Origin: Patescibacteria group bacterium
GTDB taxonomy: Bacteria; Patescibacteriota; Patescibacteriia; UBA1558; GWA2-36-10
Assembly: GCA_028718865.1 (NCBI GenBank)
Contig: JAQUKX010000002.1
Coordinates: 8,047 to 72,046 of the forward strand
Reading direction: 5' to 3'
DNA: 64,000 nt
Below, in pieces: positions 1-64,000 of the stretch. The position numbers and the translations under genes are program-made. Every line of letters begins with the position of its first letter. Within the stretch, counting starts at the first letter, position 1. The notes under the pieces are model-generated. The model saw nothing but the letters and a program-made list of their open reading frames with translations. It searched no databases and was not told where the DNA came from.

Positions 1-1
1 T

Positions 2-838
2 GATCTTGAGCAGTCCAAAAATCTGGAAATATATACTTTGGATAAAGCCTACGAAATCTTAAGCTGGACTGCCGATAACCAAAAAATACTCCTCAAAGAT
101 GAGCTGTCTTATTACATCTTTGACATCAACCAAAGAAATCTTTATCCACTCAGCCTGCCTCTGGCGGAAAAGGTAATTTGGGAAAACAACGACCGGCTGA
201 TTTATCTCAACCAAGGCCAACTGTTAAGGCACGAGGTGAGCGCCAGCCGCAATACCACTACCGATGCCCTGCTAAGCGAATACCTAATAAATGACTTTGA
301 TCTCAAAGAAAACTTTTTGCTCGTCCATCACCGCCTAGAGCAAGATAATCCCATCAAGCTGTTTGATAAAAACTCACTGGAAATAATCCAGGATATCAGC
401 GATGTCAGCTTAGGAAATCTGGAAATACTTCTAGCCAAACCCGATCAGCTGATTTTTAGCGCCGGTGCCAAGCTCTATATCAAAACAAAAAACAAAGACC
501 TGATAACCATACCGATGACTATTGCCCGTTTGCACGGCGACTTCCTGCTGATGTCCAATGGCTACGAAATCATACTCTATAACCACAAAGAAGACTGGCA
601 AGAATTGATTGATCGCTCCAGCCAGATAATCTCCGAATTGATGTGGCATCCCAATGGTAGTTATTTTATCTATGAAAGCAGCGGTCAGACCTATGTCAGC
701 GAGCTAGACAGCCGCGACCGCCGTAATATCATCAAAATCATAGACGATCCCCGCAAAAAAAATTATTTATTCAACCGGCGCGGCGACAAACTTTTTGTCC
801 TTAGTCCAGAAGAAAATTTTTATTTGACTATTCAATAA
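2..838 (+). CDS. hypothetical protein, possibly 5'-partial (frame is open to the window start; first possible start is TTG at 38)
   Basis: ORF track 38..838. In-frame codons run back to nt 2 without a stop. No family recognised. Hairpin plus T-tract directly downstream. Confidence 0.5.
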   Translation, partial: DLEQSKNLEIYTLDKAYEILSWTADNQKILLKDELSYYIFDINQRNLYPLSLPLAEKVIWENNDRLIYLNQGQLLRHEVSASRNTTTDALLSEYLINDFDLKENFLLVHHRLEQDNPIKLFDKNSLEIIQDISDVSLGNLEILLAKPDQLIFSAGAKLYIKTKNKDLITIPMTIARLHGDFLLMSNGYEIILYNHKEDWQELIDRSSQIISELMWHPNGSYFIYESSGQTYVSELDSRDRRNIIKIIDDPRKKNYLFNRRGDKLFVLSPEENFYLTIQ

Positions 839-843
839 AAAAT

Positions 844-880
844 AAAGAGAGTGAATTTTAGAAAAACTCTCTTTTTTATT
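844..880 (+). terminator. intrinsic terminator after the first ORF
   Basis: Stem aaagagag...ctctcttt followed by tttttatttg. Confidence 0.6.
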
Positions 881-922
881 TGTATATAAAATAAAGAGGA
901 GCGAAACATTGTCCGCTCCTCT
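880..922 (-). terminator. intrinsic terminator for the minus-strand 143-aa gene
   Basis: Stem gaggagcg...cgctcctc lies 3' of the stop at 941. On the minus strand it is followed by TTTATTTTAT. Confidence 0.55.
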
Positions 923-940
923 AAGATCAGACTTCATCCC

Positions 941-1372
941 CTAGCTGAGCTCTTGCTCAGCCCAATAGAACAGGTGAAGCTGACAGTCGAAATCCGGCCC
1001 GGTGTGATGCCAGATTGCTGCCAGCGTCTTGCAGTCGTTATGGCCAAGGCCATTTCTGGTCATGAAATCATCCGCTTGGTCAACAACATGTCTCAGCGCT
1101 TTTTCACTGTGCTGATCGTTGGCAACGATGACGCAGCAGAACCAGCGCTTGCCCGTCACCGACTGACCCCGTCTGGCATCGGCGACAATGACCGCATCCA
1201 TCTTGGCATAGTTGATGGTGCGGAAATAAGGAGCCGTATAAAGACTCCAAGCATCGGCGGAACCGATGCCATTGCTATTGAGACAGCAAAGAATCTGTTC
1301 CGTCAATTTATGAAGCGCTTGATAGATTTTTTTACCATCTCCAGTGAGGCGTTGCTCAACTAGACTCATCAT
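941..1372 (-). CDS. hypothetical protein (143 aa), compositionally atypical (GC-rich) gene divergent from lexA
   Basis: AAGGAG sits 7 nt before the ATG. A consensus promoter lies upstream and a terminator downstream. GC is visibly higher than the flanks. An antisense ORF at 953..1363 is also open, as expected in GC-rich DNA. Confidence 0.6.
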   Translation of the reverse strand: MMSLVEQRLTGDGKKIYQALHKLTEQILCCLNSNGIGSADAWSLYTAPYFRTINYAKMDAVIVADARRGQSVTGKRWFCCVIVANDQHSEKALRHVVDQADDFMTRNGLGHNDCKTLAAIWHHTGPDFDCQLHLFYWAEQELS

Positions 1373-1429
1373 TGCGAGACTCCTTTTCTTGGGTTGTGGT
1401 TGACGCCTGCTAAAAAAGAACGATTGGCT

Positions 1430-1458
1430 AATATATAATAAATTTGATTTATTGTCAA
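1430..1458 (-). promoter_or_regulatory. sigma70-like promoter (TTGACA-17-TATATT) for the 941..1372 gene
   Basis: Read on the minus strand: TTGACAataaatcaaatttattaTATATT. Confidence 0.5.
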
Positions 1459-1696
1459 CGCTGTCTTTATAAAATAAAAGTTATCCGTACTATATAAACT
1501 CGCTTCACTCGTTTTACGGCACAGGCTGATGATATTTAGAGTAATTTATTTAATTTTTTGCTTATTCTTACTTATCCACTCTTCGACTTCACCCCTTCAG
1601 TCTCGAACTCATGGTCGAGAGATCAGGGCAGGCATATTTATTTTAGAGCTTTTATTGTGATCTTTATAGTAAAAAAGTTATCCACATCCACATTGC

Positions 1697-1725
1697 TTGA
1701 CTTTCGGTTTTTGTTCGGTTATGAT
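1697..1725 (+). promoter_or_regulatory. sigma70-like promoter (TTGACT-17-TATGAT) upstream of lexA
   Basis: Hexamers with 17-nt spacing about 30 nt upstream of the lexA ATG. TTATG-N7-CATAA inverted repeat overlaps the -10. Confidence 0.5.
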
Positions 1726-1753
1726 AAAAGCATAAGAAAAATAAAATAAATTT

Positions 1754-2353
1754 ATGCCTTATCTTACCAAAAGACAAAAACAAATACTGGACTTTATTAC
1801 CGAGTTTATCCAAAGCAACCAGTACGCCCCCAGCTATCGTGAAATTGCCGAATACTTCGGCCTCTCCTCTACTGCTACTATCCATGAACATGTCAAAGCC
1901 TTGGAGGACAAAGGCCTGCTAAGCTCTTCTCACAATACCGCCCGCTCTTTGGAAATCATCAATTATCGCTTTGGTCAAAGCATAGAACTACCTCTGGCCG
2001 GTATCATCACTGCCGGCGAACCCATTGAAGCTATCCAAGGTAACGAGACCATTTCCGTGCCCAAAGATCTGCTTAAAAATGAAAATAGCTATGTTCTCAA
2101 AGTACGCGGCGAGTCAATGATAGAAGAAGGAATCCTAGACGGAGATTATGTGGTGGTAGAGAGAAGCTTTTATCCTAAAAACGGAGATGTAGTAGTGGCT
2201 CTTCTGGACAATGAATACGCCACCCTAAAAAAATACTTCCGCGAGACCAGCCGGATTCGCCTCCAGCCAGCCAACAAAACGATGAAGCCAATTTATGCCA
2301 AAAACCCGGCTATCCAGGGCATAGTCCGGGCAATACTTAGAACTTTTTCTTAA
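1754..2353 (+). CDS. lexA: LexA repressor (S24 peptidase, Ser-Lys dyad)
   Basis: N-terminal wHTH (YREIAEYFGLSS), catalytic GESM and downstream Lys. Length 199 aa. Confidence 0.9.
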   Translation: MPYLTKRQKQILDFITEFIQSNQYAPSYREIAEYFGLSSTATIHEHVKALEDKGLLSSSHNTARSLEIINYRFGQSIELPLAGIITAGEPIEAIQGNETISVPKDLLKNENSYVLKVRGESMIEEGILDGDYVVVERSFYPKNGDVVVALLDNEYATLKKYFRETSRIRLQPANKTMKPIYAKNPAIQGIVRAILRTFS

Positions 2354-2648
2354 AAATATGTTCAAATTCAAAAGAAAAAATAAAATAAAGTACAGAAAGT
2401 TATTGGAGGAATATTTGATTGCCAAATACGCCAGAAAAATCAGCCGAGCAAAGTTTCCTACCATTAGCTACAGCAAAACTCAATTCAAGATGTTTTGATC
2501 CATCAACTAAAAGCCTGTGTATCCGGAGGGCTATCCAGTCCTCCGGATAAAATAAAAAATAAATTGATTATTCAAGCCATGTCCGCTTTTAGTGAGCTCT
2601 GTCCGCCTCTGGCGAAAATAATTCAGTTCAAAATAATCAATTAATACC

Positions 2649-2677
2649 TTGACAAATAGCTAATTTTTAGCTATTAT
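2649..2677 (+). promoter_or_regulatory. consensus sigma70 promoter (TTGACA-17-TATTAT) for rpmA, with an internal AATAGCT/AGCTATT inverted repeat in the spacer
   Basis: Read directly: ttgacaaatagctaatttttagctattat, about 75 nt upstream of rpmA. Confidence 0.6.
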
Positions 2678-2752
2678 TTAATCCGTTAAATGAAGCTATA
2701 TTTTATAGGCAAGTTTGACGATTTAAAATCATTACCTAAATAACCTTATACT

Positions 2753-3031
2753 ATGGCAACTAAGAAAGCAGGCGGCTCAACTAGTTTGGGACGTGATTCA
2801 ATCAGTAAGCGCTTAGGCGTAAAATTATTTGCTGGGCAAATAGCTCAAGCTGGCGCTATTTTGGTAAGACAAAGAGGTACAAAATTCAAAGCTGGCGTCA
2901 ATGTCAAAAAAGGGTCAGACGATACCTTATTTGCCAAAATTTCCGGTATTGTAAAATTCCGCCGATTGAAAAGAAAAAAATTTGACGGCTCTGTAAAAGA
3001 AACCAATTACATAGACGTTATCCCTCAATAA
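2753..3031 (+). CDS. rpmA: 50S ribosomal protein L27
   Basis: [16 protein letters not shown]...KRLGVK signature; 92 aa. Confidence 0.93.
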
Positions 3032-3043
3032 TAAATAAATCCA

Positions 3044-3090
3044 GCCCAGCCCGCCACTGCATTTGCAGGGCGAGGCGGGCTGATTTTATT
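3044..3090. terminator. GC-rich hairpin between convergent rpmA and ftsX (bidirectional terminator)
   Basis: agcccgcc...ggcgggct stem with A-run before and T-run after. Confidence 0.55.
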
Positions 3091-3119
3091 TTAAGATTAT
3101 CCGGCCAAAAGCCGATTTT

Positions 3120-4037
3120 TTAAATGCGCAAATATCTTCGGATAGCCACCGAGGTGCTCAAAGTATTTATCAAGGCCAGAGCAATGAATTGATAAAAGAA
3201 AATCTCCAATAAATTACCGATAAAATAATTTCTTAGGTCAATGGCACTGTAATCCTGAAAATAATTATTCAAAACAGGCTGAAGCAAGCTGACAAGAGGA
3301 TAAACCGCCGCTGCCACCAGCAAAACAGCAGCTAAGGCATAAAAAACGCTTTCTAGCACAAAAGGCAGGCGGACAAAAGAATTGCCGGCGCCGACCAGCT
3401 TCATTATCATTATCTCGTCACGGCGAGTATAAATACTGATTCTGATAGTATTGAAAATAACTATCACTGATATAGCTATAAAAATCAAAGCCAAGTATAA
3501 GCTGTAGCGATTGACAAATTCAGCAATGCTATTTATCCGTTCTATGAATTCCTCGTGGCTGTCAAACTCGCTGACCTGCACCAAGCCGCTGTATTTTTCC
3601 TGATTTAGAAACTCCAAAATCTGGGGATACTGGCTCAAATCGTAAGCGCCAATAGCTAAAGAATAAGAAAAAGGATTCTCCTCTTCATCATAAATATCCA
3701 GCGCCCGGCTTATTTGGCTGTCTTGATTTCTCTGTCTGAATATTTCCAAATTTTCCTGAGGAGTAATAACTCTGACTGATTTGACCTCGGTCAGGCGCTC
3801 CAATTCTATCACCAACCCCTCCACCTCGTCACTGCCGGCATTAAATCTCAGCTCTACCAAAATATCAACTTTGTTCTTGACGCTGGCAATAGTGGCTTCT
3901 TTGACATAATCCATGGCCACCAAGATTGTCACTGACAAGACCGCCATTATCATCATAGTGATAGTGACGACAGACAGCCAAAAATTCCTAAACACTCCCT
4001 GCAAGGCGAATTTTATTATTCTAAAAAAACTGATCAT
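3120..4037 (-). CDS. ftsX: cell division permease FtsX
   Basis: FtsX-like 4-TM permease topology; immediately downstream of ftsE. Confidence 0.85.
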   Translation of the reverse strand: MISFFRIIKFALQGVFRNFWLSVVTITMMIMAVLSVTILVAMDYVKEATIASVKNKVDILVELRFNAGSDEVEGLVIELERLTEVKSVRVITPQENLEIFRQRNQDSQISRALDIYDEEENPFSYSLAIGAYDLSQYPQILEFLNQEKYSGLVQVSEFDSHEEFIERINSIAEFVNRYSLYLALIFIAISVIVIFNTIRISIYTRRDEIMIMKLVGAGNSFVRLPFVLESVFYALAAVLLVAAAVYPLVSLLQPVLNNYFQDYSAIDLRNYFIGNLLEIFFYQFIALALINTLSTSVAIRRYLRI

Positions 4038-4054
4038 ATTTTTGTTTTATAATT

Positions 4055-4738
4055 TTATAGCAAATATCGGCCTTCTTCCTGATCACTAATGATCTGGCCG
4101 CTGTCTAGAGTAATAACTCGGCTACGCAGGCTATTTACCACGTCTTTATTATGAGTGACCAAAACTACCGTGGTGCCCAAATTATTTATTTTTTTGAGCA
4201 AATCTATAATTTCTCTGGTATTGATGGAGTCCAAATTGCCAGTGGGCTCATCGGCTATCAACAGCTTAGGCTTGTGCACCAAGCTACGGGCAATAGCCAC
4301 TCTTTGCTTTTCTCCGCCGGAAAGTTGATGGCTGTAGCGATCTTCCTTACCTTTTAGGCCGACCAAAGAAATCATCTGCGGGACGGTCTTTTTTATTTCT
4401 TTATTAGAAAAGCCGCAAGTTTCCATGGCAAAAGCCACATTTTCAAAAACAGTCTTTTTAGGCAAGAGCTTAAAATCCTGAAAAATCACCCCCAGCTGGC
4501 GACGTAGAGTGGGAATTTCTCTGTCTTTGATGCCGGTAATATCCCAGCCACCGATAATTATTTGACCGGAGTCAGGCTTTTCCTCGGCTATAATCAGACG
4601 CACCAAAGTAGTTTTGCCCGAGCCGCTCTGACCGACTATAGAAACGAATTCTCCCGGCTTAATATGAGCATTGATATTTTTCAAAGCAGCCACTTTGCCG
4701 CTACTGTAAGATTTTGACAAATCAACTAGCTTAATCAT
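4055..4738 (-). CDS. ftsE: cell division ATP-binding protein FtsE (ABC ATPase)
   Basis: Walker A GQSGSGKTT, signature LSGGEKQRVAIAR, Walker B LLIADEPTGNLD. Confidence 0.9.
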   Translation of the reverse strand: MIKLVDLSKSYSSGKVAALKNINAHIKPGEFVSIVGQSGSGKTTLVRLIIAEEKPDSGQIIIGGWDITGIKDREIPTLRRQLGVIFQDFKLLPKKTVFENVAFAMETCGFSNKEIKKTVPQMISLVGLKGKEDRYSHQLSGGEKQRVAIARSLVHKPKLLIADEPTGNLDSINTREIIDLLKKINNLGTTVVLVTHNKDVVNSLRSRVITLDSGQIISDQEEGRYLL

Positions 4739-4747
4739 AATTTTTTA

Positions 4748-5650
4748 CTAATATATTCTTTGCAATTTAGCTTGATTTAAATAAGCTTCAAAAAAATCCT
4801 CTATGCCTTGGGCAGCGACAAAAAGACCTTTTACCCCCCAAAGCTTTTGCTCGCCCTCTTGCCGAACTGAATCTAAGTGCCAAATAATATAGCCAATGGG
4901 CAGCTGAACTACTTTGCTGAACTCACCGGGCTCCAGTTCTCGGATAGGTTCAAAAAAATCTACCAACTCACTATCTTCAATCCAACTTACTTCCTGGGCA
5001 TAAGGCAAGTCATCAGAATAAGAAAGAGCTACTTCGTCAAAATTCCTGCCTTCAGCCCCTTCCAAAAGAGTATAAGCCTCCTGAATCCTAGCTACTCCCC
5101 TAGTGTCACGATAATTTTCCAAAAGATACTGATGGACTTTCATCTCCAAAATAAAAGAATCAATTACCAGCTTCTTATACTGATCAAAGGAAACGCCGTA
5201 TTCTTTAATATCATTTTTGAGACTTTCCAAACCGCCGGCTGACTCAAAATAATCTTCTATGTCCTTTTGGGTAATGGCAATGTCATTGTCCTTTGATATT
5301 TTTCTTAGCCAGGCGTCTTTGCTGATTTTGTGCCAAAGCAAGTCATCCAGCTCTTGCCCTTTGGGCAGCTCATCAACAAAAATAGTTGGATCAGCCGCCT
5401 GTTTTTCCAATTGCTGACCGACAAACTGATCGATAAAAACCTTATTTTCTATATAATCCTTGATATAGAGATTTAATCTGTCATTTCCATTTTCCATATA
5501 TCCAGCCTTGAGGCGGTATATTTTGGCCAGAACCAAAGCCGCATTATCAGGCAGCTTGCGAGCATAAACCAACTTAACGGAAAGCCATTGGCTCAGAATA
5601 AAAGCCAAAAGTAGCAGCGTCCAAAAAATAATCTTTTTTTTATTTTTCAT
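4748..5650 (-). CDS. membrane-anchored PpiC/parvulin-type peptidyl-prolyl isomerase (SurA/PrsA-like)
   Basis: N-terminal TM. C-terminal parvulin-like pattern (GRNFDEVALSYSDD...GEFSKVVQLPIGYIIWHL). Confidence 0.6.
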   Translation of the reverse strand: MKNKKKIIFWTLLLLAFILSQWLSVKLVYARKLPDNAALVLAKIYRLKAGYMENGNDRLNLYIKDYIENKVFIDQFVGQQLEKQAADPTIFVDELPKGQELDDLLWHKISKDAWLRKISKDNDIAITQKDIEDYFESAGGLESLKNDIKEYGVSFDQYKKLVIDSFILEMKVHQYLLENYRDTRGVARIQEAYTLLEGAEGRNFDEVALSYSDDLPYAQEVSWIEDSELVDFFEPIRELEPGEFSKVVQLPIGYIIWHLDSVRQEGEQKLWGVKGLFVAAQGIEDFFEAYLNQAKLQRIY

Positions 5651-5652
5651 TA

Positions 5653-6057
5653 TTAATTAAAAAAATAATCAAACCATTTTGTAAAATTACTCCGCTGAAT
5701 TTCCGGCTCGGATAAGCGGCTGATTTCCTGGCCGCCGGTGAGAAAAACTTGTTTTTCTCCTGCTCGACCCAAATTGAGCTTGAGCCTAGCCTCTCTTTCT
5801 ATATAATCTTCGGTGTTAAGGTAAACAATAAGCTGCTCAATCTTGCGATTTTTATCCTCTAGGTCGCTCAACTTGTTCTCCAAGCTTCTTATTTCCTGAT
5901 TGATTTGATGGCGTAGCATCAACTCACGACTGACTTTGATAAAAGAAAAAATCAGCAAAAAAAACAAAAGAAGCGCCAAGATACTGGAATTCCATATCCG
6001 ACCACGCCAACTTGATGAACGGCCGGAAGGATTTTTTTTTAGATGCTTATGCCTCAT
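5653..6057 (-). CDS. ftsB: septum formation initiator (FtsB/DivIC family)
   Basis: Single TM, coiled coil, EDYIEREARLKLNLGRAGE motif. Confidence 0.65.
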   Translation of the reverse strand: MRHKHLKKNPSGRSSSWRGRIWNSSILALLLFFLLIFSFIKVSRELMLRHQINQEIRSLENKLSDLEDKNRKIEQLIVYLNTEDYIEREARLKLNLGRAGEKQVFLTGGQEISRLSEPEIQRSNFTKWFDYFFN

Positions 6058-6153
6058 AACCGCGATTTATTATACCACATAAGAAAAATTTTCCCAAATA
6101 TCTTTTGCCTTTCCAGACAAAAAGTATTATAATAAAGAAGTTAAAAAATAAAT

Positions 6154-7077
6154 ATGGCCATCAATAAAATAAAAACAAAAAAAATGGAGTGGCTCCATAT
6201 AGAAAAGCCTACCCAGGAGCAAATAGAAGCCTTAAAAAAAGAGTATGGCTTTCATCCTTTGGATCTGGAAGACTGTCTGATAAAAATCCAGCGGCCGCAA
6301 ATAAGCGAATATCCTAATTATATTTTTTTTATCCTGACTTTTCCTGTTTATAACCGTCAAACTCGAGAAATCCAATCCAGTGAAATTGATTTTTTTGTCA
6401 GCTCCAAATACCTGATAACTATCAGCGACGGACAGCTGTCAACTATCAGCCATTTTTTCAACGAAGTAAAAAATAACGATTACAGCCGAGAAAAATATAT
6501 GCTGAGCAGCCATCCGGTATTTTTACTCTATGAAATCCTCTATCGCTTGCAAAACTATACTATGCCCATGATAGACCATATTGTCCAAGAAATAGACGCT
6601 ATTGGCAAAAAAATATTTAAAGGCCAAGAAAAAAAGCTGGTCGGAGAAATACTGCACACCAAAAGAAATATAGTTGACTTCCGCCGCACTATGCAAGCCC
6701 ACAAAAACATCATCAAAAAACTGATGGCTACCAAAAACAAATTCTTCATGCCGGACAAAACCAATATTTATTTTTCTAATATTTTGGATAAAACCAAAGA
6801 CATCTGGGACAGTCTGGAAAATATCAAAGAAAACATCAACGCTCTACAAGAAACCAATGAATCACTCATTTCTTACAAGCTAAACGAGATAATGAAAACC
6901 CTGACTGTTATCTCTGTTATTATCATACCCGCTACTCTGGTGGCCTCTATTTTTGGCATGAATACCGAATATATGCCTATTATTGGAGAAAGGTATGACT
7001 TTTACTTTATTTTAGCAATTGTTTTTACGGTAATTTTTCTTTTCTTCAGTTATTTTCGGCGAAAAAAATGGCTCTAG
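6154..7077 (+). CDS. corA: CorA-family Mg2+/Co2+ transporter
   Basis: C-terminal 2 TM with GMN motif (FGMNTEYMP). Confidence 0.8.
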   Translation: MAINKIKTKKMEWLHIEKPTQEQIEALKKEYGFHPLDLEDCLIKIQRPQISEYPNYIFFILTFPVYNRQTREIQSSEIDFFVSSKYLITISDGQLSTISHFFNEVKNNDYSREKYMLSSHPVFLLYEILYRLQNYTMPMIDHIVQEIDAIGKKIFKGQEKKLVGEILHTKRNIVDFRRTMQAHKNIIKKLMATKNKFFMPDKTNIYFSNILDKTKDIWDSLENIKENINALQETNESLISYKLNEIMKTLTVISVIIIPATLVASIFGMNTEYMPIIGERYDFYFILAIVFTVIFLFFSYFRRKKWL

Positions 7078-7154
7078 CTTGAATAAAAATATTGTTTTTG
7101 CTATAAATACCAGCCCAGCCCTTCGCGAAGGGCTGGGCTAAATAAAATTATAAA

Positions 7155-8138
7155 ATGGAAAACTTTTGGCAAAAATTAAAAAAACCAATAATCACCACCA
7201 CGCCAATGGCAGGAATTACTGACAGTCCTTGGCGACAGATCTGCAAAATATGGGGAGCTGATGTAGTTCATACTGAGTTTGTATCAGTAGATGCTCTTTA
7301 TTATGATAGCGCCAAAAGCCTAAAAATGATTGATTATAAGCCAATTGAACAGCCGGTCGTAGCACAAATTTTTGGTAAACGAGCGGAGCTTTATCCCAAG
7401 GCTGCCAAAATAGTAGAACAACTTGGAATAGCTGGTATTGATATCAATTTTGGCTGTCCAGCCAAAAAAGTAGCTGGTCATGGTGGCGGTATTTGCCTAC
7501 TTAGAGATTTGGATAATGTCAAAAAAATAGTAGAAGCTACTATCAATTCTGTAAAAATTCCTCTATCGGTCAAAACTAGAATAAGCCTAAATACTGTCAA
7601 AGGTCAGCCAGAAAAAGGGCAAATAACTGTTTTGGATTTTATAGAAGCTATAAAGGACTATCCGATTTCCGCTATGATAGTCCATGGCCGTACTTATGAA
7701 ACTCCCTTTAGCGGTCCAGTTGACTTAGAAGCTTTAAAAAGCGCCCGAAATGAATTCAAAAAACACTGGCCTCAAGGAGTTTTTCTAATCAACGGCTCTT
7801 TTCAAACTGTGGAATCAATAATCGAGGATTTAAAATACACTCAAGCAGACGGCATTGCCCTATCACGCTCTCTTTATGGCCAACCTTGGCTTTTTAAGCA
7901 AATAAAAGATTATTTAAAAACCGGCTCCTATCAGGAAATAAGCAAAGAAGAAATTATTGATACTGCCATAAAGCATTCTCAATTACTTTGGGAATGCAAA
8001 GGAGAATCGGGTTTTAAAGAAATGAGAAAACATCTTTTATTTTATGTCAAAGGCCATCCCCAAGCTAGCGAACTAAGAAGGGAATTGGTAGCTGTAGAAA
8101 AACCAAAAGATGTTGAGAAAATAATGGAAAAAATTTAA
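7155..8138 (+). CDS. dus: tRNA-dihydrouridine synthase
   Basis: PMAGITD...FGCP...catalytic region typical of the Dus family. Confidence 0.85.
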   Translation: MENFWQKLKKPIITTTPMAGITDSPWRQICKIWGADVVHTEFVSVDALYYDSAKSLKMIDYKPIEQPVVAQIFGKRAELYPKAAKIVEQLGIAGIDINFGCPAKKVAGHGGGICLLRDLDNVKKIVEATINSVKIPLSVKTRISLNTVKGQPEKGQITVLDFIEAIKDYPISAMIVHGRTYETPFSGPVDLEALKSARNEFKKHWPQGVFLINGSFQTVESIIEDLKYTQADGIALSRSLYGQPWLFKQIKDYLKTGSYQEISKEEIIDTAIKHSQLLWECKGESGFKEMRKHLLFYVKGHPQASELRRELVAVEKPKDVEKIMEKI

Positions 8139-11100
8139 CCTTTAATCAGAGATTTTTTTCCTGCAAAAATCTCTTTCATAGCCTTAATTCCTTTTATTTT
8201 TAGATCCCATTTATTATCACCATTGGTGTCTATATAAAAAGACTCGCTGCCTCGGCCAAAAGCTCCGCCAAAAGCATCTACCCGCTTGACTATGGCGTAT
8301 TGGCCATTGACATTGATAGTTACTAGCTCGCTGTCTCGACCAGTGCCAAATCTCTCTGCCATAGTATCAAAATCTTTAGCCGTATGACTGTCAAAAGAAG
8401 CTAGCATTTTATCCATAGTTATTTCCGGCGATTTTATTTCTTCAGTCGTCAATACTCTCTTTAGCTCAAACAGAAAAATATCCCTTTTATTATCACTCAA
8501 ATCATTGTCTTGAAAATAATCTCTGACAAAAGCGCTAGCTTGTTCATTTTCTCCTTTGGCCAAAATACTTCTAAATAACTCGTCCAACTGGCCTTGTTCT
8601 TTGGCCACGGCAAATAAATCGCTACTGTAGCTGCCTTCTCCTTTACTAATTAAAGCTTCTATTTTTTCTAGGCGCGCTTGTCTGGCAATTTCCGCTGCAT
8701 CCGGCGCTTCCGGCGCAGGGGCTTGGCTTATATTTTTTTCCGCCAAAAAATCGGACAATTTTTCGGAGCTCATTTCCTGATGACTGCCATCTGGAGAAAT
8801 TACATCCGGACGACCGTCTCTGTCCCAATCATAAATTTTATAAACCCCCTCTTCGGTTTTTACTTCCAAATACTGATCGCCAGTACTAGTATCTATTTTC
8901 AATTCATGTTCAACTCCTTCTGCAAAAGAAGTCTGTTCAAACATTTTACCAACATTGGTATCTGACAAATGACCAGCTTCAATACCTGAACTAGCTTCAA
9001 ATATTAATTTTGGCTCGCCGTCTACAAGTTCTACTTTAACTGTATCGCCGTCATGAACCAAATCTGCCAGATTACCTCCTTGTTCTTGATTGAGAGCCGC
9101 CACTGCATTGGCCGTTTGATTTTCCGCCCATTTGGCCAAAGCCTCGCTATCTTCCAAGTCCCCTGTGTATCCAAGGCCTTGGGCATTTTCTCTAAAAAGC
9201 GTCCGAGCTGAACGCCAAATTGAATCTGCCCCCCTGACTTGAGAAGAATCTATTTTTTTCTCAAAAGATACTGTCTTAGGTTGTTCAACAACTGAAGAAT
9301 CAGCTGTTTGAGCCTCGCTTGTCTTAATAGCTTCCGCAGTAGCACTGCTCTGGACTTCCTCAGAAGAATCTATTTGCATATCCTCCAATATCTGCGTTTT
9401 TTCAGGTATAACGGGCTTGGTTGATTCTGCTGCGGCTGTTGCCATTTTCAAATCAGGTTTTTGCATATCAGCGCTATCAAGTTTGGCAAAAGATAAATCA
9501 TCCGCTGCTTCTGTTGAAGAACTGGTTGTCGTACCTTCAACTGCATCTTGGGATAGAGTTGCCGCCAAATCCTCTGCTCCGCCTGCCATTCTCTCTCTCA
9601 AATCATCAAGTAGCTTACCAATAGGTAAAGTTTCTCCTTGGAGGGCAAAATAAGCGATGCCAGCCGCTCTAGCCAAAGTACCTATCGCCTCAAGGCGATC
9701 CATGGTTTTATGACGACTTTCTTTGGTTTTGCCTTTACCGGACAAAGCTCTAAAAGTTTCTCTAGTGGAATTAGCTAATAAGTCTCTCAAAATAAACTTG
9801 TTTTTCGATTCTTTAGCCTCATCACCACCTCTTCCAACTGAAGCTTCTTTTTTATAACTAACAGAGGCCTTCTGGCTCCTCTCTATCATTGAGGCCAAAA
9901 GATAAGAACCTCCTCTTAACATGCCAAAACCAGCTTGCATTAAAACCAAATTAGCAGCATCTTTAGCTATCTTTACTCCTTTAATTTTGTTTTGGATATA
10001 AAGATCAAGTTCTTCCTGAACCCTGGCTTTTTTTTCTTCTTCCAAATCAGCAGATTTTTCCTGATATTTCTGATCTAAAGATTCTAAACGATCCAACAAA
10101 ACCTGCTTTTCCTCTGGAGAAATATTTTTTGAGTCTTCAATTACTTGTTTTACTCTATCTTTTTCGCCTTTGACCAAAGACTCTTTGACTATTCTTTTTT
10201 CTTTCTTTATTTCGGTTTTTTGTCTTAGATAATTATAAATATCACCTTTACCAACAAAAACTCCTAAAACAACATCGCCGGCAAATTTATAGCCAGAAAT
10301 AGCACCAATAGTATCATAAATCGCTTTAACCGCTACTCGCCTTTGTTCTGAATTAGAAAAAACTTCTTTAAAGTTTTTTAAATTAAAACCCTTTCTTCTT
10401 TTCTTTTCTGACTTTCCTTCATTCTCTAAGATTTCTTCAGATGTTTCTTTTTCAAATTCCTCATCTTCTTTTTCTTTTATGAGCTCTAACTTCGCATCAA
10501 GTTCCAAAACGCTATCTTCTATTTCTTTTTTCCTTTGCTCAAAATTTAATTCGTCATCAACAAGTATCTGTCCTATTTTATTTTTAAATATTGTTAAAAT
10601 ATTATCCAATTCTCCCCACTTTTCTTTGGGCTCAATCAAGTCCCCTGCTCCGTCATCAACAAAAGGAGTCGCTTCTCTTATTTCTTTTATTTTTTTCTCA
10701 GCCTCAGAAATTATATCAGCAGCCAAAGTTTCCAATTGCCCCTGATTAAAATCCTCTACTTCTTCTGACACAGAATCAGCTGAAATCGGTTGTTCCGAGA
10801 CAATATTCTCTTTGTTGTCAGCTTCCGACGCTTTATCTTCAACCACATCCTCAGGACCGATTTCTATTTCTTCAGGTTTTTCTAAAATATTTTCATCATT
10901 AGTTTCTTTTGTTTTTTCTGCCTCAGCTTGATTAGCAGACTTACTACTCCTATACTCCGCAGACAATTTATCGACTTCGGCCAATGTTTTTTGAAAATGT
11001 TTTTCCATCATATCCACTTTGGCCTGATAATCAAATCCTTCCATGTCATTGACAGCCATATCTTTGCAAAAAAACCAAAATTCTTGGGGCACTCCATTCA

Positions 11101-11815
11101 ATTTATTCTTTAGCCAATCGCCTTCTTCATTTTTAAGAGATCCGATTATATCCGCAATTTTGGCTTGCAACCTAGCAGAATACTCCTGAGCTTTTTTGTA
11201 TTCAGGGGTATTTTTTTGTTCAACTGACAGTCGACCAGCTGATTCTATCCCAGCCTCTACTGCTAAAGATTTTTTTGTACTAAATCCTTGTCCCCGCTGC
11301 TTGTCTTTTTCTTTTACAGGTAAAGCGTCTCGAATGATACTTGCCTCTTTTTTGTCTTGTCTTGGTAAAGTGGTCCTTGCTACTTGCTCTGTATCCGATC
11401 CATCAATTCTACTTGGACTGATTACTTCAGTTGAAGCCAAAGTAACAGTAGATTTTTCTTTCTCCGTAAAACTATGCAAACCAACTTCCTCGGCTTTCAA
11501 TCTACTCTCGATATTATCAATTTCCCTTTCACTATCCTTTGCCAAATTTTCAATAGCTGATTTTTTCTGATCTTCGGGGAACAAGACTTCTTCAGCCTGT
11601 AATATACCACGAACATTAACTTCAAAATCTGCCAGTATCTGCTCAATTTGAGCTATTTCTTGACCAAGATCTTTCTCCTTATTCGAACGCCACAACTCTT
11701 TCAAATTATTTACTCTGGCTGTAAGTTCAGCAATTTTACGATTGGCAAAAGTCTCTAAATCATCTTTGGATTCCAAAAATTCTTGGCCCATTATATGCTC
11801 ATTTTTATCCGACAT
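8135..11815 (-). CDS. giant (1226 aa) Glu/Lys-rich coiled-coil protein, unknown function
   Basis: Long uninterrupted ORF, low complexity, no recognisable catalytic motif. Preceded without a gap by two small ORFs. Confidence 0.7.
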   Translation of the reverse strand: MSDKNEHIMGQEFLESKDDLETFANRKIAELTARVNNLKELWRSNKEKDLGQEIAQIEQILADFEVNVRGILQAEEVLFPEDQKKSAIENLAKDSEREIDNIESRLKAEEVGLHSFTEKEKSTVTLASTEVISPSRIDGSDTEQVARTTLPRQDKKEASIIRDALPVKEKDKQRGQGFSTKKSLAVEAGIESAGRLSVEQKNTPEYKKAQEYSARLQAKIADIIGSLKNEEGDWLKNKLNGVPQEFWFFCKDMAVNDMEGFDYQAKVDMMEKHFQKTLAEVDKLSAEYRSSKSANQAEAEKTKETNDENILEKPEEIEIGPEDVVEDKASEADNKENIVSEQPISADSVSEEVEDFNQGQLETLAADIISEAEKKIKEIREATPFVDDGAGDLIEPKEKWGELDNILTIFKNKIGQILVDDELNFEQRKKEIEDSVLELDAKLELIKEKEDEEFEKETSEEILENEGKSEKKRRKGFNLKNFKEVFSNSEQRRVAVKAIYDTIGAISGYKFAGDVVLGVFVGKGDIYNYLRQKTEIKKEKRIVKESLVKGEKDRVKQVIEDSKNISPEEKQVLLDRLESLDQKYQEKSADLEEEKKARVQEELDLYIQNKIKGVKIAKDAANLVLMQAGFGMLRGGSYLLASMIERSQKASVSYKKEASVGRGGDEAKESKNKFILRDLLANSTRETFRALSGKGKTKESRHKTMDRLEAIGTLARAAGIAYFALQGETLPIGKLLDDLRERMAGGAEDLAATLSQDAVEGTTTSSSTEAADDLSFAKLDSADMQKPDLKMATAAAESTKPVIPEKTQILEDMQIDSSEEVQSSATAEAIKTSEAQTADSSVVEQPKTVSFEKKIDSSQVRGADSIWRSARTLFRENAQGLGYTGDLEDSEALAKWAENQTANAVAALNQEQGGNLADLVHDGDTVKVELVDGEPKLIFEASSGIEAGHLSDTNVGKMFEQTSFAEGVEHELKIDTSTGDQYLEVKTEEGVYKIYDWDRDGRPDVISPDGSHQEMSSEKLSDFLAEKNISQAPAPEAPDAAEIARQARLEKIEALISKGEGSYSSDLFAVAKEQGQLDELFRSILAKGENEQASAFVRDYFQDNDLSDNKRDIFLFELKRVLTTEEIKSPEITMDKMLASFDSHTAKDFDTMAERFGTGRDSELVTINVNGQYAIVKRVDAFGGAFGRGSESFYIDTNGDNKWDLKIKGIKAMKEIFAGKKSLIKG

Positions 11816-11820
11816 AATAT

Positions 11821-11997
11821 TTAAAATTGAGTATTAATTTTATCTAAAATGGCATCAATCTCATCTTTTTCCCTAGAGTCAATACGTTTTTTTATCTTTA
11901 AATCAACACTTTTTTCCACTTTATCTATCTTAGCCAAAGCTTCTTGGTAAGCTGTTTCTATCAGTTGTTTGGTGTTTTGATTTTTTTTGCCGTACAT
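11821..11997 (-). CDS. small protein (58 aa), possible operon partner of the giant protein
   Basis: ATG..TAA ORF sits in the 185-nt gap: 2 nt from the downstream start and 2 nt from the upstream stop. Below the ORF-track length cutoff. Confidence 0.35.
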   Translation of the reverse strand: MYGKKNQNTKQLIETAYQEALAKIDKVEKSVDLKIKKRIDSREKDEIDAILDKINTQF

Positions 11998-11999
11998 AA

Positions 12000-12326
12000 T
12001 TATAAATTATCAGTCAGCTTTTTCATTTTTTCAATAGTATCATTATCCAAATCCGCTTGCTTTTCTTGATACTCACTTTCTATAGCAGTCAAATTTTTTT
12101 TAAAATCACTATCGGTCTGACCAGTTTCTTGACTTAGATGCTGTGCTTCCAAAATATCTAGCAACTCTTCTACTTGCTCCAAAGACATTTCTGGTAAAAG
12201 TGCCAACCAAGCTTCTTTTTGCTCTTGAGGCATCTTGGACTGAGAAAGAAAAAAAGCTAGCTTTTGTCCTTTGTCTTTTGCTAGCTCTTCTAGTTTTTTT
12301 TGCTCTGAATTTTCCATTTTAATCAA
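12000..12326 (-). CDS. hypothetical acidic protein (108 aa)
   Basis: ORF track. First gene after a strong terminator, heading the 12326..8135 gene string. Confidence 0.5.
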   Translation of the reverse strand: MIKMENSEQKKLEELAKDKGQKLAFFLSQSKMPQEQKEAWLALLPEMSLEQVEELLDILEAQHLSQETGQTDSDFKKNLTAIESEYQEKQADLDNDTIEKMKKLTDNL

Positions 12327-12360
12327 AATTACTGCTTATTTCACTGCTTTTATTATAATA

Positions 12361-12432
12361 TAAAATAGCAAAAAAAGAAAATACCGCCGGCGCTTTTCGT
12401 CAAGATGTGTCTTGACTTAAGCGCCGGCGGCG
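12361..12432 (-). terminator. long GC-rich perfect hairpin terminator (nested palindromes) with 3' U-tract
   Basis: ccgccggcgctt...aagcgccggcgg with inner gtcaaga/tcttgac. Followed on the minus strand by TATTTTCTTTTTTTGC. Confidence 0.7.
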
Positions 12433-12467
12433 TGTGTTTAGGGTTTTACCCCCTTTCTAGGTAGTGG

Positions 12468-14306
12468 TTACGACGTCGGCGGAGTTACACCACCGGTCTT
12501 GAAAATCTTGCCCAAGCTCTCCATGAGCTCAGGCGGCAGGGCGGCGAAGAAACGGTTTTGGCCCTCAAACAATTTAAGAGCCATGTGATACCTCATTGCC
12601 GCCTGCATATCACCGCCAAGAGCTGCGGCCAAAGGCTCTAGGGTAGAGAGAATGGCTTTGCCCTCTCCCTTAGCCTTTTGATCAACACCCTCTCCTTCCT
12701 GAAGCATCTGCAGCACCTTTGTCTGGGCTGCCTTGAGCTTCTCCTGAGCATCACGAATGGCCTCAGGAGGATTGATATCACCAGTCCGCAGCGAGTAGAC
12801 ATGAAATCCCAGGCTCTTCAAATCATCATAGACATATTGACGGAAGGAAACTGGTTTCCCGTCCATCAAAAATCTCTTATTTGAAGTGAGGAGCCGGGCG
12901 AACAAGGCCTGATCCATAGTCATACGACTAAGAAAACGGGCCAGAGCGGGCCACAAAGACCTCCGCTTGATGAGGTTCTCTTTGTCCTTCCTATCTTCGT
13001 CCTTGAGACGAAGAAAGTTCTCCTTGTCCTCTTTCCTGGGCCAGGTGAAGACCGACAGGTTGATTTCGACCTCCACTTCTGGACCGGCTTCTACGCTGAC
13101 CTTTTTACCGCCATCGCTGCCCTCGTATTTCATAATCCCAGAATCAAAATCGTCCGATTCGGGATAAGGAATGCGACTGGTCGGCAATTTCTCGCTCTTA
13201 AACGTGTCAAGTTCCCAAACTTCTTCCCTGAAGATATAGGCTCGCACTATTGCGCTCGGAAGCCAGACCGAGATCAGACTCAACCAAATGCCTTTACGGA
13301 AGCAATGGAGATCTTCTCCTTTCTTAATGAGGTAAACCTTCTGTGTCTTTCCATCTTCTTCTATGTCTTGCTCCAGCTCGAACATATCCTTCTTTTCCTC
13401 GCCCCAAAAATAGAAGATCGGGTCATAGACATCGCTGCCAAACCACTCATAGACCAAGCTATGAGCAGTGGGCAACTTGATCAATGCGGAAAGTAGATAG
13501 AGTACGATTACAACTAGTGGGGTAAGGATGATGCCAAGACCACCAAACATCGTCTTGGGAGAGACAATGCTGATGATAATGGTGAGGTTGAACAGAAGGA
13601 AGCAGATGAGAGGTGGATAGAAGAAAAGAAATTTGAAGGCGAATGGCTCCCTACTAATCGGATCTAGAGTTACTAGCCACTGCCCCTGCTTAATGGCCTG
13701 TATGATTCTGATGCTAGCCAAAACCGCAATCAGAATAACAGCAATGAGCTTCCCGATAGGGATATCAGGAGTCTCTACTGTCGTCCCAAAACTGAAGCCA
13801 ATCTTTCCCCTGATCACCGTGTACACCACGGCAATCAGAGCAACGCTAAGAAGTGCATTCCAGCGTCGACGCCGGAACCAGAAGATACCACCGACCCAAA
13901 GAGCCAGCAGCAGGGCTACCAAATCTTGCCAAATAGGCACTTCCTCCTTGGTCACCTTGCCGCCAGTGGTACTGGCGACAGCACCAGAAGTGGAATCAAT
14001 CACTTCCGATACAGTACCTGACCCGGACTTCAACCAGCTGGGCCAGCTTGGCTTGCCCAGCATTTCCGACAAGGGCAGATCCGCCATCAGAAAAATGAAG
14101 CAAATGCCCACGAAGGCGATGAAGCTCCAGCCCATCACCATGCCCCACTCGACATAGTGACGGTTCTTGCGTTCGTCCTTCTTGCGGTACATCAGGATGA
14201 AAAACCCGATCACCAAGAGAAGGAATAGGGGCCAGGTAGACCCCAGTTTGAAGATTTCAATGCCTTCACGCATGAAGGCAACGTCACTGTCGTGAATGAG
14301 CTTCAT
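12468..14306 (-). CDS. polytopic membrane protein (612 aa), GC-rich, possible SPFH-like C-terminal domain
   Basis: Multiple hydrophobic helices in the N-terminal half. C-terminal EAIRDAQEKLKAAQ...AEGE-like stretch. Composition much more GC-rich than neighbours. Confidence 0.7.
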   Translation of the reverse strand: MKLIHDSDVAFMREGIEIFKLGSTWPLFLLLVIGFFILMYRKKDERKNRHYVEWGMVMGWSFIAFVGICFIFLMADLPLSEMLGKPSWPSWLKSGSGTVSEVIDSTSGAVASTTGGKVTKEEVPIWQDLVALLLALWVGGIFWFRRRRWNALLSVALIAVVYTVIRGKIGFSFGTTVETPDIPIGKLIAVILIAVLASIRIIQAIKQGQWLVTLDPISREPFAFKFLFFYPPLICFLLFNLTIIISIVSPKTMFGGLGIILTPLVVIVLYLLSALIKLPTAHSLVYEWFGSDVYDPIFYFWGEEKKDMFELEQDIEEDGKTQKVYLIKKGEDLHCFRKGIWLSLISVWLPSAIVRAYIFREEVWELDTFKSEKLPTSRIPYPESDDFDSGIMKYEGSDGGKKVSVEAGPEVEVEINLSVFTWPRKEDKENFLRLKDEDRKDKENLIKRRSLWPALARFLSRMTMDQALFARLLTSNKRFLMDGKPVSFRQYVYDDLKSLGFHVYSLRTGDINPPEAIRDAQEKLKAAQTKVLQMLQEGEGVDQKAKGEGKAILSTLEPLAAALGGDMQAAMRYHMALKLFEGQNRFFAALPPELMESLGKIFKTGGVTPPTS

Positions 14307-14417
14307 TTCTGCCTGCCCTTCTCCGAACTTCAGCTCGGATTGCTTGTTTGTCTATCAACTAACTACCTAGAATGTCAATGTCCGTTTCCAAGGTCTAATT
14401 ACCTTAGATAACATAGA

Positions 14418-14446
14418 ATTATATCATATTTTCAATATATTGTCAA
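14418..14446 (-). promoter_or_regulatory. consensus sigma70 promoter (TTGACA-17-TATAAT) for the GC-rich membrane gene
   Basis: Read on the minus strand: TTGACAatatattgaaaatatgaTATAAT. AGCTA-N4-TAGCT inverted repeat just upstream. Confidence 0.5.
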
Positions 14447-14519
14447 TATAAAAATAAGCTAATTTTAGCTTTAAAATTAGCAAAAAAATAAATAGACTAA
14501 ATTAAAATTATTAACAAGA

Positions 14520-15380
14520 TTATTTTTGACAATTCAGACAAAAATGAGTACCTCTGCCAGCCAACTTGATTTTTTCTATTTTCCCCTGACAAGAAAAACA
14601 TTGCTCCCCTTTTCGCCCGTAAACTTTAAGATAAAAAGAAAAATTTCCTTTTTTATTTTCCACATCCCGATAATCACTAAAAGTCGTCCCCTTTTTAGCT
14701 ATTGCTTTTTTAATAATATAATCAGTGGCTTTAAAAATTTTCTTTAATTCTTTTTCCTTTAGCTTATCAGCGTTTCTATCTGGCCTTAGTCCGGCTCGGA
14801 AACAAATTTCATCAACATAAATATTACCTAAGCCCGCAATCAGTTTTTGATTTAGCAAAAGAGCTTTAAGTGGTGTTTTCCGGTCAATAAAAATTTTCCT
14901 AAAATTATTCCAAGTAAAATTTTTTTGTCCCGGCTCAATGCCAAATTTTGCTTCAATCAATCTCCTGTCTTTTTTCTTGATTAGTTGCAAATAACCAAAT
15001 TGACGCAAGTCATTATAAAAAAGGCGCGAGTCATCACTAAAACTAAAAATAACATGAGAAAATTTATTGGGTAGATTTTCACTTACAGGCGGCCAGTTGT
15101 GTCCGCCCGCCAACAAATCGTCCGTCGAAGAATAAATCAATTGCCCGGTCATTTTCAAATGCACTAAAAGCAACTTGTCCCCTTTTTTAAGCTCAAAAAT
15201 AAGTAGTTTGCCTATTCTGTCTATTTTACTAAAACTATTATTTTGCAAAACAGTTGTAAAAAGGCGATCAGTATTTCTGACCAAATTACTCTTTTTTATT
15301 TGCACACGGTTTATTTTTTTGCCTAGTATATTAGCTGACAAACCGCGGCGTATTGTTTCTACTTCTGGTAATTCTGGCAT
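14520..15380 (-). CDS. mutM: formamidopyrimidine-DNA glycosylase (Fpg/MutM)
   Basis: N-terminal MPELPEVE and C-terminal zinc finger CxxC...CxxC. Confidence 0.9.
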   Translation of the reverse strand: MPELPEVETIRRGLSANILGKKINRVQIKKSNLVRNTDRLFTTVLQNNSFSKIDRIGKLLIFELKKGDKLLLVHLKMTGQLIYSSTDDLLAGGHNWPPVSENLPNKFSHVIFSFSDDSRLFYNDLRQFGYLQLIKKKDRRLIEAKFGIEPGQKNFTWNNFRKIFIDRKTPLKALLLNQKLIAGLGNIYVDEICFRAGLRPDRNADKLKEKELKKIFKATDYIIKKAIAKKGTTFSDYRDVENKKGNFSFYLKVYGRKGEQCFSCQGKIEKIKLAGRGTHFCLNCQK

Positions 15381-15384
15381 ATAA

Positions 15385-15436
15385 AAGAATTATAAACAAA
15401 AGCCACCCGCCCGGCAAGCGCCGGGCGGGTGGCTAA
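15385..15436 (-). terminator. intrinsic terminator after the 1126-aa surface protein gene
   Basis: agccacccgcccgg...ccgggcgggtggct, then a T-rich run on the minus strand. Confidence 0.6.
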
Positions 15437-15471
15437 AAATCTGTATTAGCTGATTTTTATATTATCTGCTC

Positions 15472-18400
15472 TTAGTATTTGGCCAAAACCTCAAAACTGA
15501 CATCAATGATATTCTGGCCAGCATACTTCATCAACTCTTCCAAACTGCTGATATGATGTTTTTTACCTTCTTTTATCAGATAAACTTTTTTATCTGGGGA
15601 ACGCAATAAACTACCATCAGCATATTCTTTTACTCCTGAGACCTGACCAGTCCAATCTGGATAGATATCCATTACCCGATAATCAACATTATAAATTCTC
15701 TTTCCAGAGTAATATTTTTTCAAATATTCCAGAGTAGGAATATGCCATTTTTGTTGATCTCTAATGTCATAAACTGACATTTTTGGATCACACTCACTGC
15801 GGATAAGGGTGCCATTGGGAAAATGAAATACGCCTATAATATCTTTATCCACTCCTTGTGATCCGCTGGGATGAAGTACTGGCTGACAGGTCTTTTCGCC
15901 CAAAACCTGAGGAGGAATTGTCTCTTCTCCTTCTATCTTATCGCCGAGCACTTGGCCGCAGCTTTCAGCTGATGGGGTGGCAAAAGAAATAATCTGGCTG
16001 CTGGAAACTCCGCTTTCATACTGCGCCTGGCTTAATATTTGGTAATAATAAGTGGTGCCAAAAGCCAAGCCGCTTAATGTAAAGGAATGAGTAGTGTTGT
16101 ATTCACTATTTTTACTTTCACTACCCAAGGGCTCGCTTTGGCCGTATTTCAACCAAGTCAAAGAATTTCTATTGGTGTTCCAGTTGATAACCGTGGCTTC
16201 ACAGCTGACGTCTGCCAAAACACTGGAGATAATGGGCGGAGTTGTCGAACCGCCGCCACCGCTACCACCGGTAGGACCAACTGGATCCTGTGGATCTTGA
16301 GGATCTTCTGGATCCTCAGGATCAGTAGTACACGTTGGGAAAGGAGGCACATAATGGAGATAACAGGCATGGTTATCATTTTGCAACTGGGCAAACAAAG
16401 CCAAGTCGGTCAAATTGATATAACCGTCATTATTTAAGTCAAAAACATGAAAATAGTTATCGTCACCTTTGACTGAACCAAAGCTATCATTAATTCCCTG
16501 TTCTAGCCCACCGCACCAGCCAACATTAGGATCTTCACATTGGAAGTAGAATTCCTTAACCTCGCTGGTCATGTTTTCAAAATGCTGGTAACAATTTAAG
16601 TCGTTTCCCTCTAAATACAATTGGTAAGCTAAGTCTAAATCTAATGAATTAACAACTCCGTCGTTGTTAATATCAGATACATTGTTGTATCTTTCATCTA
16701 AAATATCTGAGCTAACTATACCCAAAAGAGCGCTGCACCAAGGAGCGTAAGGCTTTTCTGGATCATCAGGATTTCCACCTTGTTCACGTTCATTTACAAA
16801 GGTTAAGATATGGTAATTATTCTCTTGATTATAATCAACCATGAAATAACTTGGGTTGTTTGGCTCTACTTGAGTCCAACCGTCTTGCATGGTTTCGGTT
16901 CCTTTATAAACTCCGTAAGGCACATCAGTAAACAACACGCAGCCGTCATCACCTGTAATACCACTATAAACCATTCTGACTTCTATATCGTCCAGATAAC
17001 CGCCAAAAGAATTGCTGGTTCCCAAATCAGCAAATCTGATTTTGGTAGTTGCTCCTTGAGCAGTAAAATTGGCTTCATACAACTGCCAATCAGTTTCTGC
17101 TCCGCCAACAGCAGTAGCGCCGATAGTCTGACCCCACAAAAGATTGGCGCCAGCTAAGACCTCAATACCAATGGTATTATCACCAGCTGGTCTGCCAGGT
17201 CTTGGTGAATACCAGAATTTCAAATTATAATCTTCTCCGGCTACAGTACTAATGTTTTGGAAAATAACCGAGGAATTATTACTATCCAATTCTGCCAGCT
17301 GATTGCCTCCATGAGAAGCGCCAGCGGCATTGTTTTGGATTTCTAGACCATCACCTGATTCTACTTCCCAAGATGTCAAAGAAGCATTGGGATAAATAGC
17401 CCAGGTACCAGAAGCCAAAACCGGAGTTTCAAAACCGCCATTTACAATCAAATTAGCTCCAGACAAATTCATTTGCCAACCTGACAAAGGATTTTGTTCT
17501 GTGTCCATTTTACACATTTTAATGCCAGTTGGATCTTCTGGCTCCTCACCTTCTTTTAAGGCGTTTATCGCCACACAATAGTAAGTAGTGTCAGAGGCAA
17601 TATCTATCCATTCAGCATTGTCATAATTCAAGACATCGCTATGGCACCAAAACTCCGCACTGACATCGCTGCCTGGGGCACTAGGATATTCATCTGAAGG
17701 AAAGGAAAAAGGAATATAAGCTTCTTGCAATACCTCTCTAAACCATAATCTACTAGGCATATCTTCAGTAGCCACCTGCACTTGGGCTGGCTGGCCGCTA
17801 GGACCGGTCTGAGTGTCAAAATCATACCAGCCAGCATTTACATGCTTGCCGACAAAATTTCCTGGGAGACCAAGCAAGCTATCGTTTTTACCCCACTGAA
17901 ATTCCCAATTCTCTTGAAATCGGCATTTGCCGTCAGAGTTATCTACAATTTGCTGGGCAGTAGTAGCTGTGATATTAGCTCCACTGCTTAGGTTAGGCAG
18001 GTCTTCTTCGCTGTCACAGACTATTTTGTGAGCCAAAATAGTGGTAGTAGGCACCTGCGGTTCATCACACTGAACCGTCAAGGAAACTGTATTACCTGGA
18101 ACATTGGTAGTCGGGTGGTTGTTATTTTTTTTGTAACGAGCTGTTACGGAAAAATAATAAGTCTGTCCGCACTCTAAATTACCGCCAAAATCTCCTCCAT
18201 TATAATTAGCGTTGGACTTAGGAACTACTCTTGATTTCTCATTTTTATTTGTAATCGCTGGCGGCATATAACCGTCATCTGGATAAGACAGAGTGTCCGG
18301 ACTAGGGTCAGTCTCGGAAACAATCACCTTATACTGATAAAAATGATTATGAGAGCTTATATCCCAACTAACTAAGACATCGCCGTTTTGGTCAAACTGG

Positions 18401-18852
18401 GCGCTGACTACTGGCGCCGGATAATTAATACACTCCCCCTGATAATCACCATGACCCTGGTGAGCTGGCCAAGCATTAGTATTAATTGTCATAGTTTGAG
18501 GGTTGCCTGGATTTCCCGGCGGAAAATGACAAATGGTCATATTGTTGCCTTGACCAAAATTCCCAAAAACGGAAAAGAGGCCAAATAACTCTGAGGAATC
18601 ATGATCGTCTAAATCTGAATCCTCTTCTTTCTGATCCTGACTAAGATCAGGCTCGTTATTCTCTGGATTATCGCTGATTTCTTTGGTCAGCTCCAATGGC
18701 AGAGACAACCCTTGCTCTTCTGTTACTTCTCCCAGTTCCTGGGCTTTGGCAACATTAAAGCCGGTATTAAAAGATACCGACGCAAAAGAATTGCCAACAA
18801 CCAAAGACAAGAGAAGAAAAGAAAACAGGCTGTTTTTCAAAACATATCTCAT
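15472..18852 (-). CDS. large secreted surface protein (1126 aa) with two dockerin-like Ca-binding repeats
   Basis: Signal peptide. DINNDGVVNSLDL and DLNNDGYINLTDL repeats. PEDPQDP/Gly-rich linker. Confidence 0.75.
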   Translation of the reverse strand: MRYVLKNSLFSFLLLSLVVGNSFASVSFNTGFNVAKAQELGEVTEEQGLSLPLELTKEISDNPENNEPDLSQDQKEEDSDLDDHDSSELFGLFSVFGNFGQGNNMTICHFPPGNPGNPQTMTINTNAWPAHQGHGDYQGECINYPAPVVSAQFDQNGDVLVSWDISSHNHFYQYKVIVSETDPSPDTLSYPDDGYMPPAITNKNEKSRVVPKSNANYNGGDFGGNLECGQTYYFSVTARYKKNNNHPTTNVPGNTVSLTVQCDEPQVPTTTILAHKIVCDSEEDLPNLSSGANITATTAQQIVDNSDGKCRFQENWEFQWGKNDSLLGLPGNFVGKHVNAGWYDFDTQTGPSGQPAQVQVATEDMPSRLWFREVLQEAYIPFSFPSDEYPSAPGSDVSAEFWCHSDVLNYDNAEWIDIASDTTYYCVAINALKEGEEPEDPTGIKMCKMDTEQNPLSGWQMNLSGANLIVNGGFETPVLASGTWAIYPNASLTSWEVESGDGLEIQNNAAGASHGGNQLAELDSNNSSVIFQNISTVAGEDYNLKFWYSPRPGRPAGDNTIGIEVLAGANLLWGQTIGATAVGGAETDWQLYEANFTAQGATTKIRFADLGTSNSFGGYLDDIEVRMVYSGITGDDGCVLFTDVPYGVYKGTETMQDGWTQVEPNNPSYFMVDYNQENNYHILTFVNEREQGGNPDDPEKPYAPWCSALLGIVSSDILDERYNNVSDINNDGVVNSLDLDLAYQLYLEGNDLNCYQHFENMTSEVKEFYFQCEDPNVGWCGGLEQGINDSFGSVKGDDNYFHVFDLNNDGYINLTDLALFAQLQNDNHACYLHYVPPFPTCTTDPEDPEDPQDPQDPVGPTGGSGGGGSTTPPIISSVLADVSCEATVINWNTNRNSLTWLKYGQSEPLGSESKNSEYNTTHSFTLSGLAFGTTYYYQILSQAQYESGVSSSQIISFATPSAESCGQVLGDKIEGEETIPPQVLGEKTCQPVLHPSGSQGVDKDIIGVFHFPNGTLIRSECDPKMSVYDIRDQQKWHIPTLEYLKKYYSGKRIYNVDYRVMDIYPDWTGQVSGVKEYADGSLLRSPDKKVYLIKEGKKHHISSLEELMKYAGQNIIDVSFEVLAKY

Positions 18853-19052
18853 ATTTTTTAAATAAGCTTAATTAGTTATTATATGTTAATTTTTATTAGT
18901 AAAATAACTATCTATAATAATATATCTTTACAAAAAAGTCAAGCTACTCCTTAAATATCTATAATTTGCCAATAAAAACTAGGATTTAACAGCCTTTTTA
19001 TTTTTGTTTTTATTATGTTAGAAAACAGCTTACACCTAAAATATATAACTAA

Positions 19053-20918
19053 CTAGAAAATTGTCAACAGACCCATCAACAACACAAAAGCCAGTCCAGA
19101 AACAATAGTGGGATAATGCTGTTTTCTGATATGGATAAAAATATTGAGAGTCAAAGCAATAATGCCTAAAATCATCAATAATCTGAAGTAAATAGAGCTC
19201 ACATCAAACAAGGGCTTGATAAACTCCGACTGATTGACGCTCAAAAACATATAATCTTCAAACGGCTTGTTGTCCACTGGCGTGATATTTTCCCAAGATA
19301 TATTCTGAGTCAAGCTATTGCCGGCTATATCGCTGACAGTCAAACTAGGTAAAACTATAGGACTGAAAACTTCTTTATAAGTTTTTCCGCTGATCATAAT
19401 ATTGCCTATCCATCGGCCAGGATAAGAAAAATCCGGTTCCAGATTTATCTGATAATCACTAAAGATAAAAATCGCTTCACTAGCATCCGAGCTCAAATAA
19501 GCCGCTACCTTCACCAATAAATCTTCTCCATTGCCCGGCTGACTGACCAGTACTTGAGTTTTTTGATGATCAATCACTGGCGGCGTTCTATCTATATTAA
19601 TATTATAAACCATGGAAAAAGCGCTTCTGTCGCCGGACCAAGCCTGGACTCTCAATCTATGCTCGCCTTCTGCTAATTCTAATTGACCTGCAAAAACTCC
19701 CGGCTGGCCGGCTGGGACAATCTCCATGATTAACTCACTATCAGAAAATAGCAGTATTTTTTCCGCTCCGGCTGCCAAAACCTGAATAGGCACAATATTT
19801 TCTTTCAAAAAGCCGTTATTGGCCGGGTAAACCAAAACCGGCAAAGGTAAAGCAAGGATAATTTCCTGGGCTGGCTTTTCCTCATAAGTCGGCAATCCAG
19901 GCAAAGATGGCTGACCCCTATAATCAGCTTGATCAACTTGGTCAGCTTGTCCCAAAACTTCATCTACCGGAGCTGGCAAAGACTCAGGCATAGGCTGACT
20001 GACTGTTTCTACGTCTATTTTTGAATTATAATCCTCTGTTTTTGGCGCTGTTGGTTTAGGATCTTCAATAGCTGCTACCACTTGTGAAGGCTGGCCAAAA
20101 TACTGGGCAATCAAAGTAGTGGGGAAACCCTTGTACTCACCGCTCACTACTCCCACTCCTATTTGGGTAAATTCCGGATCAACTATGTTGGCATAATGAG
20201 TCGGAGACTTAACCCAAGCATCTACTACTTTTTGAGGATCATCAAAACCTATGGCCAAATTCTCACCAGCTACCCTAAAAGCATAATTATGACTGAACAA
20301 CCAGTGACGCAAGGATTTATTATCTGGGCCTACATGGGCAAAATATTGATAAACAAGCATGTCTTGAGCCTTGTCCAAAGCCGCCTGAGTCAAAGCCTGA
20401 TTTTCTTCCAAAACCGGCAAACTAGCTTGTGTTCTAATTCCATTGGTCAAGCTGATTATTTTCTGAGCCTGTTGACGCAAAACATCTGGAGAAAACCAAG
20501 CTTGTACTGGAAAAGACAACAAAAAAGCCACCATGACCAATTTTATTACCACCGCGGAAAAAGCGTGAAAAAATAATCTTTTGGGATGTAGAGATTTGGG
20601 TCGGTAATTATTGGACAGGCTAGGAATAAATAAATCCGCCAAAGTACCGGGACCCTTGGGGTTTAAGCCCATTTTGACAGCCAAGCCGTCTGGTATTCCA
20701 TCGCCGGAGCTATCGGGATTATTAGGATCAGTACCGTAAACTTTTACTTCCTGATAATCTCCCAAGCCGTCATTATCTGAGTCGGGATTATAAGGGTCAG
20801 TACCATGAACATAAAGCTCGTCATGATCGCTCAACCCATCAGCATCTGAGTCTAAAAATTTCTTTGCTTCCTTATCTGCTTCGCTATCGTTAAATTTTTT
20901 GTCTTTTTTCTTAGACAT
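19053..20918 (-). CDS. membrane-anchored protein with thrombospondin-type-3-like Asp repeats and a CAP/SCP domain
   Basis: DxDxDG repeats at the N-terminus. CAP-like region (HYANIV...GVGV). C-terminal TM. Confidence 0.75.
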   Translation of the reverse strand: MSKKKDKKFNDSEADKEAKKFLDSDADGLSDHDELYVHGTDPYNPDSDNDGLGDYQEVKVYGTDPNNPDSSGDGIPDGLAVKMGLNPKGPGTLADLFIPSLSNNYRPKSLHPKRLFFHAFSAVVIKLVMVAFLLSFPVQAWFSPDVLRQQAQKIISLTNGIRTQASLPVLEENQALTQAALDKAQDMLVYQYFAHVGPDNKSLRHWLFSHNYAFRVAGENLAIGFDDPQKVVDAWVKSPTHYANIVDPEFTQIGVGVVSGEYKGFPTTLIAQYFGQPSQVVAAIEDPKPTAPKTEDYNSKIDVETVSQPMPESLPAPVDEVLGQADQVDQADYRGQPSLPGLPTYEEKPAQEIILALPLPVLVYPANNGFLKENIVPIQVLAAGAEKILLFSDSELIMEIVPAGQPGVFAGQLELAEGEHRLRVQAWSGDRSAFSMVYNINIDRTPPVIDHQKTQVLVSQPGNGEDLLVKVAAYLSSDASEAIFIFSDYQINLEPDFSYPGRWIGNIMISGKTYKEVFSPIVLPSLTVSDIAGNSLTQNISWENITPVDNKPFEDYMFLSVNQSEFIKPLFDVSSIYFRLLMILGIIALTLNIFIHIRKQHYPTIVSGLAFVLLMGLLTIF

Positions 20919-21024
20919 CTACGCTTTTTAATTTAACATATAATTAAATCACAAATATAAAATATTGTCAAGAGAAACTAATATTTAAAATGAGTCATTT
21001 AATTATACCATATAATACTGATGT

Positions 21025-21246
21025 TTATTCTAATTTTCTTTCTAATTTTTGCCCTTTTGACTTCCTAAGCTCTATTTCCATTATTAACTGTTCAATAGCC
21101 TCATCAATAGTCTGATCCCCCAAGCCTTGTCTTTGCAGACGCAAAAGATGATTGGTGACTTCAGCTAATTCTTCTGGAGTCATTAATTCTGCTGCCTTAT
21201 TTTTTTCTTCCTCTTGCTTAGGTATAAAATTTTTCTGATTTTCCAT
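21025..21246 (-). CDS. small hypothetical protein (73 aa)
   Basis: ORF track only. Confidence 0.45.
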   Translation of the reverse strand: MENQKNFIPKQEEEKNKAAELMTPEELAEVTNHLLRLQRQGLGDQTIDEAIEQLIMEIELRKSKGQKLERKLE

Positions 21247-21388
21247 AAATTTTTTGACAAATTAACAAATTGATATTTTATATTTTCCCATTTTTATTCT
21301 CAAAAGTCAATTTTTCCATAAAACAAAAATACTCCAATAATTAAACTGCAGTACTTTGTCTTTACCCATCCTTTCGAGAAGGGATGGG

Positions 21389-21409
21389 TGGAGCCGTCAC
21401 GCGGGCTTG
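21389..21409 (-). repeat. 21-nt direct duplicate of the tRNA-Thr(GGT) 3' end
   Basis: tggagccgtcacgcgggcttg occurs at about 21389-21409 and again as the 3' end of the intact tRNA at 21482-21502. Confidence 0.6.
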
Positions 21410-21481
21410 TTGAGCGTAGCGAAATCCCACTCTGCGGGAAATCGAATACAAAAAATAATATTATCAAATTCACTAAAGAAA

Positions 21482-21556
<75 letters not shown>

Positions 21557-21817
21557 TGAAAATAAATAATGTTTTAACCCTATACAATGAGCGTGTTTAA
21601 TTGCATTTTATCTACTACTGCCTGTCCTCCTCTGGCGGAAGCTATGACGGCAGACGAAAAACTTATTTTTATTTACTAAACTAAGAAAGTGCCTTTTACT
21701 CTTTGCCTTGCAAACACTTGTCCGCCGAATCCGCCAGCCGGCGGAGAAGACGGGAACTATAACGGCATTAGATGGCACAGCCATCCGAAGCTCTGAGTGT
21801 TAACGAGGAGCGAAAGA

Positions 21818-21903
21818 TGGTGGGCCGGGAGGGATTCGAACCCCCGAAGGCGTATGCCAGCAGATTTACAGTCTGCCCCGGTTGACCACTTCGGTACCGA
21901 CCC
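21818..21903 (-). tRNA. tRNA-Tyr (anticodon GTA), type II long variable arm
   Basis: GGGTCGG acceptor, anticodon arm GCAGA-CTGTAAA-TCTGC, T-loop TTCGAAT, CCA encoded. Confidence 0.85.
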
Positions 21904-21977
21904 ATAAAAATAATGTTTACAAAACTGGCTTAAATAAAAAAAGATTGGCAAGGAAAAACAAACTCTATTAACCTGTT

Positions 21978-22865
21978 TTATTTTAAATTGTCAATTTCCT
22001 CAGCCAGTTCAATGATCTTCTTGTTTTCCGGATTGACTTCTTTCAATCTTTCCAAATATTGACCAGCCAGTTCTTTATCTTGCATTATTATACTAATATT
22101 TATCAAAAAGTCAAGAATTTTAGGATTGTTCGGCGACAAGACCAAAGCTCTTTTGGCTGCATCTAAGGCCTTTTCTCTTTCCTCCAAATCCAGATAAACT
22201 TCGGCTAAAGAAAGAAAATACAAATAATTATCCTGGGAAAGAGAAATTGACTTAAGATAATCCTCCTCGGCTTGCTTGAGATTGCCTCTTTCTTTGGCAA
22301 TATCCGCCAAAGAGGAGTAAATCATAGCATCCTCATTGTGAGTGAGTTTCAATAAATATTCCAGCGTTTCCTTGGCTTGAACATATTCTTTGCGACCGCG
22401 ATAAACTTCAGCCAATAACTTGTAGGAATCAACATGATATTGATCAATGCTCAAAGCATCTAAAAGCAAATCCTCGGCTTGTTGGTATTCTTCTTGGTTT
22501 AGCGCCTGCTTGGCTTGAGTAAGTAGTTGCTCTATGGTTTGCGAGCGGCCGACTGAATTGGCTAGTTTTTCATGACCACGCCGGCGTAGATCTTTTTCCG
22601 CTTTTTTCAATTTCTGATAATACTGCAAAAAATAATCCCCGGCTTTTTCCCGCAGTGGCTCAGATAAATCTTTGATCTTATTGGTCAAATTTTGACCACT
22701 TCTAGCCAAGCGACCGGTTAAAATCGCCTCTTTCTGCTTTCTCAGCTTGGTCTCAGGCAAATTATCAACATTGATATTTTTCAGCTTGGGCAATTTTTTA
22801 AAAACCAGCCAAATAATAAAAGCTGTAGATAAAACCGCTAAAAAAATCAAGATAAAATCTAGCAT
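21978..22865 (-). CDS. TPR-repeat protein with N-terminal TM anchor
   Basis: Repeated 34-aa TPR-like units (AEVY..G.Y..A). Confidence 0.7.
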   Translation of the reverse strand: MLDFILIFLAVLSTAFIIWLVFKKLPKLKNINVDNLPETKLRKQKEAILTGRLARSGQNLTNKIKDLSEPLREKAGDYFLQYYQKLKKAEKDLRRRGHEKLANSVGRSQTIEQLLTQAKQALNQEEYQQAEDLLLDALSIDQYHVDSYKLLAEVYRGRKEYVQAKETLEYLLKLTHNEDAMIYSSLADIAKERGNLKQAEEDYLKSISLSQDNYLYFLSLAEVYLDLEEREKALDAAKRALVLSPNNPKILDFLINISIIMQDKELAGQYLERLKEVNPENKKIIELAEEIDNLK

Positions 22866-22868
22866 ATT

Positions 22869-23738
22869 TTAGGCTTTATTATTACTGCCAAAAATCCTTA
22901 TAGTCTTTGCTACTTCCTTTTGCATGGCCAAGATTGAAGGCTGAAGAATCTGGCGTGGGTCTATCATATCACTTTTTCTACCAATACTGGCCACAAGCGC
23001 CTCTTTAAAGGCTAAGCGCAAATTGGTATCAATATTTATTATGGAAACGCCGTTTTTTATAGCTGCTTTAAATACTTTTGGCGCTAGACCAGAGCCGCCA
23101 TGCAAAACAAGAGGTATTTTAACCAAAGATCTGATTTTCTTCAAGCGCTCTTGATCTACTTTTTCTACTCCCTTGAAACTGCCATGAATAGTGCCGACTG
23201 AAATCGCCAAAGTATCCACCTTGGTTTTTTCCACGAATTCTTTTGCCTGGTAAGGATCAGTCATCAATTCTTCCATATTAATTTTGCCGGTTTGAAGCTT
23301 GATAAGCCCTTCTTTGCCCAAAATTGCTCCCAATTCCGCCTGCACCCAAACTTTTTTCTTATGTCCGTATATAGCAGCCTGCCGGCTCAATCTGACATTG
23401 GTGGCAAAATCTTTTTCCGAAGCATCCATATGAACCGAATTATAGCCGATATCAACGCATTTTTTCACCAAGGCAATATCATGACCATGATCAAGATGAA
23501 TAGCAATGGGCACGCTTTTGCCAATAGTATTGGCAACTGTGCTTATCATATTAAAAATTGTCGGCAAATTGGAATATTCTATGGCTGATTTGGAAGTTTG
23601 AATTATTAGCGGTGATTTTTCCGCTACTGCTGCTCTGACTATTGCCAGAGTTATTTCCAAATTGGAAGTGTTAAAAGCGCCAACTGCATATTTGCCTTTG
23701 CGAGCTTTGTCTATTATTTGTTTTATAGGCACTATCAT
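22869..23738 (-). CDS. fba: fructose-bisphosphate aldolase, class II
   Basis: HLDHG zinc-binding motif and class II FBA architecture. Confidence 0.9.
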   Translation of the reverse strand: MIVPIKQIIDKARKGKYAVGAFNTSNLEITLAIVRAAVAEKSPLIIQTSKSAIEYSNLPTIFNMISTVANTIGKSVPIAIHLDHGHDIALVKKCVDIGYNSVHMDASEKDFATNVRLSRQAAIYGHKKKVWVQAELGAILGKEGLIKLQTGKINMEELMTDPYQAKEFVEKTKVDTLAISVGTIHGSFKGVEKVDQERLKKIRSLVKIPLVLHGGSGLAPKVFKAAIKNGVSIINIDTNLRLAFKEALVASIGRKSDMIDPRQILQPSILAMQKEVAKTIRIFGSNNKA

Positions 23739-23763
23739 GGTATTGATTTTAAAATTATAAAAA

Positions 23764-24513
23764 TTAAGCGTTTTTTAAAAGCTGGATAAAAGAATCGGCT
23801 TTTAAGCTGGCGCCTCCCACCAAAACACCACTCACGTCTTCTATTTTGCTAAAGTCTGCTATAGTTTTTGGACTGACACTACCGCCATAAATTAATAAAT
23901 AATTAATAAAACGAGAGCTTAAAACTTTTTTTATTACTGCAAACATTCTGGCTGCTTCCTGGCTGTCTATCACTTGGCCGCTGCCACTGGTGGAAATAGA
24001 CCAAATAGGCTCATAGGCCAGCAAAAATTTGCCCTTTTTGCCCAAGCTGACTGTTGCCTGCTTGATTTGATTTGCAACCACCTTATCTGATTGGCCTTTT
24101 TTCCTTTCTGCCAGTGTTTCGCCAACACAAATTATTGGAATCATTTTTTCTGCTATCACTGCCTTGGCTTTTTTGTTGATTGTCTGATAATCCTCCCCCA
24201 AAGCTCTTTTTTCCGAATGGCCAACTATCACGTACTGACAACCTGTTGTTTGTAAATTTTTGGGTGAAACTTGGCCAGTAAAAGCCCCTTTTCCCTCGTA
24301 AAAAACATCTTGGGCTCCCAAAGTAATTTTACTTTTTTTCAATATCTTGGATATTTCAGTTATTGCCAAAAAATCCGGACAAAGAATTGCTTGTTTATCA
24401 ACTAAATTTAAGCGACTTATTTTTTTCTTTATTTGTCCAGTCAAAGCCAAAGATTCTTTTAGACTTAAATTCATTTTCCAATTGGCAATGACTATCTTTT
24501 TTTTATTTTTCAT
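23764..24513 (-). CDS. tpiA: triosephosphate isomerase
   Basis: IANWKMN, AYEPIWSI and GGS motifs. Confidence 0.9.
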   Translation of the reverse strand: MKNKKKIVIANWKMNLSLKESLALTGQIKKKISRLNLVDKQAILCPDFLAITEISKILKKSKITLGAQDVFYEGKGAFTGQVSPKNLQTTGCQYVIVGHSEKRALGEDYQTINKKAKAVIAEKMIPIICVGETLAERKKGQSDKVVANQIKQATVSLGKKGKFLLAYEPIWSISTSGSGQVIDSQEAARMFAVIKKVLSSRFINYLLIYGGSVSPKTIADFSKIEDVSGVLVGGASLKADSFIQLLKNA

Positions 24514-25007
24514 AATAAAAATTCAAAAATTTTAAAAAATCCCAAGGATATTAAAGTAACAAAAACCGCTGCCAAGAGCGTGCCTAGAAAAATAAGCAAA
24601 AGTGCCTGTTTTTTTTCAAAGGCAAACAGCCAGGCTGCCAAAGAACCAGTCCAAACTCCAGTCAAAGGCAAAGGTATAGACACGAAAATCAAAAGAGCGA
24701 TTTTGCCCCATAAATAGTATTTTTTATCAAATCTTTTTCTAGTTCTCTCAAAAAGCCAGTTAAAAAATTTATCTCCCCACTTAAAACGCTGAAAATATTG
24801 AGAAACTGGTCCGACAAAATAAATAATCAAAACTGCGGGTATAAAACTGCCAATTACTGACAAGCTAAAAGCCTGCCAAATTGGCAAAGAAAAAGTTTTC
24901 AAAGCAATAGGAATAGAAGCGCGCAGTTCTGTCACCGGCAACATAGCCAAAAGCAAAGTAGCTAGCTGATGATTGAGAGAATAAATCCAGGAAAAATCAA
25001 TGTTCAT
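24510..25007 (-). CDS. small polytopic membrane protein (COG2426-like)
   Basis: 4 TM segments. 4-nt overlap with tpiA. Confidence 0.6.
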   Translation of the reverse strand: MNIDFSWIYSLNHQLATLLLAMLPVTELRASIPIALKTFSLPIWQAFSLSVIGSFIPAVLIIYFVGPVSQYFQRFKWGDKFFNWLFERTRKRFDKKYYLWGKIALLIFVSIPLPLTGVWTGSLAAWLFAFEKKQALLLIFLGTLLAAVFVTLISLGFFKIFEFLL

Positions 25008-25037
25008 ATTATTATTCAGTATAAAACAAAAAATTAT

Positions 25038-25964
25038 TTAACGCCAGCTGTAATTATCAAAAGTCCAGGCTGTCAAAACTTTGAGATCACGGAAACGATC
25101 TTCATTGGCAGCCGACCCTAAAACCACGCTGATAATGGTATTTTTATCTTTATTCTGAGCTTCAGCTACCAAACAATAACCAGCCGCGCCTATATAGCCG
25201 GTTTTGCCGGCCGAAATATCCAAATATCCGCCCAGCAGATGATTGGTAGAATATATTTTTCTCTCCTGTCCTGACAGAGTTTTTAGATCATAAGTGCGGC
25301 GAGACAAAGCATTTTTTATCTCCTGATTGGCAAAAGCTATTTTTGCCAGCTCCAAAACTTCCAAAGCAGTGGAAACATTATTTTCATTGAGACCGGTTAC
25401 TTCCGCAAATTTAGTATTTTTTAGGCCAAAATCAGCGGATTTTTTATTCATCTGAACGACAAATTCTTCTTGGCTAAGGCCAGTGCTCCTAGCCAGAGCT
25501 TTGGCTGAATTATTATCAGAAGAAATTAACGCCAGATAAAATAAATCCCTGACTGTCACTACTTCTCCCCGCAAAAGATCATTACTGGCGCCGACTGTCT
25601 CGTCTTCTCTTGTCATGGTTATAGTTTCATTCCAGCCAGGATTATACTCCAAAAAAACCAAAGCCGTCATCAGTTTGCTGATGCTGGCAATAGGTCGGAC
25701 TGTTTGGGCATTTTTCTGCCACAAGATTATTCCTGTATTTTTATCCATTACTGCTGCCGACTGAGCAGTCATTTTCACTCCCAAAGACAAATTATCTTCT
25801 TTATGGGGGATTTTTTCTTGGCTTGGAGAAATTACTTTTTGAGAAAGCAAAACAACTTCCTGCCCATTTTGCTCCTGAATATTAAAAATAGGCAAATGAT
25901 AATTAGAAACTGTCCCCAGCCCCCAGGAAAAAGCAATGCTAGCTATCAGCAACCAAAAATTCAT
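25038..25964 (-). CDS. dacA: D-alanyl-D-alanine carboxypeptidase (S11, PBP5-like)
   Basis: SxxK (SISKLMT), SxN (SSDNNSA) and KTG (AGKTGYIG) motifs. Confidence 0.85.
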   Translation of the reverse strand: MNFWLLIASIAFSWGLGTVSNYHLPIFNIQEQNGQEVVLLSQKVISPSQEKIPHKEDNLSLGVKMTAQSAAVMDKNTGIILWQKNAQTVRPIASISKLMTALVFLEYNPGWNETITMTREDETVGASNDLLRGEVVTVRDLFYLALISSDNNSAKALARSTGLSQEEFVVQMNKKSADFGLKNTKFAEVTGLNENNVSTALEVLELAKIAFANQEIKNALSRRTYDLKTLSGQERKIYSTNHLLGGYLDISAGKTGYIGAAGYCLVAEAQNKDKNTIISVVLGSAANEDRFRDLKVLTAWTFDNYSWR

Positions 25965-26714
25965 CTTTTTATTTCTTTTTCATTTATCTGAACGTATTTC
26001 CCTTCTGGCAAATTACCTAAAGAAAAATTTCCTTCCTTTATTCTCTTTAAGAAAATAACCCTATAACCTACCTCCGCCAACATTCTTCTTATTTGCCGAT
26101 TAAAACCTTGATGCAACACAATCTCTAGTTCGTTTTTTGCCAATATTTTTACTCTATCCGCTTTAGCTAAACCTTCACTAAGTTTTATCCCTTTTTCCAG
26201 TTTGCTTTTTAAAAAAGCCTCAATTTCTTTATTTACCTTAACTAAATAAGTTTTTTTGGCAAAGAAATTTAGGATGAGTAAGCTGATAAGCAAAATCACC
26301 GTCATTGGTAAGGATTATCAGTCCTTGAGAATCTTTGTCTAGCCGACCGACCGGAAAAACTCGCGTGCTTTTGGGCACTAAAGACAAAATATTTTTGGGA
26401 TTATGAGGGTCTTTGACTGAAGAAACATAACCTTTAGGTTTATTTAGTAGATAATATACTTTTTTATCTACTGCCAAAATTTTCCCGTCTAATTCTATTT
26501 TATCTTGAAGAGAAACTTGACTGGCCAAATTGACGACTATTTTTCCATTTATTTTCACCCGACCCGTTTTGACAATATCTTCGGCTTTGCGACGAGAAGC
26601 AACGCCAGCTTGAGCCAAAAATCTAGCTAAACGCATAGTTTCTATTGATTTTTTATAAACTTTTTTCTCCATCTTTATCAACATTTTCCTCCAGAAGTTT
26701 GCGCAAATTATCAT
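25961..26714 (-). pseudogene. rluB: RsuA/RluB-family pseudouridine synthase with S4 domain, interrupted by a +1 frameshift in a T7 run at about 26251-26257
   Basis: ORFs 26238..26714 and 25961..26305 are the N- and C-terminal halves of one synthase. Removing one T restores HPKFLCQKTYLVKV. Confidence 0.7.
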
Positions 26715-27222
26715 CGCTGTTTAGCTTGTCAAAATCCGGCAACTCGCTCACTGAAGTTAGTCCCAAATGGCGCAAAAATTCCATAGTCACCGAGTAAGTA
26801 GTAGCTAGGCTATTTTTGTCTTCGTTAGCTTCAATATAGCCACGGATAAGCAGATTTCTCAAAATAAGACTGCAATTAACTCCTCTTATTTGCTCCAACT
26901 CTTCCTTGCTAATGGGCTGACGATAAGCAATAATAGTCAAAGCTTCCAAAGACGGCTTGCTCAACTCCCCTTCCAGCTCATCTTTAAAATAATCCCGCAA
27001 AAATTTTCCATTTTTGGGATTAGTGACAAACTGGGCTTTTTGGTTGTTTATTGCCAAATGAATACCGCTATCTTCTTGATTATATTTTTCTTCAATCCTA
27101 GCTAGAAGCTCTTTGGTTTTTTCCAAAGAAATAGCCAAAGTCTTATTTATATTTTCTATACTAATAGGCTTGGCTAAGGCAAAAAACAGACTTTCTAACT
27201 GGGATAATTTTTCTTTGTCCAT
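26653..27222 (-). CDS. scpB: segregation and condensation protein B
   Basis: ScpB wHTH pattern (IAYRQPISKEELEQIRGV). Confidence 0.85.
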   Translation of the reverse strand: MDKEKLSQLESLFFALAKPISIENINKTLAISLEKTKELLARIEEKYNQEDSGIHLAINNQKAQFVTNPKNGKFLRDYFKDELEGELSKPSLEALTIIAYRQPISKEELEQIRGVNCSLILRNLLIRGYIEANEDKNSLATTYSVTMEFLRHLGLTSVSELPDFDKLNSDDNLRKLLEENVDKDGEKSL

Positions 27223-27248
27223 ATTTTATCAATCAAACCAATAAATAT

Positions 27249-27959
27249 TTAAAAATCAATTCCTTTGTTTTTCTCTATACTCAAATCACCAAACAAACTA
27301 TCTTGAGCAATATTTATTTCTCTTTGCTTTACCAGTTCCAGCATAGCCAAAAAACTGACTATTACTTCCATCTTGTCTTTTTTATCCAGCATGGCACTAA
27401 AACTGACTTTACCAAATTTTTTTATTTGTTCTTTTATTTGCTGAATTTTTTCGCCAATAGAAATAGCTTTCTTTATGGCTACCTTGGGCAAATTGACTAC
27501 CCTGTCTATCCGAGCCAAAACTTCCTGAAAAAATTCCTTTAAAAGTTCTAAAGAAATTCCCTGAGGCGGGACAAATTCTTGCTCCAAAGGAGGCTTGTAA
27601 GGTGCCTGGCGGAAAAAAGTTGCTCTGTCACTGAGAAAAATCTGATTTATTTCCTTGCTGGCGTCGTAATATTGGCGATAAATCTTTAGCTGTTTTTCCA
27701 AATCACCAGCATTATCTTCATCAGTCAAGTTCAAATCCGGCAAAAGATGTTTTGATTTGAGATAAATCAGCCGAGAAGCAATCAATAAAAAATCAGCCAC
27801 TTCGGCCGAAGCAATATTTTCTGCCGCGTCAATATAAGCCAAATACTGATCCGTAATTCGCGCCAGCGATATTTCAGTGATTTGAAGCTTGTTTTTTTCT
27901 ATCAACTGCAGCAGAAGATCCAGAGGCCCTTGAAATTGCTCTAAGCTTATTTGGTGCAT
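27249..27959 (-). CDS. scpA: segregation and condensation protein A
   Basis: N-terminal FQGPLDLLLQLI motif. Confidence 0.85.
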   Translation of the reverse strand: MHQISLEQFQGPLDLLLQLIEKNKLQITEISLARITDQYLAYIDAAENIASAEVADFLLIASRLIYLKSKHLLPDLNLTDEDNAGDLEKQLKIYRQYYDASKEINQIFLSDRATFFRQAPYKPPLEQEFVPPQGISLELLKEFFQEVLARIDRVVNLPKVAIKKAISIGEKIQQIKEQIKKFGKVSFSAMLDKKDKMEVIVSFLAMLELVKQREINIAQDSLFGDLSIEKNKGIDF

Positions 27960-27992
27960 TTTTTACCAAAAATAAATAAAAATAACAGGGAT

Positions 27993-28021
27993 ATTATATC
28001 ATTTTTCCCTAATAATTTCAA
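27993..28021 (-). promoter_or_regulatory. sigma70-like promoter (TTGAAA-17-TATAAT) for scpA
   Basis: Read on the minus strand: TTGAAAttattagggaaaaatgaTATAAT. Confidence 0.5.
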
Positions 28022-28030
28022 AATAAAAAG

Positions 28031-28057
28031 AGGGGGCTCCGCGTTGCACGAAGCCCC
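28031..28057 (-). terminator. intrinsic terminator (gggggct/agccccc stem + U-tract) ending the aspS transcript
   Basis: Hairpin followed on the minus strand by CTCTTTTTATTTT. Confidence 0.6.
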
Positions 28058-28165
28058 CGAACCGCTACTGGGAGCATGGACTCCCGAATCTTACTTGTCG
28101 GGTCTAGCCCCGGTAGCGGTCTTTCTCCCTGGGGAGGGAGCTGTGTACGTAAATACCAAATAAAA
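28058..28165 (-). ncRNA. candidate structured GC-rich RNA element in the aspS 3' region (unknown class)
   Basis: 8-bp closing helix accgctac/gtagcggt encloses two local hairpins (gggag/ctccc; cggg/cccg), plus a further ctccct/gggag hairpin. GC well above background. Confidence 0.3.
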
Positions 28166-28209
28166 CTATAATATTTACCTTATTTTGTCAATAGTAGAAG
28201 CCTAATTAC

Positions 28210-29637
28210 TTATTTTTTGATTGCTATTCCTAGCTCATCCAATTGCTTTTTATCCACAGAAGCTGGAGAATCAAGTAATGGATCACGACCATCAGAAGTA
28301 AGAGGAAAAGCAGTTACTTCCCGCAGATTTTTTTCTCCCAAAAGAACCATCAAGAGCCTTTCTAGTCCTGGGGCAATGCCACCATGAGGCGGAACGCCAT
28401 ATTTAAAAGCTTCAAAATAATGCTTAAACTGATCTTTTTGCTTGTCGCTAAAACCAATCAAATTCCAGACTTTCTCCTGAATTTTCATCTCATGGATTCT
28501 AATTGCTCCCCCGCCTACTTCAAAACCGTTTAAAACCAAATCATGCTGATATGATTTTACTTTGCCTGGATCGCTGTCAAGAAGCGTAATATCCTCTTCT
28601 TTGGGAGCAGTAAACATATTGTGCGCCGGACCCCAAATATCGCCAGCACCGACAAACCTATCCTCATCAGTTTGAGGCATAAACAAAGGAAAATTAAGCA
28701 CCCAAGCAAAAGCCAGCTCATTTTTATCGTTCTTGTCTTTTCTCAAATCCGGCTTATCAGTTTTGTATTTAGCCATTACCTGATCATAATCAAGCCGTGG
28801 CCAAGGATCAAAAGTGATTTTCTTTTGAGGAAAAAGCTCTTTGACCATACTTGTAAACATTTTTTCTACCAAATTCAAAATATCCTCTTGTTTGACAAAA
28901 GACATTTCCATATCCAGCTGATAAAACTCGCCTGGAGAGCGGTCAGCTCGGGCATCTTCATCTCGAAAACAAGGAGCTATCTGAAAATATTTTTCCATGC
29001 CCGCTACCATTAGGAGCTGTTTGTACTGCTGAGGCGCTTGAGGCAGGGCAAAAAACTTACCCGGATGCAGACGAGAAGGCACTAGATAATCCCTAGCCCC
29101 TTCGGGAGTAGATTTGGAAAGTATAGGTGTCTGAATTTCTACAAAATCATTTTTGGTCAGCCAATTTCTTAAATAAGCAAAAACTTTGTGTCTAGCTAAT
29201 AGATTGTTTTTCATTCTTTGATGGCGCAAATCCAAATAGCGATATTTGAGTCTCAGCTCTTCATTGGCTTGACGATCTTCATTTTCAATCTCAAAAGGCG
29301 GAGTTTCCGCTTGAGATAAAATGCTGATTTTTTTGGCCAAAATCTCTACTGAACCAGTCGGCAAATCAGGATTTATTTGCTTGCCTCCCCTTTTTTGCAC
29401 CTCACCTTCTATAGCCAGCACAAATTCAGGACGAATTTCTTTTATCAGTTCCAAATCTGTCTCTTTCAGTTCCTGAGGAACTATCACCACCTGTGCCAAG
29501 CCCCAACGGTCTCTGAGATCCAAAAAGATAATTTTACCCATATTTCGACGGGCATTGACCCAGCCTTGGAGTAAAACTGGCTGACCAACCTGACTGACTG
29601 TTTCTATTGTTTTTGTTCTATTCATATAATTTTTCAT
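28210..29637 (-). CDS. aspS: aspartyl-tRNA synthetase (short, non-GAD form)
   Basis: N-terminal OB fold, QLDMEMSF, class II motifs ending GGIAPGLERLLMVLLG..REVTAFP. Best match is the AspRS pattern, not LysRS. Confidence 0.85.
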   Translation of the reverse strand: MKNYMNRTKTIETVSQVGQPVLLQGWVNARRNMGKIIFLDLRDRWGLAQVVIVPQELKETDLELIKEIRPEFVLAIEGEVQKRGGKQINPDLPTGSVEILAKKISILSQAETPPFEIENEDRQANEELRLKYRYLDLRHQRMKNNLLARHKVFAYLRNWLTKNDFVEIQTPILSKSTPEGARDYLVPSRLHPGKFFALPQAPQQYKQLLMVAGMEKYFQIAPCFRDEDARADRSPGEFYQLDMEMSFVKQEDILNLVEKMFTSMVKELFPQKKITFDPWPRLDYDQVMAKYKTDKPDLRKDKNDKNELAFAWVLNFPLFMPQTDEDRFVGAGDIWGPAHNMFTAPKEEDITLLDSDPGKVKSYQHDLVLNGFEVGGGAIRIHEMKIQEKVWNLIGFSDKQKDQFKHYFEAFKYGVPPHGGIAPGLERLLMVLLGEKNLREVTAFPLTSDGRDPLLDSPASVDKKQLDELGIAIKK

Positions 29638-29706
29638 GCTGAATATATTTCAGCGTCTCGTTAATTTTATACTAGATTCTGAAACAAGTTCAGAATGGCA
29701 TGCTTG

Positions 29707-29819
29707 TGGAGCCGAGAACAGGAATTGAACCTGCGACCCGCGGTTTATCGACCGTAGGGAGACCCCGCTCTTTGGGCGGTTTACGATACCGCTGCTCCCC
29801 GCCTGCCTGCGCCTAGGTC
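29707..29819 (-). pseudogene. disrupted tRNA-Thr-like gene: intact T-arm/acceptor 3' half and CGT anticodon arm, but a 35-nt insertion and a displaced 5' end
   Basis: 3' part GCAGG-TTCAATT-CCTGT-TCTCGGC-T-CCA. Upstream GCGGT-ATCGTAA-ACCGC, then a 35-nt insert repeating AACCGC. The matching 5' acceptor GCCGAGA-TA-GC is about 270 nt away at about 29966-29976. Confidence 0.45.
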
Positions 29820-29895
29820 TGGAGCCGACTATCGGACTTGAACCGATCACCTACGGTTTACGATACCGTCGCTCTACCAGATGAGCTAAGTCGGC
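29820..29895 (-). tRNA. tRNA-Thr (anticodon CGT)
   Basis: GCCGACT acceptor, D-arm GCTC..GAGC, anticodon arm ACGGT-ATCGTAA-ACCGT, T-loop TTCAAGT, CCA encoded. Confidence 0.85.
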
Positions 29896-29997
29896 GCAAG
29901 GCCTAGGCGGGCAGGTACCAAACTGACCTCGCCCGACTCGCCTACGGCAAAGCCGTGGCGGGCGGGCTATCTCGGCAAAATCGCCTTCTTAAGAGAT

Positions 29998-31287
29998 TTA
30001 AGGCCTTAATCTATAAATAGTCCGAGGAAAAGGAATGGTTTCTCGGACATGCTCCAGCCCACAAACCCAACCTACTATCCTCTCCAGTCCAAAACCAAAT
30101 CCGCCATGTGGCACGCTACCGTATTTACGCAAATCCAAATACCATTCAAAATCCTTTTGGGGTAATTTATGTTCTTTTATTCTATCAAGCAAAACCTGAT
30201 AATCATCCTCACGTTGTGAACCGCCAATAATCTCTCCATAGCCTTCTGGTGCCAATAAGTCAGCACATTCTGCCAAATTCTGATCAGAGGCATTTCTTTT
30301 CATATAAAACGCCTTGATTTTGGCTGGATAATTGGTAATAAAAATCGGATTATCAAACTGTTTGGTGAGCATTGTCTCGTCATCTCCGCCCAAATCCTCA
30401 CCATCTTTGATGTCGCTACCTAAGGCTTGCAATTTTTTGATAGCCTCACTATGGTTCATCTTATAAAATGGCTTACTGATATTTTCCAAAGGCTTGATGT
30501 CGCGCTCCAAAATAGCTAATTCGTTTTGATTCTTTTCCAAAACCAACTTAATCATAAAACGAATCAACTCTTCCTGAATCTGCAAATTCTGCTCCAAATC
30601 AACAAAAGCCATTTCCGCGTCCATCATCCAAAACTCAGTCAAATGACGGCGAGTTTTGGATTTTTCCGCCCGAAACACTGGCCCAAAATCATAAACCCGA
30701 TTATGAGCAAAAATAGCTGCTTCTATATAAAGCTGTCCGCTCTGGGAAAGATAGGCCTTGGTATCAAAATAATCTATTTCAAAAAGCTCAGTCGTACCCT
30801 CGCAAGCACTAGGAGTAAGAATAGGCGAATCTATTTTGATAAAATTATTCTCATCCATATAGCGATAAGTAGCTTGAATAAGAGTATTTCTAATACGCTG
30901 AACAGCCCACTGACGGCTAGATCTCAACCAAAGATGCCTATTGTCCAACAAAAAATCCACTCCGTGCTCTTTTTTGCCTATGGGATATTCATCCGCTATT
31001 TGATAAAATTCAAAGTCCTTGACTTGAATTTCATATTCGTCTTTTTTGGGATGCTTACTGACCAATCCTCTTACTTTGACTGAGCTTTCCAAGCTTATTT
31101 TTTTACTCTCAGACGCTTTTTCAGCTGATAATTCGCTTTCATTGACAATCGCCTGCACAAAACCCGTACCGTCGCGTAAATGCCAAAAAGCAATCTTGCC
31201 CGAAGAACGATGATTGGCCACCCAGGCGCTTATTTCCACTTCTTGGCCAACAAATTTAGCTATATCTTTAATAAAAATTTTCTCCAT
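29998..31287 (-). CDS. asnS: asparaginyl-tRNA synthetase
   Basis: YDFGPVFRAEKSKTRRHLTEFWMMDAEMAF and GEIIGGSQRE...HGGFGFGLERIV align closely with the AsnRS pattern. Confidence 0.85.
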   Translation of the reverse strand: MEKIFIKDIAKFVGQEVEISAWVANHRSSGKIAFWHLRDGTGFVQAIVNESELSAEKASESKKISLESSVKVRGLVSKHPKKDEYEIQVKDFEFYQIADEYPIGKKEHGVDFLLDNRHLWLRSSRQWAVQRIRNTLIQATYRYMDENNFIKIDSPILTPSACEGTTELFEIDYFDTKAYLSQSGQLYIEAAIFAHNRVYDFGPVFRAEKSKTRRHLTEFWMMDAEMAFVDLEQNLQIQEELIRFMIKLVLEKNQNELAILERDIKPLENISKPFYKMNHSEAIKKLQALGSDIKDGEDLGGDDETMLTKQFDNPIFITNYPAKIKAFYMKRNASDQNLAECADLLAPEGYGEIIGGSQREDDYQVLLDRIKEHKLPQKDFEWYLDLRKYGSVPHGGFGFGLERIVGWVCGLEHVRETIPFPRTIYRLRP

Positions 31288-31465
31288 ATTGACTATAAAA
31301 AAATTAAGATAAATAAATAATAACTAAATTAAGGATATTTTACAAGTGCCAATTTGACTAAAAATTGACAAAATGTTTTAATCAAGACACCCCACGCTCT
31401 GCTATCTGCCTCTGGTGGACTTATGTCCATCTTTGGCGGATGACGGACAAACAAGGAGGCCAGCA

Positions 31466-31708
31466 ATGGTTCTCAACCTGCTTGACAGCCTGAGGAGTCT
31501 GGGGCTGGAAAAAAGTCTGGTTCTTTCCATCGTCCAGCAACTCCACGATCACGGTCGGTCAGAAATCTGTCTGCCCGACACCCAGCTTCCCGAACCGCTT
31601 CTGAGCGGTCGGGACTGTCCATTAGGAAACGGATTCCTCATCCGCGTCCTAGAGTCTGCGCCGCCGCGCAACGGCTATACAACCATCGAGGTTGTTGACG
31701 CTTCCTAA
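31466..31708 (+). CDS. small hypothetical protein (80 aa) in a GC-rich islet
   Basis: ATG preceded by AAGGAGG with a 6-nt spacer. In frame with the longer GTG-initiated ORF 31415..31708. Hairpin plus T-tract terminator directly after. Confidence 0.55.
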   Translation: MVLNLLDSLRSLGLEKSLVLSIVQQLHDHGRSEICLPDTQLPEPLLSGRDCPLGNGFLIRVLESAPPRNGYTTIEVVDAS

Positions 31709-31740
31709 GGAAAGGAAGTAGCTATGGCTAGAAAGCCAAA

Positions 31741-31790
31741 AGCCCATCCCTAAACGAATCTGTAAAAGGATGGGCTTTTCTTTATTTGAA
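31741..31790. terminator. hairpin (agcccatcc/ggatgggct) + T-tract, bidirectional between the small ORF and the RND gene
   Basis: Stem-loop followed by tttctttatttg. A 9-codon ORF (MARKPKAHP) with AAGGAAG SD overlaps the 5' stem arm. Confidence 0.6.
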
Positions 31791-31795
31791 AAATA

Positions 31796-34700
31796 TTATT
31801 TTTTCCGCCTATCTACCAAAGCAACAAAAAGCATCGGAACTACAAATAATTGAACAACACTGGCAAAAGCCAAGCCGAAAATAATAGCTATAGACAAACC
31901 AAGCCAAAATTCACTAGCAAAAGCCAAAGGCATAATGCCAAAAATAGTAGTAATAGTAGTCAAAAATATCGGTTGCAAGCGCGTATCTCCGGCATCGGCT
32001 ATAGCTTGGCTAGCGGACATTCCTTTTTCTTCCATATTCCGATTGGCTTTATCCATCAGTACTATAGCGTTATTGACACCTATGCCGGTCAAAGAAACTA
32101 GTCCCAAAAATACCATAAAACTAAAAGGCAAATTGAAAACTGCCATTCCCACCACTACACCGATCAACATCAAAGGCAGGGACATAAAAATAATCAAAGG
32201 CTTGATAAAAGAATTGAACTCCAAAACCAAAATAATCAAGATGAGCAAAACCGCCAAAATCATGGCATTCCACAACTCGGAAAAAGACTGTTCTATATCC
32301 TCCATTTCTCCGCCAAAACTGATTTCATAACCATCTGGCGGCAATCCCCGCTCTTTTATCTTTTCTTCTATTTCCACAATTGCTCGGCTGGAAACATAAC
32401 CAGGAGCCATATCCGCACTGATATTTATTGCTCTAGAAAAATCATAATGCCTGATAGTAGTCAAAGCCGGCTCCAGAGAAAAATCAGCTAAATAAGCTAG
32501 CTTTACTTCTTGACCAAAATTATTTATCAGGGAAAGATTTTTTATTTCTTCCAAAGAAGAAATTTTATTTTTATCAACCCTGACCACTACGTCTATTTCG
32601 TCCCCATCTTGCGATATTGCCGTGGCTTTGACGCCAAAAATAGCCAAACGCAAAGAGCTGGCCACTTCGCTGACGCTGAATCCGGCCTGAGCAATAGCGT
32701 TTCTATTGAGCCGAAAACTCAAATCAGCCGGACCAACATCTTGATTGCTACTGATATTGACCAGGCCATCAATACTGGACAAAATATTTTTTACTTCATT
32801 TGTCAAACTATCCAAAACCAATAGATCGTCGCCTTTTATTCTCATTTCTACGGCTGCTCCGGTCGGAGGCCCGGCACTTAGTTCTTGAACAGAGATATCA
32901 CCACGATTGATTTTTTCCAAATCTTTTCTGATAGCCTCAACGATATCGTAGCTTTTTCTTTTTCTCTGGCTTTTATCGACAAAATTGACCGAAACACTGG
33001 CGACATTATTGCCGGCGCTACCGGGATCAAAAGAGCCGATACTGGAAGACTGGCCGACTGTACTGACAAAATTCTTTATTTCTGGATAGTCATAAAGCGC
33101 CGCTTCCACCTCGGTCAAAACTTCTTCCGTGTTTTTCAAATTGGTTCCCACTGGCATTTTTATATCTATATAGACAAAATCCATGTCTATTTTGGGGAAA
33201 AGTTGTACTGGTATAATACCCAAAACTAAAACCCCCAAAGAAGCTATAAATAAAACTGAAATTACCAAAGAGAATTTTACTCGAGCCTTTTTATCAGCCA
33301 AAAAAGAAACTATTTTCACTCTGTACCAAGCCCGAAGACGGTTAGTAAGATGTCTTTCCAAAACACTTTCTTTTTTCTCTTGGACAAACTTGCTCTTTCT
33401 CAAAAACACAGAGGCAAAAGAAGGCACTAGCGCCAAAGAAACAAACAAAGAGGCTGTCAGCACCACGCCAATAGTAATGGGGAAAATTTTCAGATACTCG
33501 CCCAAAATACCGCTTACCAAAAGCATGGGGAAAAAAGCGGCAATCGTGGTCAAAACTCCCGAAGTAACTGGACCGGCATAATTGGCCACTGACAAAAGAG
33601 AAGCTCGCAAGGAAGAATAGCCCAATCGGATATTATGAAAAATTCCTTCTAAGATAACAATAAAAGTATCTACCAAAAGACCCAAGGAAAGCACTAGAGC
33701 ATACAAAGACATGCTATTTAAGGTATAACCGGAAAAATACAAAACAATAAAAGTAATCAACAAAGTCAGAGGTATAGACACCAAAGCGATCAAAGCTTCT
33801 TTGAAGCTAAGAGCAATGAACATAACGGCAAAAATCAAAAAAGTAGCTTGCAAGCCGCTGCTGCCCAAAGTATTTAAGTCTTCACGGATAAAAGATGAAT
33901 AATCATTATTTATTTCTACCTTGACATTGGCCGGTATTACCCTGTCCGTCTGCAATTTATCTATCCGGTCTTTGGCGGCATCGACGATATTGAGAATATT
34001 GCCGCCGCTTTTTTTGAAAATCTGCAAAGAAATATTATTTTCTGCTGGCTGACCATCTATGGAAATTCGAGAAATATTTTCTTGCTCCACAAACTCTTCG
34101 CTTATTCTGGCAATATCTCCCAGCAAAATAGGTTGATTACCGGCTAGCGATACTACTACTTGACTCAACTCAGCTACTGAAGACAATCTTCCTAAAGCGC
34201 GAATATTATAATTAAGACCGTCTATTTCCAGCTCACCCAAAGGTAAGTCCATATCCGAAGCCCGAATCGCTCCCAAAACAGCTGACAAAGAAATATCTAG
34301 CCGAGACAAGGCCACCTTATCCACCAAAACCACAATCTCCCTATCGCGAGTTCCCAACAACGGCGCTTTGGAAACTCCAGATATTGCCTCTAGCTCCCTT
34401 TGCACTATCTTGCCCAGTTGCCTAAACTGGCTTTCTGTCAAAGTCCCGGACAAAGAAAAAGTAATAATAGGGTAGTCATTGGCTCTTATCTGAGTGACAA
34501 CAGGATTTTCCGCTTCTGTTGGCAGATCAGCCAATTCCCCTACTTTATCTTTCAGCTCCCTGATGCTGGCATCCAAATCCGCTTCAGCCGCAAACTCCAC
34601 TACTATTGAAGACAGGCTGTTTCTAGAAGAAGAAGTTATCAGTTTGACATTTTCCAACTCCTCCAGCTTCTTTTCTATCTTGTCAGTCAAAAGACTCTCT

Positions 34701-34954
34701 ACATCCGCTGGGCTGGCGCCGGGATAAAAAGTACTGACTATGGCAATGGGAATTTTTACTTCTGGATCTGATTCTCTGGGAATATTAACCAAAGCAATAG
34801 CCCCCAAAATCAAAATGGAAGCTATCACCAATATTACTATTCTAAAATGAGTAATAAAATAACCCAGCAGATTTCCTCTGGTTTTTTCTATGGCTTTTTC
34901 CGCAAAAATATTATCCAACTCGGATTGATTAGAATTTATATTTTTATCGTCCAT
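31796..34954 (-). CDS. RND efflux permease (AcrB/HAE family)
   Basis: 1052 aa, 12-TM RND architecture with two large periplasmic loops. Confidence 0.85.
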   Translation of the reverse strand: MDDKNINSNQSELDNIFAEKAIEKTRGNLLGYFITHFRIVILVIASILILGAIALVNIPRESDPEVKIPIAIVSTFYPGASPADVESLLTDKIEKKLEELENVKLITSSSRNSLSSIVVEFAAEADLDASIRELKDKVGELADLPTEAENPVVTQIRANDYPIITFSLSGTLTESQFRQLGKIVQRELEAISGVSKAPLLGTRDREIVVLVDKVALSRLDISLSAVLGAIRASDMDLPLGELEIDGLNYNIRALGRLSSVAELSQVVVSLAGNQPILLGDIARISEEFVEQENISRISIDGQPAENNISLQIFKKSGGNILNIVDAAKDRIDKLQTDRVIPANVKVEINNDYSSFIREDLNTLGSSGLQATFLIFAVMFIALSFKEALIALVSIPLTLLITFIVLYFSGYTLNSMSLYALVLSLGLLVDTFIVILEGIFHNIRLGYSSLRASLLSVANYAGPVTSGVLTTIAAFFPMLLVSGILGEYLKIFPITIGVVLTASLFVSLALVPSFASVFLRKSKFVQEKKESVLERHLTNRLRAWYRVKIVSFLADKKARVKFSLVISVLFIASLGVLVLGIIPVQLFPKIDMDFVYIDIKMPVGTNLKNTEEVLTEVEAALYDYPEIKNFVSTVGQSSSIGSFDPGSAGNNVASVSVNFVDKSQRKRKSYDIVEAIRKDLEKINRGDISVQELSAGPPTGAAVEMRIKGDDLLVLDSLTNEVKNILSSIDGLVNISSNQDVGPADLSFRLNRNAIAQAGFSVSEVASSLRLAIFGVKATAISQDGDEIDVVVRVDKNKISSLEEIKNLSLINNFGQEVKLAYLADFSLEPALTTIRHYDFSRAINISADMAPGYVSSRAIVEIEEKIKERGLPPDGYEISFGGEMEDIEQSFSELWNAMILAVLLILIILVLEFNSFIKPLIIFMSLPLMLIGVVVGMAVFNLPFSFMVFLGLVSLTGIGVNNAIVLMDKANRNMEEKGMSASQAIADAGDTRLQPIFLTTITTIFGIMPLAFASEFWLGLSIAIIFGLAFASVVQLFVVPMLFVALVDRRKK

Positions 34955-34961
34955 AACAAAT

Positions 34962-36644
34962 TTAATTCAAAACTTCCACTTCATCGCCAGCGGAAATAAA
35001 CACTCCATCTAAAAGAATCAAACGGTCATTTTGGTCAAGGCCGCTGACAATAGAAACTTTATCTCCATAAACTTCGCCCAAAACCACTCGCCTTTGTTCG
35101 ACTTTTTCTCTCTCGCCTATCACAAAAACATAATTACCAGAAGCTTCGACATTGACCGACTTCAAAGGCACAATAATAGCATCTATATCCTGATAAAGAA
35201 GATTTAATTCCACTTCTGCTATACTGCCGGCCGATAAATTTCCCGCCTCTTGGCTTTGCGCTTTGACGCTTACTTTACCGCTACGCAAGTCGCCACTTGG
35301 TTGAATTTCGCTTATCAGGCCTCGATAAAGTCCGTTTATTAGCACTTCCTGATTTATGGACAAAGCTTGTGCCAAAGCAGCGTCTAGATAAAAATTTATC
35401 TCCACTATAGTCAAATCTCCCAATTCTAAAATTTCTCTGCCTGGGCTTATCTGCTCGCCTTCCCTGACATAATGAGACAAAATAGTGCCGGAAAAAGGAG
35501 AAGGCAGACTAAGATTACGATATTGATAAGCCGCTTGATCAAACTGACTGCGAACCATATTCAATTCCAGTTCGACTCCTTCGCGGACACTCAAAAGCGC
35601 CAATTCGCTGTTGCCATAATCTATTTCCGCCAAATCAAGCTGTCCTTGCAGCTGATCAGCTGATAAAAGACGGCTGCTTTGAGCATTGGCAATAGCGTTG
35701 CTAGAGCCAATGATCGCTGCCACGTGTTGATTTATTTCTATTTGAAGACCAGTGACAATAGCTTGTTCGGCAACGATTCTATATTCACTATAAGCATCAT
35801 GGGCGGAATTCTGTAAAAGCAATACGGTACTATCCAGCAATTTCTTCATATCCAGCAAGGCTGCCTGCATCTTTTCTAAATCACTATTGATGCTTCTCTG
35901 ACTGGCCAGAGGCTCAAGCACAACAAAAGAATCTACGGCCTTGGGAAAAAGAGCAATGGTCTGGATCTTAAAAGCCGAATTAATAGCATTGATATCTTTG
36001 AAATAATAAAATTCTTCTTTATTGCTCCTATATTTATCATATTGCACATTGCCTATGGACAAAAAAGAAAGCGCTTGATTCAAACTGTTATAAGCCGAGT
36101 TGTAAGCCACCAAAGCGCTATCTTCAGATGTCTTAACCGCCTGATCAGCCTGAATCGATGAATTTTGACGCTGACTTCTGGCCAAGTCTAGTCTGGATTT
36201 AGCGCTGTTTAGAGCCAATTCGGCCTGCCTGATGCGCTGCTGACCTATCATTTCTGTCTGGCGCAAAGACTGACTGGCATTGAAATAGGCGCTTTCTATC
36301 CCTGAATCAGAAATAAAAAATAAAGGATCACCAGTTCTTACTGTCTGCCCCACCGGTACCAAAAATTGAATCGTACCCGGTGTCAGGCTCCTAATAACAC
36401 TGTATTGCTTTGGCTCCACGCTACCGCTGGCCTTGAGCGAAACCGCTGCCTGGCTTTGTCTGGATATTTCTTGGACTTCCACTTTTTTTTTGGCAGAAGA
36501 CGCTTCTTCCTGTCCATTATTCTTACCGCAAGCCGAAAGGGTAATAAGGGCAAAAAACAAAAAAATAGCCAAAAAAAGACGATAAGTAAAAACTTTTTGC
36601 AACATAAAATAAAAATAAATTATTCTTGCCCCAAAGGGGTTCAA
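34962..36644 (-). CDS. RND/HlyD-family membrane fusion (periplasmic adaptor) protein
   Basis: N-terminal TM/lipobox region, long coiled-coil hairpin, C-terminal beta-barrel region. Adjacent to the RND pump. Confidence 0.7.
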   Translation of the reverse strand: MNPFGARIIYFYFMLQKVFTYRLFLAIFLFFALITLSACGKNNGQEEASSAKKKVEVQEISRQSQAAVSLKASGSVEPKQYSVIRSLTPGTIQFLVPVGQTVRTGDPLFFISDSGIESAYFNASQSLRQTEMIGQQRIRQAELALNSAKSRLDLARSQRQNSSIQADQAVKTSEDSALVAYNSAYNSLNQALSFLSIGNVQYDKYRSNKEEFYYFKDINAINSAFKIQTIALFPKAVDSFVVLEPLASQRSINSDLEKMQAALLDMKKLLDSTVLLLQNSAHDAYSEYRIVAEQAIVTGLQIEINQHVAAIIGSSNAIANAQSSRLLSADQLQGQLDLAEIDYGNSELALLSVREGVELELNMVRSQFDQAAYQYRNLSLPSPFSGTILSHYVREGEQISPGREILELGDLTIVEINFYLDAALAQALSINQEVLINGLYRGLISEIQPSGDLRSGKVSVKAQSQEAGNLSAGSIAEVELNLLYQDIDAIIVPLKSVNVEASGNYVFVIGEREKVEQRRVVLGEVYGDKVSIVSGLDQNDRLILLDGVFISAGDEVEVLN

Positions 36645-36746
36645 AGCTTGCGCAAATTACCACAAAACAGGTACTTTGTCAATTTTGCTGTTACCTTTAC
36701 CAAAAAAATGCGTTATAATATAGCGAGAAACAATTTTTGCAAAAAT

Positions 36747-37313
36747 ATGCCTGAAAAAGACCGGGAAATAGAGCTGATTAGAGCCTGCCAAACAGGCCAA
36801 AATGAAGCCTTTGGACAAATATACGATCTCTATTTTGAAAAGATATACCGCTTCATTTACTACAAAGTCAGCCACCGAGAAAGCGCGGAGGATTTGACAA
36901 GCCTGACATTTACCAAGGCTCTGCAAAATCTAAAAAAATTTAATACTGACCAAGGTTTGTTTTCTGCCTGGCTCTACAAAATAGCTAGAAACTCCATTAT
37001 TGATCACTACCGCTCAAATGCGCCTGTCTACGACCTAGAAGCCAGCTACGGACTACATTTAGAAGAAAATATTGAAGAACATATGGATCAGCAACAAGAA
37101 TTAGCCAGCATCAAAGAAAAATTGGAATTACTCAGTCCCGAGCAAAAAGAAATAGTTGTCATGCGAGTCTGGAACGAACTTTCCTACAAGGAAATTTCCC
37201 AGACTATCGGTAAATCGGAAAACAACTGCAAAGTGATCTTTTCCCGCGCTCTCAAACAACTCAAATCTTCTCTAGTCGTGTTAATTATTATTTTATCTTT
37301 ATTAACTCCCTAA
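36747..37313 (+). CDS. RNA polymerase ECF sigma factor (sigma-70 regions 2 and 4)
   Basis: Region 2 (FIYYKV...AEDLTSLTF) and region 4 HTH (LSYKEISQTIGKSENNCKV). The track start at 36366 is over-extended into the divergent gene; start placed at the in-frame ATG 36747. Confidence 0.85.
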   Translation: MPEKDREIELIRACQTGQNEAFGQIYDLYFEKIYRFIYYKVSHRESAEDLTSLTFTKALQNLKKFNTDQGLFSAWLYKIARNSIIDHYRSNAPVYDLEASYGLHLEENIEEHMDQQQELASIKEKLELLSPEQKEIVVMRVWNELSYKEISQTIGKSENNCKVIFSRALKQLKSSLVVLIIILSLLTP

Positions 37314-37318
37314 ATCAT

Positions 37319-38797
37319 ATGGAAAACAATATCAAACAAATCCTGGAGGATCTCTATGCCATAGACAAGGATATGAAAAAATACGAAAAAGAGTTAATTA
37401 AAATAATCAAAGCATTGATTGCTTCTCGGCCGGAAGCAAGCTATGACGAAAATTTTAGGCAAAAGTTACGCGCGGATCTGCTGCAAAAATTTTCTCAAAG
37501 GCAAGAAAGCGATAATAATTTTAATAAAAAATTTAACTTCAACTTTATGAAAAAAATAAATTATGTTTTCGGGGCAGTCTTATTGGCAGTATTGGTCATC
37601 ACCCCTCTGATGCTGCTGCAAAGACAATCGGAAAATATCCAATTGGATTTTTCTCCCCAAATCAGCCGCGTGGGCGCCAATGCTTTTGGCCAACTGGGAA
37701 TAACTCCTAGTGGCCGTGGCGCGGCTGAAGGAGGTGATGCCCTAATGTCCGACCGATCTGTAAGCAGCGAAACAAGCATTGAACCGACATTACCAGCAGC
37801 GCCTGATATCAAAGGTTATGGTGGCGGTGGCGGCACTGTTGATGGACAAATGATGATCTTGCCGCCTGAATATACCTATTATGAGTATAACTTCTTGGGC
37901 GAATTCCCCGAAATAAACTCTCAACTAGATGTCCTAAAAAGGACTAAAAACATTCAATCCGCCGGCTTAAACAGTGTGCTTAGCAAAGTCAATCTAGGAC
38001 TAGTCGATCTAGGATCTTTTTCCCGCAGTGAAGTCCGCAATTTCAGCCTAGTCCAAAATCAAAGATTCGGCTATGAAATATACATCAATCTGTACGACCA
38101 GAGTATTTCCATCAACCAAAACTGGCCGCAGTGGCAAGAGGCTTTCAATGAAAATTCTTACATGGGCATGCGCATAGATCAGGTGCCTGCCGATGATAGG
38201 ATTATTTCTCTAGCGAATAAGTTCCTAGCCGATTACAAAATTGACTTATCTATGTATGGATCTGGAGAAATAGAAGACAGTTGGCGAATACTATATGCCC
38301 GTGCGGAAAACAAATCCGATGTCTATATCCCGCCTTCCGCTTCAGTAGTTTATCCCCTGATAGTAAATGGCAAAACAGTCTATGATGAAAGCGGCAATAG
38401 CTATGGCATCCGTGTTTCAGTGGACTTCAATACCATGAGAGTAACCGGCGTCTGGGGCATAGAAGCCAATAAATACCAAAGTTCTTCCTATGCCATGGAA
38501 ACCGATCAGGTAATTTTGGAAAAATTCATCAGACAAGGCGGTCTATACCCAACTTACTATGACGCCCCGGGAGTAAGAAAAGAAACAATTGATTTGACAG
38601 AAATGCAAATAGCTTATGTCAAAATCTGGAGCTATAGCAACGGCGAAAACAACGAATTCCTAGTACCGGCTATAGTGTTGCCCATCCCCGAAGAAAGTCG
38701 TGACTCTTGGAAAAGAAATATAGTTATCCCCTTGTCCAAAGACGTTATCACCGAAAGGACTAGCTACCTTGATGAACCAGTGAGAATAATGCAATAA
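37319..38797 (+). CDS. single-pass membrane protein downstream of the ECF sigma (putative anti-sigma factor with extracytoplasmic domain)
   Basis: About 80-aa cytoplasmic N-terminus, one TM, large C-terminal domain. Starts 6 nt after the sigma gene. Confidence 0.5.
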   Translation: MENNIKQILEDLYAIDKDMKKYEKELIKIIKALIASRPEASYDENFRQKLRADLLQKFSQRQESDNNFNKKFNFNFMKKINYVFGAVLLAVLVITPLMLLQRQSENIQLDFSPQISRVGANAFGQLGITPSGRGAAEGGDALMSDRSVSSETSIEPTLPAAPDIKGYGGGGGTVDGQMMILPPEYTYYEYNFLGEFPEINSQLDVLKRTKNIQSAGLNSVLSKVNLGLVDLGSFSRSEVRNFSLVQNQRFGYEIYINLYDQSISINQNWPQWQEAFNENSYMGMRIDQVPADDRIISLANKFLADYKIDLSMYGSGEIEDSWRILYARAENKSDVYIPPSASVVYPLIVNGKTVYDESGNSYGIRVSVDFNTMRVTGVWGIEANKYQSSSYAMETDQVILEKFIRQGGLYPTYYDAPGVRKETIDLTEMQIAYVKIWSYSNGENNEFLVPAIVLPIPEESRDSWKRNIVIPLSKDVITERTSYLDEPVRIMQ

Positions 38798-38847
38798 AAA
38801 TTAAAACCTCGTCACTAACTCCGACGAGGTTTTAATTTTGGCAGAAA

Positions 38848-40350
38848 TCAATCACTGACACTATAGAAAGCCGACGGATTATTCTGATTATTATACTCGG
38901 TAGCTATCCAACTAGCATTTCTAATACTATTTGAAATTCTTACTTCGTCTATGATGCCCCCCATACGATTACTTGAGTTTGAATGGTTTCTATATCCAAC
39001 ACGAAAAGTGGCATCATTAGCGCTATGATAAGTTGTAGCTGAGCCAGTTCCGCTACCATTATTAAGCGTGCCGTTTATATAAACATTAATATCGCTAAGT
39101 GATGTTCCATCTAATGTACCGGTCAAATATGTCCAATTATCAACAGGGATAGTGTTTTGACTCACCCTGCCATAACGATTTGAGCTGCCATTACCGTTAC
39201 CATCACCAAAACCTATTTCCAATAAATTACCAGAGGTAATAGTCATCCAATATCCAGTATATAAGCTACCACTATGATTAGAAAAAATAACGGGATCTGT
39301 ATTACTTGCTTGATCTTTATAAACCCAAGCGGAAATGGTAACCGGAAAATCCAATTCCAAAACATCTCCAAAATCTACATAACTGGTAGAATTATTATAA
39401 TAATCAGCGCCATTTATTTTACTGACTACTGAACCTTGAGTAAGGACATTGACACCCTGAGAATGAATATTATTGCTACTAGAATCATAATGTTGGCCAC
39501 TAGTTTCAGCAAAATGCCAAACTGCTTGATAATTTTCGTCCCAAACAGTCGCAATATCCTCTTGGGAAGAGTTGATATCCGGATTGCCGTAGAACAGATA
39601 AATATCAGTATCGCTATTATAATATAAAGTCGGTATCTTTACCCAAATAGCGACTTGCCCTGTTGCCGGATTATAACTTTCAACCTCATGCGCCAATTTA
39701 TTTTTACCAGCCGCATCAGTAGTAAAAATAATATCATACCCATCTTCATTTAAGACCCAACCGCCATTGTCATAAGTAGCTAAATAATCATAAGTGCCGG
39801 CAAAAAGAAGAGGAAAATTATTCATATTTGACGAACCGCTTACCTGATTATTGTCGATAGTTATAGTCCGACGAAAATTATAATTATTGGCATAAGTAAT
39901 ATCTCCATAAATCTCACAATGCCCTGCCTCAAAAATACTTCCTCTTTTATATATATAATAACCAGTGGTGGTGCTACTGGCTGGATATATCGGATCAATA
40001 GGCAAAACACTCATGTAATTTGCTATGACATTGGCAATATCTACTTTTGCTATATACTTGGCTAATGTAGGACAATAAATCGTTCCGGCTGTGGACTCTC
40101 CGGCTAAAACCAGCATATACTCTTGACTTTCATTCAAGCTTTGTAATGTTGCTGGTATTTGACCCGCTGAAGCTATAGTGTAGTCTACTGCTCTTTTTAA
40201 ATTTGAAGCCTCGGAAGATCTAATCGCATTATTAGCCTCGCCTATCCTCCTACCCGGATTGATAATAACAAAAATAGCTGCTGCTATAAGAGCTGTAATA
40301 GCAACAACCAAAATTAATTCTATCAAAGTAAAGGCTAATTGATTTCTCAT
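38848..40350 (-). CDS. type IV pilin-like protein with large C-terminal LamG/concanavalin-like domain
   Basis: Prepilin leader and hydrophobic N-terminal helix (AFTLIELILVVAI). 500 aa with LamG-like jelly-roll region. Confidence 0.7.
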   Translation of the reverse strand: MRNQLAFTLIELILVVAITALIAAAIFVIINPGRRIGEANNAIRSSEASNLKRAVDYTIASAGQIPATLQSLNESQEYMLVLAGESTAGTIYCPTLAKYIAKVDIANVIANYMSVLPIDPIYPASSTTTGYYIYKRGSIFEAGHCEIYGDITYANNYNFRRTITIDNNQVSGSSNMNNFPLLFAGTYDYLATYDNGGWVLNEDGYDIIFTTDAAGKNKLAHEVESYNPATGQVAIWVKIPTLYYNSDTDIYLFYGNPDINSSQEDIATVWDENYQAVWHFAETSGQHYDSSSNNIHSQGVNVLTQGSVVSKINGADYYNNSTSYVDFGDVLELDFPVTISAWVYKDQASNTDPVIFSNHSGSLYTGYWMTITSGNLLEIGFGDGNGNGSSNRYGRVSQNTIPVDNWTYLTGTLDGTSLSDINVYINGTLNNGSGTGSATTYHSANDATFRVGYRNHSNSSNRMGGIIDEVRISNSIRNASWIATEYNNQNNPSAFYSVSD

Positions 40351-40365
40351 CTTAAAATAAGTAAA

Positions 40366-40878
40366 CTATATCCTTTTTATTCCTTTCAAAAAAATATACG
40401 CCAAGATTCCGCCAGTCAAAGCAGTAATTAACTGTGGCCAGCTAAACATAGCTGAAACTGTCATTGCTAACTGTCCACTCAACAAAGAAGAAACTATCAA
40501 GCTGCTGCTAGCCCACAAAAACAAAAACTTGGCTAAACTGGCTACAACGATTCCTAGCCAAAAATTTTTCAACCGCAGATAATCAAAGGTCGTCACCAAA
40601 ATAAAATTACCCACCATAACAAAAGGAATCATCGGTGCCAGTGGTAAAGGCAAAAGTCCAACTGATAAAGCAAAAACGCTAGGGAAAAAAGCTACTACTA
40701 CTGCCCCCTGCACTCCCAAAATCACTGTAGCAATAAAAAGCAAAGCATTGACTATTGGGCCAGTAATTTGCTGGGACAAAAAGAAAGGAGCTGATCCGGC
40801 CAAAGCTAATATTGTTATTAACTGAACCAAGGGTATGGCTTGAGCTTTGGCTAAAGTTCTGATTTTGAGCTGGGTCAT
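40366..40878 (-). CDS. small polytopic membrane protein (ECF-S-component-like)
   Basis: 5-6 TM, 170 aa. Confidence 0.55.
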   Translation of the reverse strand: MTQLKIRTLAKAQAIPLVQLITILALAGSAPFFLSQQITGPIVNALLFIATVILGVQGAVVVAFFPSVFALSVGLLPLPLAPMIPFVMVGNFILVTTFDYLRLKNFWLGIVVASLAKFLFLWASSSLIVSSLLSGQLAMTVSAMFSWPQLITALTGGILAYIFLKGIKRI

Positions 40879-40939
40879 AAAAAAATATTTAGATTAATTT
40901 ATCCGCGTTAAATCCGGCCTAACGGAAACGACGAAGTTG

Positions 40940-42670
40940 CTATTTAAGAGGATAAACCTCTTTTTTCTTTTTCCTAAAATAAGTATGGCAAACTCTATGA
41001 ATATTTTTCTCTTGATTGAGAAATTCTTTGTAAATGGTCTTGACTACAGGATTTTGTTGAGCGCTTCTGATTTTGTGTTTTTTATCTATATTATACAAAC
41101 CTTGAGATCTTTTTTTTCTAATCTCATCATCAACCGGCACTGGTTGACCGCCACCACCTATACATCCTCCAAAGCAAGCCATTACTTCCACATAATCATA
41201 AGCTTGGGGATTTTTTTTGAGCTCAGCCAAAACTTTTTTGGCATTGACAATAGCATTGACTACAGCGACTCTGATAATTTTCTTACCGATTTTTATATTA
41301 GCTTTTTTAAATCCTTCTATGCCTCTAACTTTTTCAAATTCTACTTTGCCTAAATTTTTTCCAGTCAATTCATGATAAGCTGTGCGCAAAGCTGATTCCA
41401 TTACTCCACCCGAGGCGCCATAAATTACTCCCGCGCCAGTAGGCACTCCCAAAGTGGAGACCGCTTTGCTCTCTTTTATTTTTTTCAAATCGATTTTTTT
41501 GCTTCTCAGTAAAAAAGCTAATTCTCTGGTGGTCAAAACTTGATCTACTGGCCTAATTCCTTTGACTTTAAATTCCTGCCGAGCTATTTCATATTTTTTG
41601 GCTACGCAAGGCATAATAGAAACTACTATAACATCTTTGGGATTTAAGCCCTGCTTTTTTGCCCAATAATACTTGATCAATCCACCCATGATAATTTCTG
41701 GAGAACGGACAGTGGTCAAATAAGGCATTAATTCTGGCTGATAAAACTCTACGTATTTGACCCAAGCCGGACAACAAGAGGTAAACATGGGCAAGGGCTT
41801 GTTATTTTTTATTCTGTCAACCAATTCTCTAGCCTCTTCTATAGTAGTAACATCAGCCCCCAAGCTAACATCAAAGACATGCTTTACCCCCAATTTTTTA
41901 ATGGCCGCTATCAACTGTCCAGTCACCACAGTGCCTGGCTCTAAGCCAAATTCCTCGCCTATAGTGCTCCTAATAGAAGGAGCAAATTGAAAAACCACAG
42001 TTTTTTTCTTATCCAAAGTCCAGTTTTTGACGCTTTCAAATTCTCCTATTCCTTCAAAAGCTCCAACCGGACAATGGGTCAAACACTGGCCGCAATAAAT
42101 ACAATCTTTGTCTTTTTTGACTGATGGTACTACCTCATAAAAATTTTTCTTCTTTTTTAGCTCCAAAAAATCTACTCCCACCTTATGACAGGCTTCTACG
42201 CAAAGCCCGCAATCAATGCATTTGGAAGTATCAAATTCCAAAGCATTAGAAAAATAATGAGTAGGAAAGCCTTTTTTTCTATCAGGAAATTTAGCAATGT
42301 TCACTTTATATTTTTTGGCAAAATCCCTGACATTGCAATTCTGATTGTACAAACAATCACCGCACTCCAAACAATGCTGAGAAAAAATCAGTTCCAAATT
42401 TACTTGCTTGGCTTTGTTAATAGCCGGTGAAGAAGTGATAATCTTCATTCCTTCTTCAATAAGAGTGGAACAAGAGGTAAAAAGTCCTGAGCGACCCACG
42501 ATTTCTACCAGACAAAGTCGACAGCTCCCTTGAATTTTCAAATCAGGATGATAGCATAGGGCGCTGATTTTTATTTCATTTTTTCTAGCCAAAGACAAAA
42601 TAGTCTGACCTGCTTGACCCCTATATTTTTTGCCGTCAATAATAACTGAGATTTTATTTTTTTCTTTCAT
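40940..42670 (-). CDS. hydA: [FeFe]-hydrogenase catalytic subunit
   Basis: N-terminal 2Fe-2S and 4Fe-4S ferredoxin modules. H-cluster motifs TSCCPAW, MPCVAKKYE, ACFGGCIGGGGQP. Confidence 0.85.
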   Translation of the reverse strand: MKEKNKISVIIDGKKYRGQAGQTILSLARKNEIKISALCYHPDLKIQGSCRLCLVEIVGRSGLFTSCSTLIEEGMKIITSSPAINKAKQVNLELIFSQHCLECGDCLYNQNCNVRDFAKKYKVNIAKFPDRKKGFPTHYFSNALEFDTSKCIDCGLCVEACHKVGVDFLELKKKKNFYEVVPSVKKDKDCIYCGQCLTHCPVGAFEGIGEFESVKNWTLDKKKTVVFQFAPSIRSTIGEEFGLEPGTVVTGQLIAAIKKLGVKHVFDVSLGADVTTIEEARELVDRIKNNKPLPMFTSCCPAWVKYVEFYQPELMPYLTTVRSPEIIMGGLIKYYWAKKQGLNPKDVIVVSIMPCVAKKYEIARQEFKVKGIRPVDQVLTTRELAFLLRSKKIDLKKIKESKAVSTLGVPTGAGVIYGASGGVMESALRTAYHELTGKNLGKVEFEKVRGIEGFKKANIKIGKKIIRVAVVNAIVNAKKVLAELKKNPQAYDYVEVMACFGGCIGGGGQPVPVDDEIRKKRSQGLYNIDKKHKIRSAQQNPVVKTIYKEFLNQEKNIHRVCHTYFRKKKKEVYPLK

Positions 42671-42678
42671 CTTAAAAA

Positions 42679-43659
42679 TTAAAGCAATTTTTTTATAGCT
42701 GATCTAAAAGGCAAAACCACCATTTTACCCAAAGCGCAAAAGCTGGTATTTTCTAAAACAAAAAATAAATCTTCCAAAGATTTTTTGTCTATTTTTTGAT
42801 CTCTAATCATTTCTCGCAGACGATAAGTTCCCTCTCGGCAAGGTGTGCACTTATCACAATTTTCTTTCATAAAAAAATTTATCCAGCCCAGCATCAGAGT
42901 CCAAGGATCGGTTTTTTCTTTGTCATAGATCACTATAGAGCCACTACCGGTGGCCTTTCTTTTTATTTCTTTGGGCAAAATAATTTCACCGCTAGCTCCC
43001 CCGCCTACTTGTAAAAAATAATCAAAAGTCGGAAAATTCCCCGTGCTTTTGAGGATTTTTTCCAAAGAATAATCAAGGGGCAGTTCAAACACGCCCTTAT
43101 GCAATGCTTTTCCCAAAATCGTATAAAAACGAGTTTTTTTATACTGGCCTTTAGCAATTTGGGCAACATGATAAAAAGTTTCTATATTATTTATCAAAGT
43201 TGGCCGGCCATGGATGCCTACTTGCACTGGATAAGGCGGTTTGATTCTGGGACGCTGAATTTTATTTTCTATTTCCTGACAAAGAGTAGTTTCCTCACCA
43301 GAAAGATAACCCCCTTTTTCCCGAAAAACAGTGATTGGCAAATTGCCGATTATTTTTTCCAAATGCTTTTTATATTTTTTATAATAATCCTTACGTAGAT
43401 AAATAAAAGCTTGGCTATTTTTTGGTGATAATTCTAAAGCTAACTTTAAACCAGCTATTAAATCGGCCGGATAATTTTTTACAATATAGCTATCTTTTAA
43501 AGTGGCCGGCTCGCCTTCTGAGCCATTGGCTACAATATATTTTTTATCCGAATTAGCATCCAAAAAAGCCTGCCATTTGAGATAAGTAGGAAAATCCGCT
43601 CCACCGCGACCCTTTAAGCCGCTGGTTTTTAATTTGGCAATAATATTTTTATTTTTCAT
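42679..43659 (-). CDS. NuoF/HndC-like flavoprotein subunit (hydrogenase diaphorase partner, short form)
   Basis: GLKGRGGADFPT NADH/FMN site motif. C-terminal Cys cluster. Confidence 0.75.
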   Translation of the reverse strand: MKNKNIIAKLKTSGLKGRGGADFPTYLKWQAFLDANSDKKYIVANGSEGEPATLKDSYIVKNYPADLIAGLKLALELSPKNSQAFIYLRKDYYKKYKKHLEKIIGNLPITVFREKGGYLSGEETTLCQEIENKIQRPRIKPPYPVQVGIHGRPTLINNIETFYHVAQIAKGQYKKTRFYTILGKALHKGVFELPLDYSLEKILKSTGNFPTFDYFLQVGGGASGEIILPKEIKRKATGSGSIVIYDKEKTDPWTLMLGWINFFMKENCDKCTPCREGTYRLREMIRDQKIDKKSLEDLFFVLENTSFCALGKMVVLPFRSAIKKLL

Positions 43660-43764
43660 TTTCAGTTTTTATTATACAATATTTTCTATTTTTTTCCTAA
43701 CTTAAAAGCAACCCGACGGGTTGATTTATAAAATAGTTAAATAACCAAAAACCAACCCGACGAG

Positions 43765-45525
43765 TTAAGCAATAAATCCGCCGACTTGTTTTTCCCAAAG
43801 CTTTTTATACAAACCGCCTTTTTTGTTTATTAATTCCTGATGATTACCCTGTTCAACTATCTGGCCACTGTCTAAAACTACAATCCTATCCATTTTCATA
43901 ATAGTGGAAAGTCGATGAGCAATTACAATCACCGTTTTATTTTTCATTAAATTGGCGAGCGCATCTTGAATCAGACCCTCAGATTCAGAGTCTAGACTAG
44001 AAGTAGCTTCATCTAAAACCAAAATCGGCGCATTTTTGAGAATTGCTCTAGCAATGGCTACCCGCTGTCTTTCACCGCCAGAAAGCTTCACTCCCCGCTC
44101 ACCCACATAGGTATTATAAAGATCCGAAAATTCTAAAATAAAATCATGAGCATTCGCCAACTTAGCTGCTTTTATCACTTCTTCATCTGTTGCTTCTGGT
44201 CGTCCGTATTTGATATTTTCCTTTAAAGTACGGTGAAATAAAATAGGATCCTGATTAACCAAAGCAATGTTGGCCCAAAGACTTTCTTGCTTGACTTTAT
44301 TTATAGGCTGACCATCAAGTAATATTTTTCCTTTAGTTAAATCATAATTTCTTAAAAGTAAATTAACCAAAGTGGATTTACCAGAACCAGAAGCACCTAC
44401 TATCGCTACTTTTTCCTTTGGCAAAACTCTTAAATTAAAATCCTTAATGACCATCCTAGTTTTATTGTAGCTAAAATCTACTCCTTTAAACTCTATTTCT
44501 CCCTTACTTATTTGGAGCTCTTTGGCTTTTTTGCTATCAACTATTTCATGAGCAGTAGTCAAAACTTCAGTCATTTCATTGGCATCGGCCATATATTCAT
44601 AATAACGGCGAATAATACGACCAAAATGCCACATTCGCATAAAGACGTTTATGACATAAACCTGGATAAGGACAAAATCGCCCAAAGTAATAACTCCTTT
44701 TTGCCACAAAGATATAGCCAGATAAAAAATACCCACTTCCAAAAATACCGTCAGAAAACCCTGAACAGCTTCAAAAATATTATCCAGCTTCCAGGTAAAA
44801 AGTCGCAATTTTTGCAAATTAGAATTAACGCCACCAAAATATTTTATTTCCCGCTGATAGCCATTGAATAATTTTACATTAAGCTGGTTGCTGATAGTGT
44901 CAGCCAAGACGCCGGTCAAGCGGGAATTGGCTTCTGCTCTCTTCAAGTCAAACTTGAGCTTGTATATACTAAAAGCATAAGTAATAGCAATGTATAAAAT
45001 CAGCCAAGCCAAAATGCCCAAGCCCAAAAATAAATCCCGCTGACTCAAAATAATAATAATCAAAGAAATATTGACCAATAGGGGAATTACATCCCAAATA
45101 AGCAGATCACTAATACCGACAAAAGAATGAGTAAAACGATTGACTCTCTTGACTAAAGTGCCGACAAAACTATTGTTGAAAAAAGAAATAGAGTGCTTGT
45201 GCAAATAAGCAAAACACTGATCATAAATATCTTTGACGGCCATAGACTGAAAATAAGCTGCGGCAAAAGTAGCTAGCCGCCAAAAAAGCCAGCTAATAAG
45301 ATAAACAATGAGGATTTTCAACAAAATAAATTTGAGCTGGCTAGCGGGGTCGTCTATGGTCTGCCAATCAGCTAAAACATTGAAAAAGTCCCGATAAAAC
45401 AAAGGGGTAATAATGTTTCCCAAAGGAGCGATTATTACTGAAAATAAAACTAAAAAAACCGAGCGCTTGTATTTTTTGAGGCTCTGATAATAAATCTTAA
45501 ATGTTTCTTTACTGTAATTGGTCAT
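43765..45525 (-). CDS. ABC exporter, fused permease-ATPase (MsbA-like)
   Basis: 6 TM plus NBD (GASGSGKST, LSGGERQRVAIAR). Start placed at the internal ATG (MTNYSK); the longer track start lies inside the tandem repeat. Confidence 0.8.
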   Translation of the reverse strand: MTNYSKETFKIYYQSLKKYKRSVFLVLFSVIIAPLGNIITPLFYRDFFNVLADWQTIDDPASQLKFILLKILIVYLISWLFWRLATFAAAYFQSMAVKDIYDQCFAYLHKHSISFFNNSFVGTLVKRVNRFTHSFVGISDLLIWDVIPLLVNISLIIIILSQRDLFLGLGILAWLILYIAITYAFSIYKLKFDLKRAEANSRLTGVLADTISNQLNVKLFNGYQREIKYFGGVNSNLQKLRLFTWKLDNIFEAVQGFLTVFLEVGIFYLAISLWQKGVITLGDFVLIQVYVINVFMRMWHFGRIIRRYYEYMADANEMTEVLTTAHEIVDSKKAKELQISKGEIEFKGVDFSYNKTRMVIKDFNLRVLPKEKVAIVGASGSGKSTLVNLLLRNYDLTKGKILLDGQPINKVKQESLWANIALVNQDPILFHRTLKENIKYGRPEATDEEVIKAAKLANAHDFILEFSDLYNTYVGERGVKLSGGERQRVAIARAILKNAPILVLDEATSSLDSESEGLIQDALANLMKNKTVIVIAHRLSTIMKMDRIVVLDSGQIVEQGNHQELINKKGGLYKKLWEKQVGGFIA

Positions 45526-45559
45526 AAAGATAGCGCTATTATAGCATAAAAAAAGATAA

Positions 45560-45680
45560 TTGGCTCTGCCATGAACCATGACGGTTTATGGCTCTGCTAT
45601 AAACCATGGCGGTTTATGGCTCTGCTATAAACCATGGCGGTTTATGGCTCTGCTATAAACCATGGCGGTTTATGGCTCCG
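45560..45680. repeat. 28-bp tandem direct repeat, about 4.2 copies (ggctctgctataaaccatggcggtttat)
   Basis: Three identical copies plus one degenerate and one partial copy, at the core/island junction. Confidence 0.7.
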
Positions 45681-45737
45681 AGCTGTGCGAGAACTTAGAA
45701 CCGTTATTTTAAGCGGCTATAAGTCCTACGAAATGGA

Positions 45738-45790
45738 AGCGGCCGTCAAAATGCTCCGCCGGGAGTCGCCGTTCGATTGGATTGAGTAAA
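45738..45790 (+). repeat. copy C of a partially conserved ORF remnant (.. AAVKMLRRESPFDWIE*)
   Basis: Shares gcggccgtcaaaatgct with copies A and B. Reading frame runs in from the tandem repeats. Confidence 0.5.
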
Positions 45791-45798
45791 TTTCGATG

Positions 45799-46335
45799 TT
45801 ATTTCTTGCCTAATAAATATTTCACAAAAGTAGCGATGCCAACAAGCAAAAAGATGACTACTAAAACATAAATCGCAATCATCCAGCCGCCCCTGTAGCT
45901 AAAACCATACATCATATTACTTCCCCAGCCTGAACCCATCATGCCATTACCATATAGGCCAAACTGATTATTTTGATTACTGCCCCAATTCATCATTCTT
46001 GGCCCGTAATTGCCAGTCATCATTCCCATCATACCCATGCCGATAGCGTCTCCGCAATACCAGCGTCTGGCCATTAAAATATGCGCCTGCCTCAAACTCT
46101 CTGAACCTTCTCCGCCCATCATTTGATCCATTGCTTCATGACCCTGATCTGGTGCCATAAGTTCTATGTAGTAATCGCCAATTTTTTCCAACTGACCGTC
46201 GCTCAGCTGGGAACATTCTGTTTTTTGCTCAATCAAGCTTTGAGCTTCTTCATGGTCTGAAACGTTTGCGGCCAAAACCGGCAAAGATACAATCAGCGAA
46301 AAAAAAGCTAAGCTCAGAATAATTTTTTTCATCAT
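45799..46335 (-). CDS. secreted Met-rich protein with C-terminal TM (putative copper-binding)
   Basis: Signal peptide. MGMGMMGMMTGNYGPRMMNWG Met-rich motifs. Downstream of copB. Confidence 0.6.
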   Translation of the reverse strand: MMKKIILSLAFFSLIVSLPVLAANVSDHEEAQSLIEQKTECSQLSDGQLEKIGDYYIELMAPDQGHEAMDQMMGGEGSESLRQAHILMARRWYCGDAIGMGMMGMMTGNYGPRMMNWGSNQNNQFGLYGNGMMGSGWGSNMMYGFSYRGGWMIAIYVLVVIFLLVGIATFVKYLLGKK

Positions 46336-46357
46336 AAATTTATAGATTAATTGTTAA

Positions 46358-46618
46358 TTATTTTTTAATACTAATTTTAGAAACCGCCTGCCAAAGACCG
46401 ACAAAAATGTATCCCCAGACATAAGACTGGATAGCGCCTAATATGAATCCGCCTAAATTCATTCCCGAAAAACCCAAAAACGTCAGCCTGAATAATTGCT
46501 CGTGCAGTTCTCTTTCGGTTGATCTTAAATAAAACCATAAGAAGCAAAGGATAAATAAAACGACAAAGAATAAACCCAGACGATTGGCTTGTTGTAGATA
46601 ATTTGTTTTGTTTTCCAT
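46358..46618 (-). CDS. small membrane protein (86 aa)
   Basis: 2 TM; between copB and the Met-rich protein. Confidence 0.5.
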   Translation of the reverse strand: MENKTNYLQQANRLGLFFVVLFILCFLWFYLRSTERELHEQLFRLTFLGFSGMNLGGFILGAIQSYVWGYIFVGLWQAVSKISIKK

Positions 46619-46645
46619 AAATTTTGATGGTTAAATATTAGTTAA

Positions 46646-48691
46646 TTATTTTTTGACCTTTAATAATTTAGCGTTGACAGCCACCACGACCGTGCTTAAG
46701 GACATTAAAACCGCGCCAACGGCCGGGGAAAGCAAAATACCGTAAACCGCCAGAACGCCGGCGGCCAAAGGAATGGCAAAAATGTTGTAGCCGGTAGCCC
46801 ATGCTAAATTCTGAACCATTTTTTTGTAAGTGGCCTTGCCGAATAGAATGAGCGATGTAATATCTTTGGGATTGCTATTGACTAAAATAATATCAGCGGT
46901 TTCGGCGGCCACATCAGTTCCCGACCCGATGGCAATGCCCACGTTAGCTTGTGCCAAGGCCGGGGCGTCGTTAATTCCGTCGCCGACCATAGCCACAAAC
47001 TCGCCCTTGCTCTGCAATTCTTTGATTTTATCCTGTTTTTGATTAGGTAATACTCCAGCAAAATACCCATCGAGGCCGAGGGCGTCAGATACGCTTTTAG
47101 CGGAATTTTCATTGTCGCCGGTCAACATCCAAATCTTTATTCCCTCCTGTTTAAGAATTTTTACGGCCTTAAAAGATTCCTCGCGGATCGTATCGGTTAG
47201 ATTAACAGCGCCAGCCAAGTTGTTTTTATCCTGATCGTGGACAATCAAAAATACGGTTGTGCCTTCAGCGTTTTTAAGATCGTCAGGGATCGTCAAACCA
47301 AGCTCTTTTACATAACCGGGACTGGCGATTGAAATTTTTTTGTTTTCAATTACGCCTTCCGTGCCCTTGCCTTTGATAGCTTTAAACTTTTCTACTTCCG
47401 GCAAAGCGATGTTTCTATTTTTGGCTTCTTTTACAATTGCTTTGGCGATCGGGTGTTCTGAATTTTTATCCAAACCGGCAAACAGCCGCAGTATTTCGGC
47501 CTCTGAATATTCAGCACCAAATGAAAAAACATTTTTTACTCCAAAAGTTCCTTTGGTTAAAGTTCCCGTCTTATCAAAAACAATCGTGGAAATTTTCCGG
47601 GCATTTTCAAAAGCGGTGCGGTTTCTGATCAAAAGTCCGTTTTGAGCAGAGAGCGTAGTGGAAATAGCCGCGACCAAAGGAATGGCCAAACCCAAGGCGT
47701 GCGGACAAGCGATTACCAAGACCGTGGCGGTTCTTTCTATGGCAAAAGCTATATCTCGACCGGCTATAAGCCAGCTGATAAAAGTAATGACACCGACTGA
47801 AATAGCGACAATTGTCAGCCAAAAAGCGGCTTTGTCGGCTAAAGCCTGCGTTTTGGATTTTGATGCTTGGGCTTGTTTTACCAGATTAACGACTTTAGAA
47901 AGATAAGAATTTTCTCCCACGCCCTTGACTTGTATTTGAAGCGACCCATCTTCGTTAACCGAGCCGCCGATCACTTTATTTCCTTTTGTCTTTGAAACCG
48001 GTTTAGCCTCACCGGTTAACATTGATTCGTTAACGAAACTTTCGCCACCAATAATAATGCCGTCAGTCGGAATCTTCTCGCCGGGCTTGACCAAAATAAC
48101 ATCGCCGTCTTTTAATTGGCTGGTGGCAACATCCTGCGTCTCATTGCCTTTTAATAAATGAGCATTGTCAGGAATAAGAGCAGAAAGTTTTTCCAAGGCC
48201 ATGGACGCACCCATTACAGACTTCATCTCAATCCAGTGACCTAAAAGCATGATATCTATTAAAGTCACCAGCTCCCAGAAAAACACTTTACCGGCTAAAC
48301 CGAATACTACCGCCGAACTGTAAACATACGCCACGGCGATTGCCAGACTGATAAGTGTCATCATACCAATCGCCCGATTTTTAAATTCATTTTTCGCTCC
48401 GGCCAGGAATGGCCAACCGCCGTAGAAAAAGACAAACGAGGAGAGCAAAAACAGCAAATATTTATCTCCGGGAAAAGTCAGAGAAAATTTTAGAAATTGT
48501 TGCACTAACGGGGAAAGCGCCAGTACTGGAAAAGTCAAAACAAGAGACGCATAAAATCTCTTTTTAAACATTCCTATGGAATGTCCGGCATGCTTATTGT
48601 GGCCTTCATGTTCCGAGCGGTTTTGGTGCTCGTCGTGATCCGTTTGCGAATGACCGTGATGATTGTGTTGATTGTGATTTTTGTGATCCAT
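46646..48691 (-). CDS. copB: P1B-type heavy-metal ATPase, CopB-like (His-rich N-terminus, CPH motif)
   Basis: N-terminal HNHHGHSQTDHDEH stretch, TM CPH (ACPHALG), DKTGTLT phosphorylation site, GDGINDAP. Confidence 0.85.
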   Translation of the reverse strand: MDHKNHNQHNHHGHSQTDHDEHQNRSEHEGHNKHAGHSIGMFKKRFYASLVLTFPVLALSPLVQQFLKFSLTFPGDKYLLFLLSSFVFFYGGWPFLAGAKNEFKNRAIGMMTLISLAIAVAYVYSSAVVFGLAGKVFFWELVTLIDIMLLGHWIEMKSVMGASMALEKLSALIPDNAHLLKGNETQDVATSQLKDGDVILVKPGEKIPTDGIIIGGESFVNESMLTGEAKPVSKTKGNKVIGGSVNEDGSLQIQVKGVGENSYLSKVVNLVKQAQASKSKTQALADKAAFWLTIVAISVGVITFISWLIAGRDIAFAIERTATVLVIACPHALGLAIPLVAAISTTLSAQNGLLIRNRTAFENARKISTIVFDKTGTLTKGTFGVKNVFSFGAEYSEAEILRLFAGLDKNSEHPIAKAIVKEAKNRNIALPEVEKFKAIKGKGTEGVIENKKISIASPGYVKELGLTIPDDLKNAEGTTVFLIVHDQDKNNLAGAVNLTDTIREESFKAVKILKQEGIKIWMLTGDNENSAKSVSDALGLDGYFAGVLPNQKQDKIKELQSKGEFVAMVGDGINDAPALAQANVGIAIGSGTDVAAETADIILVNSNPKDITSLILFGKATYKKMVQNLAWATGYNIFAIPLAAGVLAVYGILLSPAVGAVLMSLSTVVVAVNAKLLKVKK

Positions 48692-48732
48692 ACTATTTAT
48701 ATTTTATCAAAATTTATAAAAAAGGCATACGT

Positions 48733-48807
48733 GCGGCTGTCAAAATGCTTAGGGGAGAAGAACCGTACAACGAGGAAGCTATGAAATGGATGGAACGGAC
48801 AAAATAA
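48733..48807 (+). repeat. copy A of the partially conserved ORF remnant (.. AAVKMLRGEEPYNEEAMKWMERTK*)
   Basis: About 88% identical over about 63 nt to copy B. Differences mostly synonymous third positions. Confidence 0.6.
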
Positions 48808-48823
48808 TAAAAAACAATACGAT

Positions 48824-49360
48824 TTACTCAATACAACAATCAATCGCTTTTTTCACCAATGTACCCAGCTTGCCCATAAATCCTTTCTTTTCCTCGTCCT
48901 GTTTGTTCAAAGCGTTTTCGTCTATTTTCTTGATATCGCCGACATTGAGCAATTTCATATTCAGCCCCCAAAACAGCGAGTAGAGATTATAGGCCTTGCC
49001 AAATAGGTCATAGGCCTCCTCCTTCCTGTCCATGCCAAGCTGTTTGGTGCCGACTTCCATCAGGCGGTAACTGGCCGCCAGCAAATGCTTGGAAATGCAC
49101 CAGACCTCTCCCTCGTATTCCTTGATGATCTTTTTAAGAAGTTCTTTTCGCATTTCGCGCACATCCTTGATCATGTCGTAGTATTCAGTTTTGCCAAGCT
49201 TCGCTCCGGTGAAGAAGAAATGCTCCTCAATGCTCACCAGATTCATGATGGCGATGCTCAAGTCCTGATCCGAAGACAAGTCCATCTTGTCCTGCTTTTT
49301 CATCTGGTCGACTTTTTCAATAAATTCGTTTAGATTTTTAATCGGGTTTTGGCTGCTCAT
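48824..49360 (-). CDS. hypothetical cytoplasmic protein (178 aa)
   Basis: ORF track only. Confidence 0.5.
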   Translation of the reverse strand: MSSQNPIKNLNEFIEKVDQMKKQDKMDLSSDQDLSIAIMNLVSIEEHFFFTGAKLGKTEYYDMIKDVREMRKELLKKIIKEYEGEVWCISKHLLAASYRLMEVGTKQLGMDRKEEAYDLFGKAYNLYSLFWGLNMKLLNVGDIKKIDENALNKQDEEKKGFMGKLGTLVKKAIDCCIE

Positions 49361-49372
49361 ATAGTTGGTTGG

Positions 49373-49888
49373 TTATTTTGTTAAGAAATAAAAGATCAGA
49401 CTCATGACGATAAGCGGGCTGACCGGCATGACGACTTTTTGAAATGGGAAGTAAGCATGGCCGCCGTTTTTCTCTTTTAAGTGATAATACCAACTTGCTC
49501 CGAACCAAAACGCGATACTTCCAACAATGATGCCGACAATCAGTTTATCAAGTCCGCAGGCGCAGATGGTGTTGAGCGGATTACCCATGATGCCCATGAA
49601 ATAAAGCGGCACGACGATCAGGAGATAGTAACCGGAAATCGTTGCCAGGGCCCGGCCGCGGAAGCGGATGTTTTTCTTGTCAAACCACGAAAGCGTCCAC
49701 GTAATCATGGATACCGTCAGGCCGCCAATCCATAGACCGGTGATGGAATCATCTATGCCTAACCATCGGGATAATCCAACACCAGCTCCCACGGCAATAG
49801 TGCAGATCGGACAGACCGCCAGAGCTTGCTTGGCAAAAAGGAGGCTTACCGCCATGACCGTCAGCGAAAATAAAATAACTTTTTTCAT
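49373..49888 (-). CDS. membrane protein with CPIC/CAC Cys motifs (start at internal ATG, MKKVILF)
   Basis: 4 TM with conserved Cys pairs. The longer track ORF has no supporting features. Confidence 0.55.
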   Translation of the reverse strand: MKKVILFSLTVMAVSLLFAKQALAVCPICTIAVGAGVGLSRWLGIDDSITGLWIGGLTVSMITWTLSWFDKKNIRFRGRALATISGYYLLIVVPLYFMGIMGNPLNTICACGLDKLIVGIIVGSIAFWFGASWYYHLKEKNGGHAYFPFQKVVMPVSPLIVMSLIFYFLTK

Positions 49889-49889
49889 A

Positions 49890-50303
49890 TTATTGTCCGT
49901 TGGTTTTTGTTTTAAAAAATTCAATAATGTCTTGATCGCCCACAAGACACTTTGAGCCGTCCCAGAGGAACGGAACGCCAATGGAGTCGGTTGGCATGCC
50001 GCACGCTCTCGCTTTGGCAACCAGCTCGTCAGCGTTATGTTTGTTGTAATATACTTCTTTTTTGGCAAAAGAAACTTTCGCCTCTACGCCGTTTTGATTG
50101 ACGTATTCCTCGACAATGGCGCAATGCGGACATCCGTCGCCGTAAAACAAAATGATGCCATCAGAAACGACTGCCGACTGATTCTCAGTATTTTCAACCG
50201 TGGCTACGGGAACGTCTGATGGTCTTTTGTTCAACAAAGCCACTATCGCAAAAACAGCAACGATTATGAATAAGATTGTCGGAGCGATGATTTTTTTGTT
50301 CAT
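49890..50303 (-). CDS. membrane-anchored thioredoxin-fold protein (CPHC active site)
   Basis: N-terminal TM; GDGCPHCA motif. Confidence 0.65.
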   Translation of the reverse strand: MNKKIIAPTILFIIVAVFAIVALLNKRPSDVPVATVENTENQSAVVSDGIILFYGDGCPHCAIVEEYVNQNGVEAKVSFAKKEVYYNKHNADELVAKARACGMPTDSIGVPFLWDGSKCLVGDQDIIEFFKTKTNGQ

Positions 50304-51016
50304 GAGAGTAAAAACTTAATTAAATATTGCGAATAATAAATTCCGGTTACCACAAATGTCGCGGCTACTGCATATCTGAACCACTTTTCGATTTTTTGAA
50401 CCGCCTGGAACGCTTTGCCAACGGCTTGCATGCTGAAAGCTATTAAAAAAGAGAAGATGATAACCGGCAGTCCGGTGCCTACGGCAAAAAGCGGCGGCAA
50501 AACAAGCCCGCCGGTTGATTTGAGCACCAGCGGAATTAAGACCCCAAAAAACAACACGCCGCTGTAAGGACAAAAGGCAAAGGCAAACAGCATGCCCAAG
50601 GCCAGCGCGCCCAGATGGCCCTTGTCCGCCAGCCATAATTTTACTTTTTCCATTGCTTGGCCGTTTCCTTTCAAATTGATTTTTATAACCCCGAACATCA
50701 CCAACCCGATGAGTATTAAAACCGGACCCAACACCTTGTCGCCCCAGCCTTGGAAAATTCTGGCAATTTGGAAAGACGAGAGCCCGAAATAAATCAGGGT
50801 CGCAAGCAAGGTATAGCTTATGCCTCTCCCCAGCGTATAAAAAAATCCGGACAGGATCGTATGCTTGGGTGTTTTTATGTCTTTGGAAATATAGGCGATG
50901 GCCGTAATGTTTGTCGCCAGAGGACAGGGGCTGATGGAAGTAAGTACTCCCAAAAGAAAGGCCGACAAAATCGGAATGTTGTAGTTGTCTATTAAAGCAT
51001 TTATAAATTCGGTCAT
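50300..51016 (-). CDS. ccdA: CcdA/DsbD-family thiol:disulfide transmembrane electron transporter
   Basis: 6 TM with conserved Cys in TM1/TM4 (ISPCPLAT). Confidence 0.75.
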   Translation of the reverse strand: MTEFINALIDNYNIPILSAFLLGVLTSISPCPLATNITAIAYISKDIKTPKHTILSGFFYTLGRGISYTLLATLIYFGLSSFQIARIFQGWGDKVLGPVLILIGLVMFGVIKINLKGNGQAMEKVKLWLADKGHLGALALGMLFAFAFCPYSGVLFFGVLIPLVLKSTGGLVLPPLFAVGTGLPVIIFSFLIAFSMQAVGKAFQAVQKIEKWFRYAVAATFVVTGIYYSQYLIKFLLS

Positions 51017-51020
51017 AGCT

Positions 51021-51527
51021 TTAGGATTTGCCGAGCAGTTTTTTCAGCTTGGCTTCAAAGTAATCCACGAATTGCTGTTCATTGGTAACCAGCCGCCAGA
51101 CAGTTACATCCTCCTCGATCTTTTCGCTTTCGGCAGTAATTGCGTTGGTATAAAGAGATGATCCGCCAGCTTGATACTTCATGACTATATCCCTATTTTC
51201 GGCCAGTTCGCCATTCACATCTTTATAAACAATAACGCCGTTCTTGTATTCCTCCGGAAATTTTTCCTTGATAGTTTTGAGGGCGTATTCGCCGACGGTA
51301 ATGCATGACCAGCATTGCTGAGTGGCATGGAAGTGGACGACCTCTATTTTCTCGGCTGTTAGAATCCTCGATGAATATCCTTGATCGGACGACACGCTCT
51401 GATTGCTTTGGCTGTTTTGATTATCCGCGACAGCTTCGGACGATCTCGGCGATCCGGAGCTGGCGATGGCCAGGACGACGAGAACCCCGATGCCGATTAT
51501 TGATCCGATAATAATTTTTTTGTTCAT
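51021..51527 (-). CDS. secreted thioredoxin-like protein (CWSC)
   Basis: Signal/TM anchor; HATQQCWSCI motif. Confidence 0.5.
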   Translation of the reverse strand: MNKKIIIGSIIGIGVLVVLAIASSGSPRSSEAVADNQNSQSNQSVSSDQGYSSRILTAEKIEVVHFHATQQCWSCITVGEYALKTIKEKFPEEYKNGVIVYKDVNGELAENRDIVMKYQAGGSSLYTNAITAESEKIEEDVTVWRLVTNEQQFVDYFEAKLKKLLGKS

Positions 51528-51531
51528 AATT

Positions 51532-52506
51532 TTATTTTACAAAGGCATTAAACAAATACCCGATTACGATTATATTTATGGTTGTTATTCCAAAAAAATA
51601 GACCAGCAGCTTTACTTTCATCACTCTCTTGAGGATGAGTGCTTCCGGCAGAGAAAGGCCGACCACCGCCATCATAAAGGCCATTGCCGTGCCAAGAGGG
51701 ATGCCTTTTTCAACAAGTGATTGCATAATCGGAATAACCCCGACAGCATTGGCATACATCGGCACAGCAACTATGGTGGCAATCGGCACGGCCAATAAAT
51801 TATCGGCGGTAATGTATTGTTCAAAAAATCCGGCTGGGACATAGCCGTGAATGAGCGCGCCAACGCCGATACCCAAAAGCACGTACGGAGTTATTTTCTT
51901 TGTTAAAGCCCATCCTTCTCGCCAGAATAATTTCAATAAGTCCCGGAAAGGTAGTTTATTTTTGGTAGTTTTGTTTTTCCGGCTCTTTATCTGCCAGACA
52001 TAATCAGCTACATATTTTTCCAGTTTGAGTTTGCCCAAAATAAAACCGCCGATTACGCCTAGCAGAATAGCCGCGACAACATACAGGATTGTTATTTTCC
52101 AACCAAACAATCCGGCAAACAGGACAACCGCGACTTGGTTCACGAGCGGCGAGGTGATGAGAAATGATAAGGTCACGCCAAGCGGAATACCGGTTTCCAG
52201 AAAACCAATAAAAAGAGGAATGGACGAGCAGGAGCAGAATGGCGTGATCGTGCCAAAAGCGGCGGCCAGCAAATAATCCAACCCATACCATTTCCTCGAA
52301 GCCAGAAAGTCGCGGAGCTTTTCAACCGGCAAGTAATGTCTGACAATGGCCATGAAATAGTTAATGACCAAAAGTAAGATAAGAATTTTCAGGGAATCGT
52401 AAATAAAAAAGTTAGCCGACGATCCAAGACGGGATTCCGGACCTATTTTAATAAGTCCATACGTCAGCCAATCGGCTAATAGTTGAAGTGGGTAAAAGAT
52501 GTCCAT
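51532..52506 (-). CDS. permease (DUF318-like)
   Basis: 8+ TM; typical partner of redox-active disulfide protein 2 and ArsR. Confidence 0.7.
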   Translation of the reverse strand: MDIFYPLQLLADWLTYGLIKIGPESRLGSSANFFIYDSLKILILLLVINYFMAIVRHYLPVEKLRDFLASRKWYGLDYLLAAAFGTITPFCSCSSIPLFIGFLETGIPLGVTLSFLITSPLVNQVAVVLFAGLFGWKITILYVVAAILLGVIGGFILGKLKLEKYVADYVWQIKSRKNKTTKNKLPFRDLLKLFWREGWALTKKITPYVLLGIGVGALIHGYVPAGFFEQYITADNLLAVPIATIVAVPMYANAVGVIPIMQSLVEKGIPLGTAMAFMMAVVGLSLPEALILKRVMKVKLLVYFFGITTINIIVIGYLFNAFVK

Positions 52507-52512
52507 ATCCTT

Positions 52513-52764
52513 TTATTTCGCGTTTTCTTTTATCAGTTGCTTAATTTTTTCAATGTCAGGCGTAAACCCGGTCATGGCCGGTTTGCCATTCACAGCCAGA
52601 ACCGGACTCGACATCACTCCCATCTCGACGATTTTTTGAATGTCGGTGATGTATTCCACTTCCACGCCGAGATTCATTTCGGCGACCGCTTCTTTCGTCA
52701 GTTCATACAGTTTTTTACAAGTCGAGCATCCCGATCCCAAGACTTGAATTTTGACGCTATTCAT
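52513..52764 (-). CDS. redox-active disulfide protein 2 (small thioredoxin-fold, CSTC)
   Basis: 83 aa, GSGCSTCKKL. Confidence 0.7.
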   Translation of the reverse strand: MNSVKIQVLGSGCSTCKKLYELTKEAVAEMNLGVEVEYITDIQKIVEMGVMSSPVLAVNGKPAMTGFTPDIEKIKQLIKENAK

Positions 52765-53071
52765 AGGATTGTAAAAATTTATTTAATAATGAATTGAATT
52801 TTGACATTTCTTTTTTGTTAATCCAATAAATCACCCTGAGCCCTTCTTTCCGGGAATCAATAAGACCTGCGTCTTTAAGCACTTTCAGGTGATGAGAGGC
52901 CAGGTTTTGAGGAATATCCAAATCCTGCCAGATATCGCAAACACAGCGTTCCCCGCCCTTAAGAACGCAAAGAATTTTCAGCCGGTTATCTTCGGCGATA
53001 ATTTTTAGAAGCTCGGCCGTTTGGCTTACTTCCTGACGGTTATTTTTGTCTGTGCAGCATTTTGGCTTCAT
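52757..53071 (-). CDS. arsR: ArsR/SmtB-family metalloregulator
   Basis: wHTH with CVCD metal site (ERCVCDIWQ). Confidence 0.8.
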   Translation of the reverse strand: MKPKCCTDKNNRQEVSQTAELLKIIAEDNRLKILCVLKGGERCVCDIWQDLDIPQNLASHHLKVLKDAGLIDSRKEGLRVIYWINKKEMSKFNSLLNKFLQSYE

Positions 53072-53142
53072 ATCCTTATTACATCAATTTATATTGATAT
53101 AGTAGCAAAAAGAAAAAGAGCCGTAAAGCCCTTCTGAAAAAC

Positions 53143-53220
53143 GCGGCCGTTAAAATGTTCCGGGGAGAAGAACCATACAACGAGGAAGCCATGAGGTGGA
53201 TGGAAAAAGTCGAACATTAA
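53143..53220 (+). repeat. copy B of the partially conserved ORF remnant (.. AAVKMFRGEEPYNEEAMRWMEKVEH*)
   Basis: See copy A. In-frame TGA about 50 nt upstream, so it is a remnant. Confidence 0.6.
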
Positions 53221-53324
53221 GCGTGGTGCGTATCTTACCTGCTCTCTGCTGTAAGATAAATTTATTTCGCACAATACAAAATTAAGTAAACCGAACCGGG
53301 TCGTGTTTACTTAACAAAGCCTCC

Positions 53325-53651
53325 TTATCCAAACACGAACACTTTATCAGATTCTTCAACCACCTTGAGCAAATCGGTCATGGTAGAGACGGGACAGACT
53401 CCGGCTTCCTTTTTGCCGCGAATTTCCAAACATGTACCACAAGCATACAGCTTTCCTTTCAATTCCTTGTATTCCGCAACTTTCTTTGAGATGTCGAAGT
53501 GTTCCGTGTCGGCAATAGTATCAAGCTCGGATCCCTCGCTCATCAAAAATATAGTCACATCATGACTGGCTTTAAGCGAAGTGATGCCGAAACGAAATGT
53601 GTTCCAAATATGTTCCGGGTTGTTGGATTGTAAGATTATACCGAACTTCAT
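53325..53651 (-). CDS. DsrE/DsrF-like sulfur-relay family protein
   Basis: 108 aa; conserved Cys (YACGTC), DsrE-like fold pattern. Confidence 0.65.
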   Translation of the reverse strand: MKFGIILQSNNPEHIWNTFRFGITSLKASHDVTIFLMSEGSELDTIADTEHFDISKKVAEYKELKGKLYACGTCLEIRGKKEAGVCPVSTMTDLLKVVEESDKVFVFG

Positions 53652-53688
53652 AAGTCTATTGTAGCAAAAAAGATAAAATTTAAAAATA

Positions 53689-54408
53689 TCACGGCCAAAG
53701 AATTAACTTAATGCCTATGGCGAGAAGAAAAATGGCAATAATGACACGGAACTTATTCTGCGGTATCCGGTCAACGATCCTTTTTGCGATCTGCGCTCCG
53801 AAAAAAGAGACTGGAATAAAAAGAATCAGTCCGTACCACAACTCTCTCGGCAATGTCGCGCCTCCGGTGAAATAGGTAATAATACGAGTAGAGTCTACCA
53901 ACAGCCCAATCGCTCCGGCGGTAGCGATGAAAACGGCTTTAGGCAAGTCAAAAGCAGAAAGAAACGCACTCCGGATTGCGCCACCAATGCCGAACATCCC
54001 GGCAAAGAATCCCGACAAAGCTCCGCCGGATATTGCTGTGATATTCCCGGCCGGTATTTTGAACTTTGACTGAAAGGCCACGAACAAGGCATATCCGGCT
54101 AGAAACGCGCCGAGGACACGAAGCAGTATTTCCTCATTTACACCGAGCGAGATATATGCGCCAAGATAACTTGTTGCAAGACCAACTAAACCGAAGAGTA
54201 CGAGTAGCCGAACATTAAATCCTTTGCGGAACAGCGAGACTTTCCATACATCGCCGAACCAATGGATAATCGCCACTAAAAATATCGCCTCGACCGGCGG
54301 AAAGAATATCACCAACACCGGAATCATGAGCGTGGATGTTCCGAAGCCAGTAATTGTGCCGATGGTAGCGGCTACGAGTGTTAAGATTGAGATGTATAAA
54401 ATTTCCAT
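53689..54408 (-). CDS. TauE/SafE-family (sulfite/anion exporter, DUF81) membrane protein
   Basis: Two 4-TM repeats, Gly-rich TM motifs. Confidence 0.75.
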   Translation of the reverse strand: MEILYISILTLVAATIGTITGFGTSTLMIPVLVIFFPPVEAIFLVAIIHWFGDVWKVSLFRKGFNVRLLVLFGLVGLATSYLGAYISLGVNEEILLRVLGAFLAGYALFVAFQSKFKIPAGNITAISGGALSGFFAGMFGIGGAIRSAFLSAFDLPKAVFIATAGAIGLLVDSTRIITYFTGGATLPRELWYGLILFIPVSFFGAQIAKRIVDRIPQNKFRVIIAIFLLAIGIKLILWP

Positions 54409-54411
54409 AGA

Positions 54412-54717
54412 TTATTTTTGTGTATCCCGATGTTCCAAGAGTTTCTCGGCTGGGGAGATACCGCCAAGAATTTCATGTGGGAAGTAATTCCAAGCATCGG
54501 TGACCAGCTCAAGCACGTTGCTTAATTCTGAAGCGTCTCCGCCGCGATCAAACATAGCCACTACTTTCATCATGCCGTCGTTATCTTCTTCGTTGTAAAT
54601 GGCGTCCCGGACATGATCTAAGGTAAACTCACTCCCTGTTTCTTTTAGCATTTCCGCGAGCTCCTGCTCGATCTCTTTTCTCCGTTCAAAAATTTGTTGT
54701 TTAGATTCGATTTCCAT
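54412..54717 (-). CDS. hypothetical acidic protein (101 aa)
   Basis: ORF track only. Confidence 0.45.
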   Translation of the reverse strand: MEIESKQQIFERRKEIEQELAEMLKETGSEFTLDHVRDAIYNEEDNDGMMKVVAMFDRGGDASELSNVLELVTDAWNYFPHEILGGISPAEKLLEHRDTQK

Positions 54718-54759
54718 AAATTATTCGACCCGACCTGTTTGCGCGCAAGCAGAACCCCC

Positions 54760-55626
54760 TTAAACTTTTACTGGGCTAAGCTCTTTTGGAAAAATCATTA
54801 CCTCTCTGCCGATTTTAGATTCATATGCGTTGTGTTGAATAGCAAAACCCCTCAGGCGCATTGATGCATATAAATTTTTAATATACGGCACATCATCGTA
54901 AGTCATGATCCATTTTTTGAATGATGATTCTCCCAAAAATTCTGATAGATTTTCGTGATCTTTGTTGCTGTAATGGTTTAGATATAGTGACTGTCCTTTC
55001 TGGAAATATGGCGGATCAAGAAATATAAAATGTTGATTTTTATTTTTGCGTCCTTCCATTTTTTTTAACAATTCTATTCCGTCCAGATTGTATACTTCAA
55101 TTTTATTACGAAATTCTTTAACCTTTTCCAATCGGTCAATGATAGTCTGTTTGGTAAAGCGTGCGTTTACTTTCCATGTTCCGGATTGATCAATTCCTCC
55201 TATCGGTCCGCCATTCATGATCCCTGAACGGTTTGTTCTGTTTAAAAATAGAGTGGCAAATGCAAGTTTACGGTCGCTTTTTGTAGATGTATAAATTGTT
55301 TTTTGTCTTCTCCATTCCTCTATGGTAACCTCGGTCCGCTTTATCTTACCGATTAAATAATCGGCATCAGAAACAGCTATTTTCCAAAAAGTAAAAATTG
55401 CTTTATCAAGATCATTGATAACAATTTTTTCTACTTTTTTGGCAAATAGTAGAGCAAGCGAAGCGCCCGCTCCTCCCGCATATGGTTCCACCAAAACAAC
55501 TTTTTCTTTTTGATCGAAGTTTTTCTCTATTGCCTCAAGCAGTTTATTGGCAAGACGGGTCTTCCCGCCAGGGTAACGCAGAGGGCTGGAGAAACCCGAT
55601 ATTTTTTTGTCAGTTTCTTTTTTCAT
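54760..55626 (-). CDS. Dam-like (D12-class) N6-adenine DNA methyltransferase
   Basis: Motif I region PLRYPGGK; motif IV DPPY (FLDPPYF). Confidence 0.8.
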   Translation of the reverse strand: MKKETDKKISGFSSPLRYPGGKTRLANKLLEAIEKNFDQKEKVVLVEPYAGGAGASLALLFAKKVEKIVINDLDKAIFTFWKIAVSDADYLIGKIKRTEVTIEEWRRQKTIYTSTKSDRKLAFATLFLNRTNRSGIMNGGPIGGIDQSGTWKVNARFTKQTIIDRLEKVKEFRNKIEVYNLDGIELLKKMEGRKNKNQHFIFLDPPYFQKGQSLYLNHYSNKDHENLSEFLGESSFKKWIMTYDDVPYIKNLYASMRLRGFAIQHNAYESKIGREVMIFPKELSPVKV

Positions 55627-56972
55627 TTTTTTGCGTGCGTAATGTTCAACATCGCTCCGATGATAATCGACATTCCTACAGTTTGCTCAAAATTTGCAGA
55701 ATTGGCATAGTTATGCGCACCGGATTGCAATAACTGAATCAAACCCTTTGCGTTAATAATACTGTTGTTCGCCAGGGTTGTCTTCTGGTCTTGTGTCAAT
55801 TGTTTTTTTGCATTTTCGTAATTGGCATTCACGTAATCCGCTATTCCTTTTGTTTTCGGAGTAGCAGATTCGATGAGTAATCGTAATGACATTCTGATCA
55901 ATGCAGGAAAATTTTTTGATAATTTGTCCGTATTTTTTGAGTAAAAGTCATATAGGTCCAAAACGTCCATATAGATATTATTTGCGTCTCCTTTTTTCAG
56001 CACCAAATCCTGTCCGAATAGTGCTTGCACTTTATTCTTTTCTCTCGCTGTTTTCCTTGGCGCAGGCAGTTCTGCTTTCTTCTTTTCTACCTCGGTACTC
56101 TTCTTGGTAACAGAAAAACTGGGGTCTATCTCTGCAAAGACATTTTCAACTAGCCAATCTTGAGTAGCTTGTGCTGGTACCTTGTGCGGATCTGTAATAT
56201 AAGGAACCAAGAGCTTTAGTTTTTTGTCTGATTCATTTCGGTTTGTAAATGTTATATCCCCTTTATTATTGGTTGAGTAATCCAAAAGTTTCTTTCCATT
56301 TGTACTTAGAATCAAACGGTCTATTTTGTTGAAACCAGACTTGAGTAATTCTTCCTCATCTTTGTCTGTCCTGATTTGTTCTAAAATCTGTTCGTAGAAA
56401 AATAGTTTCTCAAGCTCTTTCTTAAAGAGCGTAGGCGTTACCCCATACTCGGAAGAAGCAGAATCAATATCATACTCCCCGGAATCTATCAAATTTCTGT
56501 ACATTCTGAGTTTTTGTAATACTTGCCAAGGTTTTAGAAGCTGATTGACATGAATATCCCAAATTTCTTTCTCTGCTTCCTTGCGAGAGGGGGCAATGGT
56601 AATCTTTACATTCTTGAGTTCTTGTTTATTAGTAATCTTATTTAGTTCCTCTAGTTCCTTTTTATCCCGAGCATTTGGTGCAAGCTCGGGTTTAAGTAAA
56701 AGTTGGCATGCTGCTAACCGACGATTTCCGTCCAAGACTATTGTCCGTCCGTTTTCTTTACAGACAATCGCAACGGCACTTCTGTGGTAGCCATTATTTG
56801 CAATATTTCTCGCGATTCTCAAAATATCCTCTTTATCCAAAAGATAGTTCCTAACTTGAGTAATATCGTTTTGATCTCTGACATGTTTTGGTAGGCGTGG
56901 ATTTTGCAAATCCAATTCTAAAGTTGCAACATCAACAATGTCATCCTTCCAATTGTTTCTTGTTTTTGCCAT
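55623..56972 (-). CDS. ParB/Srx-fold (ParB-like nuclease domain) protein with about 350-aa uncharacterised C-terminal extension
   Basis: N-terminal QNPRLPK ... VLDGNRRLAA. 4-nt overlap (ATGA) with the Dam-like gene. Confidence 0.6.
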   Translation of the reverse strand: MAKTRNNWKDDIVDVATLELDLQNPRLPKHVRDQNDITQVRNYLLDKEDILRIARNIANNGYHRSAVAIVCKENGRTIVLDGNRRLAACQLLLKPELAPNARDKKELEELNKITNKQELKNVKITIAPSRKEAEKEIWDIHVNQLLKPWQVLQKLRMYRNLIDSGEYDIDSASSEYGVTPTLFKKELEKLFFYEQILEQIRTDKDEEELLKSGFNKIDRLILSTNGKKLLDYSTNNKGDITFTNRNESDKKLKLLVPYITDPHKVPAQATQDWLVENVFAEIDPSFSVTKKSTEVEKKKAELPAPRKTAREKNKVQALFGQDLVLKKGDANNIYMDVLDLYDFYSKNTDKLSKNFPALIRMSLRLLIESATPKTKGIADYVNANYENAKKQLTQDQKTTLANNSIINAKGLIQLLQSGAHNYANSANFEQTVGMSIIIGAMLNITHAKK

Positions 56973-57072
56973 ATACGATTATTTATATTATAGCGAGTTT
57001 TTGAATATTTTTCGATAGCATAAATTTATTTTTACTCCGGAAACTTACCGCCCGAAATATCAAAAGCTCGTA

Positions 57073-58236
57073 TTACCGATTACCTTTTGCCCGATTATGG
57101 GTTTTACACAGCATCTCACAATTTTTTACATCAGTAGCACCACCCTTGCTCCAAGCCGAAACATGATCGGCGTCCATATCTGCCAAAGTCCAAATTTTAT
57201 CCTTGTTTGCATCATGACCAATCGCGCAATGTGAGCAGTTCGAAATACCTTTCTTTTTTGCGGCGGCAGTTTGAGCCTCATACACCGAACGTTTTGTTGA
57301 GTCTTCAAATACTCGAACTTCAAGCAATTTTGTTTCTACTTCTCCACCTAAAACATATTCGAAAATACCTTTACGACTTTTCACGAAACCATCGGCATAG
57401 AGTTTCTGAACCTTAGCAGAAACTGTTGCGGGGTTATATTTTTTCTTGTGGTACGTCTGATACAGCCTGTTCCATTCAAGACCCTTCATTTCACTTTCAA
57501 CGTCTGTGAAGGTAGTCGAAACCCAATCGATAACAGTCTCGAAATGCTTTTTTAGTTCAGTGATGTTTTTGTCGTTACGATGTTTACTCATGTAGCTATC
57601 GATTTCTCCATCAGAGACCCAATCTAAAGCCCGTTCTAAATATGCTTGACGTTTGATATCACCTGCGATGTAGGTACTCCATTTCTGAATGTTGGTATTT
57701 TGACTATTACTAAATTCTTCGCGAGCGCGAGTGACAAATGGCCCAGAATATACTGCATTAAGAATCTCTTGTTCGGTTAATGGTACTCCAGCGATATTAA
57801 TAGTCTTAAACCAATCCTTGATCTCAGGCTCGTCACCTTTACACAAATACACTAACAATCTGGCGTCCATTATTTGCTCGCGCTGACTAGTAGCCATACC
57901 ACTGTAATATTGTTCATGACCATTCTTATCTTTGACAGCAAACTTGCCTGTCACGAACCGACCGATGCTAGTGATGCGTTGCTGTCCATCGAGCACTTCA
58001 AATTTATCAGTACCAACTTGGTTAAAATAAATTAAACCTATTGGGTAACCTTTCAAAATTGAGTCAATTACGGCAACATCACGTTTGCCATCAGCGTAAA
58101 TGTAGTTACGCTGATACTCTGGCTGAATAGTTAGTTTACCCGAGAGACCAAACAACCCTTTTCCTTCGAGTTCGTTATAGACGAAGCCGTCGCAAACTTC
58201 TTTTATCGTGATGTCATTTTTTAGTGTGGTTTTCAT
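57073..58236 (-). CDS. DUF262 (DGQQR) + C-terminal HNH nuclease fusion (GmrSD-like modification-dependent restriction family)
   Basis: QPEYQRNY and LDGQQR motifs. C-terminal CSHC...DADHV...N...CKTHN HNH. Confidence 0.8.
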
Positions 58237-58238
58237 AA

Positions 58239-59429
58239 TTATTTTTTCTTGTGCTTAATTAAGACTCTCTGATAAACTTTTTCTCTCAACCCATCGCGGA
58301 GTACTACGCCACTAGCATTCAAATCGTACACACCTTTCTTACCAAACTTATCTAAATATGCTTGCTTGCACTCCGCAGAGGTGTAGACTTTTGTTTTTTG
58401 CTTGTATAAATCCTCATTTTCACACATTCCCACAATTTCAAACTGCTCAGGGGAATACTTATCAAGAAAACTAATTGGGACACCCATGATGTTTTTGTAA
58501 TCACTCGGAATATTTTTTACCAACGAAACTTCAATTGCGTTATAGTTCTCGTATTTTTCAAACTCCTTGTTTGTTGAGAACTTAATAACATCCGATTTTT
58601 TCATCAAAGGAATCGGTTGATGAAGTCGTCCGTGATCAAGGTTCGTGAACCAACGAACACCTTGAACTCTTGTTATGTATACTTTTTTACCTTTTTCATC
58701 GGTTTTAATTTCACGAACTTGATCTAGGTTTGCAACAGCTTCTGGAATCTCATAAAACATTGCACCGCCATTAACTCTTGCGTTGTTTCCGAGCCATACC
58801 TTATTTTCTTTTATCATTGGAAAAACTTCCTTATAGGTTATTGCATTGAGATTACCAATGATTAGAAAATGTTTTTTATGATCAAAAAGTTGCGTAATAT
58901 ATTCACGAAATAAACTAAATGGAGGATTGGTGACTACGATGTCAGATTGTTTGAGCAACTCGACACACTCGTCGCTTCTAAAGTCGCCATCACCCTCAAG
59001 CGGAGTCCATTCGTTGTTTTTGTTAGTTCTAAGCTGTTGGGCAATATCTTCTAGTGTAAAAGAGCCGTCGCCGTCCACATCACCAACTTCGTTGATAATA
59101 AATTTATTAGCGACAATTTTTGGTCGCCCTTTGACAGGTTCGAGGGTAATATCATCACCAAATAGTCCTAGTTGAGTATTTGCAACTGGTGACGGTTTGT
59201 AGCTAGTTGCAATAAGTCTTTTCAACCCTAATCTTTTAAAATTTAGGACGAAGTAGCGAAAGAAATTGCTTTCAAATGGGTCGTCGCAGTTGCTGTAAAC
59301 CACCTTACCTTTAAAAGTATTTGGGTCATACTCAAGATAAGACTCGACTTCTTTTTGGATATCTAAAAATTGAGTATAAAATTCATCATTTTTTGCCTTC
59401 TTTGCATTTGTAAGATTTTTGTTTGCCAT
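58239..59429 (-). CDS. N6-adenine DNA methyltransferase (NPPF motif IV)
   Basis: N-terminal DEFYT; VVTNPPFS catalytic motif. Stop overlaps the start of the DUF262-HNH gene. Confidence 0.75.
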
Positions 59430-59578
59430 AAATTTATTTTTCGCTCTCAGCTCGAGCTTTTAACAAAAATATAGTTTCGGACTTCAATTTCGCCCGAGCC
59501 CAGTCTTTTTTGGCTGTTTTGATAGTCATTTGATGGTTTGTCATGTAGTGAAAATAAAATATCGGGAAAGTGCCCAAT

Positions 59579-61054
59579 TTAAGAGGAGGAAATGCCCTTA
59601 TCTGTTTTATTATCAACCCCCCTTGAAAATAAACCCTTAGGAACCTCCTGGCCGGGCTTCCGGTAATAACTGTCCTTTTTAGCCTTGCCAATTTTTTCCA
59701 ACAAGCCCTTATCAACCCAACCACGTAATAACCGGGACATTTTCAAAACATCACTAACTCCGGTTATCTCCCGTGCCTTTTTATTGATAATGCGGTAATT
59801 TTCATCAAGATATTTACTGACGGTATCCCAGTATTCAATCTTATGCATATTGAGAAGTAAGAGTAGAACTGAATTCGGTCTTAGTGTTGGAGGAAAAAAT
59901 AATGGCTCGTATAGATTTTGTTCTTTCATAACCTTAAACATACGATCAACACCTTCGCCGATGTCAAGATTAGGTGCCGTCTGGAAACGGTTCAACGTTC
60001 GTAGGATTAAAGGATTACGAGCAAAACGCTCGGCCCTGATATTTTCAACAGTGATATGGCCGGGGTAAGTTCCGGGACTCTCAACTTCAACACGATCATC
60101 AAAAAACCGCACCTGAATGTCATCTTGCACAAAATAATTCCTATGAATAACCGCATTGGTTATTGCTTCTTGAAATGCCCATTCCGGTATCAAAAAGGTT
60201 GGATTGAAAGAAGCTCCGCTTAATTTGGGAGGTGAACTTTTTACAATTCCCCGAAAATACTCAATAGCTTGTTCAATTTGCTTCATCAGAGGCCCTTCGA
60301 TGGTGAATGGCCGAGTGACAAAGTTTGGCTTACCGGTGTAAGTCGGTTTTGTTCCGTAATAATGAGAAACTTTTATTCCGCATTTACTTGTTAGGGCGAC
60401 TGAGGGGTTCTTCCCAAAAAGCAAAAGTCCGGCTTTAGTCAGCTCGTATTTGCCATTACCACCGACGGCCAGGCCGTTGTCTTTCAAAAACTGCCAATCA
60501 TCTAAGCCTGTGCTCGAGGTATCCTTTTTATATTGAGCGAGGAGATCGTGGTCTAAATTTTCAAGGGAAGTAGTGCCGGATTTTTCGCTCTCGTACTTAA
60601 TTGCACCTTTTTCGTATTTAAGGCGCATTATTTCTGTCGAACCAATCTTTACATTTTGTCTCCCTTTTCTGACAAAAGTATCCCCTCGTTTAAGTGAATG
60701 AACATCATTACTCTTTTTGATATTGAGTACCAAGAGCTTGTCCGCCTGTCCTTGAGCATTCGTGATATCAAGCTCGAATTTTCCCCACAGTATAAGCGGC
60801 GGCTCAATTTCTTTATCAATTAGCTTAAGAAAATCGGAAACATTATCTGGATTTTCGCTGATTCCTAGAAGCCGTTTGTCCCCTTGGGCTTTAGCCGGAT
60901 CTTCCAAACCGACTACTATAAAACCACCGTCCGCATTAGCGAAACCGACTACTGTTTCCAAAAAGTCGGCCGGTCTAATCGCGGCTCGTTTACATTCAAA
61001 AGTTTGCCACTCTTGGGTATCCAGAAATATTTTTACTATGTCTTTATCTTCCAT
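59579..61054 (-). CDS. Schlafen/AlbA_2 DNA-binding domain + HATPase_c_4 ATPase protein
   Basis: N-terminal FANADGGFIVVG pattern; C-terminal AITNAVIHRNY...VESPG pattern. Confidence 0.75.
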   Translation of the reverse strand: MEDKDIVKIFLDTQEWQTFECKRAAIRPADFLETVVGFANADGGFIVVGLEDPAKAQGDKRLLGISENPDNVSDFLKLIDKEIEPPLILWGKFELDITNAQGQADKLLVLNIKKSNDVHSLKRGDTFVRKGRQNVKIGSTEIMRLKYEKGAIKYESEKSGTTSLENLDHDLLAQYKKDTSSTGLDDWQFLKDNGLAVGGNGKYELTKAGLLLFGKNPSVALTSKCGIKVSHYYGTKPTYTGKPNFVTRPFTIEGPLMKQIEQAIEYFRGIVKSSPPKLSGASFNPTFLIPEWAFQEAITNAVIHRNYFVQDDIQVRFFDDRVEVESPGTYPGHITVENIRAERFARNPLILRTLNRFQTAPNLDIGEGVDRMFKVMKEQNLYEPLFFPPTLRPNSVLLLLLNMHKIEYWDTVSKYLDENYRIINKKAREITGVSDVLKMSRLLRGWVDKGLLEKIGKAKKDSYYRKPGQEVPKGLFSRGVDNKTDKGISSS

Positions 61055-61058
61055 ATGA

Positions 61059-61253
61059 TTACTTTTTATGTTTCTTTTTTACATTACTCGTTTCTTCAAG
61101 AAAGGCGTTGAGATCAGACTGTTTGATTCTCCAGACTCCGAGCTTGGAAGCCTTTAATCGACCAGCCTCAATATACCGAGTAACTGTGCGAGTATGTACT
61201 CGCAATATGTCGGCGATTTCCTCAATAGTGAAAAGTTTTTCGATGTCGTTCAT
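61059..61253 (-). CDS. excisionase/AlpA-family HTH DNA-binding protein (64 aa)
   Basis: FTIEEIADILRVHTRTVTRYIEAGRL HTH. 4 nt upstream of the ATPase gene. Confidence 0.7.
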   Translation of the reverse strand: MNDIEKLFTIEEIADILRVHTRTVTRYIEAGRLKASKLGVWRIKQSDLNAFLEETSNVKKKHKK

Positions 61254-61334
61254 AAAATTGCTTTAGGCGTTGATATCATTTTATCGCTTCTGCTTTCCGT
61301 TGTCAAAATCGCCGTCTTTTGTCATAATGTCTTT

Positions 61335-61520
61335 ATGGAGACTAAATACTCAAAAATGGAAGTGCTCGAGCGACCGAAGTTGGTCAATCGGCCGACATGT
61401 AAAACCTTCAAGCTCGAGGGTGGGTGTTGGGATTGTGGCCATACGAAATTCCGCTATTACAATTCCGTATTCGGTAAACGATATTACCAATGTGAGAAGT
61501 GTCGGGCGATCAATCATTAG
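61335..61520 (+). CDS. small zinc-ribbon protein (CxxC...CxxC), divergent from the Xis-like gene
   Basis: ATG in frame with track ORF 61194..61520. CWDCGH...CEKC. No clear SD. Confidence 0.45.
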   Translation: METKYSKMEVLERPKLVNRPTCKTFKLEGGCWDCGHTKFRYYNSVFGKRYYQCEKCRAINH

Positions 61521-61588
61521 ATTTTACTATATCAGCCGGTTGATATAGTAAACGGCTTTACTGTCTCAGTTGAGTGATATAGTAAACT
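61521..61588. promoter_or_regulatory. three copies of a 13-bp site TGATATAGTAAAC (one inverted, forming a perfect 12-bp-arm palindrome; two direct)
   Basis: tttactatatca-gccggt-tgatatagtaaa, then gtgatatagtaaac about 30 nt later, immediately after the zinc-ribbon stop. Confidence 0.5.
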
Positions 61589-61964
61589 GGAAAGGGCGTT
61601 TATCACCCCTTCTAGTTAAAAAATGAACTCCGTCAACTTTCTGTCAGTTTTTGTCAGACAAATTATTGTCCACAGCAAACAGCTCTTGCGGCGTTTTTCC
61701 GGATCAGCTAAAATACATACATTAGAGTTAGTTAGTCTGACGGCGACTGAATTTTCAGTCTAAACGCGACGGGACTACGACTTCTGTTATCAAACCTTTC
61801 CGCTTTGTTGTGGATCGGAACTTGGTGACAAGAGTCGTGGTCCCTTTTTCGTTTCTAACCGGCTCTGCAAATTAATTTTTCCCTCTGAGGCTAAGGTGCC
61901 CAGATTAGACTGACGAATTTGATTAGACAGATAAAGGCTAGCTCCCAGCAGGGGCCAGCCTTTT

Positions 61965-62165
61965 ATGTTGCCCCAGGAAGCAATCCAAGAATTTAAAACA
62001 CTGTATGAAAAACGCTACGGCGTGAAGCTCTCCGATGAGGAGGCGTCTTTGCGCGCAAACAATCTTTTCAAACTCTACAAGATTACCTACATGGGTGAGC
62101 CTTCTATTGATGACTTCAAAGAAAAAGTAGTGAAAAGCCATGACCTCAACACCAACCACAATTAG
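61965..62165 (+). CDS. small hypothetical protein (66 aa)
   Basis: ORF track; follows a roughly 340-bp non-coding stretch. Confidence 0.4.
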   Translation: MLPQEAIQEFKTLYEKRYGVKLSDEEASLRANNLFKLYKITYMGEPSIDDFKEKVVKSHDLNTNHN

Positions 62166-62448
62166 CGAAATACAGTTCTACCCAGTTAAACCCCAGGACG
62201 GCCTCCTTGGGTTTGTTTCGTTTGTGCTGGACGGGAAATTCTGGATGGGATCGGTGGCCGTATTCTCCCGGCGCGAGGGAGGATACCGGCTTGTATATCC
62301 GACACGCAAAGTGGCCGGACAAAACGTGAATATTTTTCATCCGATAAACCACGAAGTCGGCGGCCTGGTCGAGGCAGCCGTCAGTGAAAAAGTAGCTGAA
62401 ATATTTAGTGAATCATATGAACAAACCGAACCGGACAACACGTGGTAA
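62140..62448 (+). CDS. spoVG: SpoVG-family nucleic-acid-binding protein
   Basis: ISEIQF...V.L..KFWMGSVAVF...HPIN pattern matches B. subtilis SpoVG along its length. Confidence 0.75.
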   Translation: MTSTPTTISEIQFYPVKPQDGLLGFVSFVLDGKFWMGSVAVFSRREGGYRLVYPTRKVAGQNVNIFHPINHEVGGLVEAAVSEKVAEIFSESYEQTEPDNTW

Positions 62449-62848
62449 AAGCTTAAATTTCTTTCCAGCTCCTCACCTGATTTTCGATGACAACAGGCTG
62501 AAGAATTCGCTCACGCATGCCGAGCGAGATTTTCTTATGGTGATCTGTCATCTCTCAAACCGCTACGCGAATGCAGACGGCTGGTTTTGGCATACGGACA
62601 GATTGTTTACGACACGCGAAGATAAAGAACGCGGGTTCGCTTCATTCGGGTTCAGCAGATCAACATGTCGACGCGTAAGAAAGAAGCTTGCCGGTCTTGG
62701 GCTTATAGAAACCAGACCGGGAACATCGGAACGTGGCCGGTGGGCCGGAACTTTATATCGTCTTAACCCAAAACTTCTCCACTCTACCAGGGTTCATAAT
62801 GAAGCACGGTCAGGCGTCTTAGAGAATCACGGCCCGGGTCCACCATGA
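62408..62848 (+). CDS. putative replication initiator / winged-helix DNA-binding protein
   Basis: Basic wHTH-like protein immediately upstream of iteron-like repeats. Start uncertain; overlaps the spoVG-like end. Confidence 0.5.
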   Translation: MNHMNKPNRTTRGKSLNFFPAPHLIFDDNRLKNSLTHAERDFLMVICHLSNRYANADGWFWHTDRLFTTREDKERGFASFGFSRSTCRRVRKKLAGLGLIETRPGTSERGRWAGTLYRLNPKLLHSTRVHNEARSGVLENHGPGPP

Positions 62849-62929
62849 AGCACTTAGTAATAAAGATTGAGTAAGAAAGAGATAATAATAAAGCTTAAAT
62901 AAAGCGAGATAGCTCGTCAAAAATTAAAA

Positions 62930-63090
62930 AATAGGGGTTGGGCAAAGCTTGGGTGAAACTTGGGCAGATTTCAGGGATACCATAGCGACCAAAGGCGACC
63001 AAAATTCAGTAGTTAGGGGTTGGATAAAACTTGGATGATTTTCAGCAAAACCGACTGGGGCAGAACTGGGGTGAAACTGGGGCAGAAATT
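62930..63090 (+). repeat. iteron-like direct repeats (about 33 bp x3: GGGCARARCTGGGGTGAAACTGGGGCAGAWWT) plus GCGACCAAAG sub-repeats
   Basis: Three imperfect copies read directly at about 62932-62975, 63013-63048 and 63054-63090. Confidence 0.6.
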
Positions 63091-63204
63091 GATACCCATT
63101 CTCTAAATAAAGGCGTAAAATGTAAGTAATCAAGTGTTTGACTTCTTTCGACCTTAGGACCATGTTGTGCTTAGGTCGACAAAATAATTAATGAAAACAA
63201 TCAT

Positions 63205-64000
63205 ATGACAAACAAAGCCAAAATAACCACCGTAATCGCCCTTGTAGCGGTCTTTGGGGCAGGGTTCGGGGTTTATCACCTTCTTGGGAACAAAGCACCG
63301 CGTGAGGCCGTAAAAGCGGACCTTGCGACAATTAAAACATTTGAGCAATGCTCGGATGCCGGTTACCCGATCGTTAAGCATTATCCGGATCAGTGTAAAA
63401 CTCCGGACGGCAGAATATTCGCTGACCAGAATCCACCGGCTAAAAGCGAACTGGATAAAGCCGAGCAAACAATTCGGACGTTCATGGGAGAGCCAAAACT
63501 GGAGTTGCAATACACCGGGCAGAATAATCATCCCGCGAATTTTGCCGTCTTAAGCAACGTTAAACAAAACGATGGCGGATTTACGGCCGACAATCCTGAA
63601 GAATGGGATAGACCGGTCTACATCTTCCAGCAAGCGGATTACATCAACGATCGCTGTGAAGTTTATCAATATCAGGTAACGCAAAAAACGAATCAGGTCG
63701 TGGAAATCGGAATTGTCTATCCGATAGAAAGAAACGCTACGACGCCAGGCAACTGTCCCGATAACGGATCACTGGAAACTCCTCTGAAGACCAAAGCCGA
63801 AATAGAACAAATCGCTTTCGCTTATTTTAGCAGAGACCCGGAACATACGAAATTCATGCTTCGCTCCGACATCCAGCCCCAATACATCTCAAGTAAGCTA
63901 GGTGCAGCAAACCCAGCTGCCAACGAATGGCAATGGGAAGACAAAAACGTCTCACTTCCGGATGGGCTGACCGGCGATCCGTGGCAACACCCGATTGCCA
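63205..64000 (+). CDS. membrane-anchored secreted protein, 3'-partial (runs off the window)
   Basis: ATG at about 63205 with N-terminal TM (ITTVIALVAVFGAGFGVY); frame open to nt 64000. Absent from the ORF track because it is unterminated. Confidence 0.5.
   Translation, partial: MTNKAKITTVIALVAVFGAGFGVYHLLGNKAPREAVKADLATIKTFEQCSDAGYPIVKHYPDQCKTPDGRIFADQNPPAKSELDKAEQTIRTFMGEPKLELQYTGQNNHPANFAVLSNVKQNDGGFTADNPEEWDRPVYIFQQADYINDRCEVYQYQVTQKTNQVVEIGIVYPIERNATTPGNCPDNGSLETPLKTKAEIEQIAFAYFSRDPEHTKFMLRSDIQPQYISSKLGAANPAANEWQWEDKNVSLPDGLTGDPWQHPIA

Follow-up and report, generated by a model that had tools for sequence, protein, structure and literature searches.

A probable PICI-like phage satellite of CPR bacteria with a repeat array copied from small terminase genes

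PICIs and SaPIs include islands that encode their own small terminase (terS-encoding SaPIs) as well as islands that carry a cos site, such as SaPIbov5, and P4 likewise carries the cos site of P2. Elements of the PICI type are also known to interfere with helper packaging. Among phages, the headful phages P22, SPP1 and Sf6 have their pac site inside terS, and lambda cosB contains three R repeats. Direct repeats are also found in iteron-type replicons such as lambda O/ori, pSC101 and P1 RepA. Cargo islands may be devoid of phage packaging features, as in SCCmec, whose Ccr large serine recombinases target rlmH. The tycheposons of Prochlorococcus, finally, are defined by a specific tyrosine-recombinase lineage and by hallmark genes and have partial tRNA copies of about 40 nt; some are PICI-like with a terS, and a minority use large serine recombinases (bioRxiv 10.1101/2020.12.28.424599).

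Gene exchange among the ultra-small, mostly uncultured CPR bacteria is little known, and in the literature searched we found no description of a phage satellite or of a serine-recombinase island in them. Here, we analyzed a stretch of 64,000 nucleotides from a Patescibacteria group bacterium (the window) and propose that positions 61254-63100 are the control and packaging core of an integrative element of about 20 kb, best read as a PICI-like phage satellite, with a probability of roughly 0.6. We infer from sequence how this element would be packaged, induced and replicated.

The element is like PICIs and SaPIs in being an island of 10-20 kb, integrated and without virion genes, that has its integrase gene at one end, regulators in divergent orientation and accessory genes as cargo, and that carries either its own terS or, putatively, a copy of the packaging site of its helper. 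However, the integrase is a large serine recombinase instead of a tyrosine recombinase, a primase-helicase (pri-rep) module is missing, the packaging-site copies are several and different instead of one, and the core genes of these CPR islands (p66, SpoVG-like and winged helix) are unrelated to those of PICIs. With tycheposons, the element shares the character of a cargo-carrying integrative element of streamlined genomes, tRNA targets and a tandem pile-up beside the tRNA, but here integration exchanges no more than about 5 nt of the tRNA, and the recombinase gene points outward, with an ORF that extends across the att site. We rejected membership in the tycheposons, because these are defined by a tyrosine-recombinase lineage and a hallmark set, whereas the integrase found here is a serine recombinase. 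As in SCCmec, large serine recombinases insert a cargo island at the 3' end of a housekeeping gene that is conserved, but this gene is a tRNA and not rlmH, and the recombinase matches the NCBIfam CcrA/B/C models weakly (84 bits against a 900-bit cut-off). The array described below resembles the pac-in-terS phages and lambda cosB in that a short repeated DNA site, presumably bound by TerS, lies in or beside a small terminase gene; unlike in those phages, the site is built of 3x11-bp direct repeats, sits in the hypervariable portion of terS and has been copied out of the gene, several kinds being concatenated on another element. Iteron replicons have in common with it a winged-helix gene beside an AT-rich stretch and direct repeats, but here the repeats are of several unrelated sequences, stem from terS, and accompany a protein of one small winged-helix domain.

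Extent of the element and its integration site

A first-pass annotation of the window had proposed the core of a mobile element, with the integrase to be sought beyond 64 kb, and both points were borne out by comparison with related loci. The p66, SpoVG-like and 143-aa winged-helix genes recur as the same set in more than 20 Patescibacteria loci, and the winged-helix protein has 18 close homologues, every one from a CPR source, and 20 genome loci. The order p66-SpoVG-winged helix-(p290)-large serine recombinase is kept in nearly all of these loci. In at least 18, the recombinase gene follows the gene that the window truncates (p290), and its ORF is intact in 16. The relatives' gene encodes resolvase catalytic, recombinase and Zn-ribbon domains (PF00239, PF07508 and PF13408), which together with the short att sites places the family among the large-serine-recombinase elements, as judged on the relatives, the window copy being truncated. 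The left end of the element was found within the window.

45573-45680, + strand: about four tandem 27-bp copies of CCATGGCGGTTTATGGCTCTGCTATAAA, on the host side directly left of attL (read from sequence)
45673-45789, + strand: attL and left end of the element, core TGGCT(CC) followed by the P' arm (pattern match common to L001, L004 and L006)

In alignments of the window with L001, L004 and L006, homology begins exactly at the TGGCTCC of attL. The att junctions have just TGGCT(CC) in common, without long direct repeats. The P' arm from L001 matches the window, and that of L005 is absent from it. Each of the 27-bp host-side copies contains an attB-like TTATGGCTC. The element thus spans from attL at 45673 to past 64000, with its right end estimated at 65.7 kb; its size is 12.4 kb in L001 and L004 and an estimated 20 kb or so in the window copy. 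Family searches found no capsid, portal or tail families in the window part of the element. This is the layout of a PICI-like island of about 10-20 kb with an integrase at one end and no virion structural genes, the integrase having been seen in relatives and lying beyond 64 kb in the window copy. Domain and family searches of the conserved core detected no primase, helicase or polymerase, nor a PICI-type primase/helicase module with its origin.

In nearly all related loci, the 3' end of the recombinase gene, located after the core, reads into tRNA-Asn. A complete tRNA-Asn(GTT) is abutted or overlapped by this 3' end in 11 loci, and a divergent clade has tRNA-Gln there instead. In L003, L006 and L023, a group I intron interrupts the tRNA-Asn. 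Integration of the family thus targets the final bases (xGCCA) of tRNA-Asn and uses the right-end recombinase, whose own ORF spans the attachment site. Positions 45673-45789 hold an in-frame extension of 38 codons (WLRAVRELRTVILSG...SPFDWIE*), with which the integrase ORF would be complete once the element is circular. In the integrated form, these 38 codons would be cut off the ORF, which would instead end in codons from the antisense strand of the tRNA. The recombinase would then differ between the integrated and the circular form, which might serve as a built-in directionality switch, and we offer the idea that a recombinase gene spanning its own att site could sense whether the element is integrated or excised. 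Both p66 and the HTH_17 protein are possible directionality factors. Across loci, co-variation with the recombinase is slightly stronger for p66 (r 0.80) than for the other core proteins (0.66-0.68), an edge too weak to assign this role to p66 from co-evolution.

The first-pass annotation had suggested looking for att sites and for circular junctions. The former search yielded the attL described above. The attP junction is predicted to read ...AAATCCCAYR-TGGCTCC-GAGCTGTGCGAGAACTTAGAAC; two scans of JGI metagenome contigs for attP gave 0 matches, and no circular or attP-only contig was found. The proteins P0078 and P0092, encoded across P-O-P' junctions, adjoin decayed integrase fragments and therefore indicate tandem arrays, not circles. 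The cumulative GC-skew minimum and the strand switch at about 61 kb led us to consider a chromosomal replication origin; we rejected it, since this switch is internal to the element and, in relatives, host genes past the right end return to the - strand.

In nucleotide sequence, the cores of L004, L005 and L007 agree with that of the window at about 89-90%; the host tRNA-Asn genes of L004 and L007 are just 72% identical to each other. Such values suggest horizontal spread of the element family between distant hosts. The family would represent a concrete vehicle for defence and metal-resistance genes between distant CPR lineages. A search of IMG/VR found neither a relative of the winged-helix protein nor a close TerS relative, and set D of the array had no exact copy there. 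Some family members were found in Saccharibacteria MAGs. Since cultivated Saccharibacteria strains exist, experimental work could be possible, provided that a carrier is among them.

Core operon

The rightward genes and signals of the window are the following.

61638-61714, + strand: control region of the core operon, with TTGTCAG repeats, a DnaA-box-like 9-mer and the promoter
61722-61964, + strand: structured leader RNA (folding z-scores -6.8 and -6.1)
61965-62165, + strand: p66, 66-aa core gene encoding the most conserved core protein, no family match
62140-62448, + strand: SpoVG-like gene (PF04026, E 1e-6; NF009749, E 4.5e-5), overlapping both neighbors
62417-62848, + strand: basic winged-helix protein of 143 aa, pI 10.8, called "Rep-like" in the first-pass annotation
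62849-62932, + strand: AT-rich spacer, 75% A+T, with a hairpin at 62904-62917 (sequence composition)
62934-63090, + strand: array of 3x11-bp repeat sets, copies of terS-internal repeats, candidate packaging (pac/cosB-like) sites
63138-63166, + strand: TTGACT-17-CATGTT, a promoter-like element that precedes the p290-integrase operon and is kept in nearly all loci
63205-64000, + strand: membrane-anchored protein of about 290 aa (p290), truncated by the window end, followed in relatives by the serine recombinase gene

Rightward, a conserved promoter is followed by a structured leader with an intrinsic terminator and by three overlapping genes, namely p66, the SpoVG-like gene and the winged-helix gene. 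The control region comprises direct TTGTCAG repeats at 61638-61657, a DnaA-box-like TTGTCCACA at 61666-61674 and the core promoter TTGCGG-17-TAAAAT at 61686-61714, which is conserved in all loci (e.g., TTGACG-17-TATAAT in L003). No cluster of DnaA boxes was found, the site being a single conserved one beside the core promoter. In the leader, a P1 hairpin (61745-61760) is followed by a long intrinsic terminator hairpin (61771-61844) with its U-run (61845-61849), and a third hairpin (61933-61963) abuts the ATG. Its consensus structure displays compensatory changes, with 96% of cells paired compared to 27-54% in slid controls. Rfam returned nothing for leader or array at gathering or permissive thresholds (best permissive E-value, 1). 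Leader and terminator would hold the core off until a signal, probably phage infection.

The SpoVG-like gene had been predicted by the first-pass annotation and was retrieved by PF04026 with 29.2 bits, just under the gathering cut-off of 29.6, over 78 of 82 model positions; the NCBIfam equivalog gave 23 bits against a cut-off of 108. We take the protein to be homologous, but not orthologous, to the septation protein; a look-up of its exact sequence retrieved no record. Further downstream, an inverted repeat at about 63149-63179 overlaps the element at 63138-63166, which we call promoter-like because its -10 is weak. The C-terminal part of p290 is 36-43% identical to a protein encoded near terL in phage contigs.

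The repeat array and small terminase genes

Following the winged-helix gene, three 33-bp iteron-like repeats had been noted before. Repeats are indeed present, but they are more structured than described and form four sets.

62938-62970, + strand: set A, TTGGGCAAAGC / TTGGGTGAAAC / TTGGGCAGATT
62985-63003, + strand: set B, GCGACCAAAG twice
63020-63041, + strand: set C, TTGGATAAAAC / TTGGATGATTT
63054-63087, + strand: set D, ACTGGGGCAGA / ACTGGGGTGAA / ACTGGGGCAGA

Such triplets were absent from 500 shuffles, and segments of equal size from the rest of the window gave about 0.01 each. In three related elements (L012, L014 and L015), the slot of the array holds a terS homologue of 184-202 aa (phrog_6299, E 7e-7 and 6e-9), and terS is also present in the sibling elements L035 and L036. 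Homologues from phages (P0116, P0125 and P0123) are encoded directly upstream of a GpA-type terminase large subunit on contigs of 31-45 kb. Six of the seven terS genes examined contain, in their hypervariable segment, a direct repeat with a period of 11 nt in three copies, the repeat of L035 being less regular. As 11 nt is out of codon frame, this points to a DNA-level site within terS.

These terS repeats recur in the arrays. The repeat of phage L033 matches the arrays of L002 and L009 in 29/29 nt and window positions 62985-62999 in 15/15, and that of element L036 matches the window at 62938-62968 (29/31) and at 63058-63087 (26/30). Similarly, the repeats of phage L029 and element L035 were found in the arrays of L018 (26/28) and L016 (23/24), respectively. 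By tblastn of TerS against the arrays, 58/58 matches were on the + strand, and about five to six distinct TerS types have counterparts of their hypervariable segments among the array sets. For TerS of the L033 type, GGCGACCAAAGGCGACTGAAAGGCGACC is a candidate target DNA. So far, window sets A and D have their matching terS in sibling elements alone and none in a phage, and set C (TTGGAT) had no counterpart among the terS genes examined. The phage loci carry the repeats and no homologue of the winged-helix, p66 or SpoVG-like proteins. We take L029, L031 and L033 to be phages on account of terS-terL and a small number of genes of phage type; capsid genes were not recognized on these contigs.

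Because the supposed iterons are copies of repeats in phage packaging genes, the element most likely spreads by hijacking phage capsids. Phages generally have their pac site within or close to terS (P22, SPP1, Sf6), which suggests that TerS recognizes the triple repeat, and for a group of CPR phages this would locate the packaging site inside terS. The sets of the array would then be TerS recognition sites, and the excised island would enter phage capsids by means of a helper-phage terminase or of TerS from a sibling satellite, as in PICIs/SaPIs and P4-type satellites. A helper-derived packaging function, as in PICI-like elements, is represented by the terS of siblings and by the terS-repeat copies of the array, the latter being putative packaging sites. 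Several differing sets would let one island exploit several helpers, and we offer the idea that a satellite widens its helper range by collecting packaging sites. With more doubt than conviction, we suggest that the array might be a multi-specificity packaging adaptor, each 33-bp set mimicking the terS site of another lineage, combined with the 38-codon recombinase switch. If the sets do mimic terS sites of several CPR phage and satellite lineages, an island lacking terS could travel in capsids of several helpers unrelated to one another, and its occurrence in distant CPR lineages would be accounted for.

The first-pass annotation had instead seen a plasmid/phage origin layout. In such a replicon, a winged-helix Rep would bind the repeats as iterons beside an AT-rich unwinding stretch and replicate the excised circle. 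The part of this claim that stood is the basic winged helix: its residues 30-122 weakly resemble the N-terminal portion of PHROG families annotated "replication initiation protein" (E 8e-6 and 7e-5), and Foldseek matches its fold in BFVD to phage replication and DnaD-like proteins (E ~1e-3). The 75% A+T stretch ahead of the array and the DnaA-box-like 9-mer near the core promoter in 14 loci would also suit an origin. However, the protein is a single 143-aa domain without a second WH or a helicase-loader domain, its AlphaFold model is one generic winged helix with PDB fold matches of the MarR/PadR/TFE types, and a PDB sequence search pointed to a generic winged helix as well. An exhaustive profile search revealed a small orphan family of 61 representatives, none with an informative domain fusion or a replication domain. 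In plasmid and phage records, neither this protein nor the SpoVG-like protein had a homologue, and comparison of the winged helix to TerS profiles showed no relationship. The protein may be a replication initiator or an operon regulator. As for the repeats, they did not hold up as iterons matched to Rep: they are copies of terS ORF segments from several lineages, at least four differing words, with four to eight per array, that do not track winged-helix divergence and that are present in phages without a winged-helix homologue, and L014 and L015 retain the winged-helix gene yet carry terS in place of the array. Such a replicon is improbable, and a phage satellite fits better.

Somewhat less improbable, though still unlikely, is that the array titrates or misdirects TerS and interferes with phage packaging as a further defence, with no role in island transfer. 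It would draw on the same identities between array and terS as packaging does, defence systems dominate the island cargo, and PICI-type elements interfere with the packaging of their helpers, but it leaves unexplained both the complete terS in the same slot of sibling elements and the presence of the family, at about 90% identity, in hosts far apart. The two roles, decoy and hitch-hiking, could coexist. The location between the winged-helix gene and the conserved promoter-like element at 63138-63166, together with an 11-bp phasing with A-rich spacers, could also speak for phased A-tract repeats that bend DNA or bind the winged-helix protein head-to-tail and so control the p290-integrase promoter; indeed, OmpR/PhoB-type proteins bind head-to-tail on 11-bp direct repeats. 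This is very unlikely, as the arrays of otherwise similar elements differ in the order of their sets and contain anywhere from 1 to about 8 of them, and as sets are found inside the coding terS of phages, without such a promoter context. Least credible, and close to negligible, is that the sets are functionless, decayed remains of terS genes that once occupied the slot. The slot does hold terS in L012, L014, L015, L035 and L036, but decay would hardly spare from each terS lineage just the repeat segment of about 33 bp, align several lineages in one orientation, preserve up to 29/29 nt identity to phage sites with the flanking terS sequence lost, and keep sets conserved across elements that differ by 25% elsewhere.

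Cargo and the divergent promoter region

Between attL and the core, the element carries two leftward cargo blocks and a divergent control region.

45799-54717, - strand: cargo block 1, metal and sulfur handling, with P-type ATPase, DsbD_2, ArsP permease, ArsR, DsrE, TauE and unknowns (Pfam)
54760-61054, - strand: cargo block 2, defence genes (Pfam, PADLOC)
54760-55626 and 55623-56972, - strand: PD-Lambda-5 pair, Dam-type MTase and ParB-like protein (Pfam, PADLOC)
57073-58236 and 58239-59429, - strand: type II R-M, GmrSD_N+HNH REase and EcoRI-type MTase (Pfam, PADLOC)
59579-61054, - strand: Schlafen/AlbA_2-HATPase_c_4 protein (Pfam, PADLOC)
61059-61253, - strand: HTH_17 (excisionase-family, mad1-like) gene (PF12728, E 3e-16; TIGR01764; PADLOC mad1, E 2e-10)
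61278-61328, both strands: divergent sigma70-type promoters with a common -35 region (11/12 and 10/12 matches)
61335-61520, + strand: 61-aa Zn-ribbon ORF (CxxC...CxxC; CWDC...CEKC), no family match
61523-61586, no strand: two 30-bp palindromic sites (12-6-12), 34 bp apart, also in L002/L013, L003, L007 and L012

Cargo block 1 has a GC content of 0.43-0.45 compared to about 0.39 in the flanks, and the position of attL assigns it to the element. The HTH_17 gene is the first gene of the leftward operon, whose defence and metal-resistance cargo varies within the family; it precedes differing defence cassettes in about 10 related loci and is also present in phage contigs. It had been annotated as Xis/AlpA-like, which agrees with its excisionase-family domain, but its nearest named relatives are mad1-type HTH leaders of defence operons. 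The divergent arrangement of this gene and the Zn-ribbon gene was recovered as annotated, as was a divergent promoter region driving the restriction-modification and defence cluster: the leftward promoter is TTGACA-17-TAAAAT (61306 to 61278, -) and the rightward one TTGTCA-17-tgCATAAT (61300 to 61328, +).

The Zn-ribbon ORF, which family and profile searches left without a match, is kept at 80-95% in L002 (/L013), L003, L012 and L022. Just past it, a 13-bp motif in three copies, one inverted and two direct, had been reported. We found all three exact copies of TGATATAGTAAA, at 61523-61534 (-), 61541-61552 (+) and 61575-61586 (+), with no further exact copy in the 64 kb, but a fourth, degenerate half-site at 61557-61568 (-) had been overlooked, and the unit is therefore two 30-bp palindromes. 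Their right half-sites are invariant, and changes in the left arm are uncompensated, which makes them candidate protein sites and not RNA hairpins; an RNA hairpin or terminator was rejected on this ground and because no U-run follows. The five palindrome-bearing loci contain HTH_17 in 5/5 and the Zn-ribbon gene in 4/5 cases, a co-occurrence that does not single out the binder. In L007, the Zn-ribbon gene is absent and the palindromes are retained.

The strand switch and the element family

Overall, the window resembles a bacterial chromosome, with two class II aminoacyl-tRNA synthetases, AcrB, an FeFe hydrogenase, three tRNAs and a GC content near 0.40. All genes through 61253 are on the minus strand and all genes beyond it on the plus strand. 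The Xis-like, Zn-ribbon, SpoVG-like and basic winged-helix genes that the first-pass annotation listed at this switch are all present there:

61059-61253, minus strand: HTH_17/excisionase-family gene, 64 aa (family match)
61335-61520, plus strand: CxxC...CxxC (Zn-ribbon) ORF, 61 aa
61686-61714, plus strand: conserved core promoter
61965-62165, plus strand: p66, ORF of 66 aa
62140-62448, plus strand: SpoVG-like gene (PF04026, E 1e-6, 29.2 bits against a cut-off of 29.6)
62417-62848, plus strand: basic winged-helix gene, 143 aa, pI 10.8

Family searches gave no match for the Zn-ribbon ORF. The winged-helix protein had 18 close homologues, all in Patescibacteria or metagenomes, and a scan of one genome per species recovered 20 loci, spanning Vogelbacteria, Parcubacteria, WWE3, Paceibacterota, Kuenenbacteria, Saccharibacteria and Staskawiczbacteria (compared loci are labeled L001-L036). 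In nearly all loci, p66 is followed by the SpoVG-like gene, the winged-helix gene, p290 (encoding a membrane protein of about 290 aa) and a large serine recombinase with Resolvase, Recombinase and Zn_ribbon_recom domains, whose ORF is intact in 16 loci. The leftward minus-strand genes vary by locus and are mostly defence systems. We assign the window core, with a probability of about 0.95, to the core of an integrative serine-recombinase element. The first-pass proposal of a mobile-element core continuing past 64 kb is in agreement with the integrase gene conserved in the relatives beyond p290. Since the window ends within p290, the integrase missed at that stage should lie just past 64 kb.

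The family is horizontally mobile: the cores of L004, L005 and L007 share about 89-90% identity with that of the window, whereas the host tRNA-Asn genes of L004 and L007 share only 72% identity. The -35 hexamers of the sigma70-type promoters of the divergent HTH_17 and Zn-ribbon genes overlap. By PADLOC, the HTH_17 protein is closest to the mad1-type HTH leaders of defence operons, and its gene comes first in differing defence cassettes at different loci, phage contigs included. In phage contig L029 (12526-14886) it heads a restriction-modification cassette (DNA_methylase and NgoFVII-type REase), and in phage contig L033 (12440-12613) it lies ahead of a YceG-like gene.

The membrane-anchored p290 protein (window 63205-64000) is strongly variable among elements. 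Its C-terminal 190-215 aa are 36-43% identical to a phage-contig protein (L031 9271-10503; L029 11482-12420), encoded two genes past terL, the terminase large-subunit gene, and adjoining a YceG/MltG-like gene. In the complete WWE3 genome L006 (CP006914.1, 925-10,900), a decayed copy retains attL and core genes; the array, p290 and most of the recombinase gene are deleted, and this copy is probably immobile.

Attachment at the tRNA 3' end and extent of the element

In 11 loci, a complete minus-strand tRNA-Asn(GTT) overlaps the 3' end of the recombinase ORF; tRNA-Gln is the target in a divergent clade. ARAGORN misses the tRNA-Asn in the hosts of L003, L006 and L023 because its anticodon loop carries a group I intron (13235-13488, 10952-11232 and 13390-13664, respectively). 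The conserved element sequence stops at AAATCCCAYR/TGGCTCC. Past this junction the tRNA co-varies with its own 5' half, and therefore the element swaps only the last few tRNA bases.

The left end was identified first in L001 and then by pattern in the window, L004 and L006. The window features concerned are the following:

45673-45789: attL, a left-end stretch with homology from TGGCTCC over about 115 nt (L001 975-1091; L004 from 772; L006 from 925)
46000-54000: metal/sulfur cargo (P-type ATPase, DsbD_2, ArsP, ArsR, DsrE, TauE)

Translation shows that the left-end stretch extends the recombinase ORF in frame by 38 codons, and the int gene therefore spans attP. Counted from the alignment, about half of the codon differences between the window and L001 in this stretch are synonymous. 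As read from these sequences, integration would exchange the last 38 codons of int for a short antisense tail from the tRNA. In integrated copies the recombinase tail is 5-14 aa, read antisense from the tRNA, and is closed either by a TAG from the T-arm region or by a TAA made by the Asn anticodon loop. Peptides spanning the P-O-P' junction (P0078, P0092) are present in metagenomes, adjoining decayed integrases; no free attP contig was found among the metagenome contigs scanned for the attP junction.

The window element runs from 45673 to about 65.7 kb, with the right end estimated beyond the window. The metal/sulfur block (GC 0.43-0.45, against about 0.39 in its flanks) lies inside these boundaries and is thus mobile cargo rather than host genes. 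Further cargo comprises a PD-Lambda-5 pair, a type II restriction-modification system and a Schlafen/AlbA_2 protein (PADLOC). A chromosomal origin at about 61 kb was rejected, as the strand switch and the skew minimum fall within the element.

Next to attL, the host flank holds about four tandem copies of a 27-bp repeat, CCATGGCGGTTTATGGCTCTGCTATAAA (45573-45680), and every copy includes the attB-like TTATGGCTC; rounds of integration and excision could have left them as scars, or they could stem from slippage. In L001-L023, a 6-7 bp palindrome occupies the last recombinase codons, 10-30 nt before the TGGCT junction (e.g., L002 13320-13340). It varies with compensation among loci (GCCGAG..CTCGGC, GCCACG..CGTGGC, GCGGAG..CTCCGC) and may be a structure or binding site beside the crossover. 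In L005, L019 and L026, the element stands in tandem with other serine-recombinase elements. A second, different element of this kind lies between the right end of the family and the tRNA (L019 3752-8272; L005 13154-20432; L026-L028); one such neighbour has a rolling-circle Rep (REP_ORF2-G2P/RepSA), and others carry reverse transcriptase and MmeI-type cargo.

The repeat array and terminase small-subunit genes

The repeat field at 62934-63090 consists of sets of 11-bp units (A, 62938-62970; B, 62985-63003; C, 63020-63041; D, 63054-63087). Triplets of such units were absent from shuffles and almost absent elsewhere in the window. In L012, L014 and L015, an ORF of 184-202 aa lies between the winged-helix gene and its downstream neighbour, where the window has its array, and matches a PHROG terminase small-subunit (terS) family (E 7e-7 and 6e-9). 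Among its 38 homologues, those encoding P0116, P0125 and P0123 lie directly 5' of a gene for a GpA-type terminase large subunit. Their contigs are 31-45 kb long and hold other phage-type genes; judged by these few markers, the contigs are putatively phage.

Six of the seven terS genes examined contain a three-unit direct repeat of about 11 nt per unit, in a hypervariable segment past a conserved W(E/D). The repeat words differ by lineage (CAACCAAAA, GGCGACYRAAA, CGGAYRAAAT, CTTGGGYRAAWC, CTTCAG), and the repeat of L035 is less regular than the others. An 11-nt period cannot stem from a protein repeat, which argues for a DNA site. When the translated intergenic arrays were compared with 35 TerS proteins, the sets each corresponded to the hypervariable segment of another TerS type, with some five or six types represented, and all matches (58/58) were on the plus strand; set C of the window had no counterpart among the terS genes compared. 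At the nucleotide level, the repeat of phage L033 matched L002 and L009 at 29/29 positions and window 62985-62999 at 15/15; that of element L036 matched window 62938-62968 at 29/31 and 63058-63087 at 26/30. Similarly, phage L029 matched L018 (26/28) and element L035 matched L016 (23/24). Compared over the whole window, the array sets were the sole significant matches to terS repeats. We thus consider it highly probable that the sets derive from terS-internal repeats.

The first-pass annotation had read the repeats as iterons of a Rep origin. This reading gives way to the terS-internal copies. On the phage contigs that carry the repeats, homologues of the winged-helix protein, of p66 and of the SpoVG-like protein are all absent, and this absence and the terS results above together rule out Rep iterons as the main account. 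That the winged-helix protein is a replication initiator acting on the array is unlikely, despite its weak resemblance to phage replication proteins. Its profile is unrelated to those of TerS.

In headful phages (P22, SPP1, Sf6), the pac site recognised by the small terminase lies in or beside the gene for that protein, and satellites are packaged by carrying their own terS or the site of the helper (SaPIs, SaPIbov5, P4). By analogy, the triple repeats would be TerS recognition sites and the arrays collections of them; the excised island could then be packaged by helper terminases via the array sets, several sets allowing several possible helpers. We lean slightly towards such a role in packaging or hitch-hiking. 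Functionally, the family comes closest to PICI/SaPI-type satellites (phage-inducible chromosomal islands) and to the PICI-like tycheposons of Prochlorococcus (bioRxiv 10.1101/2020.12.28.424599), but it lacks the pri-rep module of PICIs and the type of recombinase that defines tycheposons. Our literature search found no description of such an element. The novelty lies in what is combined here: a CPR host, a serine recombinase targeting the very 3' end of a tRNA, an int ORF crossing attP, a new core gene set with a structured leader and, most of all, an array made up of several kinds of terS-derived site.

Leader RNA and control of the core operon

The 13-bp motif reported after the Zn-ribbon gene is real, with exact 12-mers at 61523 (minus), 61541 (plus) and 61575 (plus). 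A fourth, degenerate copy lies at 61557 (minus), so that the unit amounts to a pair of 30-bp palindromes spaced 34 bp apart. These are kept in five loci, including L007, which is without the Zn-ribbon gene. Because changes in the left arm are uncompensated, we read them as protein sites. Just 3' of them, a hairpin ACTGGAAAGGG...CCCCTTCTAGTT followed by an A-run (61586-61625) varies with compensation in L003, L007 and L012; whichever strand is read, its orientation is not that of a terminator.

The core promoter has TTGTCAG repeats and a 9-mer resembling a DnaA box ahead of it. The 9-mer (TTGTCCACA, 61666-61674) has a fixed place just 5' of the -35 and recurs at the equivalent position in 13 other loci; L001, L021 and L022 have the perfect box TTATCCACA. 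In L016-L018, perfect boxes occur after the winged-helix gene as well. Downstream, a leader of about 240 nt (61722-61964) comprises a covarying hairpin, a long terminator hairpin (stem about 25 bp long) followed by its U-run (61771-61849), and another hairpin that stops at the start codon of p66. This structure is found in all 20 aligned loci, with fold z-scores of -6.8 and -6.1 and 96% of cells paired in the consensus, compared to 27-54% in slid controls. No Rfam family matches it.

The core features beyond the array fit a switch. Terminator read-through would yield the p66, SpoVG-like and winged-helix proteins from overlapping ORFs, and the p290-integrase operon would next be expressed from a conserved promoter-like element (63138-63166). 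The p66 protein, a candidate directionality factor, is the most conserved core protein and, among these, tracks the recombinase best. The SpoVG-like protein may bind to the leader, and the winged-helix protein could be a regulator or initiator. An inverted repeat TCGACCTTAG...CTTAGGTCGA (63149-63179) overlaps the spacer and -10 of the p290-integrase promoter-like element and may be an operator; in L002 it shows a covarying A/G-T/C pair (TCGGCC...GGCCGA).
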